NCBI RefSeq assembly: GCF_902713615.1
Contig: NC_052161.1
Location: 26,549,908 to 26,613,907 of the forward strand
From: Scyliorhinus canicula
Taxonomy: Eukaryota
Length of the DNA stretch: 64,000 nucleotides
Reading direction: 5' to 3'
The notes below the pieces were generated by a model. That model was not told where the DNA came from and did no database searches. It saw nothing but the letters and a program-made list of their open reading frames with translations. The number at the start of each line of letters is the position of its first letter. Positions within the stretch are counted from its first letter, which is position 1. Shown here in pieces: positions 1 to 64,000 of the stretch. The position numbers were made by a program, and so were the translations under genes.

Positions 1-54
1 CCCCCCTCCCCCTCCCTCCCCCTCCCCCCCCCCCCCTCCCCCCCCTCTCCCCCC

Positions 55-226
55 NNNNNNNNNNNNNNNNNNNNNNNNNNNNNNNNNNNNNNNNNNNNNN
101 NNNNNNNNNNNNNNNNNNNNNNNNNNNNNNNNNNNNNNNNNNNNNNNNNNNNNNNNNNNNNNNNNNNNNNNNNNNNNNNNNNNNNNNNNNNNNNNNNNNN
201 NNNNNNNNNNNNNNNNNNNNNNNNNN
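55..226. other. Assembly gap (N run) flanked by poly-C tracts
   Basis: Continuous run of n; the flanking poly-C is the G-rich 3' tail of the adjacent minus-strand LINE. Confidence 0.98.
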
Positions 227-2135
227 CTCCCCCCCCCCCCCCCTCCCCCCCCCCCCCCCCCCCCCCCCCTCCCCCCCCCCACCCCCCCCCCCCCCCCCCC
301 CAACCCCCCCTCCCCCCCTCCCCCCCCCCCCCCTTACCCCCCCTCCCCCCCTCCCCCCCCCCCCTCCGGGTTGCTGCTGCTGCCGGCCTATTTTCCTACT
401 GTTCTGCCAGGAAGTCCAGGAAAGGCTGCCACCGCCTAAAGAACCCCTGTATTGCTCCCCTCAGGGCAAATTTCACCTTCTCCAATTTAATGAAACCCGC
501 CATGTCATTGATCCAGGCCTCCATGCTTGGGGGCCTCGCATCCTTCCATTGAAGCAAGATCCTCCGCCGGGCTACAAGGGACGCAAAGGCCAGAACACCA
601 GCCTCTTTTGCCTTCTGCACTCCTGGCTCCACTGCAACCCCAAAAATTGCAAGTCCCCAGCCTGGCTTGACCCTGGATCCTACCACCCTCGACACCGTCC
701 TTGCTACCCCCTTCCAAAACTCCCCCAGCGCTGGGCATGCCCAGAACATATGGGTGTGGTTCGCTGGGCTCCCCGAGCACCTAGCACACCTGTCTTCGCC
801 CCCGAAAAACCTACTCATCCTCATCCCAGTCATGTGGGCCCTGTGCAGCACTTTGAACTGTATGAGGCTAAGCCTCGCACAGGAAGAGGAGGAATTCACT
901 CTTTCCAGGGCATCCGCCCACATCCCCTCCTCAATCTCCTCCCCCAGCTCCTCCTCCCATTTACCCTTCAGCTCCTTCACCGAGGCCTCATCCACCTCCT
1001 GCATGACGTGGTACACGTCCGATATCCTCCCCCCTTCAACCCACACCCCCGAGAACACCCCACATGGGGGCAGCAGAGGGAACCCCTCCACCTGCCGCCT
1101 GGCAAACGCCCTAACCTGCATATACCTAAACATGTTCCCTGGGGGGAGCCAAAACTTCCCCTCTAACTCACCATGCGCGCAAACCTCCCATCCACAAACA
1201 GGTCCCTCAACCTCCTAATACCTACCCTGTGCCAACCCAGAAACCCGCCATCGATGCTCCCTGGAACAAACCGGTGGTTCCCCCGTATCGGGGACTCCAT
1301 CGAACACCCCACCTCCCCCTATGCCATCTCCATTGCCCCCCAAATTTTGAGGGTATCCGCCACCACTGGGCTTGTGTTATACCTCGTTGGAGGGAGCGGC
1401 AATGGCGCCGTTACCAGCGCCTCCAGGCTCGTGTCCACGCAGGACGCCATCTCCATCCTCTTCCATGCTGCCCCTGCCCTGTCCATTAATTATCCAATGG
1501 GTAATTACCCACTTACGTACCATTGCTGCATTGGCAGCCCAATAGTACCCACAGAGGTTGGGCAATGCCAGCCCCCCCCCTATCCCTGCCCCACTCCAAA
1601 AACACCTTTCTCACCCTCGGAGTCCAATGCGCCCATACAAATCCCGTAATACTCCTGTTGACCCTCCTAAAAAAGGCCTTCGGGATAAAATGGGGAGGCA
1701 CTGGAACAGGAATAAAAACCTTGGGAGCACCGTCATCTTGATGGACTGCACCCTCCCCGCCAGCGACAGCGGCAACATGTCCCATCTTTTGAACTCCTCC
1801 TCCATTTGCTCCACCAGCCTAGTGAGGTTAAGCTTGTGAAGGGCCCCCCAGCTCGTAGCCACCTGGACTCCCAGGTACCGAAAGCTCCTCCCCGCCCTTT
1901 TCAGCGGGAGCCTACCAATCCCCTCCCCTTGATCCCCCGGGTGCACGACGAATAGCTCACTCTTACCCAGGTTGAGCTTGTACCCAGAAAAGCCCCCAAA
2001 TTCCCTAAGGATCTGCATCACCTCCGGCATTCCCCCCACTGGGTCCGCCACATAAAGCAACAAGTCATCTGTGTATAATGACACTCGGTGCTCCTCCCTA
2101 CCCCGCACCAGACCCCTCCAATTCCTCGACTCCTT
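227..2135 (-). mobile_element. L1/Tx1-clade LINE, 3' part of ORF2 (RT C-terminus plus C-terminal CCHC zinc finger), 5'-truncated and frameshifted
   Basis: ORF 1611-2108 has the RT core SLYTDDLLLY and FSGYKLN; ORF 396-1133 has RCARC..ANHTHMFWAC; G-rich tail follows the stop. Confidence 0.92.
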
Positions 2136-2659
2136 CTGATCTTTACGTTCTATAATCTAAGTGGGGAGGACAAAGGAAGGTGAAGTTCAAAACAGACAAG
2201 TTACAAACTGAAATAAGGTCAGCAGCGTTTACCAATGCTGCAGACTGGCTGTCCAACCTATTGGAATATCTACAAATGGGGAAAATTTAATTCTCCATCT
2301 GAGGATCGGAGGAGGGCTTCCATAAAACGTGGAAGTCATTCACTCGGTTGTTCAAAGACCTATTTGTAGCCAACACCTAAGACACCAAAGAATAGGAGGG
2401 GGTAGCCACAATACAGCAGGGAAGGGGGGGGCAGAGGGGCAGAGAAACACGGAACCCAACCATGCCCAACAAAAGAAGCGAAGGGGGGCAGGGGCAACAA
2501 CCAGAACCAAAAAAAACAGCGGGGAACGATAAACAGGAAACCACAGCCGCCACTGTAAATAATGCAAAAGAAAGAACAACGATGTATGCCTGTAAATGTT
2601 GAAACTGACCAATGTGTATATATATATATATATATTTTCCCATGTCTCTTACTGTTGTA

Positions 2660-4260
2660 AAGTGGAGAAGGCACTGGCTGAGCAGGAGGTGCCCCAAGCC
2701 GCAGTGGAGTTGGAGGTGGAAATGTTGAGAGACCAACAGAAAAGGCTCCAGGAGAAGGTGGAGGATCTAGAGAACATGTCCCGCCGGCAGAACCTGAGAA
2801 TCGTGGGTCTCCCAGAGGGATCCGAAGGAATGGGTGCAGGGGCATACATAGCGGCTATGTTTGAGAAGCTACTGGAGGAGGGGACATTCTCCCGACCCTT
2901 GGAGGTGGACAGGGCGCACAGAGGGCTAGTGAGGAAGCTGTGTGTAGGCGACCCCTCGAGAGCAATGGTGGGGAGATACCACAGGTACCTTGACAAGGAG
3001 TGCATTATATGGTGGGCTAGGCAGGCGCGGAGCTGCAAATGGGAGAACAGTGCCCTCGGTATATATCAGGAACTGAGCGCTGACATGGCCAGGAGAAGAG
3101 CAGGGTTCAACCAGATAAAATCAACCCTTTTTAAGAAGGTAAAGTTTGGACTACTGTACCCGGCCCGTCTTTGGGTTACGCACAAAGAGCAACATTTCTA
3201 CTTCGAGTCGCTCGAGGAAGCGATGAACTTCGCGAGAAGGAAAGGGCTGGTAGCGGACTGAGGTGTTTGGACTGAACTTTGCTGCAGTGCTCATGTGTTT
3301 ATTTTTTCTCTTCTCTTCAGTTACTTTTTAAAAAAAGAAAGGGTTTTGTCTTTGGATATTACTTGTAATGCCTTTTGTATTGAGTTGGAGTCTGCAGACG
3401 AGCTGCTGGAGTTAAAATTTGCATTTGCTCTGATGGGGGATGGAGATATGAATGTTAGATTTTCTTTTTGATTTTCTTAGATTTTCTTTTTGATTTTCTT
3501 TGTGTGTTTCTTTTGGGCAATTGGGTTGGGTTTGGAATTTATGTTTGCATATGTGTCTCCGAGCCGTGTTGGGGGGGGGGGGGGTTGTTCTGCTCACGGG
3601 TGAGGGTTTTGGACATATGTAAGGAGCTTATGGGGATCAGAGGAAACACAGACCGAGGAGCTGAAACACAAATGGGAAGAGGAGGAGAGTTAGAGGATGG
3701 TCTCTGGGTGGATGTGTTGAGTAGGGTCAACGCATCCACAACACGTACCAGGCTCAGCCTCATACAATTCAAGGTCATTCACCGGTCTCACATGACAGTG
3801 GCCCGGACGAGCAGATTCTTTGGGGTGGAAGACAGGTGTGCAAAGTGTGCAGGAGGGCCAGCGAACCATGTCCACAGGCTCAGGACATGTCCGAAGCCTT
3901 GGGGATTCTGACAGGGGTTTGCATACGTAATGTCCAAACTACTGAAAACAAGGGTGACGCCGAGTCCTGAGGTGACGATTTTCGGGGTGTCAGAAGATCC
4001 GGGATTCCAGGAGGAGAAAGAGGCAGACGTTCTGGCCTTTGCCTCTCTGGTAGCCCGGAGACGGATATTATTAGCTTGGAGGGACTCAAAGCCCCCGAAG
4101 TCAGAGACCTGGCTATCGGACATGGCTAGCTTTCACTGGAGAATATGAAGTTCGCCTTGAGAGGGTCAATGTTAGGGTTTGCCCGAAGGTGGCAGCCATT
4201 TGTCGACTTCTTTCAGGAAAATTAACCGTCAGCAGAGGGGGGGGGGGGGGGGATTTAGTG
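2660..4260 (+). mobile_element. L1-clade LINE remnant: ORF1 C-terminal half fused to the ORF2 3' end (large internal deletion)
   Basis: ENMSRRQNLRIVGLPEG and FGLLYPARLWV (L1 ORF1), then RCAKCAGGPANHVH; colinear with the longer copy at 21200-26560. Confidence 0.9.
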
Positions 4261-4310
4261 TAGAGTAGGAGGCTAGAAATGGTGGGATCTGTGAGGGAGG
4301 AAGACAGCCT

Positions 4311-4473
4311 TGAAATGAAATGAAAGGAAAATCGCTTATTGTCACGAGTAGGCTTCAAATGAAGTTACTGTGGAAAGCCCCTAGTCGCCACATTCCGGCG
4401 CCTGTTCGGGGAGGCTGTTACGGGAATCGAACCGTGCTGCTGGCCTGCTTGGTCTGCTTTAAAAGCCAGCGAT
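4311..4473 (-). mobile_element. Short tRNA-headed SINE without V-domain, with the CCGAACAGGCGCCGGAATGTGGCGACTAG tail
   Basis: B-box GGTTCGATTCCC on the minus strand; same tail as copies at 15012, 38297, 52090 and 59004. Confidence 0.75.
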
Positions 4474-4506
4474 TTGTCGAGACCTGGTTGAGGTACTGGG
4501 GATATA

Positions 4507-4843
4507 TAGAACATAGAACATAGAACAGTACAGCACAGAACAGGCCCTTCGGCCCTCGATGTTGTGCCGAACAATGATCACCCCACTTAAACCCACGTAA
4601 CCCGTATACCCGTAACCCAACAATCCCCCCATTAACCTTACACTACGGGCAATTTAGCATGGCCAATCCACCTATCCCGCACATCTTTGGACTGTGGGAG
4701 GAAACCGGAGCACCCGGAGTAAACCCACGCGCACACGGGGAGGATGTGCAGACTCCACACAGACAGTGACCCAGCCGGGAATCGAACCTGGGACCCTGGA
4801 GCTGTGAAGCATTGATGCTAACCACCATGCTACCGTGAGGCCC
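4507..4843 (-). mobile_element. HE1-type V-SINE
   Basis: tRNA-like head with A/B boxes, V-domain GTGGGTTT.CTCCGGGTGCTCCGGTTTCCTCCCACAGTCC, and a (GTTCTAT)n HER1-type tail. Confidence 0.9.
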
Positions 4844-5479
4844 TATGTTCAAGCACTGAAGGTAATTCCTCGCAGAACCTCACAACAAATCTCTACCATT
4901 AGGGATCTGATTGACATGGAAAGAGTGGAGGAAGGGTTGGGCTTCTTATCCTAGAAAAGGTGAGAAGCAGACATATGACAGCAAAAGGGAAAAGATAAAA
5001 TCAGGGAAACTGGATTGCCAGGGGAAAACAAAAGGTCAGAGAGGAAACTATTAAAAGTTCTAAACTCATCTTCGAGCCCTGACCTCTGGAATTTGCCTCT
5101 ATCCCATGCTGCACCCTACAATACTCATGGACCCTGGAACTCAAGTGCATGTTGCACTTCAAGGCAATTGCTGAGAGTGAGTTGGGGCATATTTGGCAAC
5201 GGGAATCGGTCAGTGCCAACTGTGAATTTTTTTTGTTTAAAGCGGAACAAGTACTTCCACTAATGTTTAGTTGAATGCATTCTTCAGCGGTGGGCCTGCG
5301 GTCGTACAACCAGCTTCGAGGAGTGGTACGGAAATCCGGAGGTACAAAAATACATTAAATGTCAGTGGAATGTATCGTTAATCCTCACTTTGACAAATCC
5401 CCTTTTCACATTTCATCCGCCTCCAGGAGACAAGCCATCTCTCCACAATCAGTTGCTTAAATAAAACATCCAGAAAACA

Positions 5480-5960
5480 TTTCAAATGAAAGAGAAACCC
5501 CCAGAAACTGAAAGCACGCCAGAAATCCTGCCAGCTTTAAGTTCTGTAAGGCTCCGTACCGCGGTTATTTTCTAAATCACATTTATTTTTTTAAAGAAAC
5601 ACGCAAATGCCCAAATGTATTTTTTTTGTAATCCTTTAAAACATTCCCGATTTTGAAAAAGGCTCTTTCATTGGTCAGGCTGTAACCCCATTTGTTGCCC
5701 AACTTTCACCACCCACCCCGAAAAAAACACAGAAACGCCGCGAGTTAGAAACCTGACAATCGCCAGATCGGGGAGAGAAAAGAAAGGAGGGTTTTGTTGG
5801 ACACTAACCAGTACCGTCGGCCTAAGCAAGGGGCAGCTGCTCGGAGTGAAATAACAGGAAGAAAGTTGCTTTGCAGTTGGTTGGTTGTGGCTGAAATTGA
5901 CACAGTTGCTATTGGTCGCCCAGAGCTGGACGGGGGAAGGGATTGGATGGGAAACTGGCA
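5480..5960 (-). promoter_or_regulatory. Putative promoter and non-coding first exon of a minus-strand gene extending left of the window (possibly CASP7)
   Basis: Several ATTGG (minus-strand CCAAT) at about 5670, 5911 and 5942; ETS-like CAGGAAG at about 5855; donor-like GCG|gtacgg at 5560/5559; tandem ISRE-like motifs at 5488-5514; non-repetitive, CpG-retaining sequence. Gene identity is synteny inference only. Confidence 0.35.
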
Positions 5961-6252
5961 ACTGCCGGCTGCCAGCTCCTCCCCGCTCCCCGCTGAATCT
6001 CACTTCAATCCGCCGGCGGGACTCCTCCCGCTCGTCGGCGCTAATCTTAAAATCGTTCGGCCAAGAAAGACAGGCGCAAGATTCGGATCGGCTCCAATTC
6101 TAGGAATCGGTGCCTTTATTTTGACAGTCGCTGTACTTCCTCGCAGTACATCCCACCCCCCCCCCCACCTCCGGACTGGGTGCAAGGGGTCAGTTTAGAC
6201 CCTTCGGCCACGCCCGGAAAACCGGCCAGTTTCCGATTCGCTTTAGAAACCA

Positions 6253-9200
6253 GGGCGCGAATCTCCGGACTCGTCGCGGGCGAGAGGGGGGCCGGCGAAT
6301 AGCCTGAGAGGCGGAAAATGAGAATCGCGCCAGGCGCCAAACCGTTTGCGTTGCCGTGGCGAGGAACCATTTATCACCCCTTAAACCCCATCTCTGTACA
6401 ATTAACAGGAGCCACCCCTTATCCAATGGCCTCTCGTCATTCAGCGGCCTCCCCAGCAAGTGGTCACGCTGGCGCCGATTCGTACTCCTTTTGAAAAACA
6501 TGAACGTGGCGGGTGGGCTGCTGCGGGGAGCCGAGGACGTCAGCAGCCATCTTCGCTCACAGACAGTGAGCCCGGCGGTACTGGGCATCCTGCCCCTGTG
6601 CTTGGGGAGGGGGTGGTAACCGGGGATGAAGTACCTGGCATGGTGGGGCTGGGGGTATCAGTGCTGGGAGAGCCCTGCGGGCAATGGGGTTGGGGGTGGG
6701 TGTGTGCAGGTCCGCCATGTCAATCCCTGGGCCGTGTGCTCCTGTACAGGCAGCAACCCCAGCCCTGGCCTGTCTGCCTCACCGACCACCCATAACTCCC
6801 ACTGACCACGGAGGCCGTGTGGCTGAAGGCTATTGCTAATAGGGAATTGGCAGTCATGGTTAAGTGAGCACTTCACACAACCCAAGCAGATATCCATGGA
6901 TGGGCGGATCATGTGGCATGTGGGAATCATTGCCTAGCATCCAAATCACACCTTGATTCATGGACACTGTGCCTGAATACTGCGGGAGGCAACACAACAC
7001 ACACAGCAGCCAAACTTTGAACACCCAAGGGATGGGCACCAGCCGTCCTGGGCACATGTCCGCGGCCAAGTGTGTATGGGCAGGGTGTGGGGGGGCTTGG
7101 GGTTGGTGGTCGGCACGCATCCCGGAACAAAGAGCCAGAGGCCTCATACTGGTTGTGATGAATGTATTTTAATGTTCTTTGTACAAGTGTATGTCACTGC
7201 CCCATTACCCTGATGGTGCCACCCTACTATCTCCACCCTCCCCCAACCCGCTACAATGCCCCTTCACCCAATACACACTCGATTCCTTACCCCCCATCTA
7301 CTCCTCCCCCTCCCAGTGCCCTCCGTGATCCTCAATGTTCCCTCCTTGCTCCACGGCTATTTCTAGGTGTGTCCCCAGGATCCACATCAGAGGTGGAGGC
7401 AGCCAGCTTCTTACCAACGCCGTGGCCTTCGATGCCCTTAGCGGGCGTCCTCTGGGGCTTTGGGGCCGCAGGGCCCCGGCATACTTGTCGGCGGCACATG
7501 CTTAGCCGTACCGCCCTGTTCTGGGTGCTGGCTGTGAGATTCGGCTTCATCAGGGGCTGGGACTTGGGGGAGCTGGTAGTCACTGTTGTCAAGCCATAGG
7601 ATGGGTCTGCATTGCCATCCATCACCCCCTCCTCCCGGATGGTGCGCATAGGGCCTTGGGGTTCAACTCAGGATGGGGAGGCAGCTGGATTGAACCCCGG
7701 CTGCTCCTGCATCATCTGGCTCTGCCAGCTCTTGTGGCCCGCAATATCTGCATCACTGTGTCGATGCCCTTGCTCCTCAGTGATTGGGCCATGCTCTGCA
7801 GAGATTCGGCAATGCACACCTGTGATTGGGCAAGCTCCGTAGCACGTTGGCCAATCCTATCTGAGACCGGGATATGTCCCGTAGCACCTCATCAAGGTCA
7901 GCCTGGTACTGGGTCACGTCCCCACATCGGGTCGGACAATCTACCAAGGCCCTCAGCCATGGTCGTCACCGACTGCACAACGCCTTGGACACCTTCACAC
8001 ATGCTGCTGACGTTGTGCACCAGGTTCTCCACTGCGGTCACCACCCTAGTAGTGTTGGCCTTGGTGCCACTCATTGCTGGTGATATCTCCTGGACCCGTA
8101 GCCTCTGGGACTCCTCCAATCAGCTATGGACCTGCTGACATCTCCCTCTGACTGTCCCGGCCGCACCCTAACATCTCCATCAGCTCTGGTAAACCTGTTT
8201 GAGGCTCAGCATCTGGCTGGGACCCAGCTGAGTCCTGGCATCCAGCAGCCCTCCAAGTGCTGTCTCGCCTGGGTGTTACTGCCTCCACCTGATGTGCATC
8301 AGCGACTGTGTGGTGCTCACCAGAATGTGTCCCGTCAGCCTGTCCACTAACGTTGCCCACCGAGCTGTGTGTATCTGTTCTGGTGGAGGGTGCGGATGAC
8401 AGCTGTGACACATCGACTGTGGCATCCTCGCAGCTCTCCTCTGAGGTGGTCTCATGGTCGGCAGGGAAGGGGGCCACCCCGGATGGGCCATCAGCTGGAG
8501 GACCTGTGGAAGAATGAACATGTGTTCAGATGGAGGGATGGGTCAGATGTATGGCAATAACAACTCACGTGTGATAGTCCATCTGGGTGGGGTCCAGTGG
8601 ATCCCCACCTTTGCGGCATGCCCGACCTCCGCATTGTGGGCAGCACGGTAGCACAAGTGGCTAGCACTGTGGCTTCACAGCGCCAGGGTCCCAGGTTCGA
8701 TTCCCCGCTGGGTCACATGTCTGCATGGGTTTCCTTCGGGTGCTCCGGTTTCCTCCCACAATCGAAAGACGTGTAGGCTAGGTGGATTGGCCATCATAAA
8801 TTGCCCTTAGTGTCCAAAAAGGTTAGGAAGGGTTATTGGGTTACGGGGATAGGGTTGAAGTGAGGGCTTAAGTGGGTCGGTGCAGACCCGATGGGCCAAA
8901 TGGCCTCCTTCTGCACTGTATGTTCTATGTATGTTCTATTGGTGACCGCTCTGATCTCAGTCACCCTTGTAACCTCCAGGCCATTTCCTCGTCGTGAGGA
9001 TACTTATATCCAACACCCCTCCGCCCATCTGGGCCCTCTCCCGACGATCGTGGGAGAGCTTCTCCTGTGGAGACTGAGAGGGTATCGTTAGCCACACGTG
9101 TGGTTCACATTGGTGGGGGGAGAGATGTGAAGAGAGGGTTGGGGTGTAGGTTGGGTTGGGGGCAGATGGGGGATTGGGGAATTAGTCGTGTTGGGGGGAT

Positions 9201-9698
9201 TCGGTAGGGTGTGGGGGGATGTCAACTGACCCGTGCTGCCTGGCGTTGTTGACCATCTTGGGCACTGGAGGCCAGTCCTCCTTGCCACGCTGCCCAAGCT
9301 GACTGCCGCTGCCATCTCATCCCTGGTGGGGCTGGCTGCCCTGTGGCTCACACTCTGGGGCCTCCATCCTGGCCTCCACCACATCTTTGAGCCTCCTCAG
9401 GTCCGTGTCTCCAAACCTTGGGGCCGATTGTCTCGGCGCCATGGCTGTGAGCTGAGCAAGCTTGGTTGTGCAAGTGCTTTTTAAGTGACATTTGACCTTG
9501 TTAGCGGAGGGGCTGGTGAGCGCGGTGCCGGAGAATCGGCTGGCAAACCTTCATTTGCGTTGTGAGGCCCATGGAGTCTTGTTAAGTGGACCAATTACCT
9601 TTGAATAGCGTTGCAAGCCTTGCTGGACCAAGGGCCGGGAAGCTCCTGGCAGTTCCCGCTCGCTAACACACTTAGAAACCTTTCCGAGAATCGCGCCC
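6253..9698 (-). mobile_element. PIF/Harbinger-type DNA transposon derivative retaining a degenerate Myb/SANT-like DNA-binding gene; nuclease ORF not evident
   Basis: TIRs GGGCGCGAATCTC...GAGAATCGCGCCC; minus ATG at 9442 reads MAPRQSAPRFGDTDLRRLKDVVEAR, followed by AAAVSLGSVARRTGLQC, typical of the Myb-like partner protein; low-complexity and coiled-coil ORF pieces at 7332-8477. Confidence 0.7.
8638..8938 (+). mobile_element. HE1-type V-SINE inserted in the Harbinger element
   Basis: GGGCAGCACGGTAGCAC head, B-box, V-domain, TGTATGTTCTA tail. Confidence 0.88.
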
Positions 9699-10811
9699 TT
9701 GGCTTTCCCTGCCGCCCACCAACAGGGACCACAAAAGTGGCGCCTGAGAAAGACGCAGTTGGTCCTGCGGTTTGGACATGGCGCAGGATTAGATGAGACC
9801 TACATTCAAAGTCAGCCTGCCTTCAGTCCCTGCCAAAGGAGACGATAGTATAGGTTACATCTGCAGCAGGATGTTCATTCGTGAGCTTCACATATTCTGT
9901 GCCTGAAGGAGTGAGCTGGAGAGATGCACAATTAGTACGGCATTATTACAGTAGCTGCAACATTCTTCCTGCCCACTTGACAGTGGCCCAATCAGACAGA
10001 AAATTAACTCAGAACCACCATAAATTATTGAGTGAGGGGGAGATATGAGGCTGGTACTGAAATCGGTTTTAAGCCGGGGGGGGGGGGGGGGGGGGGGGAG
10101 TGAGCAAAGGCTTGCACTTTAAGCTTGAGAAAGAAGGATTTAGAGTGCGGAGCCACCACAAAAACCACCGCTGCCAATGGTGGGACAAAGAGTCCAGTCT
10201 TGGGGTGTTGGAGGAGGTTAAGGATGGTAATGCCGCAGAGGGATCCATAAAAGGATGATCATTTTACATTGAGAGGCAATGTAGTTACTGGGACTTAGGT
10301 GCAGAACAGGATAGGAACAGCAAAGGTTAGGATGAGCTGAAATGTATTGAGGTGGAGAATAGTTAGGGCTAAAGGTACCAAAGACGGGCATAAACATTTC
10401 AGTAGCTGATGGGCTGAAGTCAGGGCAGGGGCAGAGGATGTTACATAGGATGAAATAGGTGTTTTGTATCTTGACCCAGTAAAGATAATCAATGTCCCTC
10501 GTCCATTTGTGTGCATATTGTGTTGTCATCCACTCATGCCATCTCTCATTTGCTCCATGTCAGGCCTTTTGTCCTCCATTCCATCACAACCTCTCTAGTA
10601 CCCTCTGCTCCACAAGACAAATTCCTTGTCTGTTCCCCTCCTGCCATTCTCCAAAGGGCCCATTGAAGCCTCCATTGCTGACTCTGTGCAGCAAACACGA
10701 TTGTCTTTTCCTTCTTTCTTCCCGACCTTCCCACCCTCCCACTTCACCGGAACTACTCACACCAACCTCCTACCCCTCTGCCAGAGGATCAAAAAATAAC
10801 CACCGTTTCTG

Positions 10812-11530
10812 TGGCATGGTGGCACAGTGGTTAGCACTGCTGCCTCAGCTCCAGAGACCCGGGTTCAATTCCGTCCTCAGGTGACTTTCTCTGTGGAGTC
10901 TGCACTTTCTCCCCGTGTCTGTGTGGGTTTCCTCCGGGTGCTCAGTGTGGTGAATGTGATTCACACTATATATAGTTGCCAATATCACTCCATGTATATA
11001 TGTTCGTTATCTACCCGTTGTAAGATCAATGCTGTATATAATTGCCAATATAACTCCGTGTATATATGTTCACTATCCACCATTGTAAGTGCAGTTGCAC
11101 TATCCGACCACCAGGGGGAGTCGCTCTGGGAGTGCGCGAGAGTTTGTACTGGGCTCCTCCCTTGGCTCCGCCCAGGATTCCTCCTCCTGGGACCGATGTA
11201 TAAAGATCAGTGCCTTAGAGCCAGCCTGCAGTTTATCTGGAGTTCAACGACGAATAGGCTGGCTCTATTGTAAGTGTATTAAAGCCTCTGTTCAGATCCA
11301 ACTACACGTGTTCGCTGAATTGATGGTTCCATCACTCAGGTTTCCTCCCACTGTCCAAAGATGTGCAGATTAGGTGGATTGACCATGCTAAATTGTCTCT
11401 TAGTGTCCAAAAGGTTAGATGGGGTTACTGGGATAGGGTGGAGGCGTGGGCTCAAGTAGGGTGCTCTTTCCAAGGGCGAGTGCAGACTCGGTGGGCTGAA
11501 TGGCCTCCTTCTGCACTGTAAATTCTATGA
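10812..11530 (+). mobile_element. HE1-type V-SINE interrupted by a solo LTR
   Basis: SINE halves rejoin as GGGTGCTCAG|GTTTCCTCCCAC across the insertion. Confidence 0.88.
10946..11334 (+). mobile_element. Solo LTR of a Gypsy-type retrotransposon (389 bp)
   Basis: TG...CA termini, perfect 5-bp TSD CTCAG (10941-10945 and 11335-11339), TATAAA and ATTAAA; termini TGTGGTGAA...GAATTGATGG..ATCA match the LTRs of the Gypsy at 44955-48173. Confidence 0.9.
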
Positions 11531-11891
11531 AATATGGTTCCAGAATATCCATTCACTCAAACCTTGCATCTGTTACTTTATTATGGCTGATTACATTGTC
11601 ATTTTGCTTTCACTGAAATTTGGGCTAATTGGTGACAACAGTTGTCCCTGGCCACACGATATCGGCTTTCTCTCCCAAACTGCCACCTTTGTCACCAAGC
11701 TACTCCTCTGAAACCTTGTCCTCTTTTGAACACTTCATCTTGGTCCACTGGTCTTGTCTCTCCTCTAAAATCATTCCCTACCATCTTACCCTATCCGGAG
11801 CTTCTCATCAAGACATCCACCTGCTTTCCCTTTAGCCTCTGCACTGTGTAACCTTATTCTCTGTGATCTCAAACTTCATCTTAACCACCTT

Positions 11892-12457
11892 GGGCTGGAT
11901 TCTGCGCCAAAATCGCGGCTGGCGCCGGGGCGGAGATTCCATTTCCTCGCATGGAATCGGCACCGGCGCCGGTTCCCCGATTCTCCCGGCCCCAAAAAGT
12001 GGCCATTGCCGGAGGCCATTCTCCGTCCCGACCAGCCGAAGTCCCAACGCCGTGGATCTAACATGGTCCTGCCAGTCAGGATACTAGCGTGGCAGCTGCG
12101 GACTCAGTCCACGGCCCCTCTGGCCGGGGGCGGGCCGAACGGAGGGCAGTGATGCCTTATATTGGACCGGGCAAACTTTGGGCGAGCGGTGTAGGTTGGC
12201 CGCGTGGCCAATTGGCAGCATTATGTTTAAGGTCCAGCTCGCCGATCTGAGTCTGCCATGGAGCACGACACAGCCTCTGATCTGGAAGTCCGGAGGCCTG
12301 TATCTGCCACAAAAGCTGCTACTTTTACGATGGTTCACTGCTAGCCCCCTGCGGGGCAAAGAATATGCGAGCCTTTCACACCTGTTTTTCTGGCGTGAAA
12401 GTCCACAGTTTTTACGACGGTGTGGGGACATAGTCCCAGAAACCGAGAATACAGCCC
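11892..12457. mobile_element. Harbinger-type MITE
   Basis: TIRs GGGCTGGATTCT...AGAATACAGCCC with 3-bp TSD CTT on both sides. Confidence 0.75.
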
Positions 12458-12779
12458 CTTGTCCTTTCTTGATCGCTCCTTCCATCTGAACACTAAGCTT
12501 GTGGTCACCGCTTCAACTGTTGCATTGGACTGCTCTCGACTACCATTGTCAAAATAAGGGCAACCACTTCCTTGTGTATCTCACTACTCATGGTTAACAT
12601 TCCTCCAGTCTCAGTTAGGTGTTTATTATACCTCCCCCATCACTGTCATGCTCCTACCAATGTAACTGCTCTAAATTACTAATCATTTTTACATCTAGTC
12701 ACATTAATGTATTTGCGTGTATAAACAAACACACACACAATGAGTGGCAAATGACCAGCAAGGACAAATAGACCATAAA

Positions 12780-14045
12780 CGGGACGGTGGCACAGGGGTT
12801 AGCACTCCTGCCTCATAGCGCCAGAGACCCGAGTTCAGTTCCGATCTTGGATGACTGCCTGTGTGGACTTTGCACATTTCCCAGGTTTACTCTGGGTATT
12901 CCAATTTCCTCCCACAGGACAAAAGATTTGCAGGTTTCGGTGGATTGGCTGTGCTCAAGTTTCCCTTAGTGTCCAAAAGGTTAGTTGGGATTATAGTGTA
13001 GCCACCGAAGTTGGCCATTTCCCTGAATACAAAATGGAGGAACGCAAAGCATGTAGGATAAAATGGACAATGTTTGCAGTGCCAGCAGGCTGCACCTAGC
13101 AGGTATGGATTCTGTCTGCTAAGAAAGCAGATAGCACCGAAACAAACATTCCGCATACTAATGAGGCAATCTCGGAGATAGTTAGCATGTTAATGGAATG
13201 ATTCCAGAGACAATGGACACAAATGGGGAAGTAACTGCAACATTGTAAAGGACACCAGACACCCAGGCACCAGCAGGGTTCGAAAACAAAGAGCCTGAAA
13301 GCCCGCCCAGTAGCTAAGGAATAGCCTCAGTATTGGGGGGATTCAAACATATCGATTGGGAAGAGACCCAATCGATTCCAAACAGGTAAGGGAGTCCGCC
13401 CAAAGGGGCGCGGGTCCCTGGGACCTATAAAAGACAGGTTCCACACATGGTTCAGCCTTCTCGTCCAGCCCTCCTCTCTCCTTGACCAGCCCTCCCCTGT
13501 GGACCAGCACCTCGACCAGCTTTTGCCAAGAAGACCTTGAACGAGAGAGAGGAGAGGTTTCGGACAGCAGCCGCCAGCAAGTGTCTCACAACGATCGCTA
13601 CCAGAGATAGACACTCCTGACCCCTTTTTAACCTATACCAACCTGAAGTCTGCAGACCACAGCAGAGCAAGAGGCCTTGTTCCCTGATCCGGCAGTTCCT
13701 TCGAGATAAGTATTAGTTTATTTAGCGGTAGGAATAGTTTAATCCTCTTAACGTATGCATGGGTAGTTTTATAATTGTATTATAATAAACTCAGTTGTTT
13801 GAACTTACTAATTGGTGTATGGTTTTATTGCTTTGAACTTCACCTTGAAACTTGTGGCGGTATCTTAACGATACCTGGCGACTCCAGAGCTAAGTAAAGA
13901 AACAGAGCCAAATTGAGTGTTAAGCACACTCACCCAGAACGGGCAACAATAGGGAGGGGTGTCCTCCTGGGTAGAGTTCCCTGTCAGGGTGTCGTTGCAG
14001 ACTCGATGGGCCGAATAATCTTCTGCACTGTAGGGATTCTGTGAA
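12780..14045 (+). mobile_element. Degenerate V-SINE interrupted by a solo LTR
   Basis: Head and V-domain at 12780-12996; tail GACTCGATGGGCCGAA...GCACTGTAGGGATTCT at about 13950-14045. Confidence 0.8.
12997..13948 (+). mobile_element. Solo LTR (952 bp)
   Basis: TGTAGCCAC...GGGCAACA termini, 4-bp TSD ATAG (12993-12996 and 13949-13952), CCTATAAAAG at about 13425, AATAAA at about 13785. Confidence 0.88.
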
Positions 14046-15011
14046 ATTATGGAGGTCAACTGTCCAGCATTCCTTATCATACCAAAAGCAACCCTCTCGA
14101 ACTCTGTAAAAGAATTGGGCTTGTGGGAAAGCAGGGATAACAGGGCTGAGTGGCCAGTGTCAATTGGCAGGTTAGCCAGCTCTGAGAAAGTACTCCTGCT
14201 TCCCAAGGCCCACAAGCAGTGCTATAAAAAGCATTATATTTTGCGGGCATTCTAATTCTCCTCCTCCACCAATATAGTTAGGTTCAGGGTAAGAGTAGAC
14301 ATGTCCTGCGCCTCAACCACCGACAAACTCTCGGGTTTCACCAAAGCCAACTCAAAAGATTTGAAAATCCTATCCCCCACCTCATATAAAGCCAAACATA
14401 AAACTTCCTTTCCTGGAAGGACTTTGGGTAAAATGACATCCTCCCAGAAATTCGGGTCATGGCCCCCATTTCACTTGTTCTTCGATAACAGCCAGCTAAG
14501 TATTCAGTGAGCCTACCCACTAGAGAACACAGTCCATTCTAACACAAGCAAGCAGGCTAGCACAGCTATTGCTCCCAAGCATGGCGTGCTGTGTCATTTA
14601 ATTCATCCAACGTCATGTACACCATATTCCAATCAGAAATGTAACATCTATTCGACTTGACAGAGCTCACAGCCTGGGACTGGTTTTCTTTTAGCGTATC
14701 ATTACATCCACACTGTTTTTTACTCTGGGAAACAGTGGGGAAGTGGTGGGAGGACTCCTGAGCTGGTTATTAGCCCTTTCAGCCACATTATGAATATGAG
14801 CCAATATGTCCTGACGTTGGACTCAAACCCGAAGCTGCTGGTCCAGTGTAAGGATGCTACTATTGCGCCATAAGGTCGCCACCTGGGCTGATGAAGACTA
14901 GTTTTTTTTATCATTCCAACTACTGTTCATTATCTGAAACAACAGGGCATAGTATGGTAGGACTGATAAATGGTCACTGACCAGAACTCTTCCACCACAA
15001 ATCAGAATAGC

Positions 15012-15309
15012 ACAGCACGGCAGCACAGTGGTTAGCATTGTGACTTCACAGCACCAGGGTCCCGGGTTCGATTCCCAGCTGGGTCACTATCTGTGCGGAG
15101 TCTGCACGTTCTCCCGTGTCTGTGTGGGTTTCCTCCGGGTGCACCGGTTTCCTCCCACTAGTCCCGAAAGACGTGCTGTTAGGTAATTTGGGCATTCTGA
15201 ATTCTCCCTCTGTGTACCCGAACAGGCGCCGGAATGTGGCGTCTTGGGGCTTTTCACAGTAACTTAATTGAAATGTAAGCCTACTTGTGACAATAAAGAT
15301 TATTATTAT
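15012..15309 (+). mobile_element. V-SINE variant with the alternative (ATT)n tail
   Basis: HE1-like head and V-domain followed by GTCCCGAAAGACGTGCTG...CCGAACAGGCGCCGGAATGTGGCG...GACAATAAAGATTATTATTA. Confidence 0.85.
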
Positions 15310-15559
15310 AGGGGACAGTCATTTAGCCCATCTGGTCGCTGCCAGCCTTTTTGTAGAGCAATGCGGTAAGGTGTGGCTATCTGTGAAGGACTGATAGAGA
15401 GACAATGCCTTTTCAGGAATCTCTACTCTAGTGGTGGCACTGTGGTTAGCACTGCTGCCTCACAACGCCAGGGATTCGGGTGCGATTCCCACCTCAGGAA
15501 ACTGGCTATGTGAAGTTTGCACCTATTCCCTGTGTCTTTCAACATCATCCTATTAAAGT

Positions 15560-16202
15560 CATTGACAGACTAGAATATTTACATTTTATGTTGTCAAAAA
15601 TCAGAACTACTTGCACAATACAAATAGAGAGGATGGATAGGTTATGTTCTTGATAATTTTGGAAAGCTAAAAATGTAGTCTTCAAATCTGTATTTGTGCT
15701 ACTTGTTACTGTATGAAATCATGGCCTTGGATCCAGTGAGCATCTGATTAAAGAAAACTTGCAATTTGGACATCAATCTAATTTTAATAATTATTCTAAA
15801 AAAATACACGGTCTGAAAATACAACTTAACTAGAACTAAATTATTGTAAAGAATCATTCAATCTTATAAATGCATGTACAAATTTGATCAATGCTGCATA
15901 TAAATCACAATTTAACTAAAGTTTCATTTGAGGCGGTTTTGTTCAATTGAGATGTTGAAGTAAAACAATGAAGTTTTAAAGCACAGGATAAAGAGGCACT
16001 TGTTATTAGATATGGGCAGCATTAACATGGATTGCTTCCATCTGGTTTACTAGTAAGCAAAGTTGCAAATGGTCCGAAATCTTTAAAGGGGATCTCCTTC
16101 CCATTTTCGATGGGAAGAAACATATATTTTTTTTTAAAACTGCTTCAAGCTTTTTCTTCACGCATTTGAGGTTTCAGAGCTTTTCGATGACATGTTGTCA
16201 AC
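15560..16202 (-). other. Probable terminal (3' UTR) exon 5 of the TGOLN2/C5orf15-like gene; 3' end approximate
   Basis: Strong acceptor gctctcttccttcag at 16203; AT-rich unique sequence; pairs with the donor after the stop codon at 19691. Confidence 0.55.
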
Positions 16203-16912
16203 CTGAAGGAAGAGAGCACATTATAAATTATTAGATTGAATTTGATTCCATTCCATTGCTGCCGTTGCAATTTTTGAAACTGCCCACCAGGAGGATGCTA
16301 TTTAAACATAAAAACCTTCCTGGCTACCTGTCTGAGGAAGCCTGGCCAGGGATGTAAACATCAGTGCCAAACCTGGAAAAAACACTCACTCTTTGAGTTG
16401 AGCTACATGTCAACATGACTCATGTCAGCCAGTAGATGTGGTCACATCCCACCTCTGAAAAAGGCAGACGATGTGATTAAGAGTGAAGGCTGTCATGTGT
16501 GGCTATTCTCATGAAGCAACGTGACAAGACTGGAAGTTTTCCAGTCAGTGAGGAAGTGCTTTCTCTTCCCTACAAATCCCAGTTAGAAGGGAAGCGATAA
16601 GATTCAGGAACAAAAGCTGCCAGTCTATTGATACAATCATTACTGGTAAAGTTCAGTTAAATGTTACCGATAACTACCAGTGCAGCTAAATCAGTCTTGT
16701 CACACTGAAGATAGATTAAAAGACACCTCAGTGTGAACGTAATCTCTGGTATTGGGGGTGAACAGTTAGAAGGAAAAGTCACAAAAGGGTTTCAGAAGGC
16801 ACATCAAAACTGTAGCAAAATCCCATCAGCAATTTTGCCAAGGCTACCTTCTTAGGCCAGGAAAAGGCAAACATGCCTCGAGTACAGTAGTAACAGTAGG
16901 ACTGCAGTAACA

Positions 16913-19440
16913 TTGTTGGGACTTTACTACAGGCCTCCCAAAAGCGAGCATGAAGTAGAGGTACAAATATGCAGACAGATTATAGAAAAATGTAGGAGCA
17001 ATAGGGTGGTTGTGATGGGAGATTTTAACTTCCCCAACATTGAATGGGACTCGTGTAGTGTTGGAGGCGTAGATGGAGCAGAGTTTGTAAGGAGCATCCA
17101 GGAGAGTTTTTTTAGAGCAGTATGTAAATAGTCCAACTCGCGAAGGGGCCATACTGGACCTGGTATTGGGGAATGATCCCGGCCAGGTGGTTGAAGTTTC
17201 AGTCGGTGATTACTTTGGGAATAGCGATTACAATTCCGTAAGTTTTAGAATACTCATGGACAAAGACGCGAGTGGTCCTAAAGGAAGAGTGCTAAATTGG
17301 GGAAAGGCAGAGTACAACAAAATTCGGCAGGAGCTAGGGACTGTGGACTGGGAACAGCTGTTTAAGGGTAAATCCACATTTGAAATGTGGGAGTCTTTTA
17401 AGGAAAGGTTGATTAGAGTGCAGGACAGACATGTCCCTGTGAAAATGAGGGATAGAAATGGCAAGATTAGGGAACCATGGATGACGGGTGGAATTGTGAG
17501 ACTAGCTAAGATGAAAAAGGAAGCATACATAAGATCGAGGCAACTCAAAACTGATGAAGCTTTGGAGGAATATCAGGAAAGTAGGACGAATCTCAAACGC
17601 GCAATAAAGAGGGCTAAAAGGGGTCATGAAATATCTTTGGCTAACAGGGTTAAGGAAAATCCCAAAGCCTTTTATTCGTATATAAGGAGCAAGAGGGTAA
17701 CTAGAGAACGGATTGGCCCATTAAAAGACAAAAGAGGGAATTTATGCGTGGAGTCAGAGGAAATGGGTGAGATTCTTAATGAGTACTTTGCATCGGTATT
17801 CACCAAGGAGAGGGTCATGACGGATGTTGAGGCTAGGGATGGATGTTTAAATACTCTAGGTCAAGTCGTCATAAGGAAGGGGGATGTTTTGGGTATTCTA
17901 AAAGACATTAAGGTGGACACGTCCCCAGGACCGAATGGGATCTATCCCAGGTTACTGAGGGAAGAGAGGGTCGAAATAGCTGGGGCCTTAACAGATATCT
18001 TTGCAGCATCCTTGAGCACGGGTGAGGTCCCGGAGGACTGGAGAATTGCTAATGTTGTCCCTTTGTTTAAGAAGGGTAGCAGGGATAATCCAGGGAATTA
18101 TAGACCTGTGAGCTTGACGTCAGTGGTAGGCAAACTGTTGGAGAAGATACTGAGGGATAGGATCTATTCACATCTGGAAGAAAATAGACTTATCAGTGAT
18201 AGGCAGCATAGTTTTGTGCAGGGAAGGTCATGTCTTACAAACCTAATAGAATTCTTTGAGGAAGTGACAAAGTTAATTGATGAGGGAAGGGCTGTAGATG
18301 TCATATACATGGACTTCAGTAAGACGTTTGATAAAGTTTCCCATGGTAGGTTGATGGAAAAAGTGAACTCGTATGGGGTTCAGGGTGTACTAGCTAGATG
18401 GATGAAGAACTGGCTGGGCAACAGGAGACAGAGAGTAGTGGTGGAAGGGAGTGTCTCAAAATGGAAAAGGGTGACTAATGGTGTTCCACAGGGATCCGTG
18501 CTCGGACCACTGTTGTTTGTGATATACATAAATGATCTGGAGGAAGGTATAGGTGGTCTGATTAGCAAATTTGCAGATGATACTAAGATTGGTGGAGTTG
18601 CAGATAGCGAGGAGGACTGTCAGAGAATACAGCAAAATATAGATAGATTGGAGAGTTGGGCAGAGAAACGGCAGATGGAGTTCAATCCAGGCAAATACGA
18701 GGTGATGCATTTTGGAAGATCTAATTCAAGAGCGGACTATATGGTCAATGGGTCCATTGTACCCTGAAGGTGGCAATGCAGGTTGATAGAGTGGTCAAGA
18801 AGGCATACAGTATGCTTGCCTTCATCGGACGGGGTATTGAGTACAAGAGTCGGCAGGTCACGTTACAGTTGTATAGGACTTTGGTTAGGCCCCATTTGGA
18901 ATACTGCGTGCAGTTCTGGTCGCCACATTACCAGAAGGATGTGGATGCTTTAGAGAGGGTGCAGAGGAGATTCACCGGGATGTTGCCTGGTATGGAGGGT
19001 GCTAGCTATGAAGAAAGGTTGTGTAGATTAGGATTGTTTTAGTTGGAAAGACGGAGGTTGAGGGGGGACCTGATTGAGGTGTACAAAATTATGAGAGGTA
19101 TGGACAGGGTGGACAGCAACAAGCTTTTTCCAAGAGTGGGGGTGTCAATTACAAGGGGTCATGATTTCAAGGTGAGAGGGGGAAAGTTTAAGGGAGATGT
19201 GCGTGGAAAGTTTTTTACGCAGAGGGTGGTGGGTGCCTGGAACGCTTTGCCAGCGGAGGTGGTAGAGGCGGGCACGATAGCATCATTTAAGATGCGTCTA
19301 GACAGATATATGAATGGGCGGGGAACAGAGGGAAGTAGACCTTGGAAAATAGGCGACAGGTTTAGATAAAGGATCTGGATAGGCGCAGGCTGGGAGGGCC
19401 GAAGGGCCTGTTCCTGTGCTGTAATTTTCTTTGTTCTTTT
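16913..19440 (+). mobile_element. CR1-clade LINE (HER1-like), 5'-truncated ORF2 (EN C-terminus plus RT) with frameshift and small deletion
   Basis: GLYYRPP, MGDFNFP, YRPVSLTS, DFSK.FDKV, GVPQGSVLGP, KFADDTK, RPHLEYCVQFWSP; 3' tail GGGCCGAAGGGCCTGTTCCTGTGCTG shared with HE1 SINEs. Confidence 0.95.
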
Positions 19441-19711
19441 TGTACAAGCATTTGTTTCTACTGCTTCCTCAAGATAAGGAGCATAAGTTTCAGAGTAAAA
19501 ATAAACCACAGGTGTAAACAACCGCAGACAGGCAGTAAGCTTTCTATAAATGTTCCATGAAACAAAAATGCAAAAACAACTAGGCCCAGGGGCCCAACTT
19601 GGACGCTGAATAAAGCCACCCACAATCAATGTATTCAGTTAAACTTATTAGATGCAGATAGATTTCAAAATCATTTTATGAAAACACATACCTCTTTAAG
19701 AACTTTGCCGC

Positions 19712-19837
19712 TTAATCAAGATTTCTTTTTTTCAGACTGACAATTATTTCACTTAAATTCTGATCAAGCCGTTGATATTCCGATACATTCGGACGTCTAG
19801 TTTTTCTGTAGCTATTTTTCTGACACACGGCAGTGAT
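19712..19837 (-). CDS. TGOLN2/C5orf15-family gene, coding exon 4: cytoplasmic tail ITAVCQKNSYRKTRRPNVSEYQRLDQNLSEIIVSLKKRNLD*
   Basis: Acceptor aatttcag|ATC in phase 0; SEYQRLDQ matches the TGN38/TGN46 SDYQRLDQ YxxPhi motif; stop TAA at 19712-19714; donor AG|gtatgt 20 nt downstream. Confidence 0.92.
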   Translation of the reverse strand: MTAVCQKNSYRKTRRPNVSEYQRLDQNLSEIIVSLKKRNLD

Positions 19838-21199
19838 CTGAAATTAATTAAATACATAGTAGAAATTGTTCTGTTTAAAACTCAGTCTCTGGCCATTGGT
19901 GAAATAACCTGTCTACCGCGGCATAATTCAACTCACTTTGTCGATCTGAAAACAGAGTTTTGAACCATCAGGAGAGTAATTTTAACTTGAGGTGAACACT
20001 GCACCGTCAACTTTTTACACGCGGACTTTAATAAGAGTAAAATCAGATGGGGTGTAAAATTGGTTTCCTGACAAGACTGTTAAATGACTCGCTGATCCCA
20101 TCCCAGCCTCTGTTTAAATACATGGATCTACTCCCATCCCAGCCTCTGTCATGGACCCGCACATACATATTACAAAATTTAAAACAATTTTTTAAAAGTT
20201 AGCTATAAAGCTGTTAAGTTAACTGCAGCATACCATAGGCAGATAAACAGACTTTTGGCATTTGAACAGTCGGATCAGCAGCCAATACCTTTTTAAAGGG
20301 GTTTGCAGGAAACTGATCACCAGGAACATTCAAGGTCAGTGGGTGTAGGATGAACATGAAATGGATCCCATCAACCTTTCATTGTATTGTGATAGCCCCT
20401 CATCCAAACACAAAGACCTTGGCTGTCTGAACCGTGTTAAAAAGCCACAATGCAGGATGTTTATCTGCCTAACACACCGAAAAGAGGAACTGAGACATCT
20501 CTGGATAGTAATCCAATTGGTTTTTTTTCTTCATCTGTATCAAAACTTTGTGTGAGTGATAGTGTGTGCGTCATCACTTTGTAAACATCGGGGTGCAAGT
20601 GTTGGATCATAAATATTTTTCTAATGACACAGAGGAGGCTGTCAGTGTGATCCTAGTTGGGAGGACGTCTCACCAGGCCCTGCTTTTAATCTTTGCTCAT
20701 AGCGAGCCCCAAGTGATTGGCCTCCATCTCTTACCTGGGAAGCTCGTACCCCATGAGCCCCACAGGGAGATCAATGATGGTTTCGCTGTGGGCCTCGTGG
20801 AGACTATGCCTATTGTAAAACTCAAAAGGCTTGCTGCTGGATATATTTTTATTTGGGACAACCAGGGGGCAGTGTCAACATTTCATACAAAACATTTTGA
20901 TCACGGACGATAAGAAAAGACTAGTTTGTACCCAAGGAATTTCATCCCATTTTGGATGGTTCAGTGTGGGTGGATAGGGAGGAAGAACAAGGCACCATCC
21001 GTTTCTAAACTGGTTCTAACAATTTAACAAGAAAGCCCTCATAATGGGCTTTTCCTGAGTTGATAGGTGCTGGGGGCAAAATGGTTGACGAACTAGCTTG
21101 ATGACCATTGTTAGTTCTGCCCACCACATAGCCATCAAAAATATAGTGGCAGCAGTATAAGTGGAGCCCACAACAGCCCCACCATTAAAACTTAGATTT

Positions 21200-24100
21200 C
21201 GGACTTCCGGTGGCGGCTATGAAGGAGTAAGTCGCAAATTTGGTGGCTCCCGCTCTGGTCAGACTTTTGGACCTTTCCCCCTGACTTTTTTTCGGTTTGA
21301 AACTGTAAATTCGAAGGCTGAGGCAATTGGGCACCGTTTCCACGTATCGGTGTATGGAGAAAAGAACCAGAAGTGCACGAAAAGGCAGAAATAAAAAGAC
21401 AGGCAAGGGCTGGGCTGAAGCTGCGGCAGAAGGTGGCATGGCCAAGGACCGGGCCCCTGGTGTGTTGGCCCAGCGATCAAAAGAGGAGTTGATGCAGGTC
21501 ATCCAGGACGGCTTTGCCAAGCAGAAACGGAACTGCCTGGACACGATAAAAGAGTCGATTAATCGGCTGAAGCACAGATTGGACGCCCAGGATCGGGCGA
21601 TCCAGAAGTTTGAGAAGGTACTGGCTGAGCAGGAGGAGCATCAAACTGTGTGGAGCTGGAGGTGGGGATGTTGAGTGGTCTGAGGGAGCTGATGCTGGGG
21701 CATACATAGCGGCTATTTTCGAGAAGCTGCTGGGGGAGGGGACATTCTCCCGACCCTTGGAGGTGGACAGGCCGTACTGAGCGCTTGCGAGGAAGCCGCG
21801 AACGGGGGACCCTCCGAGGGCAATGGTGGTGAGAATCCACAGGTTCCTGGACAAGGAATGTATTCTTCAGTGGGCGGAGCGATCGCGGAGCTGTAAGTGG
21901 GACAACAGTATCCTGCGGGTTTAACAGGACCCGAGTGTGGAGGTGGCCGGGAAAAGGGCAGGCTTCAACCAAATTAAGTCAATCTTTTTCAAGAAACAGG
22001 TGAAGTTTGGACTGTTGTATCCGGCTCATCTCTGGGTTACAAAAGAGGACCAGCATCATTATTTTGAGTCATCCGAAGACGCGCTGGACTTCACAAACAG
22101 AAAAGGACTGGTGGTGGACTGAGAACTTTAGAACTTTCTTGCAGCTTTTTGGCTTATATTTGGGTTTTTTTCTCTTCTGTTTTGGGTTCTGTTTAAGAAG
22201 GGGGGAAAAAAGTTTTTGTTTTCGTGTTTTCTTTCTGATGAATGTTAGCAATGCTGTTTGCTTTGATTTGCACTTTTGTGGGATGGAGAAGTGCTTGTTT
22301 GGATTTCTGTGTTTTTCTTTCAGTTGGGTGATTGTGTGGGGATCGTTAGATGAGGGAATTTGTTTGTATGAGCGGGGGGGGGGGGGGGGGTGGTGGAGGG
22401 GAGTGAGGGAACAATAGGTGGGAGATTATCTGGCGCCAGTGGCTAGGGCCACCAAGCTAGCTGGGTGAGCTAGCTCACGGAAGCGCAGTGGGGGGGGGGG
22501 GGCAGGTGCATTTGTTTAGTTTATTGTATAGATTATGTTTCAGAGTGGTGTTGCTGGAGGGGGAGGTGGGGGTCGTTGTTCTGCTGACGAGGGAGAGACT
22601 TCGGTTGAAGGACAGAGAGGAGGTCGGTGGCGGGGGGCGGGGGGGGGGGGTGGTGGAATCCGGGCTGGAGGAAGCGCGGTGCATGGGCTGGAGGTGGACC
22701 CAAGAAAGGGGATGGCTGATCGGCGGAGGGGGGGGGGGGGGGAGAGCACTGTGTCCCCCAACTAGGCTGATCACTTGGAATGTTCGAGGGCTAAATGGGC
22801 CAGTTAAGAGGGTACCTGTGTTCGCGCACCTGAGGGGACTGAAGGCGGACGTGGCAATGTTGCAGGAGACGCACCTTAGAGTAGCGGACCAGGTGAGGAA
22901 ACGCTGGGTCAGTCAGGTCTTCCACTCGGGGCTGAAGACAAATACTAGAGGGGTTACGATCTTGATTAATAAGCGGGTGATATTTGAGGTGGGCAGAATA
23001 GATTCGGATGTGGGGGGGGTCGATATATTATTGTGAGTGGTAAGCTGGAGGGGATGAAGGTAGTGTTGGTTAATGTATATGCTCCAAATTGGGATGACGT
23101 GGAATCCATAAAGAGGATGTTGGGGAAGTACCGGACCTGGACTCGCACAAGCTGATCATGGGAGGGGATTTTAATACAGTTATTGATCCCGGCCTGGATC
23201 GGTCATACACGAAAACAGGCAGGGTTCCAGCAATGGCAAAGGAACTGAAAGGGTTCAAGGTGCAATTGGTGGGGGGGGGGTCCATGGAGATTTAGGCAGC
23301 TGAGGGTGAAGGAGCTTTTCTTCTTCTCCCAGGGGTGGTGGACACGGGTACTCGGCGATTAAAATCTCAGACCACGCTCCACACTGGGTTGACCTGCAGG
23401 TTAGTAAAGATAGTAATCAGTGCCCGCATGGAGGTTAGATGTAGGGATGTTGGCGGACGAAGCGGTGTGCGAGACGCTGAGGAAATGCATACAAAATTAC
23501 CTGCAAGTAAATGAAATGGGAGAGGTCTCAGCAGCAGTGGTCTGGGAAGCGCTGAAGGCAGTGGTGAGAGGAGAGCTGATCTCGATCCGGGCTCATAGGG
23601 ACAGGACGGACAGGGCAGAGACAGACCGACTGGTAAAAGAGATTCTACAAGTTGACAGGAGATATGCGGAGAATCCAGAGATAGAGCTTTTAAGGGAACG
23701 GCGGAGGCTACAGGTGGAGTTCGGCTTGTTAACCACAGGGAGGGCAGTGGAACAGGTCAGAAAGCGAGGGGGGTGATCTACGAGCACGGGGAGAAAGCCA
23801 GCAGGATGCTTACACAGCAGTTCAAAAAGAGGGAGGTAGCTAGAGAAATAGAGAAAGTTATTGATGAGGATGGGAACTAGGTTGGGGATTCGGCAGGGGT
23901 AAGTAAGGCGTTTAGGGATTTCTACAGCAGGCTTTACAGGTCGGAGCCCCCTGCAGGGCTGGAGGGGATGAGGCACTTCCTGGAGGGGTTGACTTTCCCG
24001 AAGGTGGACGGGGAGCTGGTAGAAGGACTGGGGGCCCCGATCGGGTTGGAAGAGATAGTGGAGGGCTTGAAGGCCATGCAGTCGGGTAAAGCCCCGGGAC

Positions 24101-26560
24101 CGGACGGATACCCAGCGGAGTTCTATAAAAAGTTCTCTGGGACTGGTGCTGATGAAGGTGTTTAATGAGGCAAGGGAAAGAGGGGTTCTGCCCCAGATGA
24201 TGTCACAGGCCGCGATTTAGCTTATCCTGAAACGGGACAAGAACCCGGAGCTATGTAGGTCCTACAGGCCGATACCCCTGTTGAATGTTGACGCCAGACT
24301 ATTGGCCAAAATTTTGTCCTCCAGGATCGAGGATTATGTGCCGGACGTTATTGTGAAGGATCAGACGGGGCTCGTTAACGGCAGGCAGCTGATGGCCAAT
24401 GTAAGAAGGCTGTTAAATGTGATCATGATGCCCCCGGAAAGTAGGGAGGTGGAGGTAGTGGTCGCAATGGATGCGGAAAAAGCTTTTGACCGGGTTGAAT
24501 GGGATTATTTATGGGAGGTTCTGGGGTGGTTTGGATTTTGGAGGGGCTTTATTGACTGGGTCAGGTTGCTGTACCAGGCTCCTGTGCAAGTGTACGGATG
24601 AACAGGACGACTTTGGACTATTTTAGACTGCATCGGGGGACGAGACAGGGATGCCCCCCTCCCCACTGCTGTTTGTGCTGGCTATAGAGCCAGTGGCAAT
24701 TGCTCTGAGAGCCTCAAGGGGCTGGATGGGGCTGGTCCGGGGGGTGGGGGGGGGTGGGGCGGATTGGAGCACAGAATCTCACTTTATACGGATGACCTGC
24801 TCCTGTATGTTTCGGATCCAATTGAGGGGTTGAAGAAATCATGGGAATTTTAGAGGAATTTGTCCGGTTCTCGGGGTATAAGCTTAATATGGGGAAGAGC
24901 AAGATGTTTGTGGTCCAGGCGAGGGGTCAGGAGAGGCGACTGGGGGATCTGCTGTTTAGATTGGTAGGGGACAGTTTCAGATACCTAGGTATTCAAGTAA
25001 CGAGGGACTGGGACAGGCTACATAAATTGAACTTGGCCCAGTTGGTAGATCAGATGAAAGATGATTTCCGGAGATGGGATGCACTCCCGTTGTCTCTAGC
25101 TTCAAACAGTGAAAATGACGGTCCTCCCAAAATTCCTGTTTGTATTTCAATGTCTCCCCATCTTCATTCCGCGGTCCTTTTTTAAGCGGGTCAACAAAGT
25201 AATTGCGGGCTTTGTGTTGGGGGCAATTTTACTGGGCGGCTAATATAGCCATGATCAGGAAGTGGGTGGTGGGGGAAGGGTTGGCATTGGTGCACATGGA
25301 GGCGGCTTATTGCAAGGTCACAAGTTTGGGGACATTGGTAACTGCGCCTCTGCCGTTCCCGCCGGTGCGGTACTCCACCAGCCCTGTGGTGGTGGCGGCC
25401 CTGAGAGTCTGGGGGCAATGGAGGAGATATTGTCTGGTCCCCAATCTGCGATAATCACCTGTCTGCCTCGGGAGTATGGATGGGGGCGTTCCGAATATGG
25501 CGGAGAGCGGGGATTGAAAGGATGGAGGACTTGTTTATAGAGGGGAGCTTTCAGAGTATGAGGGCGCTGGAGGAGAAGTTTGCGTTGGTGAGGGGAAACA
25601 AATTTAGACATCTGCAGGTGCGGGACTTTCTGCGTGGACAGGTGTCAACCTTCCGCCTCCTACCGCTAAGGGTAATTTTCAGAGGATGGGTAGGAGAGGG
25701 GAGCGTCTCTGACATTTACAAGGAAGTTATGGGATCCGAGGAGACGCAGACCGAGGAGCTGAAGTGCAAGTGGGAGGAGGGATTGGGGGGAAGAGATAGA
25801 GGAGGGCCTTTGGGCGGACGCATTGAGTAGAGTCAACACGACCGCAACTTGTGCCGGACTCAGCCTGATACAATTCAAGATCGTTCACTGGGCTCACATG
25901 ACAGTGGCCCGGATGAGCAGATTCTTTGGGGTGGAAGACAGGTGTGCAAAATGTGCGGGAGGACCAGCGAACCATGTCCACATGTTCTGGCCATGTCCAA
26001 AGCTTAGGGGATTTTGGCAGGGTTTTGCTGACATCATGTCCAAGGTATTAAAAACAAGGGTGACATTGAGTCCAGAGGTGGCGATTTTCAGGGTGTCGCA
26101 AGATCCGGGAATCCAGGAGGAGAAAGAGGCAGATGTTCTGGCCTTTGCTTCCCTGGTAGCCTGGAGACGGATACTATTAGCTTCGAGGGACTCAAAGCCC
26201 CCGAAGTTGGAGACCTGGCTATCTGGCAGGGCTAGCTTTCTCTGTCTGGAGAAAATTAAGTTCGCCTTGAGAGGGTCACTGTTAGGGTTCACCCAGAGGT
26301 GGCCACCATTCATCAACTTCTTCACGGAAAATTAATCGTCAGCAGGGGTGTGTGTGGGGGGGGGGGGGGCGGTGGAGGGGAGGGGGGGGCGGTGGTTAGG
26401 TTAGCGTAGATTAGGAGGTTAATTAATGGTGGGACCTGTTATGGAGGGAGGTGGTATTTGCACTATGTTTATAGTCTTATGTACATTGTTTATATTGTTG
26501 CTGTTACAATGCCAACAAATGCCTCAATTAAATGTTTATTTAAAAAAAACAAAAAAAAAA
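21200..26560 (+). mobile_element. Near full-length L1-clade LINE (5'UTR, ORF1, ORF2 APE-RT-CCHC, poly-A), inactivated by stops and frameshifts
   Basis: 5' GGACTTCCGGTGGCGGC; ORF1 remnants; ITWNVRGLN, LQETH, GGDFN (APE); KAPGPDG, DAEKAFDRVEW (RT); CCHC; A-tail; degenerate TSD AAAAcTTaGATT / AAAAtTTtGATT at a TT/AAAA site. Confidence 0.93.
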
Positions 26561-26728
26561 TTTTGATTACCAAAGTTTTACCTATTGCCAGCAGATTTGT
26601 TTTGCAAGCAGCATTTTATCAGGCTAATTGTAGGCACTGTATAGAACAGCTACACTAACAAGTCACTGAATGTGAAATTTAAAGATTGGCTCTGCATTCT
26701 ATTACTTACATGCAGTGCAATTGAATGA

Positions 26729-27040
26729 AGAACATACAGTGTAGAAGGAGGCCATTCGGCCCATCGAGTCTGCACTGACCCACTTAAGCCCTCACTTCAA
26801 CCCTATCCCCGTAACCCAATACCCCTCCTAACTTGGGTCACTAAGGGCAATTTATCATGGCCAATCCACCTAACCTGCACGTCTTTGGACTGTGGGAGGA
26901 AACTGGAGCACCCGGAGGAAACCCACGCACACACGGGGAGAACGTGCAGACTCCACAGACAGTGACCCAGCAGGGAATCGAACCTGGGACCCTGGCGCTG
27001 TGAAGCCACAGTGCTAGCCACTTCTGCTACCGTGCTACCC
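26729..27040 (-). mobile_element. HE1-type V-SINE
   Basis: Head, V-domain and HER1-type tail on the minus strand. Confidence 0.9.
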
Positions 27041-27286
27041 ATTGTGACTTTCATATTGACCATGACTAGACATTAACCTACATGCCTGGTTTTGAAGAGT
27101 TCACACTTACACCATTTGATTCCAATTGTTTTTGAATTAACATGCGTGATTATCCCTCTTCTCAAAACTGTATTTAGTGCATGAAAATCAGCAGGAAAAC
27201 CTTTGTGTGCTGATTATATATCCTTGACATCCAAAACTTAAATTACTGTAGTTAGTACAGAAAAATCAGAAAGCTGACAAGCATAC

Positions 27287-28902
27287 CTTATTTTTGTTGT
27301 GGTAGAGGATATACACTACCGCGACAAGCGATGATCCAATTAGCAGATAAATTATGAAGTGATGCTCAAATATTTCGGATAGCACAGTTTTCAGGATGGC
27401 AGGGCTGGCCGGCACTGCGTGTTCGCTGTTCCCTCTGTCCTCTGGCACTGCGTGTCCACTGTTCCCTTTGTCCTCTGGCACTGCGTGTCCACTGTTCCCT
27501 TTGTCCTCTGGCACTGCATGTCCATCGTTTACTTTGTCCTTTGTCACCGCAGTTCCATTGTTTACATTGTCCTTTGTCACCGCAGTTCCATCGTTTACTT
27601 TCTCCTTTGTCACCACAGTTCCATCATTTACTTTCTCCTTTGTCACCGCAGTTCCATCGTTTACTTTATCCTTTGTCACTGCAGTTCCATCGTTTACTTT
27701 CTCCTTTGTCACCGCAGTTCCATCGTTTACTTTATCCTTTGTCACTGCAGTTCCATCGTTTACTTTCTCCTTTGTCACCGCAGTTCCATCGTTTACATTG
27801 TCCTTTGTCACCACAGTTCCATTATTTACTTTGCCCTTTGTCACCGCAGTTCCATCGTTTACTTTGTCCTTTGTCACCGCAGTTCCATCGTTTACTTTCT
27901 CCTTTGTCACCGCAGTTCCATCGTTTACTTTCTCCTTTGTCACCGCAGTTCCGTTGTTTCCTTTGCCCTTTGTCACCGCAGTTCCATCGTTTACTTTCTC
28001 CTTTGTCACCGCAGTTCCATTATTTACTTTGCCCTTTGTCACCGCAGTTCCATTATTTACTTTGCCCTTTGTCACCTCAGTTCCGTTGTTTCCTTTCTCC
28101 TTTGTCACCGCAGTTCCGTTGTTTCCTTTGTCCTTTGTCACCGCAGTTCCGTTGTTTCCTTTGCCCTTTGTCACCTCAGTTCCATTGTTTACTTTGCCCT
28201 TTGTCACCGCAGTTCCATCGTTTACTTTGCCCTTTGTCACCGCAGTTCCATTGTTTACTTTGCCCTTTGTCACCGCAGTTCCATCGTTTACTTTGCCCTT
28301 TGTCACCGCAGTTCCGTTGTTTACTTTGCCCTTTGTCACCGCAGTTCCGTTGTTTACTTTGCCCTTTGTCACCGCAGTTCCATCGTTTACTTTCTCCTTT
28401 GTCACCGCAGTTCCGTTGTTTCCTTTGTCCTTTGTCACCTCAGTTCCATTGTTTACTTTGCCCGTTGTCACCGCAGTTCCGTTGTTTCCTTTGTCCTTTG
28501 TCACCTCAGTTCCATCGTTTACTTTGCCCTTTGTCACCGCAGTTCCGTTGTTTACTTTGCCCTTTGTCACCGCAGTTCCGTTGTTTACTTTGCCCTTTGT
28601 CACCGCAGTTCCGTTGTTTACTTTGTCTTTTGTCACCTCAGTTCCATCGTTTACTTTGCCCTTTGTCACCGCAGTTCCGTTGTTTCCTTTGCCCTTTGTC
28701 ACCGCAGTTCCGTTGTTTCCTTTCTCCTTTGTCACCGCAGTTCCGTTGTTTACTTTGTCTTTTGTCACCTCAGTTCCATCGTTTACTTTGCCCTTTGTCA
28801 CCGCAGTTCCGTTGTTTCCTTTGCCCTTTGTCACCGCAGTTTCGTATTTTTCTTTGTTTCCTGGTTCCTGTTTTCCTGGTCCCTCACCGTTCAATAAACA
28901 TC
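27287..28902 (-). CDS. TGOLN2/C5orf15-family gene, coding exon 3: repeat-rich luminal domain plus transmembrane helix
   Basis: Acceptor cttgcaatatag|GA (phase 1); ends HHFIIYLLIGSSLVAVVYILYHNKNK|gtatgc (phase 0), matching the family signature HFF.YL.....VAV.YI..HNKRK. Confidence 0.92.
27410..28845 (-). repeat. Coding minisatellite: about 43.5 copies of a 33-bp unit encoding (N/D)GT(A/E/V)VTK(G/E/D)K(V/G)N
   Basis: Direct inspection; the last 3-4 units diverge to SGHAVPEDKGN. Confidence 0.97.
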
Positions 28903-29042
28903 CTATATTGCAAGTGGTGGCAGAAAGAGGATTGAAAAGGTTACTTTTTTCTTTAAACATACTGCACTAGATGACACAAAACATTCCCAGCAAAATATAG
29001 CAATTATTGTATTGTAGATAAACATTGTAATTAAAGTATACC

Positions 29043-31880
29043 AGACTTCTGGTGACGGCTATGAGATGAACGGTTTCACAGAATGTGGCTCCCGTTTGGG
29101 GATTTGTTTTTTGGCCCTTTTTGCCCAGTTAATGGGTGTCTTTTGGGAAGAAGCGTAGTGTAGCTCGAGAGTTTTGGTTCCCCCTTCGGTGTGTGATGTC
29201 TGGAGGTTATAACACGAGGAATAAGTTGACAAAGGATCCCCAATGCCCTGCAGCCTCAGAAGGGGAGAAAATGGCATTAGTCTCTGTGGCGTCGTTGTCC
29301 TCTCAGTGGTCGACTAGGAGGTTGGTGGTTTCCTAACGTGGGAATTCAGAAAACAGGAGGGGGTGGTATTTGGATGAATTGGGGAATGTTCACTGTCCTG
29401 TTGGTAATGTGTGTGTGTGTTGGTGGTGGGGGCGCAGGAGTTGGCGGGGTGTTTTTTCCCATCCGATAATGTTTGACATTAAAGTTACGTATGGATAAGG
29501 AGACCGGTTCGCTGAGACATAATGCGTATTACTTTGATTCTTTGAGTTTTCCCAGGTGGGGTCACCGTGCAGGCGGGTATTCTGATTAATGGGAGCGGAG
29601 TGGGGGAGAGTACTGCAGCTGGTTACCTGGGAGGGTTGGGGGGAGGGGGGGTTCTTTTGTCCATTAAGCTAACGTGCATAGGTTTCTTGGGTTTTGTTTG
29701 CGGAGGGTGGGACTGTGCGGGCGATGGGTGGATTGCCAACAATGAAAGTTCCTTTGTTTACATACTGGTTTGAGGAGAGTGACGGTAGTCATTTTGGGTG
29801 GGCCTGGAGGGGGTGCAGGTTGGGGCCCTGTCAGACTTACTTGCGGAAGTAGAAGGGGCCCCAAGAGGGGCTGGGTGGGTCCCGGGGTTGGTGGGGTGGA
29901 TGGAACTTTATAAACAGTTTGCGGCTCTGTTGGTGTTTTATATATTAGATATGTTCAATGGTTCTTTGTCCCGGGTGTGGGTGTTACCCGCTACACTGGC
30001 TTCGATCTCTTTGATCTTCCAAAAAGGGCTAAAGACCTATTGTATAAATCCATCTCTCTGCCTACTTTCGATGCAAAGCTGTTGGCTAAGATGCTGGCAA
30101 CCCACTTCGGTGAATTCTGAGGAGCCGACAGGTTTTGTTAAGGGTTGAAAGTTGCCTGCCATTATTAGGAGACTTTTGAATGTGGTGTTGTCGCTCTCTT
30201 TCGGGTTTGAGCCAGAAGTGATTATCGCCATGGACACGGAAAAAGCGTTCAACTGGGAGGAGTGCGGGTACCTTTTTGAAATTATGGGCTGGTTTGGTTT
30301 TGGGCCTAAATTCATATCTTGGGTTAAGCTTTTGTATAGCGCCCCCACTGCAAGTGTCCGTAACAGTGCCCTGTATTTGGGGCACTTTTGGTTGAATAGA
30401 GGTACGAGGCAGGATTGTCCACTTTCCTTGTTATTGATCACTTTGGCAATTCAGCCGTTGGCCATTGCACTCTGGTCATCGACCAGTCGGAAGGGAATAG
30501 ATGGGAGATAGAGAACTTGGGGTTTCTTTGTACGCGAATGATTTGTTGTTATAGGTCACAGATCATCCCTCTCCAGTGGGGAAGGTAATTGAGGTACTTG
30601 GGAAGTTTGGTTCCTTCTCAGGGTATAGATTAAACATGGGAACGAGTGAAATCTTTCCGGTGAATCCTCCAGGAAGGGGAGGGGAGCTGATCTGGGGGGA
30701 TTACGTTTTGTCTGGCCAGGACTTCTTTCGGATATCTTGGGGTACGGGTAGCGCTGACTGGGCCTCGTTCCTTGGTTGAACCTGGCCCATCTGGTGAATG
30801 GGATGAAGGTGGATTTGAAGAGATGAAGAGATGGGATGCCCTCCCATTGTCGCTGGCAGGTAGAGTTCAGATGGGAAAGATAAAAATTCTCCCAAGGTTT
30901 TTGTCCATGTTTCAGTGTCTCCCAGTCTTTCTTCGGTAGGGTCAACAAGTTGATTTTGACCTTTGTTTAGGTGGGTTTGAAGGGTTTTTTGCAAAGGGAT
31001 AAACAATCGAGGGGATTGGCACTGCCTGATTTGATGGATTATAACTGGGCAGAAAACATTGAGAATGGTCAGGGGTGGTTTAAGAACTCAGATTCGGTAT
31101 GGGGGTGGATGGAGGAGGCTTCTTGTATATGAGGGCAGATTGAGGTGGCTTCTTGTGTCGGTTCGAGTTTGGGGGCACTTAGTACTGATCCTCTTCCCTT
31201 CTCTCCAGTCACGCTCTCTTCGAGCCCAGTGGTAATAGCCTCTCTGAGAATTCAGACAACATTTTAAGTTAGGATCTAGGTCGTTACGGGTTCCGATATG
31301 TGGGAATCATAGTTTTGAACTGGCTGGGACAGATTCAACATTTGAGATATGGGAGAGGGAAAGGGGTAGTGTGGATTGGAAATTTGTTTGAGGAGGGTAG
31401 GTTTGCTGAGCTGGAGAAGTTCCAACTTCCAAGAGGGATGTTCTCAAGGCGCGAGACTGTGCATAAGAACTTTGTTTCCTCGGTTGCTGGCGCCTTCATT
31501 TGTGGATAAGGTTCTGTCTCATGATGGGATAGGGGAATGGAGAATTTCAGATATCTATGGGCAGATACTGGCGATGGAGAAAGTAAAGGGAAAATGGGAG
31601 GAATAGTTGGGTTTGGTTTTGAAAGACGGGGTGTGGAGTGAGGCTTTGCATAGGGCCAACTATACCTCCTCATGTGCAAGGTTTAAGTTTGATACAGCAT
31701 AGGCTGCACTTGACCAAGTGGGTTCTTCCCGGGGGTAGAGGAGACTTGAATGGTGTTCCACGGGCGTGGCAAACCATTTGCACATGTTTTGTTTTTTCCC
31801 CAAGCTTGTTAAGTTCTGGGCCTCCTTTTCTGAAACAATGGTGAACATACAATAATGCCATTAGTGGCATTTTTGCTTTT
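29043..31880 (+). mobile_element. Old, heavily deleted L1-clade LINE
   Basis: 5' GACTTCTGGTGACGGCTATG resembles the 21200 copy; DTEKAFNWEE, RGTRQDCPLS and FSGYRLNM fragments. Confidence 0.85.
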
Positions 31881-32089
31881 CCGACTTGGCCACAAGTTTA
31901 CATTAGTGTGCAAGGCAGTAATATTGGTTTTCCCAAAGAAAGTCAACTTTGAATAACAAGTCATAAAATGAGACAGTGCTCACCAGCCGCATACAAGATT
32001 CAATGCATTCGTAATCGATCAGAGGGTTTCTAAGTATTAGAGGTAAAAAAAGTAAATTAAACTCCCAGTGCCACTTTAAGGAACAGTAA

Positions 32090-32787
32090 GGGGCAGCACG
32101 GTAGCACTGTGGATAGCATAATTGCTTCACAGCTCCAGGGTCCCAGGTTCGATTCCGGCTTGGGTCACTGGCTGTGCGGAGTCTGCACATCCTCCCCGTG
32201 TGTGCGTGGGTTTCCTCCAGGTGCTCCGGTTTCCTCCCACAGTCCAAAGATGTGCAGGTTAGGTGCATTGGGGGCAGCAGGGTAGCATGGTGGTTAGCAT
32301 AAATGCTTCACAGCTCCAGGGTCCCAGGTTCAATTCCCGGCTGGGTCACTGTCTGTGTGGAGTCTGCACGTCCTCCCCCTGTGTGCGTGGGTTTCCTCCG
32401 GGTGCTCCGGTTTCCTCCCACAGTCCAAAGATGTGCGGGTTAGGTGGATTGGCCATGCTAAATTGCCCGTAGTGTCCTAATAAAAGTAAGGTTAAGGGGG
32501 GGGGGTTGTTGGGTTACGGGTATAGGGTGGATACGTGGGTTTGAGTATGGTGATCATGGCTCGGCACAACATTGAGGGCCGAAGGGCCTGTTCTGTGCTG
32601 TACTGTTCTATGTTCTAATGGCCATGATAAATTGCCCTTAGTGTCCAAAATTGCCCTTAGTGTTAGGTGGGGTTACTGGGTTATGGGGATAGGGTGGAGG
32701 TGTTGACCTTGGGTAGGGTGCTCTTTCCAAGAGCCAGTGCTGACTCGATGGGCCGGATGGCCTCCTTTTGCACTGTAAATTCTATGA
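32090..32787 (+). mobile_element. HE1 V-SINE with a second HE1 V-SINE (32270-32617) nested inside it
   Basis: Outer copy breaks at GTTAGGTGCATTGG and resumes at ATGGCCATGATAAATTGCCC after a complete inner copy. Confidence 0.9.
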
Positions 32788-33989
32788 AAAAGAGGCAGCT
32801 ATCCGTGTATAGCTGCTACAATGCGCCTGCTCCCAATATGTTGGGACCGTTATCAGCAACAGAGTTGATAAGTGTAGGTCAAGGTGTTAACTGTAAATAA
32901 AATTCCCCTTTTTGCACTGAGCAGGCAGACAGAAATATAAATACTTAGAAAAGATTGGCATTATAAAGGTTAAAAGCAATTGATTGAAGCAAATTTTTTT
33001 TAAAAAGCAAATAATGTACAATTGTTTATCGAGCACAGACTAGCTCTGGCCCACACAAATCAGGATTTTAACCAAATGTTATTAATGTTAGGGCCAATTT
33101 TATTTGAGTACATCAATCAATCAATACCAGACAAATGAAGGTACTATATTGAAAGATAGATTTCCGTCATTGGGCACAATCCAGACTATAAAAATGCACC
33201 CATGCTATGATTGATTCAAATTTCCTGTGAATTTCATTAGAATAGTCACAAACGTGGGGATGCATGCAATCTAGTATAAGCAATAAGGCGCCAAAGGAGG
33301 ATAAAGGCTGGGAACCTCCGAGCACTGGCTAAAATAATCTGATTGCTGCTGCTGCTATTGAGAATTCCCAACCCGGACGCGACACTATTCCACATTCCTG
33401 TTGGGGTCTTCAAAGCCCAATTTTCTTCACAATGCAGCATCCCTCAGGGAACTCTGTTGTGGCAGAGTAGAGTCAGGAAGACAGGATATGCCCCTAGTTG
33501 CCCTTTGGCCAAGTTTTTCTGTCTTAACATTACCTGGGTAACTACCCAGGCAAGTACATCAAGACTATCCAAAGCCTCAGACTGTAACTTAGCATCAGAA
33601 ACATTCACAGAGGGTCCAGGGCAGCAGAGCAATTTTCCACCAGAAGTGAAAACTTTCCTTGTAGATCCGGGTGTCAGGATTTCCACTGGGCCCAGGCGTG
33701 AATCTTCTGTTGTATATAAAGTCCAGAGACCAGAAAATTTTATTCCAGGAACATAAAGTAAAAGTTTCAACTCCATTAACTAAATCATTCATACAAATCA
33801 GAAGGAGCCCAAAACTTGTAATCAGGAAACTTTGTAAATTTTTTATGTGGTTTCACTCAAAAAAAATGTACTGAACCTCATTTCCTGTTCAGGTCTTAAG
33901 TGAGGAAAATCTTTAAGATGCTCAATAATTGCAATGGATTATCAGAGAAATTATGATTTTCTATAACATTTGTAGTCAAGTAGTCACAT

Positions 33990-35355
33990 GGAAAAATGTG
34001 GGTTGATTGGAAGAGTCAGCATGGATTTTTAAAGGGGAAATCATTTTTAACTAATTTGCTGGAGTGTTTCAAGAGGATAACAGAAAAGGTTGATGAGGGT
34101 ACTGCTGTTGATGTGGTGTACATGGACTTTCAAAAGGCATTCGATACAGTGCCACACAACAGACTTCAGAAAAGTTACAGCTTATGGAATAAAAGGAACA
34201 GTGGCAACGTGGATCCAAAATTAGCTGAATAACAGGAAGCAGAGTGTAATGGACAATGGATATTTTTGGGGGTTGGAAGAAGGTGTTACCTCGTGCTCTG
34301 TATTGGGACCCTTGCTTTTCCTGGTATATATTAGTTATCTAGATTTTGGTGCGCAAGGGACAATTTCAAAGTTTCTGGATGACACAAAACTTGGAAGCAT
34401 TGTAAAGTGTGAGGAGGACAGTGCAGAACTTCAAAAGGACATATACAAGCTGGTGAAGTGGGCAGATAGGTGGCAGATGAAGTTGAGTGTGAAGATCGTG
34501 AGGTGATGCATTCTGGCAGGGTAGAACATGGAGAGACAATGCGCTGGATTCTCCGCTTCCCCAGCCACATGTTTCTCGGCAGCGCGATTCTATCCACCCA
34601 CTGCTTGTCAATTAGATTCCAAATTGAAACCACCCCACACCGCCGGAAACCATGGGCGGGGTTGCGCTGCTGGCGGGAAAAGTGAACAGGCGGAGTATTC
34701 CGGCCAATATAAAATAAGGGGTAATATTCTTAAAGTGTGCAGGAGCAGAGGGACTAAGGTCTATGTGGAGAGAGCAGTTAATAAAGCCTATATATTCTCG
34801 TCTTTATTAATTGGGGCATAGAGTATAGCAGCAAGGAGGTTTGCTGAACTTACACAAGACATTAGTTGGACTTCAGCCGGAATAGTGTGTACAGTCCCAG
34901 GCACCACACTAAGGATGTAAACGCATTGAAGAGTGCAGAAAAGATTTCTAAAAATGAGAAACTTCAGCAATGAGGATAGATTGGAAGGGTTGGGACTGTT
35001 CTCCTTGGAAGAAAGGCGACTCTGTTAGAGATGTTGAAAATCATGAGGGGATTGGGATAGAGAGGGAGAAACGTAAAAGGTTAAGAACGAGAGGGCACAG
35101 ATTTAAAGTGATTTGCAAAACAAGCAAATGTGATGCGAGAAAAAAATCTTTTTCACAGGAGTGATTTGTGACTGGAATGCACTGTGTGTAAGTGTGGTGG
35201 AGGAAAGTCCAATCGAGGCATTTAAGAGGGCGTTAGATGATTATTTGAATTGAAAGAATGTGCAGGGGTACAGGGAAAGAGGCAGGGCAGTGTCATTGGA
35301 GAGCTGGTGCAGACATGATGGGCCGAATGGCCTCCTTCTGTACCAATTCTGTGAT
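33990..35355 (+). mobile_element. Degenerate CR1-clade LINE 3' fragment
   Basis: SQHGFLKGKS.LTNLLE, DVVYMDFQKAFD, KFLDDTKLG; tail GGGCCGAATGGCCTCCTTCTG. Confidence 0.88.
34541..34705. mobile_element. Small Harbinger-type MITE inside the CR1 fragment
   Basis: GCGCTGGATTCTCCG...CGGAGTATTCCGGCC termini with 3-bp TSD AAT; removal restores the LINE sequence. Confidence 0.75.
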
Positions 35356-35503
35356 TCTGAAGAGAACCCCCTTTGAACCAGTGCATTCCGGAAACTCCTC
35401 ATTTTAAAAGGGCGGGGCTCGTTTTTATGGGCAGGGGGGGCTGAGACCTCTTTGAGAGATGAAGCGTTGCATTCGACTCCCAAATATACTGGAGGCTCCG
35501 TAC

Positions 35504-35597
35504 TTGGATTGGAGATTGCCCGTGTCCCTGGGGACAAATACGCCGCAAAATTTGAGGCAGACACAAACATCAAGAACAAAAAACAACCCCTTCCTCT
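35504..35597 (-). CDS. TGOLN2/C5orf15-family gene, coding exon 2: signal peptide RGRGCFLFLMFVSASNFAAYLSPGTRAISNP
   Basis: Acceptor cttccttgtttcag|AGA (phase 0); donor CCAA|gtacgg (phase 1) fits the phase-1 start of exon 3; basic n-region plus hydrophobic core. Confidence 0.72.
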
Positions 35598-36048
35598 CTG
35601 AAACAAGGAAGTTATTAAAACGAAAGTGAAGGCGAAGTTTTAGCGATATTAGTTGGTTACAATGGAGTTGGTTCCGGGGGATAGCACGTGCCCAAGACCA
35701 AGGTCCGACCACGGTCAGTTTCCCCAGTGAGTAGATACTTAATACACCCCCACCCCACACACACGCACAAACAAACAAAAAGTCAAGTTTAGATTATTGC
35801 CATGTCTTCCGTCTCTCACTGAAAACAAAAAGGACCTCCAGTGAAAACGTATCTCTGGACGTTTAAGCACAGTCGATGCAACACAACACCGGGGTCAGGA
35901 ATAGAACAAAGTTCCCGCTGGGACTGGGTAACCTGCACTGTTTGTATCAGCTCCTGAAGGATCTGTGCACCTGCTTCCCGTTTCCCACTGAAAAGACACA
36001 CGATCCCCCCACCCACCCCAGTCGAGTTTCACATGTAATAAAACTTAC

Positions 36049-36051
36049 CAT
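36049..36051 (-). CDS. TGOLN2/C5orf15-family gene, exon 1 coding part (ATG only)
   Basis: tcatcaATG|gtaagt perfect donor, in phase with exon 2. Confidence 0.68.
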
Positions 36052-36330
36052 TGATGATGAGACACAGCACTACAATTCCGGGCAAACTGTCCTTCCACGC
36101 CATGTTGCTGTATTCCGGGAGATCAGTTCAATCGAAAGTACAATGCGGAAATCCACGCACACTTTCTGCAATAAAGTCTGTCACCGCCTCCGTATTGGTT
36201 GAAAGAGCAGCTCTCTTTAAAAATAAAACATCTATGTACACACACAAACGTAGAGTTGGGATCAATACTGTTGGATAGAATTAGGTCGATTCGCCCAAGG
36301 CTAAATTCTCCTTACGAGAAATGACCTATT
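36052..36330 (-). promoter_or_regulatory. Putative 5' UTR and core promoter of the TGN-like gene
   Basis: Minus-strand CCAAT (about 36195), GC-box-like GGAGGCGG (about 36185), ETS-like CCGGAA sites, local CpG retention. Confidence 0.45.
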
Positions 36331-37267
36331 AACAATCAGTTGATTGTTTGACACTCCTGCTGCCAAATGAAAGCTCTTTGGTGGAGTCCCCCCGCCACCC
36401 CATGGGATTTGGGGACTGCTGGCAAAGCCAACATTTATTGCTCAGCTCTAATTTCCCTTGAGATTGTAGGTGGGGTGACTCCAACTTGAGCAGTAGTACA
36501 CAATGTGGTGTAGGTACATATACAGTGCTGTTGGGGAGGGAGTTTCTGTATTGTGATACAACTGTATGGGCTTTAACCTCTGACCACCCCATCAGCAAAA
36601 GATGCACTGAAGAATTCGCAGGTAAGGAGCCCCTGCTTAAGTTCCCAGATAGGATTCCACAGCAGTTGCCCAGAATTGCAAACTTCCTCTGTGGACCATC
36701 CAAAATGTGAATGAAATACACTGGATGGTTCTGACTGTTACGCCGATACTTAACAAGAAAAAGTCTCCCTGTCTCTGCCTTACTTGCTCTTTTTCATCTC
36801 TTTGCTCTCTTTTTTTTACATTCTTTCAATAGCTTACCTTTTCTCTTCCTCTTGTTCAGCTCTCCCTTGGTTTGTTTGGTTTTCTGTCTGCCCATTAGTG
36901 TTTGTACTCTGCTTTCAGCCTTCGCCAGCCTGCTAATCAATAATGCAAAATTAGTGCTTTGTCATCATGCTATCTTGCCAGTTGAGGCATCCATGTTAAA
37001 AAAAAGTTAAATTAGAAACTAGAAATTAAGAAAGGGCAATTTTTTTTTTAAAAGGCAAAGTTTTGGTCAATTTTGTAACAAACAGATATTGTTCTTATTT
37101 ATGTTTTGGATTGGACAGACCGGTCAAATTGGACATTCTGAATTCTCCCTCAGTGTACCCAAGCGGGCGCCAGGGTGTGGTGACTACGGGATTTTCACAG
37201 TAACTACATTGAAGTGTTAATATCAGCCTACTTGTGACAATAATAAATCTTATTATTATTAACTGGC

Positions 37268-37563
37268 ATCATAGAATTTACAGTGCAAAAGCAGGCCATT
37301 CGGCCCATCAAGTCTGCACCAGCCCTTGGAAAGAGCACCCTGCTTAACCCATGCCTCCGCCCTATCCCCGTAACCCAGTAGTGCCACCTAACCTTTTGCA
37401 CACTAAGGGGCAATTTAGCATGGCTAATCCACCTAACCTGAACATCTTTGGACTGTGGGAGGAAACCGGAGGAAACCCATGCAGACACGGGGAGAAAGTG
37501 CAAATTCCACACAGATAGTCACCCGAGGCAGCACTGCTAATCACTGCGCCATCGTGCCGCCCC
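37268..37563 (-). mobile_element. HE1-type V-SINE, tail-to-tail with a fragment of the (ATT)n-tail SINE at 37130-37260
   Basis: V-domain and tail motifs. Confidence 0.8.
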
Positions 37564-38296
37564 TTGCCACTGCGCCGCCCCGTGATCATGGGTAGACATT
37601 TCACTTCATGTGTGTTGCTATGGCATGATCATCACATCAAATCTGGAAATTCTGGGAAGCCAACCTTGCTGTGATTTTCTTTCTCTGTAATGGAGACTAG
37701 GACAAAACATCCTGCGGTAATATTAATCTGACCCGTCCAACGAAAAACTGACAGCTTCTGGTTTGCCACCCGATATGGTGATTTCAATGGGGAATAACAC
37801 CAGGCAGGGTGCAAAACGTGTGACCGACCCAATCATATCAGTTTCCCGCCAGTTGGGATTACGTTAGAATTACTACCTCCCACCATCATTTTAAGAAGCA
37901 CTCTTATTATGAAGGCTCATGGCTAAATCATGAGGGGTCTAGACAGAATAGATAGGGAAAAACTATTCCCACTGGTGGGAGGTTTGTGCACAAGAGGTCA
38001 CAGATTTGAGGTAATTTGCCAAAGAAACAATGGAGACATGGGGGCAACTTTTCCATGCAGCGAGTGGTTAAGGATGCTGCCTGAGAGTGGGGTGGAGGCA
38101 GGTTCAAGTGGTAATTGAACCTGAAAAGGAAGAATGTTCAAGGTTATGGGGAGAAGGTGGGGGACTGGCACTGAGTGAATTACTCATTCGGAGAGCTCAT
38201 GCAGGCATAACAGCCAAACGGCCCCCTTCTGTGCTGTAACAATGCTGTGGGTTGTGAACTAACCATCACAAACAACAAGAACATTTCGTGTTTATA

Positions 38297-38607
38297 TAAT
38301 AATAATCTTTATTATTGTCACAAGTAGGCTTACATTAACACTGCAATTAGGTTACTGTGAAAAGTCCGCTAGTCGCCACATTCCGGCACCTGTTTGGGTA
38401 CACAGAAGCAGAATTCAGAATGTCCAATTCACCTAACAGCACGTCTTTCAGGACTTGTGGGAGGAAACTAGAGCACCCGGAGGAAACCCACGCAGACATG
38501 GGGAGAACATGCAGACTCCGCACAGACAGTGACCCAAGCTGGAATCGAGCCTGGGACCCTGGTGCTGTGAAGCGACTGTGCTAACCACTATGCTACCGTG
38601 CTGCCCA
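38297..38607 (-). mobile_element. V-SINE variant with the alternative (ATT)n tail
   Basis: Reverse complement of the 15012-type element. Confidence 0.85.
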
Positions 38608-38807
38608 TATGATCCCTTAACATTGTAAAATCTCCCAAGATGCTGCAGAGCAGTATTCTGAAACAGGGTTTAACACCGAGCCACTGAGGAGATATGAAGA
38701 TAAATGAGCAAGACCTTAATCAAAGTGGTAGATTCTATGCAGCATCTGAAAGGTAGGAAAGAGAGGCAGAGTGTCTCAGAGAGGGAATTCCAGAGCTTAG
38801 GTCCTTG

Positions 38808-41320
38808 GTAGAACATAGAACATAGAACAGTACAGCACAGTACAGGCCCTTTGGCCCACGACGTTGTGCCAACCATTTATCCTAATCTAGGGTCAACCTA
38901 ACCTACACCCCTTCAATTTACTGCTGTCCATGTGCCTGTCTAAGAGTCGCTTAAATGTCCCTAAAGACTCAGACTCCACTACCTCTGCTGGCAGTGCATT
39001 CCATGCACCCACCACTCTCTATGTAAAGAACCTACCCCTGACATCTCCCATATACCTTCCTCCAATCACCTTAAAATTATGTCCTCCCGTGACAGCCATT
39101 TCCGCCCTGGGAAAAAGTCTCTGGCTATCCACTCTATCCATGCCTCTCATCACCTTATACATCTCTATCAAGTCACTTCTCTTCCTTCTTCGCTCCAGTG
39201 AGAAAAGCCCTAGCTCTCTCAATCTTTCTTCAAAAGACATGCCCTCTATTCCAGGCAGCATCCTGGTAAATCTCCTCTGTACCCTCGCCAAAGCATCCAC
39301 ATCCTTCCTATAATGTGGCGACCAGAACTGGACACAATATTCCAAGTGTGGTCTAACTAGGGTTTTATAAAGTTGCAGCAAAACCTCACGGCTCTTAAAC
39401 TCAATCCCCCTGTTAATGAAAGCCAACACACCATATGCTTTCTGAACAACCGTATCAACCTGGGTGGCACCTTTGAGGGATCTATGTTTGTGGACCCCAA
39501 GATCCCTCTGTTCCTCCACACTTCCAAGAATCCTGTCTTTAACCCTGTATTCAGCATGCAAATTCAACCTTCCAAAATGAATCACTTCACATTTAAGAAC
39601 ATTCGGCCCATCGAATCTGCACCGACCCACTTAAGCCCTCACTTCTACCCCATCCCTGTAACCCAATAACCTCTCCTAACATTTTTTGGACACTAAGGGC
39701 AATTTATCATGGCCAATGCACCTAGCCTGCATGTCTTTGGACTGTGGGAGGAAACCGGAGCACCCAGCCGGAACCCACGCAGACACGGGGAGAATGTGCA
39801 GACTTCGCACAGAGTGACCCAGCAGGCAATCGAACCTGGGACCCTGGCACTGTGAAGCCACTTGTGCTATCCACTTGTGCTATCGTGCTGCAAGGTGATT
39901 TTTCTAGGTTAAACTCCATCTGCCACTTCTCAGCCCAGCTCTGCATCCTGTCAATGTCCTGTTGTAACCTGCAACAGCCCTCAACACTACCTACAACTCC
40001 TCCAACCTTTGTATCATCGGCAAACTTACTAACCTGCCCTTCCACTTCCTTATCCAAGTCATTTATAAAAACCACAAAGAGCAGAGGTCCCAGAACAGAT
40101 CCTTGCGGGTCATCACTGGTCACCGACCTCCAGGCGGAATACTTTCCATCCACTACTATTCACTGTTTTCTTTCGGCCAGCCAATTCTGAATCCAGAGAG
40201 CTAAATTCCCTGTATCCCATGCCCCCTAACTTTCTGAATGAACCTCCCATGGGAAACCTGATCAAATGCCTGACTGAAATCCATATACACCACATTCTCT
40301 GCCTGACCTTCATCAGGATGTGTCTCATCACATCCTCAAAGAATTCAATGAGGCTTGTGAGGCATGACCTGCCCCTCACAAGGCCATGCTGACTATCTTC
40401 AATCAAACTGTGTTTTTCTAAATAATCATAATTCCTATCTCAGAATCCTTTCCAATATTTTGCTCACCACAGACGTAAGACTGATGGGTCTGTAATTCCC
40501 AAGGATTTCCCTGTTCCCTTTCTTGAACAGAGGAACAACATTTGCCTCCCTCCAATCATCCAGTACTACCCCAGTGGAGAGTGAGAACGCAAAGATCATC
40601 GCCAATGGTACAGCAATCTCCACCCTCGCTTCCCGTAGTAACCTTGGGTATATCCCGTCAGGCCCAGGGGACTTAACTATCCTGATGCTTTTCAAAATTT
40701 CCAGCACATTCTCCTTCTTAATATCAATCTGTTCGAGTCTATTAACCTGGTTCACACTGTTCTCATGAGCAACAAGGTCCCTCTCTCTAGTGAATACTGA
40801 AGCAAAATATTCATTTAGGGCCTCCCCTATGTCCTCAGACTCTAGGCACAAGTTTCCTCCATTATCCCTGATTGGCTCTTCTCTCACTCTGATCATCCTT
40901 TTATTTCTCACATAAGTGTAGAATGCCTTGGGGTTTTCCCTAATCCTTCCCACCAGGGATTTTTCATGCCCCCTTCTGGGCTCTTCTAAGTCCATTTTTG
41001 AGTTCCTTCCTGACTACCTTGTAACCCTCGAGAGCCGTGCCAGATCCTTGCTTCCTCAACCTTACGTAAGCTTCCTTCTTCCTCTTGACCAGAAGCTCAA
41101 CTTCTCTTGTCATCCAAGGCTCCTTCACCTTACCATTCCTTCCTCGTCTCAGTGGGACAAAACTATCCAGCACTTACAGCAAGTGCTACTTAAACAACCC
41201 CACATTACTGTTGTCATTTCCCCAAGAACAATTGTTCCCACTTTATGTTCCTCAGCTCCTGTCTAATAGCAGTATAATTTTCCCTCCCCCCAATTAAATA
41301 CCTTCCCATTCTGTCTGTAG
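38808..41320 (-). mobile_element. CR1-clade LINE (HER1-like) ORF2 3' part, interrupted by an HE1 SINE at about 39597-39890
   Basis: KSPGPDGIYPRLL, NYRPISLTS, PQGSVLGP, KFADDTK, RPHLEYCVQFWSP; (TAGAACA)n tail at 38808-38830. Confidence 0.93.
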
Positions 41321-41384
41321 GCGAAGTCATGGACACTAACCCTGGAGTGATTAAAATCAGGAATACCCCAGAGGCTAGAATTGA

Positions 41385-41718
41385 ATCATAGAATCATAGA
41401 ATTTACATTGCAGAAGGAGGCCATTCGGCCCCTCGAGTCTCCACCGGCCCTCGGAAAGAGAACCCCACTTAAGCCCCACACCTCCACCTGTAACCCCACC
41501 TAACCTTTTTTGGACACTAAGGGAAATTTATCATGGCCAATCCACCTAACCTGCACATCTTTGGATTGTGGGAGGAAACCGGAGCACCCGGAGGAAACCC
41601 ACACAGACACGGGGAGAACGTGCAGACTCCGCACAGACAGTGACCCAAGCTGAGAATCGCACATGGGACCCTGGTGCTGTGAACCAACCGTGCTAACCAC
41701 TGTGCTACCATGCTGCCC
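41385..41718 (-). mobile_element. HE1-type V-SINE
   Basis: Head, V-domain and tail. Confidence 0.88.
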
Positions 41719-43528
41719 CTAATTGGATGAGTGTAAATATCCTGGAGGTTTGTAGGGCTGGAGGAGATGAGAGGTAGGGAAGGAAGAGACAAAAAAGTGA
41801 CTTGAAAATGGGATTGTGGTTTTACAATTGAAGCATTGCTTAACCAGCAACCAGTGTAGGTTAGCGAGTGCAGGATGATGGATGGATGGAACTTAATGCA
41901 AGTTAACGCAGAGGCACCAGAGTTTTGGATGACCTTAAATTTATGAGGGGTACAAAGTGAGATTCTAACCAGGCCTACATTGGACAAGTCAAGCCTTGAG
42001 CAACAAAGCCATGGATGAGGATTTCAATAGCAGATGAGCTGAGGAAAGGGCATAGTTGAGTGACCTTAAAGAGGTGGATGTCGGTGGTCCTAGTGGTACA
42101 GATGTGTTGTCAGAACATCATATCGGAATCAAGTGTGACACCAAGGTTGTGACCAGTCTCTTTTAGTTGATTACAATAGCGAGCCCCTTTACGGGGCGGG
42201 TTTCAGAAGGTCACGCATTTAGCCAATCGAGCCAAAGAGCACGATGCCTGGGGCTGAGTGTGGGCTCTCCCGGGCAGTCTAGAAACAGGAGTTAAAGTCA
42301 AATTTAGCATCATTATCATTCTCTGTACATAGTTATTCTGTTAATGAATAACTTGTTAGTTACTCGGCTTGGTGGTCGCTACTCTTCCAAGATACTAAAT
42401 TTGCCGTTGAGGCGTTTCATTAGCCACTGAGAACGGCAGAGCAGATCTAATGTACAGGTTGTATACTCAGCAGTCCGTGAGTTGTCATAATGTTTTTATT
42501 CAGAAAGCTGAAGCCATTCGAACCTAATTTGGAGGATTGTGTTCAATACGTTGAATGCCTGCGATATTTCTTCAAAGCAAACAAAATGGGGGGTGGGGGG
42601 GGGGGGGGGGGGGGGAGGAGGAGAAGCAGAGGGTAATACTGTTAATAGCCTATGGTGCCCAAACATATACGTTGATAAGGAGCTTGACTTCTCCGGAGGC
42701 CCCTGACATTAAGAACTATGAAGAACTCATAGAAATAGTAAAAGGGCATTATCACCCAAAGCCCTCGGTAACTATACAGAGATAGAAATTGAATTCAACA
42801 GCAAGAAGGGAGTGCACCAGCAGCTTTCGTGATGAGGTTGAGGCAAATGGCTGAACATTTTGAATTTGGGTCTGTTCTTAATGAGATGTTGAGAGACCGG
42901 CTAGAGTGTGAGGTAAATAATACTTCAATACAGAAGAAACTGTTGGCAAGAAAAGAAATAATCTTAAAGAAGGTGTTAGAAATTGCCATTGCTGTTGAAA
43001 GTTCAGAAAAGATGTGATGGAAAGTGTGCAAGCTGGCAAGGTCCACCATGTTTGGAGGGTCACTGCTAACGGCTATAGCGCCAAGGATGTGGGCGTAGAG
43101 TTTAACAAAAAAGAAATAGAGAACCAGAGAGTGTGCAGAGGTACAGGAGATTAAGTCTACAAACCAGGAATGGTGAAGAATGCTATTGGTGTAGGGGAGG
43201 CCTCCCCCAGGCGAAATGTGGGTTTTGGAAAGCGGTGTGTTAAGCCTGTGGAAGGAAGGGGCATATAAGAAGCAAGTACAAGGATAAACAGGACCTACGT
43301 AGCGCTTTAAAAATTCCAGCTCCAGTGCACAGCGCAGAGAGTAATTCAGAAGAAGGATCAGATGCATACAGGTTAAATAATATTAAAGTCTGCAAAGTGG
43401 CTCCCATCACAATCGTATTGATGATTAATGGTCGTCTGCTCAAAATGGAGGCCGACACAGGAGCCTCTGCTTCAGTGGTGGGAGACAGACTTATTGATAA
43501 CTACCGGGAGGGGTCCAGCCTCTGAGAT

Positions 43529-44286
43529 CGTTGCCTTCTTTACTTTGGGGTGAACCACAAGCTGTTTCTTCTAGCGACTAAATGACCACACAACCAATAT
43601 GTTAGCTCAAAAACACAGTTTATTAATAACACAAGACTTGTATCTCTATGCAATAACACACACGACTCCATACTAAACTACACCTAACGACTAAGATGAC
43701 CTTTACTTAACTTCAAGTGACCGGCACTGTGCTGGTATTTATCCGGGTCCACATGGTCGGTTTGGAAGTGGTTGGGTTCGTCTCAGCTGGGCTCATCCTT
43801 CAGGAATGGTCGCAGGTCCTTGAACTTGGTTGTTCTGCTGCAGTTGGTTGCAAACAGGCCGGTCCCAAATGAGATAGATCTCTAGTGCGCAGGGCTTTTA
43901 ATCCTTCGTCTCTTTCGCGCCCTTTTGGGAGGTTCTTACTCTGGGTCCAATGGATCGATAGGGTTCTCGATCACCCTCATCGATCTCAGCCAATTAGGGG
44001 GTGGATACCTCGATAGGTGGGCAGGTCCTAGCTATCCTTGTCCCAGGCATGTAGGCCTTTCCAAATAAAGGGGGGGGGGTGGCGCCGGTTAGTCTGCTAC
44101 TGTTGTAACTCCTTGATTCAAACTCTATTGTCCTGGGGAAATGTTGATCGACTCTCAATGGATACAAGTTTCAGCCAAGTCTGGTTTCTTTGCGCAATAC
44201 ACAGAGGCTGTGTACCTACCTGTCTGTGTCCTAAATTGACCACAATTCCCATGGTCCTATGCAGGTGGCCATTTTACATGGCTACA
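43529..44286 (-). mobile_element. Solo LTR (about 760 bp) inserted in Gypsy A
   Basis: Minus termini TGTAGCCATG...GGCAACG resemble the LTR at 12997; AATAAA at about 43620; imperfect GAT(T) duplication; pol reading frame resumes across it. Confidence 0.75.
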
Positions 44287-44954
44287 GATTAAAAAACACG
44301 GTAACCAGGCTGGTGATGTATGTGGGGAAGGCTATATGGATATTGGGAACAATGACAGCACCTGTTAGTTTCAGGCAGCAGTCTGCCCAACTGCCTTCAA
44401 TTGTAGTTAAGGACAAAGGGCCAAGCTTGATGGGATGAGATAGGCTTCAGAAATAAAATTTAATTGGCTAGAAAATTAATGAAGTGAACCTAGATGATGT
44501 CCTCTTGTGATACCAGGAATTATTTCAATAACAACGCGGCAAAATATGAGGTTTGAAAGCCAAAATTTATGTATGATCAGAGACGACACCAAAATTATAC
44601 AGAGCAAGACCCACGCACTGATCCCTGCACGAGAAGGTGGAAACCGATCTTAGAAGATTAGAAAATTTGGGCATTATCAAGCCTGTGTAGATCGTGGAGT
44701 GGATAGCTTCCATTGTACCAATACTTAAGTTGGATAAGACTGTACGAATATGTGGGGACTATAAATTAACGGCCAATCAAGAGGCAAAATTAGACAATTA
44801 TCCTATTCCTAAAATGGAGGACCTCATATTAAAATGGAGGACCTGTATGCCAAGCTAGTTGGAGGTCTAACAGACTCTAATTTAGACGTGAGTCATGAAT
44901 ACCAGCAGCTGGAGTTGGATGAGGCATCTGGAGAGTTTGTTACTATCAGCACAC

Positions 44955-47900
44955 TGATGCGACAATCAATTCACACAAGACGATTAGTAGAAGTAAACTG
45001 TGGTTTTAATAAGCTAGACCTGTGCCTGCCTGTGATTGCTCTGTACTGAGTGCTGCCTATAGGCTTACAGGTTTATATACCACCCCTGAGGGGGCGGAGT
45101 CACAGGCGGAGCCCACAGGGCATCAACATAATACAATACAGTGGTGAATTGTAGTAGCAATACGTTCACCACATTCACCCCCTGTTAAAAATTGAAGTCC
45201 AGTGGGGGTGAAGTGGGCTCACAGATCGAGTCTGTCCAGCGCCATGATCGTTCTCTGTGATCGCCTCAGCTCCGCCTTCGCTGCGGGCACAGGTGTTGAA
45301 CTCGTCGCTGCGGGCACAGGTGTTGGGCTCGTTGACTGCAGGAGCGTGTCATCTGGAGCCTCATCACGGTGGGTTGGCGATGGGGGGAGGGGGGGTGTAG
45401 GCGATGGTCGCTGGGGAACCGGCGGATGCCAGATCCCGGAGGGAGACTGTATCGTGTCGGCCGCCGCGGTGCGCCACGCAGGCATACTGAGGGTTGGCAT
45501 GTAGGAGCTGGACCCTCTCGACCAGGGGGTCGGACTTATGGCTCCTCACGTGCTTCCGGAGGAGGACAGGCCCTGGTGTTGTCAGCCAGGATGGAAGCGA
45601 GACCCCGGAGGTGGATTTCCTGGGGAAGACAAATAGGCTGTTGTGAGGGGTCTCATTCGTGGCTGTGCAGAGGAGTGACAGAATGGACTGGAGCACGTCG
45701 GGGAGGACCTCCTGCCAGCGGGAAACTGGAAGACTTCTAGACCGTAGGGCCAGAAGGACGACGGCCTTCCATACCGTCGCGTTCTCCCTCTCCACCTGTC
45801 CGTTTCCCTGGGGGGTTGTAGCTGGTAGTCCTGCTTGAGGCAATGCCCTTACCGAGCAGGTATTTACGCAGCTCATCGCTCATAAACGAGGAGCCCCAGT
45901 CACTGTGGACATAAGTGGGGAAACTGAACAGGGTGAAGATGCTGTGCAGGGCCTTAATGACAGTGGCCGCGGTCATGTCGGGGCATGGGATGGCAAAGGG
46001 GAAACGGGAGTATTCGTCAACGACGTTGAGAAAATACATGTTGCGGTCAGTGGAGGGGAGGGGCCCTTTGAAATCGACGCTGAGGCGCTCAAAGGGGTGG
46101 GATGCCTTCACCAGGTGGGCCTTGTCTGGCCGATAGAAGTGCGGTTTGCACTCCGCGCAGAATTGGCAGTCCCTGGTCATGGCCCTGACCTCCTCAGTGG
46201 AGTAGGGCAGGTTGCGGGCCTTGATGAAGTGGAGAAGCCAGGTGACCCCCTAGTGACAGAGGTCACTGTGGATGGCCCGAAGTCGGTCATCTTGCGTGCT
46301 GGCAAATGTGCTGCGGGACAGGGCATCTGGAGGCTTATTGAGCTTCCCAGGACGACACACGATATCGTAATTATAGGTGGAGAGTTCAATTCTCCACCTC
46401 AAGATTTTATCATTCTTGATCTTAACCCGCTGTGTGTTATTGAACATGAAGGCTACCGACCGTTGGTCGGTGACGAGGGTGAACCTCCTACCGGCCAGGT
46501 AGTGCCTCCAATGCCGCACCGCTTCCACAATGGCCTGTGCTTCCTTTTCGACAGAGGAGTACCAAATTTCGGAGGCGTTGAGGATACGGGCAAAGAAGGC
46601 CACGGGCCTGCCTGCCTGGTTAAGGGTCGCGGCCAGGGCAACATCTGAAGCGTCGCTCTCCACCTGGAAGGGGATGGACTCGTCCACCGCGTGCGTCGCA
46701 GCCTTGGTAATGTCTGCCTTGATGTGGCTGAACGCCAGGCAGCCTCAGTTGTCAGGGGAAAGATGGTGGCTTTGATAAGTGGACGGGCTTTGTCCACATA
46801 GTTGGGGACCCACTGGGCATTATATGAAAAGAACTCCAGGCATCTTTTCAGGGCCTTGGGGCAGTGGGGGAGGGGGAGTTGCAGGAAGGGGCGCATGCGG
46901 TCGGGGTCGGGCCCTAGGACTCCGTTTTCCACGACATAGCCGAGGATGGCTAGTTGGGTTGTGCGGAAAACGCATTTCTCCTTGTTGTAGGTGAGATTGA
47001 GGGGTTGGGCGGTTTGGAAGAACTTCTGAAGGTTAGCGTCGTGGTCCTGATGATCATGGCCGCAGATGACCTGCAGATTGATAGCTCTTTCTCGTTATCC
47101 AAGTATGGGAACGTGGCCCGCAATCCGTACTGGTCAACCATTCGGTCCATCGTTCTTTGGAAGATCGAGACCCCGTTGGTGACACCGAAGGGGACCCTGA
47201 GGAAGTGGAAGAGGCAGCCGTTTACCTCAAAGGCAGTGCAGTGGTGGGCTTCTGGGCAGATCAGAAGCCGGTGGTGTGCGGACTTCAGATCTACCGTGGA
47301 GAAAACCCGGTAGTGTGAAATCTGATTAACCATGTCCGCTATGCGGGGAAGGAGATACGCATCGAGTTGTGTGTACCGATTTATGGTCTGGCTGTAGTCT
47401 ACAACCATCCGGTTCTTTTCCCCGGTCCTGAAGACCACCACTTGGGCTCTCCAGGGGCTATTACTGGCCTCAATGATCCCATCCCTCAAGAGCCGCTGGA
47501 CCTCCGACTTGATAAAAGTCCAGCCACATAGGTGGCCCGGATGGCGAGTTCCATGTGCTGCGAGGCCGTGACGTCCTTGTAGTTACAGTTTTGTGCGATT
47601 ACCCTCAGGTCGCGTAGATATTCCTCCAGTGATTCCCCGGGGCGTTGACGACATGTGTTGAGGAGATGCTGCACGAACACTTCGTTCACCGGCCTCACGT
47701 AATGTCTTTTCAGGATCGCGACCGCGCCTGTGTACGTGGTCGCGTCTTTGATTAGTACGGAGATTCTGTGGCTCATCCGGGCGTGAAGGAGACTCAGCAT
47801 CTGTGCCTCGGTGACGGCGGGCGAGGAGGAGGCAGTGAGGTAGGCCTCAAAGCAGTGGAGCCAATGTGAAAAGATTCCTTTGGCTTCAGCTGCCAGTGGG

Positions 47901-48173
47901 TCAAGTTCCAGTCAATCAGGTTTGAGGCCGGCTTCCATTGCGATATCTTAGCTTACTAAATTGATACGACCATCAATTCACATTAGACGATCAGTAGTTT
48001 GAATATGCTAGATCTATGCCTGCCTGCGACTGCTCTGTACTGAGTGCTGCCTATAGCCTGACAGGTTTATATACCACCCCTGAGGGGGTGGCGCCACAGG
48101 CGGAGCCCACAAGGGCATCAACATAATACAATACAATACAGTGGTGAATTGTAGTAGCAATAAGTTCACCACA
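44955..48173 (-). mobile_element. Gypsy LTR retrotransposon with both LTRs (44955-45173 and 47962-48173), internally deleted (protease missing)
   Basis: Direct LTR pair TGTGGTGAA...ATCA; PPT AGGGGGTGAA; gag MEAGLKPD.LELDP; RT SPWRAQVVV..PFGVTNG..YLDN; RNase H ESDASD..YSSVEKEAQA; integrase CQFC..VDFKGP..HSDWGS..GNGQVER; TSD CACAC/AACAC. Confidence 0.93.
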
Positions 48174-48529
48174 AACACATAAGGGCCAACACCAGTACCC
48201 CAGATTGCCATCTGGAGTATCACCGGCTTGTGCAACCTTTCAATTGAGAGCCGATTACAAGATGTCCGTTAAGTAGTTGTTTATTTGGATGATGTGCTTA
48301 TCAGGGGAGCCACAGAAAGAAAACACCTAACCAACCAGAGGAGGTTTTAAAAAAGTTCCAGGAAGCTGGAGTAAGGTTAAAGAGAGAGAAATGCACCTTC
48401 AAGGCAAACAAAGTGACTTAGTTAAGGTTTAGAGTAAATGCACAAGGATTGCACTGGATGGAAGATAAAGTTTGGGCCATTGAAGAAGCACCAACCCCAA
48501 AGAACGTGTCAGAGTTAAAGGGCGGAATT

Positions 48530-49144
48530 TCCGTTGCCAGATGCGATTGGCCTTCAAAATGGCCGCAAACATGAAAAAAGTGTGGTTGCATTGCGCATGC
48601 GTGCCAGATCATTGGCGCGCATGCGCAAAACTATGGGCGTACGCTCCGATGATCGGACACGCATGCGTAGAGCAGCCACTTTTAAAAAAAAGGTTGCAGC
48701 TTTTTGTTTTACAAGTTTGGGATGTGGGGACTTGTTCATTTTATTCATTTAATTTATTCATTTAATTTTAATTTTTTTCATTTATTTTATTCATTTTATT
48801 TATTTTTTACAAGTTCGGGGGGGTTTATCTGATAAAACTTTACAGGACCAAAATGCAGAACTTTGGAGAGATGGAGACTCCATACTTTCCGACACCGGAA
48901 GGCTTCACCTTCATCCAACAGGTTCCATTGGAGGATCGTGTACGAGGGCCAAACGGACCCAAAACCATTTCCTCCATTTTTGTCAGCAGCAAACAAGGTA
49001 AGAGAAAATGGTGGGTCGCGCAGGTCGGTCGGATTGGGTTGCGTAGGTCGGGCGGCGTGGGTCGTGAAGTTCGGCCAGGTTGGGTCCCGAAGGTTGGCTG
49101 GTTGGTACAAATGGGTCCCTGGAAGAAAAGTTTGAAGAACAGTG
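48530..49144 (-). mobile_element. One-ended copy of a hAT (Charlie-like) non-autonomous element
   Basis: Homologous to the complete copy at 55676-56120; only the CAcTGTTCTTCAAAC end is present. Confidence 0.82.
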
Positions 49145-50681
49145 ACATAAAGCATCTAAAAAATAGCTGCTATCATGGAGGTTCCACAACCAATGAATGC
49201 CACTCAACTTAAGCCATTCCTAGGGTTAATCATCTACTATGGAAAATTCATCCAGAATCTGGCAATCCTGTTGAAGCCGTTACACTTCTTGTTGTGTGCA
49301 AAACAGACATGTCAATGGACATCTGAATGCGAAAAAGTTCATCAATCAGCAAAGCTTTTGCGATTCGTATGCTAACAAGCACAGAATCTAATTATGCTCA
49401 GTTGGAGAAGGAGGCAATGAATATTATATCTGGTGTACGTATATTTCACCAATGCCTGTAATGTTGTCCCATCACATTGCTGACCGACCGCAGGCCCCTA
49501 ACAGCTATTTTTAGGCCGCACAAAGGTATCCCTTTGTTGTCCGCAAGTACACCCCAACGATGGTCTTTAATACGATCTGCACATTCCTACAAGACCAAAT
49601 ACCGTCAGCCTGAGAATCATGCCAATGCATTATCATGTCTGCCATTACCAGCTAGTCACATACTTTCTAGTCATGATAAATATTTTTTATTGTGCACAGA
49701 GTGACAATGTCCCAGTGAGTGCAGCTCAAGTCCAAAGACATACCAGAATGATCCTGTGAAGGGGAAAGGGGAGGATAGCATGAAAACTTCCTGAATTAAA
49801 ACTACATTTTCAGGAGACTCAAATTGGCAGCACAGGGTGGATGCCTGTTATGGGAGATGAGAGTAATTATTCCTCCAAATTTGCAAGAGAGTATTGGAAT
49901 AGTTATGTGAAAGGCGCCCAGGGATAGTCCAAATACAGGAACTAGCACAAAGCTACTTTTGGTGGCCAGGAATTAATGTCCAGAAGAAGAAAAATCAGGA
50001 CTGTGCCAGTCATATGCGCGGGTAAGGAACGGACTGCCATTGTCTCCATTGTATCCTTGGGAGTGGCCAGAAATGCTGTGGCAACCTTTGCATGATAAAC
50101 TTACTGGTTCATTCAAGGGGCACATGTTCATGATTTTTGTAGTGGCCTGAGGGTGTCTTAATCAAGTCAACCAGTGGGGAAGATACTATTGATAAACTCA
50201 ACAAGATTTTTGCGAGATTTAGAAAACCAGAGCAGATGGTGAGCGACAGTGGGCCACCGGTTACAGCCCAAGAAATCGAAGACTACTTAAAGGTGTGTGG
50301 AGTTCAAGATATAAAGTCAGCACTTTACCACCCATCCATGAGCGGTTCAGCCGAAAGGTTTGTCCAGTCCTTGAAACATGCTCTGAAAGTTTCTAAGGAC
50401 CAAAGTTCACTCCAGCTTTATATGAACAAGTTTTAGCAAAATACCGGAATGCAACACGTATGGCCACATAAAGCAAAGTTGAGAACTACCCTTAATTTAC
50501 TCTTGTCAGAGGAGACATCTGACATAGTAGAGTGAAACGCATAGTCACAGATCTTGAGATGAGAAAGTAACTCCAGGAAATGCTCATTTCAACAAGGAGA
50601 ACAAGTGTTAGCACGCAGCTCCACCATGAGTGAGAGGTGGGTCCCTGCAACGATATTGGCTCAGACGGATTCATCTTCTAC

Positions 50682-52027
50682 GCTACTGTTTTTCATAGTG
50701 GGGGTCGAACCTGCGGGTGGGTCATGGGATAATGTAAAATGGGCCTCCAAAAGGTTGTCAAAAATGATCCCCAAAGATTGCCTGACATTTTTTCCCCGTT
50801 TTCTCTCCGGGTAAATTCGCATTGCAGTTCTGGGTAAATTTGCAATGCAGTACAGTGTACGATCACGTGAGGCGATGTAGAGATTGGTGTCGTGGTCTTT
50901 CTTGCCTCCTTGGGTTACTGTTACAGTCACTGCCACTGACCGTTTCCAGTTGCGACTCCTGTTTCTGCAGCAGCTGATCGGCCGGTTTAGTCAGCACTTG
51001 CAACAACAACTGAAGAGTTTAAAAGAAAAAACAATTCTCTTTGAACTTCTTTTCTGAATATACTCCTTCTGAATATACTCCTTCTGCACAAATTTAGTTT
51101 CCAGTGCTTTTCATGCTCTTTTGTTTGCCAGGCCTCCATCTCCAACCCAATACCAAATTACTCTTTACTGTGATATGTTCCCACAAGTAGCCCTGTTAGC
51201 AATTCGTTGGAGGAGGGCCCCCATCCTGTGGGGATCTCCCGCCTTTCAATTGGTCCATTGTTACAAAGCTGATTCATGTTTTCCCCATCCTGAACTCGGC
51301 TCTGGGCGACGGGTGAGGATTTGGGAACTCGATCCATCCCAGTCAGGGGGAAAATGCATCTGTTCAAGTACAGGTCATACGAAGCACGGGGTCAATGATC
51401 ACACAAAGAGACCAACATTCTGAATCGGATGAATCTTTAAGGTTTCCAACTGTTAACATTGTCAATGAACCTTGAATTTCTGTTACTATTAACATTGTCA
51501 GTGTTGGTTGAATTTCTGCTACAGTTAATCTTGTTGATGTCTGTTAAATTTCTGTTACTCTTAACCTTGTCAATCAGATCTATGTTTAAAGCCATGCTGT
51601 GTGTGTATAAGGAGTTTGATCTATATTTAAAATGGGGAGCTGCTCTCCGCTCACTTTCTGAGATCAGTTGCTCTCTTACTGAGACTGACTTTGCGATTGA
51701 TGGTGAGCCTCCTTCCTTCCCCATCAGCCCAAAATCCAGGCACCTTTCCAAGAATTCCCTCATTCCCTCTTCAGACACGAGTTTGCGATCAAAAGTCCTG
51801 CACACCGATCTGTTCAGAGATTTTTATTATAAGTTATTAAGGTCTCCAAAGAACAACAAAAAATAGAAAATGTATTTTTATTTAATAACACCCAGAAGTG
51901 CCGACAATTAATGTGGCATTTTAAAAAGTAACAGTGGAGAATCTATTGTGAACGTGGTGGCATTGCGTCAAGAGAGTGGGTCAGTTTGTCAAAGTGGGTT
52001 GCCAGAAAAACGTTTGAAAAAGCACCG
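50682..52027 (-). mobile_element. hAT-Charlie deletion derivative inserted in Gypsy B
   Basis: Degenerate 8-bp TSD TCTTCTAC/TCTTACAC; end TTTGAAAAAGCACCG; GGGTC subterminal motifs; decayed Charlie-like N-terminus (MDR.., Y..E.LVLG, AN..SMK..ETK) on the minus strand; Gypsy frame rejoins as AQT..SYTVQ. Confidence 0.7.
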
Positions 52028-52089
52028 TCTTACACAGTCCAAATGACAGATGAACTCGTGTGGAGATGCCACACAGATCAATTATTTAT

Positions 52090-52400
52090 GGGTGGCACGG
52101 TAGCACAGTGGTTAGCACTGTTGTTTCACAGCGTCAGGGTCCCAGGTTCGATTCCCGGCTTGGGTCACTGTCTGTGTGGAGTCTGCACGTTCTCCCCGTG
52201 TCTGCGTGGGTTTTCTCTGGGTGCTCCGGTTTCCTCCCACAAGTCCCGAAAGACGTGCTGTTAGGTGAATTGGACATTCTGAATTCTCCCTCTGTGTACC
52301 CGAACAGGCGCTGATATGTGGCGACTAGGGGCTTTTCCCAGGAACTTCATTGCAGTGTTAATGTAAGCCTACTTGTGACTAGAAAGATTATTATTATTAT
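52090..52400 (+). mobile_element. V-SINE variant with the alternative (ATT)n tail, inside Gypsy B
   Basis: Same structure as 15012-15309. Confidence 0.87.
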
Positions 52401-53696
52401 TGCCAACACGTGTTAGTGTGCGAGTGCCAGAACTACCTCAAGAGGTAATGGTCTCCATCCTATCTGTGTAACTTCTCGTTCATCTACAGAAGAGATTGCA
52501 CCAAAAATACCTGCTACTACCAGTCTTCCCTCAGAAAATAGAGACTGTAATGGCTGCCAGGGTAAAGATATTGACTGGAGAACCTGACAATACATCTAAA
52601 GTTGAGATAACAAAGCGCTGGAAGCGCGGAGGCAACCAGTGAGAAATAGACGCCCATCTGATCGTCTGTCTTATTGACTGTTATTAAAATGTAATACTTT
52701 GATGCCTGCACTTGTGTATACATGTAAATGACAATGTTAAAATACTCATTATTTGCTGTTTTGGAATTAGAAGTAAAGGAGGAGGGATGTTATGTGGGTT
52801 ACTGTAGTTGTGTGTAATATCTCTTTAAGAACCAAGTCAAGTGGCATGTGTGACATCATCGGGTCCTTCACAGGCTTTAGTCCTTAGTATTGTACCACCT
52901 TTATACAATGAAGATCTATTTAATAAACATTTGTAAATGTTGCATTCAACCTATTTATATCTGCAATCTATTTATTTTGTCCTCTAAGTCTAAAGTACAA
53001 CAGTGACCATGGAACAATCATTAATTGTCAAAAAAGTCCATCTGGTTCACTAAACTCCTTTTGGGGAAGGGAAGGAAATCTGTCATCCTTCCCTGCTCTG
53101 GCCTACATGTGACTCCAGACACAAAGCCATCTGGTTCAACTCTTAACTGCCCTCCAAAATGGCCTCACAAGCCACTCAGTTCAAGGGCAATTAGCGATGG
53201 ACAACAAATGATGGCTTGTGAGAAACACCCACATCCTATGAATGAATTTTAAAAATGGTTTCAGAGTTAGCAGCACGTTACAGGGTGTTTGAGAAGAAAA
53301 GGAGATTGCAGACAGGGTTGTAATTTACAATGACTAAAGCGGTAAGAGTTGTTCTCTTTTCGAGGGTCGACAGATACCAAGGGAGGGAGGACAGAACCTG
53401 AGGTGAGAGAACCATTAACCAGGGAGCCAGAAAGGAAAATTGTGTGGGTGGCAGTTTCATGGGAATTGTGCTGTGGAGTTGGATCACATAGACAAGCTAC
53501 ACCCAGAGGGGGCGTGAGGGGAAATAGTATGCCAAATAAAGAAAGATATGAGGTCAGGACTGTGCAATAAGGAATATTGGCTGGGGTGCGGGTAGGGGAG
53601 GGGAATGGTGGTGACGAGGGAAGCAGGAAAATGGAGAGAGCTGATTGCATCTTCCCCATCTTTGTCACGAAGAATCCATGAGCTCCGGCATGTATA

Positions 53697-53997
53697 ATCA
53701 TAGAATCCCTACAGTCCAGAAGGAGGCCATTCGGCTCATCGAGTCTGCATCGACCCTCTGAAAGAGCAACCTACCTAGGTCTACCCCCACCCTATCCCAC
53801 TAACCCTACCTAACCTTTTGGACACTAAGGGACAATTTACCATGACCGATCCACCCAACCTCTACATCTTTGAACTGTAAGAGGAAACCGGAGCATTCTG
53901 AGGAAACCCACGCAGACACAGGGAGAACGTGCAAACTCCACACAGACAGTCACCCAGGCTGGAATTGAACCCGGGTCCTTGGTGCTGTGAAGTAGCA
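53697..53997 (-). mobile_element. HE1-type V-SINE
   Basis: V-domain and tail. Confidence 0.82.
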
Positions 53998-54318
53998 TGT
54001 GTTGGACATGAGGGTTATAGAGAGAACAAAAATTGTTTTAAGAAGACAGTTTGAAGGATGGAAAACAAGCCAAGGTCATCTTTGCATTGCAGGGTGATCC
54101 TGAAATACTGAGCAGTTCTGGCAATGGAGGGCAGGACCTAATACTGCTACATTAATCCAGGCCGATCTGGCAGTGAATAGTTAAACCAAAGACCTCCAGA
54201 TCCATTGACATCTGCATCCTTAAGAGAGAGGAACTGAAGACCATACTGGGATAATGGTCATCTTTTTGATTGGGACTAGGGTATTAAAGGAAGAAGACAT
54301 GAAGTGGTTAAATAAATT

Positions 54319-54665
54319 TGGGCAGCATGGTAGCATGGTGGTTAGCACAAATGCGTCACAGCTCCAGGGTCCCAGGTTCGATTCCCGGCTGGGTCACTGT
54401 CTGTGCGGAGTCTGCACGTCCTCCCCGTGTGTGCGTGGGTTTCCTCCGGGTGCTCCGGTTTCCTCCCACAGTCCAAAGATGTGCGGGCTAGGTGGATTGG
54501 CCATGCTAAATTGCCCGTGGTGTCCTAAAAAGTAAGGTTAAGGGGGGGGGGGGTTGTTGGGTTATGGGTATAGGGTGTATACGTGGGTTTGAGTAGGGTG
54601 ATCATTGCTCGGCACAACATCGCGGGCCGAAGGTCCTGTTCTGTGCTGTACTGTTCTATGTTCTA
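54319..54665 (+). mobile_element. HE1-type V-SINE (young subfamily, close to 32270 and 4507)
   Basis: Complete head, V-domain and GTTCTAT tail. Confidence 0.9.
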
Positions 54666-55675
54666 GATTGGTAACTGCAGGAGTGCTATGTCGAATGGGG
54701 GTAGGGCTGCAAAGATTAATTTGTGATTGTGGAAGACATGTTGTACATCAGTCTATTGCCAGTGCATTCTACTTCCTTTCTAATGATAACTATATAGCAA
54801 TGACACGAGATAGTCAATCATTAATTATGGATAACTTGGGCGGTATGGTGGCGCAGTGGTTCGCACTGCTGCCTCACGGTGCCGAGGACCCAAGTCATTG
54901 TCCATGTGGAGTTTGCACATTCTCCCAGTGTTTGTGTGGGTCTCACCCCCCACAACCCAAAGATGTGCAGGGTAGATGGATTGGCCACGCTAAATTGCCC
55001 CTTAATTGAAAAAACTTTTTAAAAGTTAAAAAAAAATTATGGATAACTTGGCACAAAAACTGGGAGGAGATAAGAAAAATATTGTTCTGACCTGGAACGT
55101 ATTGCTTGAAAGGGTGATGGAAGCGAATTCAAAGTAGTTTTCCAACGGGATTTGGATAGACACTTGAAAGTGAAGGAAGAATTTCAGGGCTGTGGGGGGA
55201 ATGGCGAGGGTGGGGTGGCTGTGTGATGACTCTTTCAGAGAACTGGGACAGAACACTACTGTGATATGTGACACTGACCTGTTCTTCCCAATTAAAGTGC
55301 TTTCCTAATCTTGTAAATTTGGACCACTGGGCTATTGTCTTCTTCAGCCTTCAAATAGTCTATTTACAGTAGTTTCCATACTTTATATTTCTCCTCAAAA
55401 TTTCAACAACAATAGATGCTTCTTCCGAATTGTCTTTTAAGAAATTGATATCTGAAACTTGGTCGCTCACATCTTAAATGGTGAATTGCTGTCATGTAGC
55501 TCTCTGTATCTGCCAGTCTGAGTCAGGGGTCTACAGGTCAGACCTCTGACTGAGAGAAAGTCACCCACATGATTTACAATCCTTTGATGGTACTTTGCAG
55601 AAACACAAGCAATTGCAGCAGTAGTAGACCACATAGCTCATAACGCCTACTCCGCCCTGCAATATGATCATAGAT

Positions 55676-56120
55676 CAGTGTTCTTCAAACTTTTTTTCTG
55701 GGGACCCATTTTTACCAACTGGTCAACCTTCGGGACCCAACCTGGCCGACATGCGCGACCGACCATTTTCTCTTACCTTGTTTGCTGCTGACAAAAATGG
55801 AGGAAATGGTTTTGTAAAACAAAAAGCTGTGACAGTTAAAAAAAAAAAGCGGCCACTGCCCGATCATTGGCGTGACGCACATAGTTTTGCACATGCGCAC
55901 CGATGATCTGGCACACATGCACAGTGCGGCCGCATTCTTTTGACATGTTCGCGGCCCTTTTGAAGGCCGCTTGCAGCCAGCGTTTTTAACAGCTGGCTGC
56001 TGCGGCTGTTGCTCGCAGATTTGCGCGATCTGGAGTGCAGCGACGGACGGCTCCACGACCCTCCCGACACACCGCCCGCGACCCACCCACGTGTCACACC
56101 CCCGTGTTTGACAATGCCTG
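55676..56120 (+). mobile_element. Complete non-autonomous hAT (Charlie-like) element, 445 bp
   Basis: Perfect 8-bp TSD TCATAGAT (55668-55675 and 56121-56128); imperfect TIRs CAGTGTTCTTCAAAC / GTTTGACAATGCCTG. Confidence 0.9.
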
Positions 56121-56342
56121 TCATAGATGATCTTGGGCTTCAATACCAATTTTCCACCACTCCCAATATCCCTTATTAACCCGACTATCCCAATCTGTCT
56201 ATCCCAACCTCTAATGTATTCAATGATGTTGCATCCACCAGGATAGAGAATTCCAAAGATTCACAACCATTTGAGTGAATTAATTTCTCCTCATCCCAAT
56301 CCTAACCGATTGACACCTTATCCTGAGACTATGTCCTGGAAT

Positions 56343-56708
56343 GGGCAGCACGGTAGCATTGTGGATAGCACAATGGCTTCACAGCTCCAGGGTCCCAGGT
56401 TCGATTCCCGGCTTGGGTCACTGTCTGTGCGGAGTTGCACATCCTCCCCGTGTGTGTGTTGGTTTCCTCCGGGTGCTCCGGTTTCCTCCCACAGTCCAAA
56501 GATGTGCAGGTTAGGTGGATTGGCCATGATAAATTGCCCTTAGTGTCCAAAATTGCCCTTAGTGTCCAAAATTGCCCTTAGTGTTGGGTGGGGTTGCTGG
56601 GTTATGGGGATGGGGTGGAGGTGTTAACCTTGGGTAGGGTGCTCTTTCCAGGAGCCGGTGCAGACTCGATGGGCCGAATGGCCTCCTTCTGCACTGTAAA
56701 TTCTATGA
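56343..56708 (+). mobile_element. HE1-type V-SINE with triplicated AAATTGCCCTTAGTGT
   Basis: Direct inspection. Confidence 0.9.
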
Positions 56709-57652
56709 TAAATTTAGATGCCCAAGAAACAATCTCTGCACTTCTACGAAAAACAATTGAATCTTTAAGAACAATATTAGGGTGGCTGCCATTCCCCATG
56801 TTGCCATGATCTAATCTTTATCTTTAAATTCTCATCCAGCAAATTCTACTGAAACACAAACATCAATGTTACAGAATGGGGAAATCCGTGTTGACTCGAA
56901 TTATCATACAGTCTGGCTGAGCAGGCATCTTGTCAAGTTCCTAATTATTCCCTCCTGCTAAAACAGCAATGTTACTCTATGTAAATATAAAAATAGATGG
57001 AAGGCAATGAAATGTAAGGCAGTAACTTCCCAAGGAGTTTGGATGACACCGGACAATGAAATCAAAGTCAGCTGAGTGCCACAATTAGATCATAGCCTTT
57101 AAATGACCATCTGCTAACCCTTATTAAAAATAATATTGCATATATACTGGAGATTTTATTCAACTGATTTGGGATTCTTAACATTTTTATTCATGATTTC
57201 TTTGAGCTTGTGTGGTAAATTGACTGGTGAAAGTTGTGTGATGTAGCAGACATAAAAAAGTATGTGACTTCTAAAATCATTACAGTTAGTTCTTGGAGAA
57301 ATCATTTAAGGTTGATCTGTGTGCAGCATGAGATTATTATAGACATGTGGGTAAGAAAAGTGACCCCCCAGGTCTGATGACATCATACACTATGAAAGTG
57401 AAGCTTAAATGGATTGTAGCTGTCATTTGAATTTCAAAGTTAAATAACAACTTTATTAATCACTTAGGAACATATAGAAACATGATTAGTTAATTTAGCC
57501 CATTGAGCTGATTTAATCATTTAGCAAGTTTATAGATAATGAGTAAGCTCACTCCATATACCCATGTTTGCCCCTTTCCCTTAATACCTATGGTTAACAA
57601 TTTTCTATCTCAGATTTAAATTAACAACTGATCGATTATCAATTGCCATTTC

Positions 57653-57955
57653 GTAGAATCATAGAATCCCTACAGTGCAGAAGGAGGCCATTCAGCCCTT
57701 TGAGTCTGCTCTGACCCTTTGAACGACCACACTACACTTGTCCTTTTCAGGCAATCCCACCCTAAGGGACAGTTTAACATGGCAAATCCACCGAACCTGC
57801 GCATCTTTGGACTGTGGGAGGAAAGCTGAGCACCCGGAGGAAACCCACGCAGGCACGGGGAGAACGTACAAACTCCACACAGTTACCTGAGGTCGGAATC
57901 AAACCCGGGTCCCTGGCGTTATGATGCAGCAGTGCTAACCACTGTGCCACCGTGC
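57653..57955 (-). mobile_element. HE1-type V-SINE
   Basis: Head, V-domain and tail. Confidence 0.82.
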
Positions 57956-58640
57956 AGAAGAGTGTTGTAAACTAAGGTCACCCTTAGTGCCGAAGTGTTC
58001 CCTGATTTCGACCCTGAAAAGTCTGACTCTCATTTTTTTAATAATACACCCAAGTCCTGTCCTCCACATCCAACGAAATAGTGTCAACCTATTTACTCTA
58101 TTTGTTCCCCTTAATATCTTGAAACCTTTGTTCAAATTGCCCTTTGTGCCGAAATTCCAAAGAATAGTTTGTATAATTTAACCCTTGTGGTAAATTGGCA
58201 ATAGATGTTTTCTAAGGTGGATTGCCCAGAACAACTGACAGCACTCCATATGTGATCTAATCAGGGCCTTGTATAGATGCAGCAGTGATTCTACCCCCTT
58301 GTATTCTAGTCCAGTGGATTTAAAGGCCAACACTTCATTATATTTTAATGATCTATTTACCTAGATTCCTATTTCTCTATGAGCCTCCATTATTTTTAAC
58401 TTTTCACCATCTGCAAAGTGCACCGTTCTCCCATTTTTAGGTCAAAAGTGAACAACCCCATATTTACCTACATTGAATTCCATTTGCCACAGTTTTCCCC
58501 ATTCACTTAACTATCGATATCTTTTTAGAATTCTTACACTTCAATCTACATTGTATACAAGAATATCATAGATCTATGATCTAAGATCTATGATCTAAGA
58601 TCTAAGAATGCCTATCTCTGTGCCTTTGGCAGCTTTCCAA

Positions 58641-59473
58641 GGCCTGAATTTTCTCGAGAGTTGGTGGGGAATGTATCCCTGCTGACTCTGACAGGCAAAC
58701 TCAGATTTTTCGGTCAAATGAGTGTTGATTGGCAGCAGGAGGGACTTCCAGCCGCTTTTGGAAGCAAATCCAGCTATGGAATTGGATTGGCTTCCCGACA
58801 GCTCTCCTGTCCCTCCAGAGCTGCGATAGCCGGAAGAGAGTAAATGTCGGGAGCCCATGTGAAGGAACGCTGGGAGGGTAGGAGATGCCCTGAGGGGTTG
58901 AGTGGGGTGGGGGCGGGGGCGGGGGCGGGGCAGGGGGGGGGTGGGTAATCGAGCGATCAGCCGGGGGAAGCAAGGATGAAGGTCCAGATGTGCCCAGTCC
59001 ATGAGGGGATGTTTAGCACAGTGGGCTAAACAGCTAGCTTGTAATGCAGAACAATGCGAGTAGCGTGGGTTCAATTCCAGTAGCGGCCTCCCCGAACAGG
59101 CGCCGGAATGTGGCGACTAGTGGCTTTTCACAGTAACTTCATTGAAGCCTACTCGTGACAATAAGTGATTATTATTATTATGGGAGGACGCCCCCATTTA
59201 TAAAGATGCTTCCGATGGAGGCAACCACCCTCTTCTCACCGCCCCCCTACCCCCTACCCCCCCCCCCCCCCCCCACCCCCCCCCCCCCGCTTTCTGCCTG
59301 GGATCGAATTTTGAAAGATTTTCTGTTTCCCACACTGAGACGTCTGGTGCTCACCAGCCTGTAGGTGAAGACTGGTTGGGAAAAGGCCCTTCAGTGGCCA
59401 TTAGGTGGCCTCAAAATCTGCGGGGCAGGGTTGGGGTTATGGGTGGGAGAGTGAAAAACCTAAAATTCAGGCC
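58641..59473. mobile_element. Harbinger-type MITE containing a short tRNA-headed SINE (59004-59180)
   Basis: TIRs GGCCTGAATTTT...AAAATTCAGGCC; the inner SINE has B-box GGTTCAATTCC and the shared (ATT)n tail. Confidence 0.7.
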
Positions 59474-59839
59474 TAGGATATTAACAAATACTGATTACAG
59501 AAGGGTGAACCGCACTAATGTGGCAGAAGATATTGAACAGGTCAATTAGTTAACCAATTAGTAGTGATGAAATTACTGCAGAATATAAATGAAACACTTT
59601 TAAGAACGCAATAAAACATGGGGAAGACACGTCCTTTTAAGTTTTAAAAATATCAAGAGGCCATCGAGTTGATGGCGACAGTTTTATTCCTTATTCATCT
59701 CTTTGCTTTGTCTGATACCTTGGTGCTGGTGGTCACAATCGGCTGATTATTCATAATAACACAAGAGTGATTATTTGTAAGTTTATGACACTACCCATCT
59801 GATAATTAAGAGGGCGATATTAAAAGGAATTGATTTGCT

Positions 59840-60097
59840 GTAGAATCATAGAATCCCTACAGTGCAGAAAGAGGCCATTCAACACACTCTGCCCTATACC
59901 CGTAACAGAACCATCCCCGTGGCAATTTAGCATGGGCAATCGACCTAACCTGCACATCTCTGGACTGTGGGAGGAAATCAGAGCACCCGGAGGACATTGG
60001 AGAAAGTGCAAACTCCACACAGATCGTCAGCCAAGGCCGGAATTGAACCCGGGTACCTGGCTCTGTGAGGCAGCAGTGCCAGCCAACGTGCCGCCCT
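59840..60097 (-). mobile_element. Degenerate HE1-type V-SINE
   Basis: V-domain remnants and ATAGAATC tail. Confidence 0.75.
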
Positions 60098-60439
60098 ATA
60101 CATACTCATTTTATTATAAGAACAAACAACAGCAGTTTTGAGTCACCAAGCAATGAGAAAAAAATATTTTGTGACATTAAAATCCCACACAAGTTGAACT
60201 TGTGCTTCAGAAATGAAGCTCTTATGTACAAACTTGATGTGATGTTGTCAGCTCCCCTTTACCTCATGGCTGACATCAGGATGTATTTAGCAGGATACTG
60301 CTGCCTCCTATTTTGGGACATGGAGACATTTCGTGAGGCACCAGTCAGTCACCCTCCAAAGTTAAACTTGGTGCAATTGGCAGAGCAGGCAGCACTGTGA
60401 GTGACAGCTCGGTTAACCACACCCCTAGTCGAGCTCAGC

Positions 60440-60638
60440 TCCCAGCGGCTTGAACCAATGGTAGGCAGCGGAGGGCGGAGCTTTGCCTGAAGCTGTGAAA
60501 TGAAGCGGCTGACTGCTTGTGGCAGGTTCTAGTCCAGGAGAGGGTAGTAGCCAGGCTAGGGAGGAACGAGGAGTTACAGCCCAGGAAACATTTAAATAAA
60601 AAAAGACAATCTATTTTTTAACACACACAAAACTAAAA
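60440..60638 (+). promoter_or_regulatory. Putative NRAP proximal promoter and 5' UTR
   Basis: CCAAT at about 60455 and GC box GGGCGG at about 60473, directly upstream of the ATG. Confidence 0.5.
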
Positions 60639-60707
60639 ATGAATATACCGTGTGCTCGTTGTGGATTTGGCGTATATCCCGCTGAGAAAGTAGTTTGCAT
60701 TGACCAG
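60639..60707 (+). CDS. NRAP: Nebulin-related anchoring protein, coding exon 1 (MNIPCARCGFGVYPAEKVVCIDQ)
   Basis: LIM N-terminus matching NRAP (C.RCG.GVYPAEK..CIDQ); donor CAG|gttagt. Confidence 0.93.
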
Positions 60708-60827
60708 GTTAGTAACGCAGACACTTTATTGAAATGCCAGATCTTTAAACTAATTTTTTGGACTGACGATGTAACAATCAATTTAATAATTAAACAGCTA
60801 ATAATGTGTTTGTTTTGCTATCCATAG

Positions 60828-60922
60828 ACATGGCACAAATCGTGTTTCCACTGTGAGGTCTGCAAAATGATCTTAACTGTCAACAACTTTATCAGTCACC
60901 AGAAGAAACCTTTTTGCCATGC
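60828..60922 (+). CDS. NRAP: NRAP coding exon 2 (TWHKSCFHCEVCKMILTVNNFISHQKKPFCHA)
   Basis: Acceptor ccatag, donor GC|gtaagt; completes the LIM zinc ligands. Confidence 0.95.
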
Positions 60923-61245
60923 GTAAGTCGTTTAAACATTAATAACAACTTTGTTGGACTATTCCCATTAAAGGGCTTTTACATCTCGATTGATATTAAT
61001 ACACCTTAAATCGAGACAAATCTGGCAATTAAACACGTTATGTTATTGGATATCAATTCTGTTTTGCTGTGTGCACTAGAAGTACCATTGGCTTTCCAAT
61101 TTTAGATCCACAGATTTATACCATTGAAATTATTTGTAGTGAAGAGAGATTGAAGAATTTTGCGTATAACCCGGGTGGGATTGAGAGACTATCTGATCGA
61201 TTATCTTGGTGCAAATTGGTGGCAATGTTTTATTTTAATTCGCAG

Positions 61246-61330
61246 GCACAACCCCAAAGTTAACAAATTCACCAGTATACTCGATACACCCCTGAATCTG
61301 AACGTGAAGAAACAAAGCCAGTCCAGTGAG
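61246..61330 (+). CDS. NRAP: NRAP coding exon 3 (HNPKVNKFTSILDTPLNLNVKKQSQSSE)
   Basis: Acceptor cgcag (phase 2), donor GAG|gtgggt; HNPK..FTS...TPLNLNV is an NRAP signature. Confidence 0.93.
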
Positions 61331-63139
61331 GTGGGTAAACGAGCTCTATAAATGGACATTGTATACATAAGTTACATCTTCAAAGATCACTGGAGAGTTA
61401 GTCGCTCGATCAGTTGTACTTTATTTACAGTAGTCCTTGACTATTTCAACTCGTGCAATAAAGCAGCCGTTTGACCATAATTAATGCCCATGTTTGTGAC
61501 AAGCTTCGCAGTAAACCTGCTTAGTTTTGGTGACAACCAAACATTGGAATGGATTCTGTGTTACAGCCACATCTATTTCTGGACGGCACTGCGATGTGAC
61601 ACCGCACTGCTTGTGCTTCGACTTCATGTAGAGGTTAAATTGTAGTCTTGAGCACTGCTAGCCGTCTATCTCTCACCCCCCCCCCCCCCCCCCCCCCCCC
61701 CATCGCCATATTCCCTGTTGCCTTCAATCACAAATTGTAAATAAACAAAATGTGCATGATATTTCATATTAAACTGACCCAGATTAAGCTATTCTTAGGG
61801 TATGAAAGTTGGGTAATAAGAAAAAAAACATTGTCTTAATTAGTTCAGCCAGCTACCATATATAAACAGACCTATATAAAATGGGTGTTTTAGTATTAAA
61901 ATGACATCTTCAAGTCAATGATTGTTATTCTCTGTACATTAGCCTGATGTTTATCAAGTACATTTGTTCTTAAATCCTAACATAAAACTGCGTTTTACTT
62001 CTGTGTTGCTGAATTTAAAATTTTCAATTTTCCTTGGTATAATTTGTACTTCATCAGCATGAACGATTTTGTTTCAGTTTGTATGGGACTTTAACAGATA
62101 TAAGTCTTTAGTGTTTTTAGTGATCCAGAAACCCAGGTTTCATTTGTGACAACTTAAAAAAAACCCCCACAAGAATTCAAACACGTTATTCTATCTACCG
62201 TGCATTCTGATTGATACCAGTAACTGATTATTTGGAGATTGGTTAGCTTAGTTGTCTGGGTGACCCACGTGTGGTGTGGAATAATATCAACGGTGTGAAT
62301 TCAATCCTGACAAAGCTGTGCTATTTCTTAACCCGTGGTGTCAGCGCATGATGGGCCATAATTGGCAACCCTTGGACAACAAGGATGCTATCTGGAGGGG
62401 GAACAGGATATGCTGTGATTACAGAATGAACTGTGGATATTAAAAATGTAAACTGAGAAAATGATGTTCTTACAGCGTATTGAAAAATAATAATTTCTGA
62501 GTACTATCTTGCAACTTTTTATTCATTAAAAACAAGTGATTGTGTGCAGTGTTGGATACTATGAGCATGAGATCCGTTTTATTGGAGAGGAAGTTCTGAC
62601 ACTTCATTTTTATTAGCTGATGAATTAACTTTAAAGTCAAAACTTTAAAGTCAGTACATAACTACTGATAACAATTCTTTAGTGGCACTGTTTAACCCAT
62701 TCTCTATTTAATCTGTTTACTCAAGAACGTTCATATCTGGATTTCCTGAGATACGATGATATACTCACTGTGATGCTAAAGTGGGCAAAATGATGCCGAC
62801 TCTAATGACTCCGTTTTTCTGTGAAGCCAGTTCATCTTCCCTCACCCGGTTTGGTACCAGTATCATTTGAGAAGGGAAATACAACAAATAATCTATGGGA
62901 AGTCAGAGAGCAATGGGAAAATTATATCACTATGTGAAAGTATCCAAATTTGAGCTGCCGGCAAAGAAAAATGCAACAATTATTTATAAATATTCAGTAA
63001 AAAAGATGGGGAAAACGATGGGAAAGTTATATAGTGAGTGAGACATTCATGTCATTACTGATGAGTTGATCCCTCCAAGTAATGCAGTGCGTTCTAAAAA
63101 TTCAACGTTATAAAATGTCCACTGAAATTTTGCACTTAG

Positions 63140-63244
63140 ATTAAGTACCGTGAAGAAGCCGAAAAATTCAAATCAGTTTTTCACTGGGATATAAAGTCGA
63201 AGCAACTGGAACATGCCTGTACGGTTGGGCGACTCGCGAGTAAG
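63140..63244 (+). CDS. NRAP: NRAP coding exon 4 (IKYREEAEKFKSVFHWDIKSKQLEHACTVGRLASK)
   Basis: 105-nt nebulin-repeat-sized exon, acceptor cacttag, donor AAG|gtaagc; KSVFHWD.KSK as in NRAP. Confidence 0.92.
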
Positions 63245-63980
63245 GTAAGCAGCCTCAAGGACTTGTGTCATAAAATGCCATGCGCGACAACATTAATGCT
63301 GGATTACAATATGGCCCCGAGGATCCATGGGAAATCTCACTTCCGCCATAACCTTGGTGGGAAGCCATGACAACTGTCATCAAATAGTTTCTATGATGGC
63401 TTTGCGGGGTGGAGTCTTTACCCATTCTTTACAAACTATGGGCATAAGACGTTGAGTATGGTAGGGGGCCAAGGCTTGGAGCTCCCACATGACAAGTCTT
63501 TTCTGGAAACTGGCATATGCCCGGATGGGATCAGGGAGGGTGGATATGAGGCCCTCTTTGTTCAGTGGCTGTGATATGATGAAAGCTCCGAAATTGAGGG
63601 CCCTCCAAAATTACTCAACAAACCTTTGCAGAGTCAATGACAGAGCTATGGGAAGGTATGTTTCAATGGATTTCCAGGCCTCCTGGAGTCAGTGGAAGTA
63701 AACATTAGGAGAAATATAGAGCGGGCTGCTAACATGTGATCACAGTAAATCTACATACAGCATTTTTAATGACAAGTTTTATAAAAAAAAAATTATGGTT
63801 TATCTGAGATTATCCGGCCTCTCTGTAGCATGAAAGGCAAAATTGATTGTTACCCCTGTAATTTTCTGGTGCTTGTTCCGTTTAAGGAAGTTTCCCTTCT
63901 GACCTCTCCGCGATTGTCCTTTTAAATGTAAATAAATACAAATAAGTTCTGTCATTGAGCTCAAACCCTCTGGTTTACAG

Positions 63981-64000
63981 GTGCAGTATACTAAAGCATG
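63981..64000 (+). CDS. NRAP: NRAP coding exon 5, start only (VQYTKA...), runs off the window
   Basis: Acceptor ggtttacag in phase 0; ASK|VQY forms a nebulin SxxxY motif. Confidence 0.75.

Follow-up and report, generated by a model that had tools for sequence, protein, structure and literature searches.

The window, that is the whole 64,000-nucleotide stretch of Scyliorhinus canicula DNA that was analysed, contains an intact three-exon gene on the minus strand and two exons of NRAP on the plus strand (Table 1). The coding part of the minus-strand gene totals 1797 nt, corresponding to 598 amino acids and the stop codon. Both introns begin with GT and end with AG, and the exon phases agree. The start codon lies in the context aacATGG and exon 1 ends at the donor G/gtaagt; exon 2 is bounded by the acceptor ...caatatag/GA and the donor AAG/gtatgc, and exon 3 begins after ttaatttcag/ATC and ends with a TAA at 19714-19712. 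Moreover, exon 1 is supported by homology, since the orthologues P0001 and P0004 open with MAWK or MAWR, followed by a hydrophobic stretch. The sole AATAAA downstream of the coding part is at 17676. The earlier note had described an intact and phase-consistent model of about 612 amino acids between 16202 and 36051. The intact frame and the fitting phases hold; the length and both coordinates had to be corrected. Position 36051 excludes nearly all of exon 1, and 16202 matches nothing testable, neither the coding end nor the AATAAA.

Table 1. Features of the minus-strand gene and of NRAP in the window
Feature	Position	Strand	Remarks
Coding exon 1	36103-36049	-	ATG at 36103-36101; start of signal peptide, MAWKDSLPGIVVLCLIIN; 18 codons + 1 nt, phase 1
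Coding exon 2	28902-27287	-	End of signal peptide, luminal repeats, transmembrane helix, YHNKNK
Tandem array, 33-bp units	27436-28841	-	42.6 copies, 90% match, zero indels
Transmembrane helix (single), FIIYLLIGSSLVAVVYILY	27302-27358	-	Read by eye; matches the membrane-spanning segment of every family member in the alignment
Coding exon 3	19837-19712	-	Cytosolic tail ITAVCQKNSYRKTRRPNVSEYQRLDQNLSEIIVSLKKRNLD and stop; Pfam KCT2 match and tail alignment
SEYQRL, tyrosine-based YxxPhi sorting motif of the TGN38 SDYQRL type	19766-19783	-	Tail sequence
NRAP first coding exon (MNIPCARCGFGVYPAEK..., MNIPCARCGFGVYPAEKVVCIDQ)	60639-60707	+	78-87% identical to the start of the LIM+Nebulin gene beside the Callorhinchus and Pristis orthologues
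NRAP second LIM exon	60828-60923	+	Pfam LIM, E 1.4e-6; 88-94% identical in loci L002 and L004

We assigned the signal peptide and the transmembrane helix by eye from the sequence. According to this reading and to the alignment, the protein has the layout of a type I membrane protein, with an N-terminal signal peptide, one C-proximal helix and a tail of ~45 residues carrying a Y-x-x-Phi motif. The tandem array encodes ~43 repeats of 11 residues: ~40 copies of TAVTK[GDE]K[VG]N[ND]G and then three of HAVPEDKGNSG. Across the whole protein there are 24 N-x-S/T sequons. Open reading frames over the array are weak coding evidence, since its other frames are also open, on both strands. Retrotransposon fragments are present in both introns and in the 3' flank of the gene.

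Searches with the Pfam KCT2 profile (PF17818) place the protein in the TGOLN2/KCT2 family, as the earlier note had proposed. The whole exon 2 open reading frame reaches 26.4 bits, where the cut-off is 26.2. The transmembrane piece at the end of exon 2 (25.2 bits, profile positions 117-145) and the tail exon (16.7 bits, positions 149-183) match adjoining positions of the profile. We then used the joined transmembrane and tail sequence (68 amino acids) as the query for phmmer against 1.84 billion proteins (E<=0.001), which recovered 371 family matches. The best eight, which score 64-97 bits with 52-70% identity over transmembrane segment and tail, are all from chondrichthyans (sharks, rays and Callorhinchus); the next match scores 50 bits. 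Orthologues of the window gene include XP_043568714.1, XP_051883815.1, XP_059509026.1, XP_067858286.1, XP_072095672.1, XP_007903846.2 and XP_069756076.1. Outside the repeats, that is in signal peptide, transmembrane helix and tail, the window protein is 67% identical to its nearest orthologue. The orthologues have the same tail signature and, wherever it is visible, the same linkage to NRAP; they differ in the type and length of their luminal repeats and comprise 123-398 amino acids compared to 598.

Phylogenetic analysis of 73 alignment columns, rooted on invertebrate sequences, recovers three clades of equal rank, the branching order among which is without resolution. One consists of the window gene and eight chondrichthyan proteins (support 100/98), and its internal branching mirrors the species tree, with Callorhinchus first and then sharks versus rays. 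The two others correspond to KCT2 (100/99) and TGOLN2 (98/86). Both contain shark members, and the window gene lies outside of either, as the earlier note had anticipated. Judged by its sequence, the first clade is thus a third subfamily, distinct from TGOLN2 and KCT2, which we term T3. No T3-type protein from outside the chondrichthyans was found among the best 150 of the 371 matches, which are annotated or predicted proteins from a set of 1.84 billion representatives; within this scope, bony vertebrates and cyclostomes lack T3. KCT2 was found in Heptranchias and Amblyraja, and TGOLN2-type proteins in Pristiophorus, Cetorhinus, Mustelus, Heterodontus and Scyliorhinus; taken across species, sharks carry separate TGOLN2-type, KCT2-type and T3 genes. 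In Heptranchias, T3 and KCT2 are on different chromosomes.

The window gene does not fit either of the two known subfamilies. It is not an orthologue of KCT2 (C5orf15), since it lies outside the KCT2 clade, lacks the KCT2 tail signature, and a grouping of T3 with shark KCT2 is rejected by the AU test (p = 0.003). Neither is it an orthologue of TGOLN2, given its position outside the TGOLN2 clade, although a tree in which T3 is constrained to group with shark TGOLN2, 14.8 lnL units worse, is not rejected (p-AU 0.13). The data show neither of the two outcomes that had been named beforehand as speaking against a third family member, namely translocation of an orthologue and recent duplication.

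The three subfamilies have a common exon plan of three coding exons with a phase-0 intron directly after HNKxK. The window gene shows it, and the same intron is found in T3 of Pristis and Callorhinchus, in KCT2 of Heptranchias, Amblyraja and Scleropages and in TGOLN2 of Syngnathus. This common plan speaks against an origin as a retrocopy. In addition, 17 Logan contigs of 1.2-1.9 kb from other species each contain a full T3 protein of 335 (or 317) amino acids; at this length, they must be spliced transcripts.

The cytosolic tails distinguish the subfamilies further. The Y and the L of the sorting motif are invariant in all 14 aligned tails. The window tail reads ITAVCQKNS...RRPN...YQRLDQNLSEIIVSLKKRNLD and does not show the TGOLN2 signature IIA[FYV]-x-[LVI]-EG...RRPK...YQ[RK]L[DE]Q, which ends 1-2 residues later, nor the W-[RK]-x-x-[LF]-C...DYIF of KCT2. 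TGOLN2 (TGN38/TGN46) resembles T3 in its type I topology, repeat-rich lumenal domain, Y-H-N-K-x-K, RRP and S-[DE]-Y-Q-R-L motifs, three coding exons with the phase-0 intron after HNKxK, and caspase neighbour. T3, however, lacks IIAF-x-LEG and carries a 17-residue extension after YQRLDQ that is missing in shark and bony TGOLN2 alike; moreover, T3 adjoins NRAP rather than TCF7L1, and forms a separate clade, and sharks also possess a TGOLN2. KCT2 resembles T3 in its PF17818 match, topology and exon plan, and in a tail in which Y-x-R-L-D-Q-N is followed by x-x-[ED]-x-x-x-S-L-K. Unlike T3, it has the W-[RK]-x-x-[LF]-C block and the DYIF end, lacks RRP and adjoins a VDAC-type porin. Thus, the T3 tail unites the RRP(N) of TGOLN2 and the outgroups with the post-YQRL extension of KCT2 and the outgroup P0014. 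The tails of the invertebrate outgroups (the louse Polyplax; P0014, P0118, P0125) combine IIA..EG, RRRP(N), Y-x-K-L and NL-[SE]-[ED], a mix that T3 has partly kept. Invertebrate single-copy homologues, among them tgn-38 of C. elegans, predate the vertebrate duplications. C. elegans tgn-38 is reported to be the single co-orthologue of human TGOLN2 and C5orf15 (PMC11804744).

We also compared the genomic neighbourhoods. In the window, NRAP is on the plus strand, with its LIM exons at 60.6 kb, and the T3 gene is on the minus strand; the two therefore diverge head-to-head, as had been claimed before, with 24.5 kb between their start codons. T3 and NRAP are likewise head-to-head in the ray Pristis, and the linkage extends to the holocephalan Callorhinchus, where the order is NRAP (minus), T3 (plus), Peptidase_C14 (plus). 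This places T3 exactly in the interval between NRAP and a caspase. TGOLN2 adjoins a TCF gene in Syngnathus and a caspase (Peptidase_C14) in Anolis, Heterodontus and Cetorhinus, and KCT2 adjoins a VDAC-type porin (Porin_3) in Scleropages. The window contains no porin neighbour of the KCT2 type. Nor does it resemble a TGOLN2 locus, with TCF7L1 as the neighbour and a caspase-3-like gene tail-to-tail, since the gene adjoins NRAP. In human, the three family blocks lie near TCF7L1, TCF7 and TCF7L2, with NRAP and CASP7 near TCF7L2. TCF7, LEF1, TCF7L1 and TCF7L2 are held to be ohnologs from the two early vertebrate genome duplications (2R) (PMC9303524).

Our analysis supports the interpretation that the window gene is a third, NRAP-linked member of the family and an ohnolog. 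We infer that T3 split off before the divergence of cartilaginous and bony fishes, because the TGOLN2 and KCT2 clades each hold shark and bony-vertebrate members, and because T3 keeps a tail extension that shark and bony TGOLN2 have lost. T3 would have separated from TGOLN2 and KCT2 before that divergence, most likely as the copy in the TCF7L2/NRAP/CASP7 block from the two genome duplications, and would later have been lost in bony vertebrates, judging from annotated and predicted proteins. The ohnolog reading has good support, though it falls short of proof. Taken as a whole, the account we favour, and think probable, is that of a functional-looking gene of a third TGN38/KCT2 subfamily that arose before the gnathostome split, most likely as a 2R ohnolog, was lost from bony vertebrates and has a role in Golgi cycling.

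T3 might also be an equally old paralogue, produced before the gnathostome split by a small segmental duplication instead of 2R, with its location near CASP7 and NRAP being coincidental. Three clades of equal rank and without resolved order are compatible with such an origin, since a tree of this kind gives no date for the split. However, the members adjoin TCF7L1, VDAC1-TCF7 and NRAP-CASP7, respectively, the first two arrangements being seen here in Syngnathus and Scleropages; the human blocks are near TCF7L1, TCF7 and TCF7L2; these TCF genes are held to be ohnologs from 2R (PMC9303524); two of the three members have an executioner-type caspase beside them; and C. elegans has a single co-orthologue (PMC11804744). 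We therefore regard a segmental duplication as unlikely.

Still more doubtful is that T3 derives from TGOLN2 by a duplication confined to cartilaginous fishes; the copy would have arisen in their stem lineage, been inserted between NRAP and CASP7 and diverged fast. The AU test result for T3 and shark TGOLN2, the RRP and S-[ED]-Y-Q-R-L motifs common to both, and the fact that T3 was seen only in chondrichthyans among the best 150 of 371 matches would fit this scenario. Against it, shark and bony TGOLN2 group together to the exclusion of T3 (98/86), and T3 has the DQNLSE..SLK extension of KCT2 and P0014 that is missing from both. By keeping it, T3 must have left the TGOLN2 line before that loss. 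A caspase neighbour at both loci also fits a block duplication better than the copying of a single gene. Finally, it is highly improbable that the copy in this species is decaying or not expressed and owes its long reading frame merely to the tandem repeat: several array frames open on both strands, the retrotransposon fragments and the absence of the window protein from the protein collection searched could be read in this way, but they are opposed by three intact exons with canonical splice sites and matching phases, a signal peptide, helix and tail conserved in the nearest orthologue, and a repeat array without indels.

For cycling between the trans-Golgi network and the plasma membrane, TGN38/46 serves as standard marker and as model cargo; the poorly understood KCT2 is, to our knowledge, its sole recognised vertebrate relative. 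SDYQRL has an established role in the sorting of TGN38 (PMC2119736, PMC2133967, PMC3655264). By analogy, the window product is predicted to be a type I membrane glycoprotein of the Golgi-recycling type. Its signal peptide would direct the repeat-rich, predicted N-glycosylated domain into the lumen, and the single helix would serve as the membrane anchor. The S-E-Y-Q-R-L motif would be recognised by AP-2, through its mu2 subunit, and by related adaptors, and through this binding T3 would, like TGN38/46, cycle between trans-Golgi network, plasma membrane and endosomes. The conserved DQNLSE-x-I-x-SLKK extension, common to KCT2 and the outgroup and lost in TGOLN2, may be a second sorting signal or binding site.

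A more specific scenario has, in our view, an even chance of being correct. An ancestral block with a TCF gene, a TGN38-like gene and an executioner caspase would have been split by 2R into TCF7L1-TGOLN2-caspase (probably CASP17), TCF7L2...NRAP-T3-CASP7 and TCF7-VDAC1-KCT2, and in the LEF1 block CASP6 would have persisted and the TGN38-like gene disappeared. T3 would then be the TCF7L2-block ohnolog, kept only by cartilaginous fishes, with the ancestral two-part tail of YQRL and DQNLSE..SLKK. If this is true, T3 is a present-day stand-in for the pre-duplication TGN38-like protein and its sorting code.

T3 represents useful comparative genomics rather than a new kind of biology. Being an ancient third member that was retained across the cartilaginous fishes, it makes ancestral features of the tail visible (RRP, Y-x-x-Phi and the DQNL..SLK extension). 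With its ohnolog status well supported though not proven, it offers a clean case of ohnolog loss in the bony-vertebrate line. An apparently conserved pairing of the TGN38/KCT2 family with executioner caspases could, moreover, help to sort the paralogy of caspases 3, 6, 7 and 17. Finally, the earlier note had suspected that such genes are mislabelled, and public naming is indeed inconsistent: the T3 subfamily accounts for one gene that appears under five unrelated names (TGN38-like, KCT2-like, MAGE-like protein 2, proline-rich protein-like and uncharacterized), none of which marks the chondrichthyan orthologues as a separate family member.

The window carries an intact gene of the TGN38/KCT2 family, termed T3 together with its chondrichthyan orthologues to set it apart from TGOLN2 and KCT2 (C5orf15). 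It has three coding exons on the minus strand, with canonical splice sites and compatible phases, which confirms the phase-consistent model of the earlier note. Its coordinates and length required correction. The coding sequence of 1797 nt specifies a product of 598 aa rather than about 612 aa, and an end at 36051 would remove nearly all of exon 1. The proposed start at 16202 finds no explanation: coding ends at 19712, and the sole AATAAA downstream of the coding part, at 17676, sits within a LINE-derived stretch. Since the LIM and Nebulin gene NRAP lies on the plus strand, the two genes are arranged head-to-head, as had been claimed, with 24.5 kb between their start codons.

Coordinates of T3, its surroundings in the window, and caspase genes next to family members in two other species
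Feature	Position	Strand	Remarks
T3 coding exon 1	36103-36049	-	ATG in aacATGG context; encodes MAWKDSLPGIVVLCLIIN plus one base
T3 coding exon 2	28902-27287	-	preceded by ...caatatag; ends ...AAT AAG, followed by gtatgc
T3 coding exon 3	19837-19712	-	preceded by ttaatttcag; closes with TAA stop
Luminal repeat array	27411-28841		young, indel-free, 33-bp units
NRAP start	60639-60707	+	
Second NRAP LIM exon	60828-60923	+	Pfam LIM, E 1.4e-6
Reverse-transcriptase-type/LINE-like ORFs and Gypsy-like pol	17166-19369, 22488-26335, 29798-31500	+	
Reverse-transcriptase-type/LINE-like ORFs and Gypsy-like pol	39019-40995, 45364-47489	-	
Caspase locus, Anolis (by TGOLN2)	L008:21562-25310		
Caspase locus, Callorhinchus (by T3)	L002:17903-21161		

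The predicted protein consists of a hydrophobic N-terminus, about 40 TAVTK[GDE]K[VG]N[ND]G units plus three HAVPEDKGNSG units, a single transmembrane helix (FIIYLLIGSSLVAVVYILY), a juxtamembrane HNKNK and a 41-residue tail (ITAVCQKNSYRKTRRPNVSEYQRLDQNLSEIIVSLKKRNLD). At the DNA level the repeat region comprises 42.6 copies of the 33-bp unit (90% match, zero indels). Tandem repetition leaves the array open in several frames on each strand, and a long ORF by itself is therefore little proof; the evidence that T3 is a gene lies in its non-repeat parts. The protein has 24 N-x-S/T sequons. An N-G-T sequon arises where a unit ending in NNG precedes a T, while NDG units make none. The orthologues measure 123-398 aa, and their repeats are quite unlike one another and unrelated to those of the window, an example being the proline-rich GTKGTEPPPEGT of Stegostoma.

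The exon-2 ORF matches the Pfam KCT2 family (PF17818) with 26.4 bits, the cut-off being 26.2. In the profile, the transmembrane piece covers positions 117-145 and the tail exon 149-183, so that the two abut just as expected from the splice model. Word-indexed protein searches using the transmembrane region yielded no matches, since too few exact 5-residue words are in common and length limits dropped some. A phmmer search of 1.84 billion cluster representatives, using the gene's own spliced 68-residue transmembrane-plus-tail sequence as the query, gave 371 matches at E<=0.001. The best eight reach 64-97 bits with 52-70% identity, and the ninth falls to 50 bits. All seven named ones among the eight are chondrichthyan (Chiloscyllium, Stegostoma, Heptranchias, Pristis, Mobula, Narcine and Callorhinchus). 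The remaining one groups 17 Logan contigs (1.2-1.9 kb), each with a full 335-aa (or 317-aa) protein; these must be spliced transcripts, because genomic T3 genes have introns of several kb. The other 142 matches listed, of the 371, have tails of the TGOLN2 or the KCT2 type, and a few are invertebrate-type. The mislabelling that the earlier note predicted is found in the public names of the seven orthologues, which are discordant: 'TGN38-like', 'trans-Golgi network integral membrane protein 1-like', 'KCT2-like', 'MAGE-like protein 2', 'basic salivary proline-rich protein 4-like' and 'uncharacterized'. T3 is a new, hitherto unnamed member of a known family that is already present, misleadingly named, in public annotation. 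C. elegans tgn-38 is reported to be a co-orthologue of human TGOLN2 and C5orf15 (PMC11804744).

T3 had been proposed to be a third family member, and genes of both other types also occur in cartilaginous fishes, taken across several species. KCT2 proper is found in Heptranchias (XP_067851913.1), where it and T3 lie on separate chromosomes, and in Amblyraja. A TGOLN2-type protein is found in Pristiophorus, Cetorhinus, Mustelus, Heterodontus and Scyliorhinus; outside sharks, these proteins best match reptilian, mammalian and teleost TGOLN2. A maximum-likelihood tree of 49 transmembrane-plus-tail sequences (73 columns, rooted with insect-type sequences) recovers three clades. T3, including the window gene, forms a clade with supports of 100/98 outside TGOLN2 and KCT2, which supports the proposal. 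KCT2 (100/99) has the shark sequences as sisters of the bony-vertebrate ones, and TGOLN2 (98/86) has them nested within; the branching order among the three clades is not firm in this tree. Inside T3, Callorhinchus splits first, followed by sharks versus rays, indicating that T3 was present in the chondrichthyan ancestor. The window gene groups with the carpet sharks Chiloscyllium and Stegostoma.

Orthology of T3 to shark TGOLN2 is ruled out by the sharks' own TGOLN2 within the TGOLN2 clade, even though joining the two, 14.8 log-likelihood units worse, is not rejected by the AU test (p = 0.13). The aligned tails provide a sequence-based argument that is independent of the likelihood model. The T3 tail has RRP(N) in common with TGOLN2 and outgroup sequences, and continues after the tyrosine motif with DQNLSE-x-I-x-SLKK, which has a counterpart in KCT2 (DQNV.EAMPSLK) and in the outgroup protein P0014 (DQNLSDVMPSLQK). 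The tail of TGOLN2, in contrast, stops directly after YQRLDQK in sharks and bony vertebrates alike. TGOLN2 therefore lost the extension before cartilaginous and bony fishes diverged, and T3 cannot be a later offshoot of shark TGOLN2, unless the extension was lost twice. The T3 tail is best interpreted as having kept ancestral features. T3 is not the shark KCT2 orthologue either: sharks have their own KCT2, the clades are separate and joining them is rejected (AU test, p = 0.003). A retrocopy origin is ruled out by introns common to family members.

These introns follow one plan. An intron lies directly after HNKxK in T3 of Pristis and Callorhinchus, in KCT2 of Heptranchias, Amblyraja and Scleropages and in TGOLN2 of Syngnathus, and a short signal-peptide exon precedes a large exon in every compared gene whose exon 1 was locatable. 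The window gene has the same exon plan as the other family genes compared, and is thus a DNA-level duplicate. P0014, a 116-aa protein in an NCBI record for a 2-kb contig, falls outside the three vertebrate clades, and its tail mixes features of all three subfamilies (IIAVIIEG, RRRR, YQKL, DQNLSDVMPSLQK, ..EYKF). It may come from a cyclostome or an invertebrate deuterostome and would help in rooting.

In Callorhinchus, NRAP (LIM and Nebulin, 1701 aa, minus strand), T3 (plus) and a gene with the caspase domain Peptidase_C14 (313 aa, plus) lie within 21 kb. In Pristis, a 1668-aa gene stands head-to-head with T3, and its initial NRAP LIM exons are 87% and 94% identical to those of the window. The human gene orders are TCF7L1-TGOLN2 and C5orf15-VDAC1-TCF7. 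Matching neighbours are a TCF gene (CTNNB1_binding and HMG box) immediately upstream of TGOLN2 in Syngnathus and a 283-aa Porin_3 gene adjoining KCT2 in Scleropages. An unexpected neighbour is a Peptidase_C14 gene tail-to-tail after TGOLN2 in Anolis (252 aa), Heterodontus and Cetorhinus (265 aa), the loci of the latter two and of Mustelus being read from gene tables only. Its presence in lizard and sharks links the TGOLN2-type genes of sharks with the canonical locus of TGOLN2. Executioner-type caspases therefore neighbour two of the three family members, and this association seems to predate the duplication. The caspase by TGOLN2, whose readable Anolis exon is a weak caspase-3-like match only, may be CASP17, which is reported missing from therian mammals (PMC5965869).

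The 10-kb flanks of KCT2 in Heptranchias and Amblyraja and of T3 in Heptranchias have no called neighbour. Motif searches of the window turned up no exon of a caspase, VDAC or TCF gene, and positions 1-17000 hold no CASP7 exon; CASP7, if present, sits outside the window, past its start. Positions 6000-10000 are GC-rich (0.56-0.59) without a recognisable coding exon. LINE- and Gypsy-like ORFs fill both T3 introns, the region 3' of the gene and the interval towards NRAP, which makes the locus several times longer than that of Callorhinchus or Pristis.

The duplication that gave rise to T3 precedes the jawed-vertebrate crown, and its date can be narrowed no further. The two early vertebrate genome duplications (2R) are the best-fitting mechanism. 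That two loci pair a family member with a caspase is more in keeping with duplication of a block than with copying of one gene. The genes TCF7, LEF1, TCF7L1 and TCF7L2 are considered to be 2R ohnologs, TCF7L1 and TCF7L2 being sisters (PMC9303524). As judged from predicted proteins, T3 appears to be missing from bony vertebrates and cyclostomes. Overall, the reading of T3 as a probable NRAP-linked 2R ohnolog is supported.

T3 is predicted to be a type I glycoprotein whose luminal domain is rich in repeats and evolves fast. Every aligned tail has the tyrosine and the hydrophobic residue of Y-x-x-Phi unchanged. In TGN38, SDYQRL binds AP-2 through its mu2 subunit and mediates both internalisation and retrieval to the trans-Golgi network (PMC2119736, PMC2133967, PMC3655264), and by analogy T3 most likely follows the same cycle. 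That the extension is conserved among T3 proteins hints at an additional signal or partner, given up by TGOLN2.
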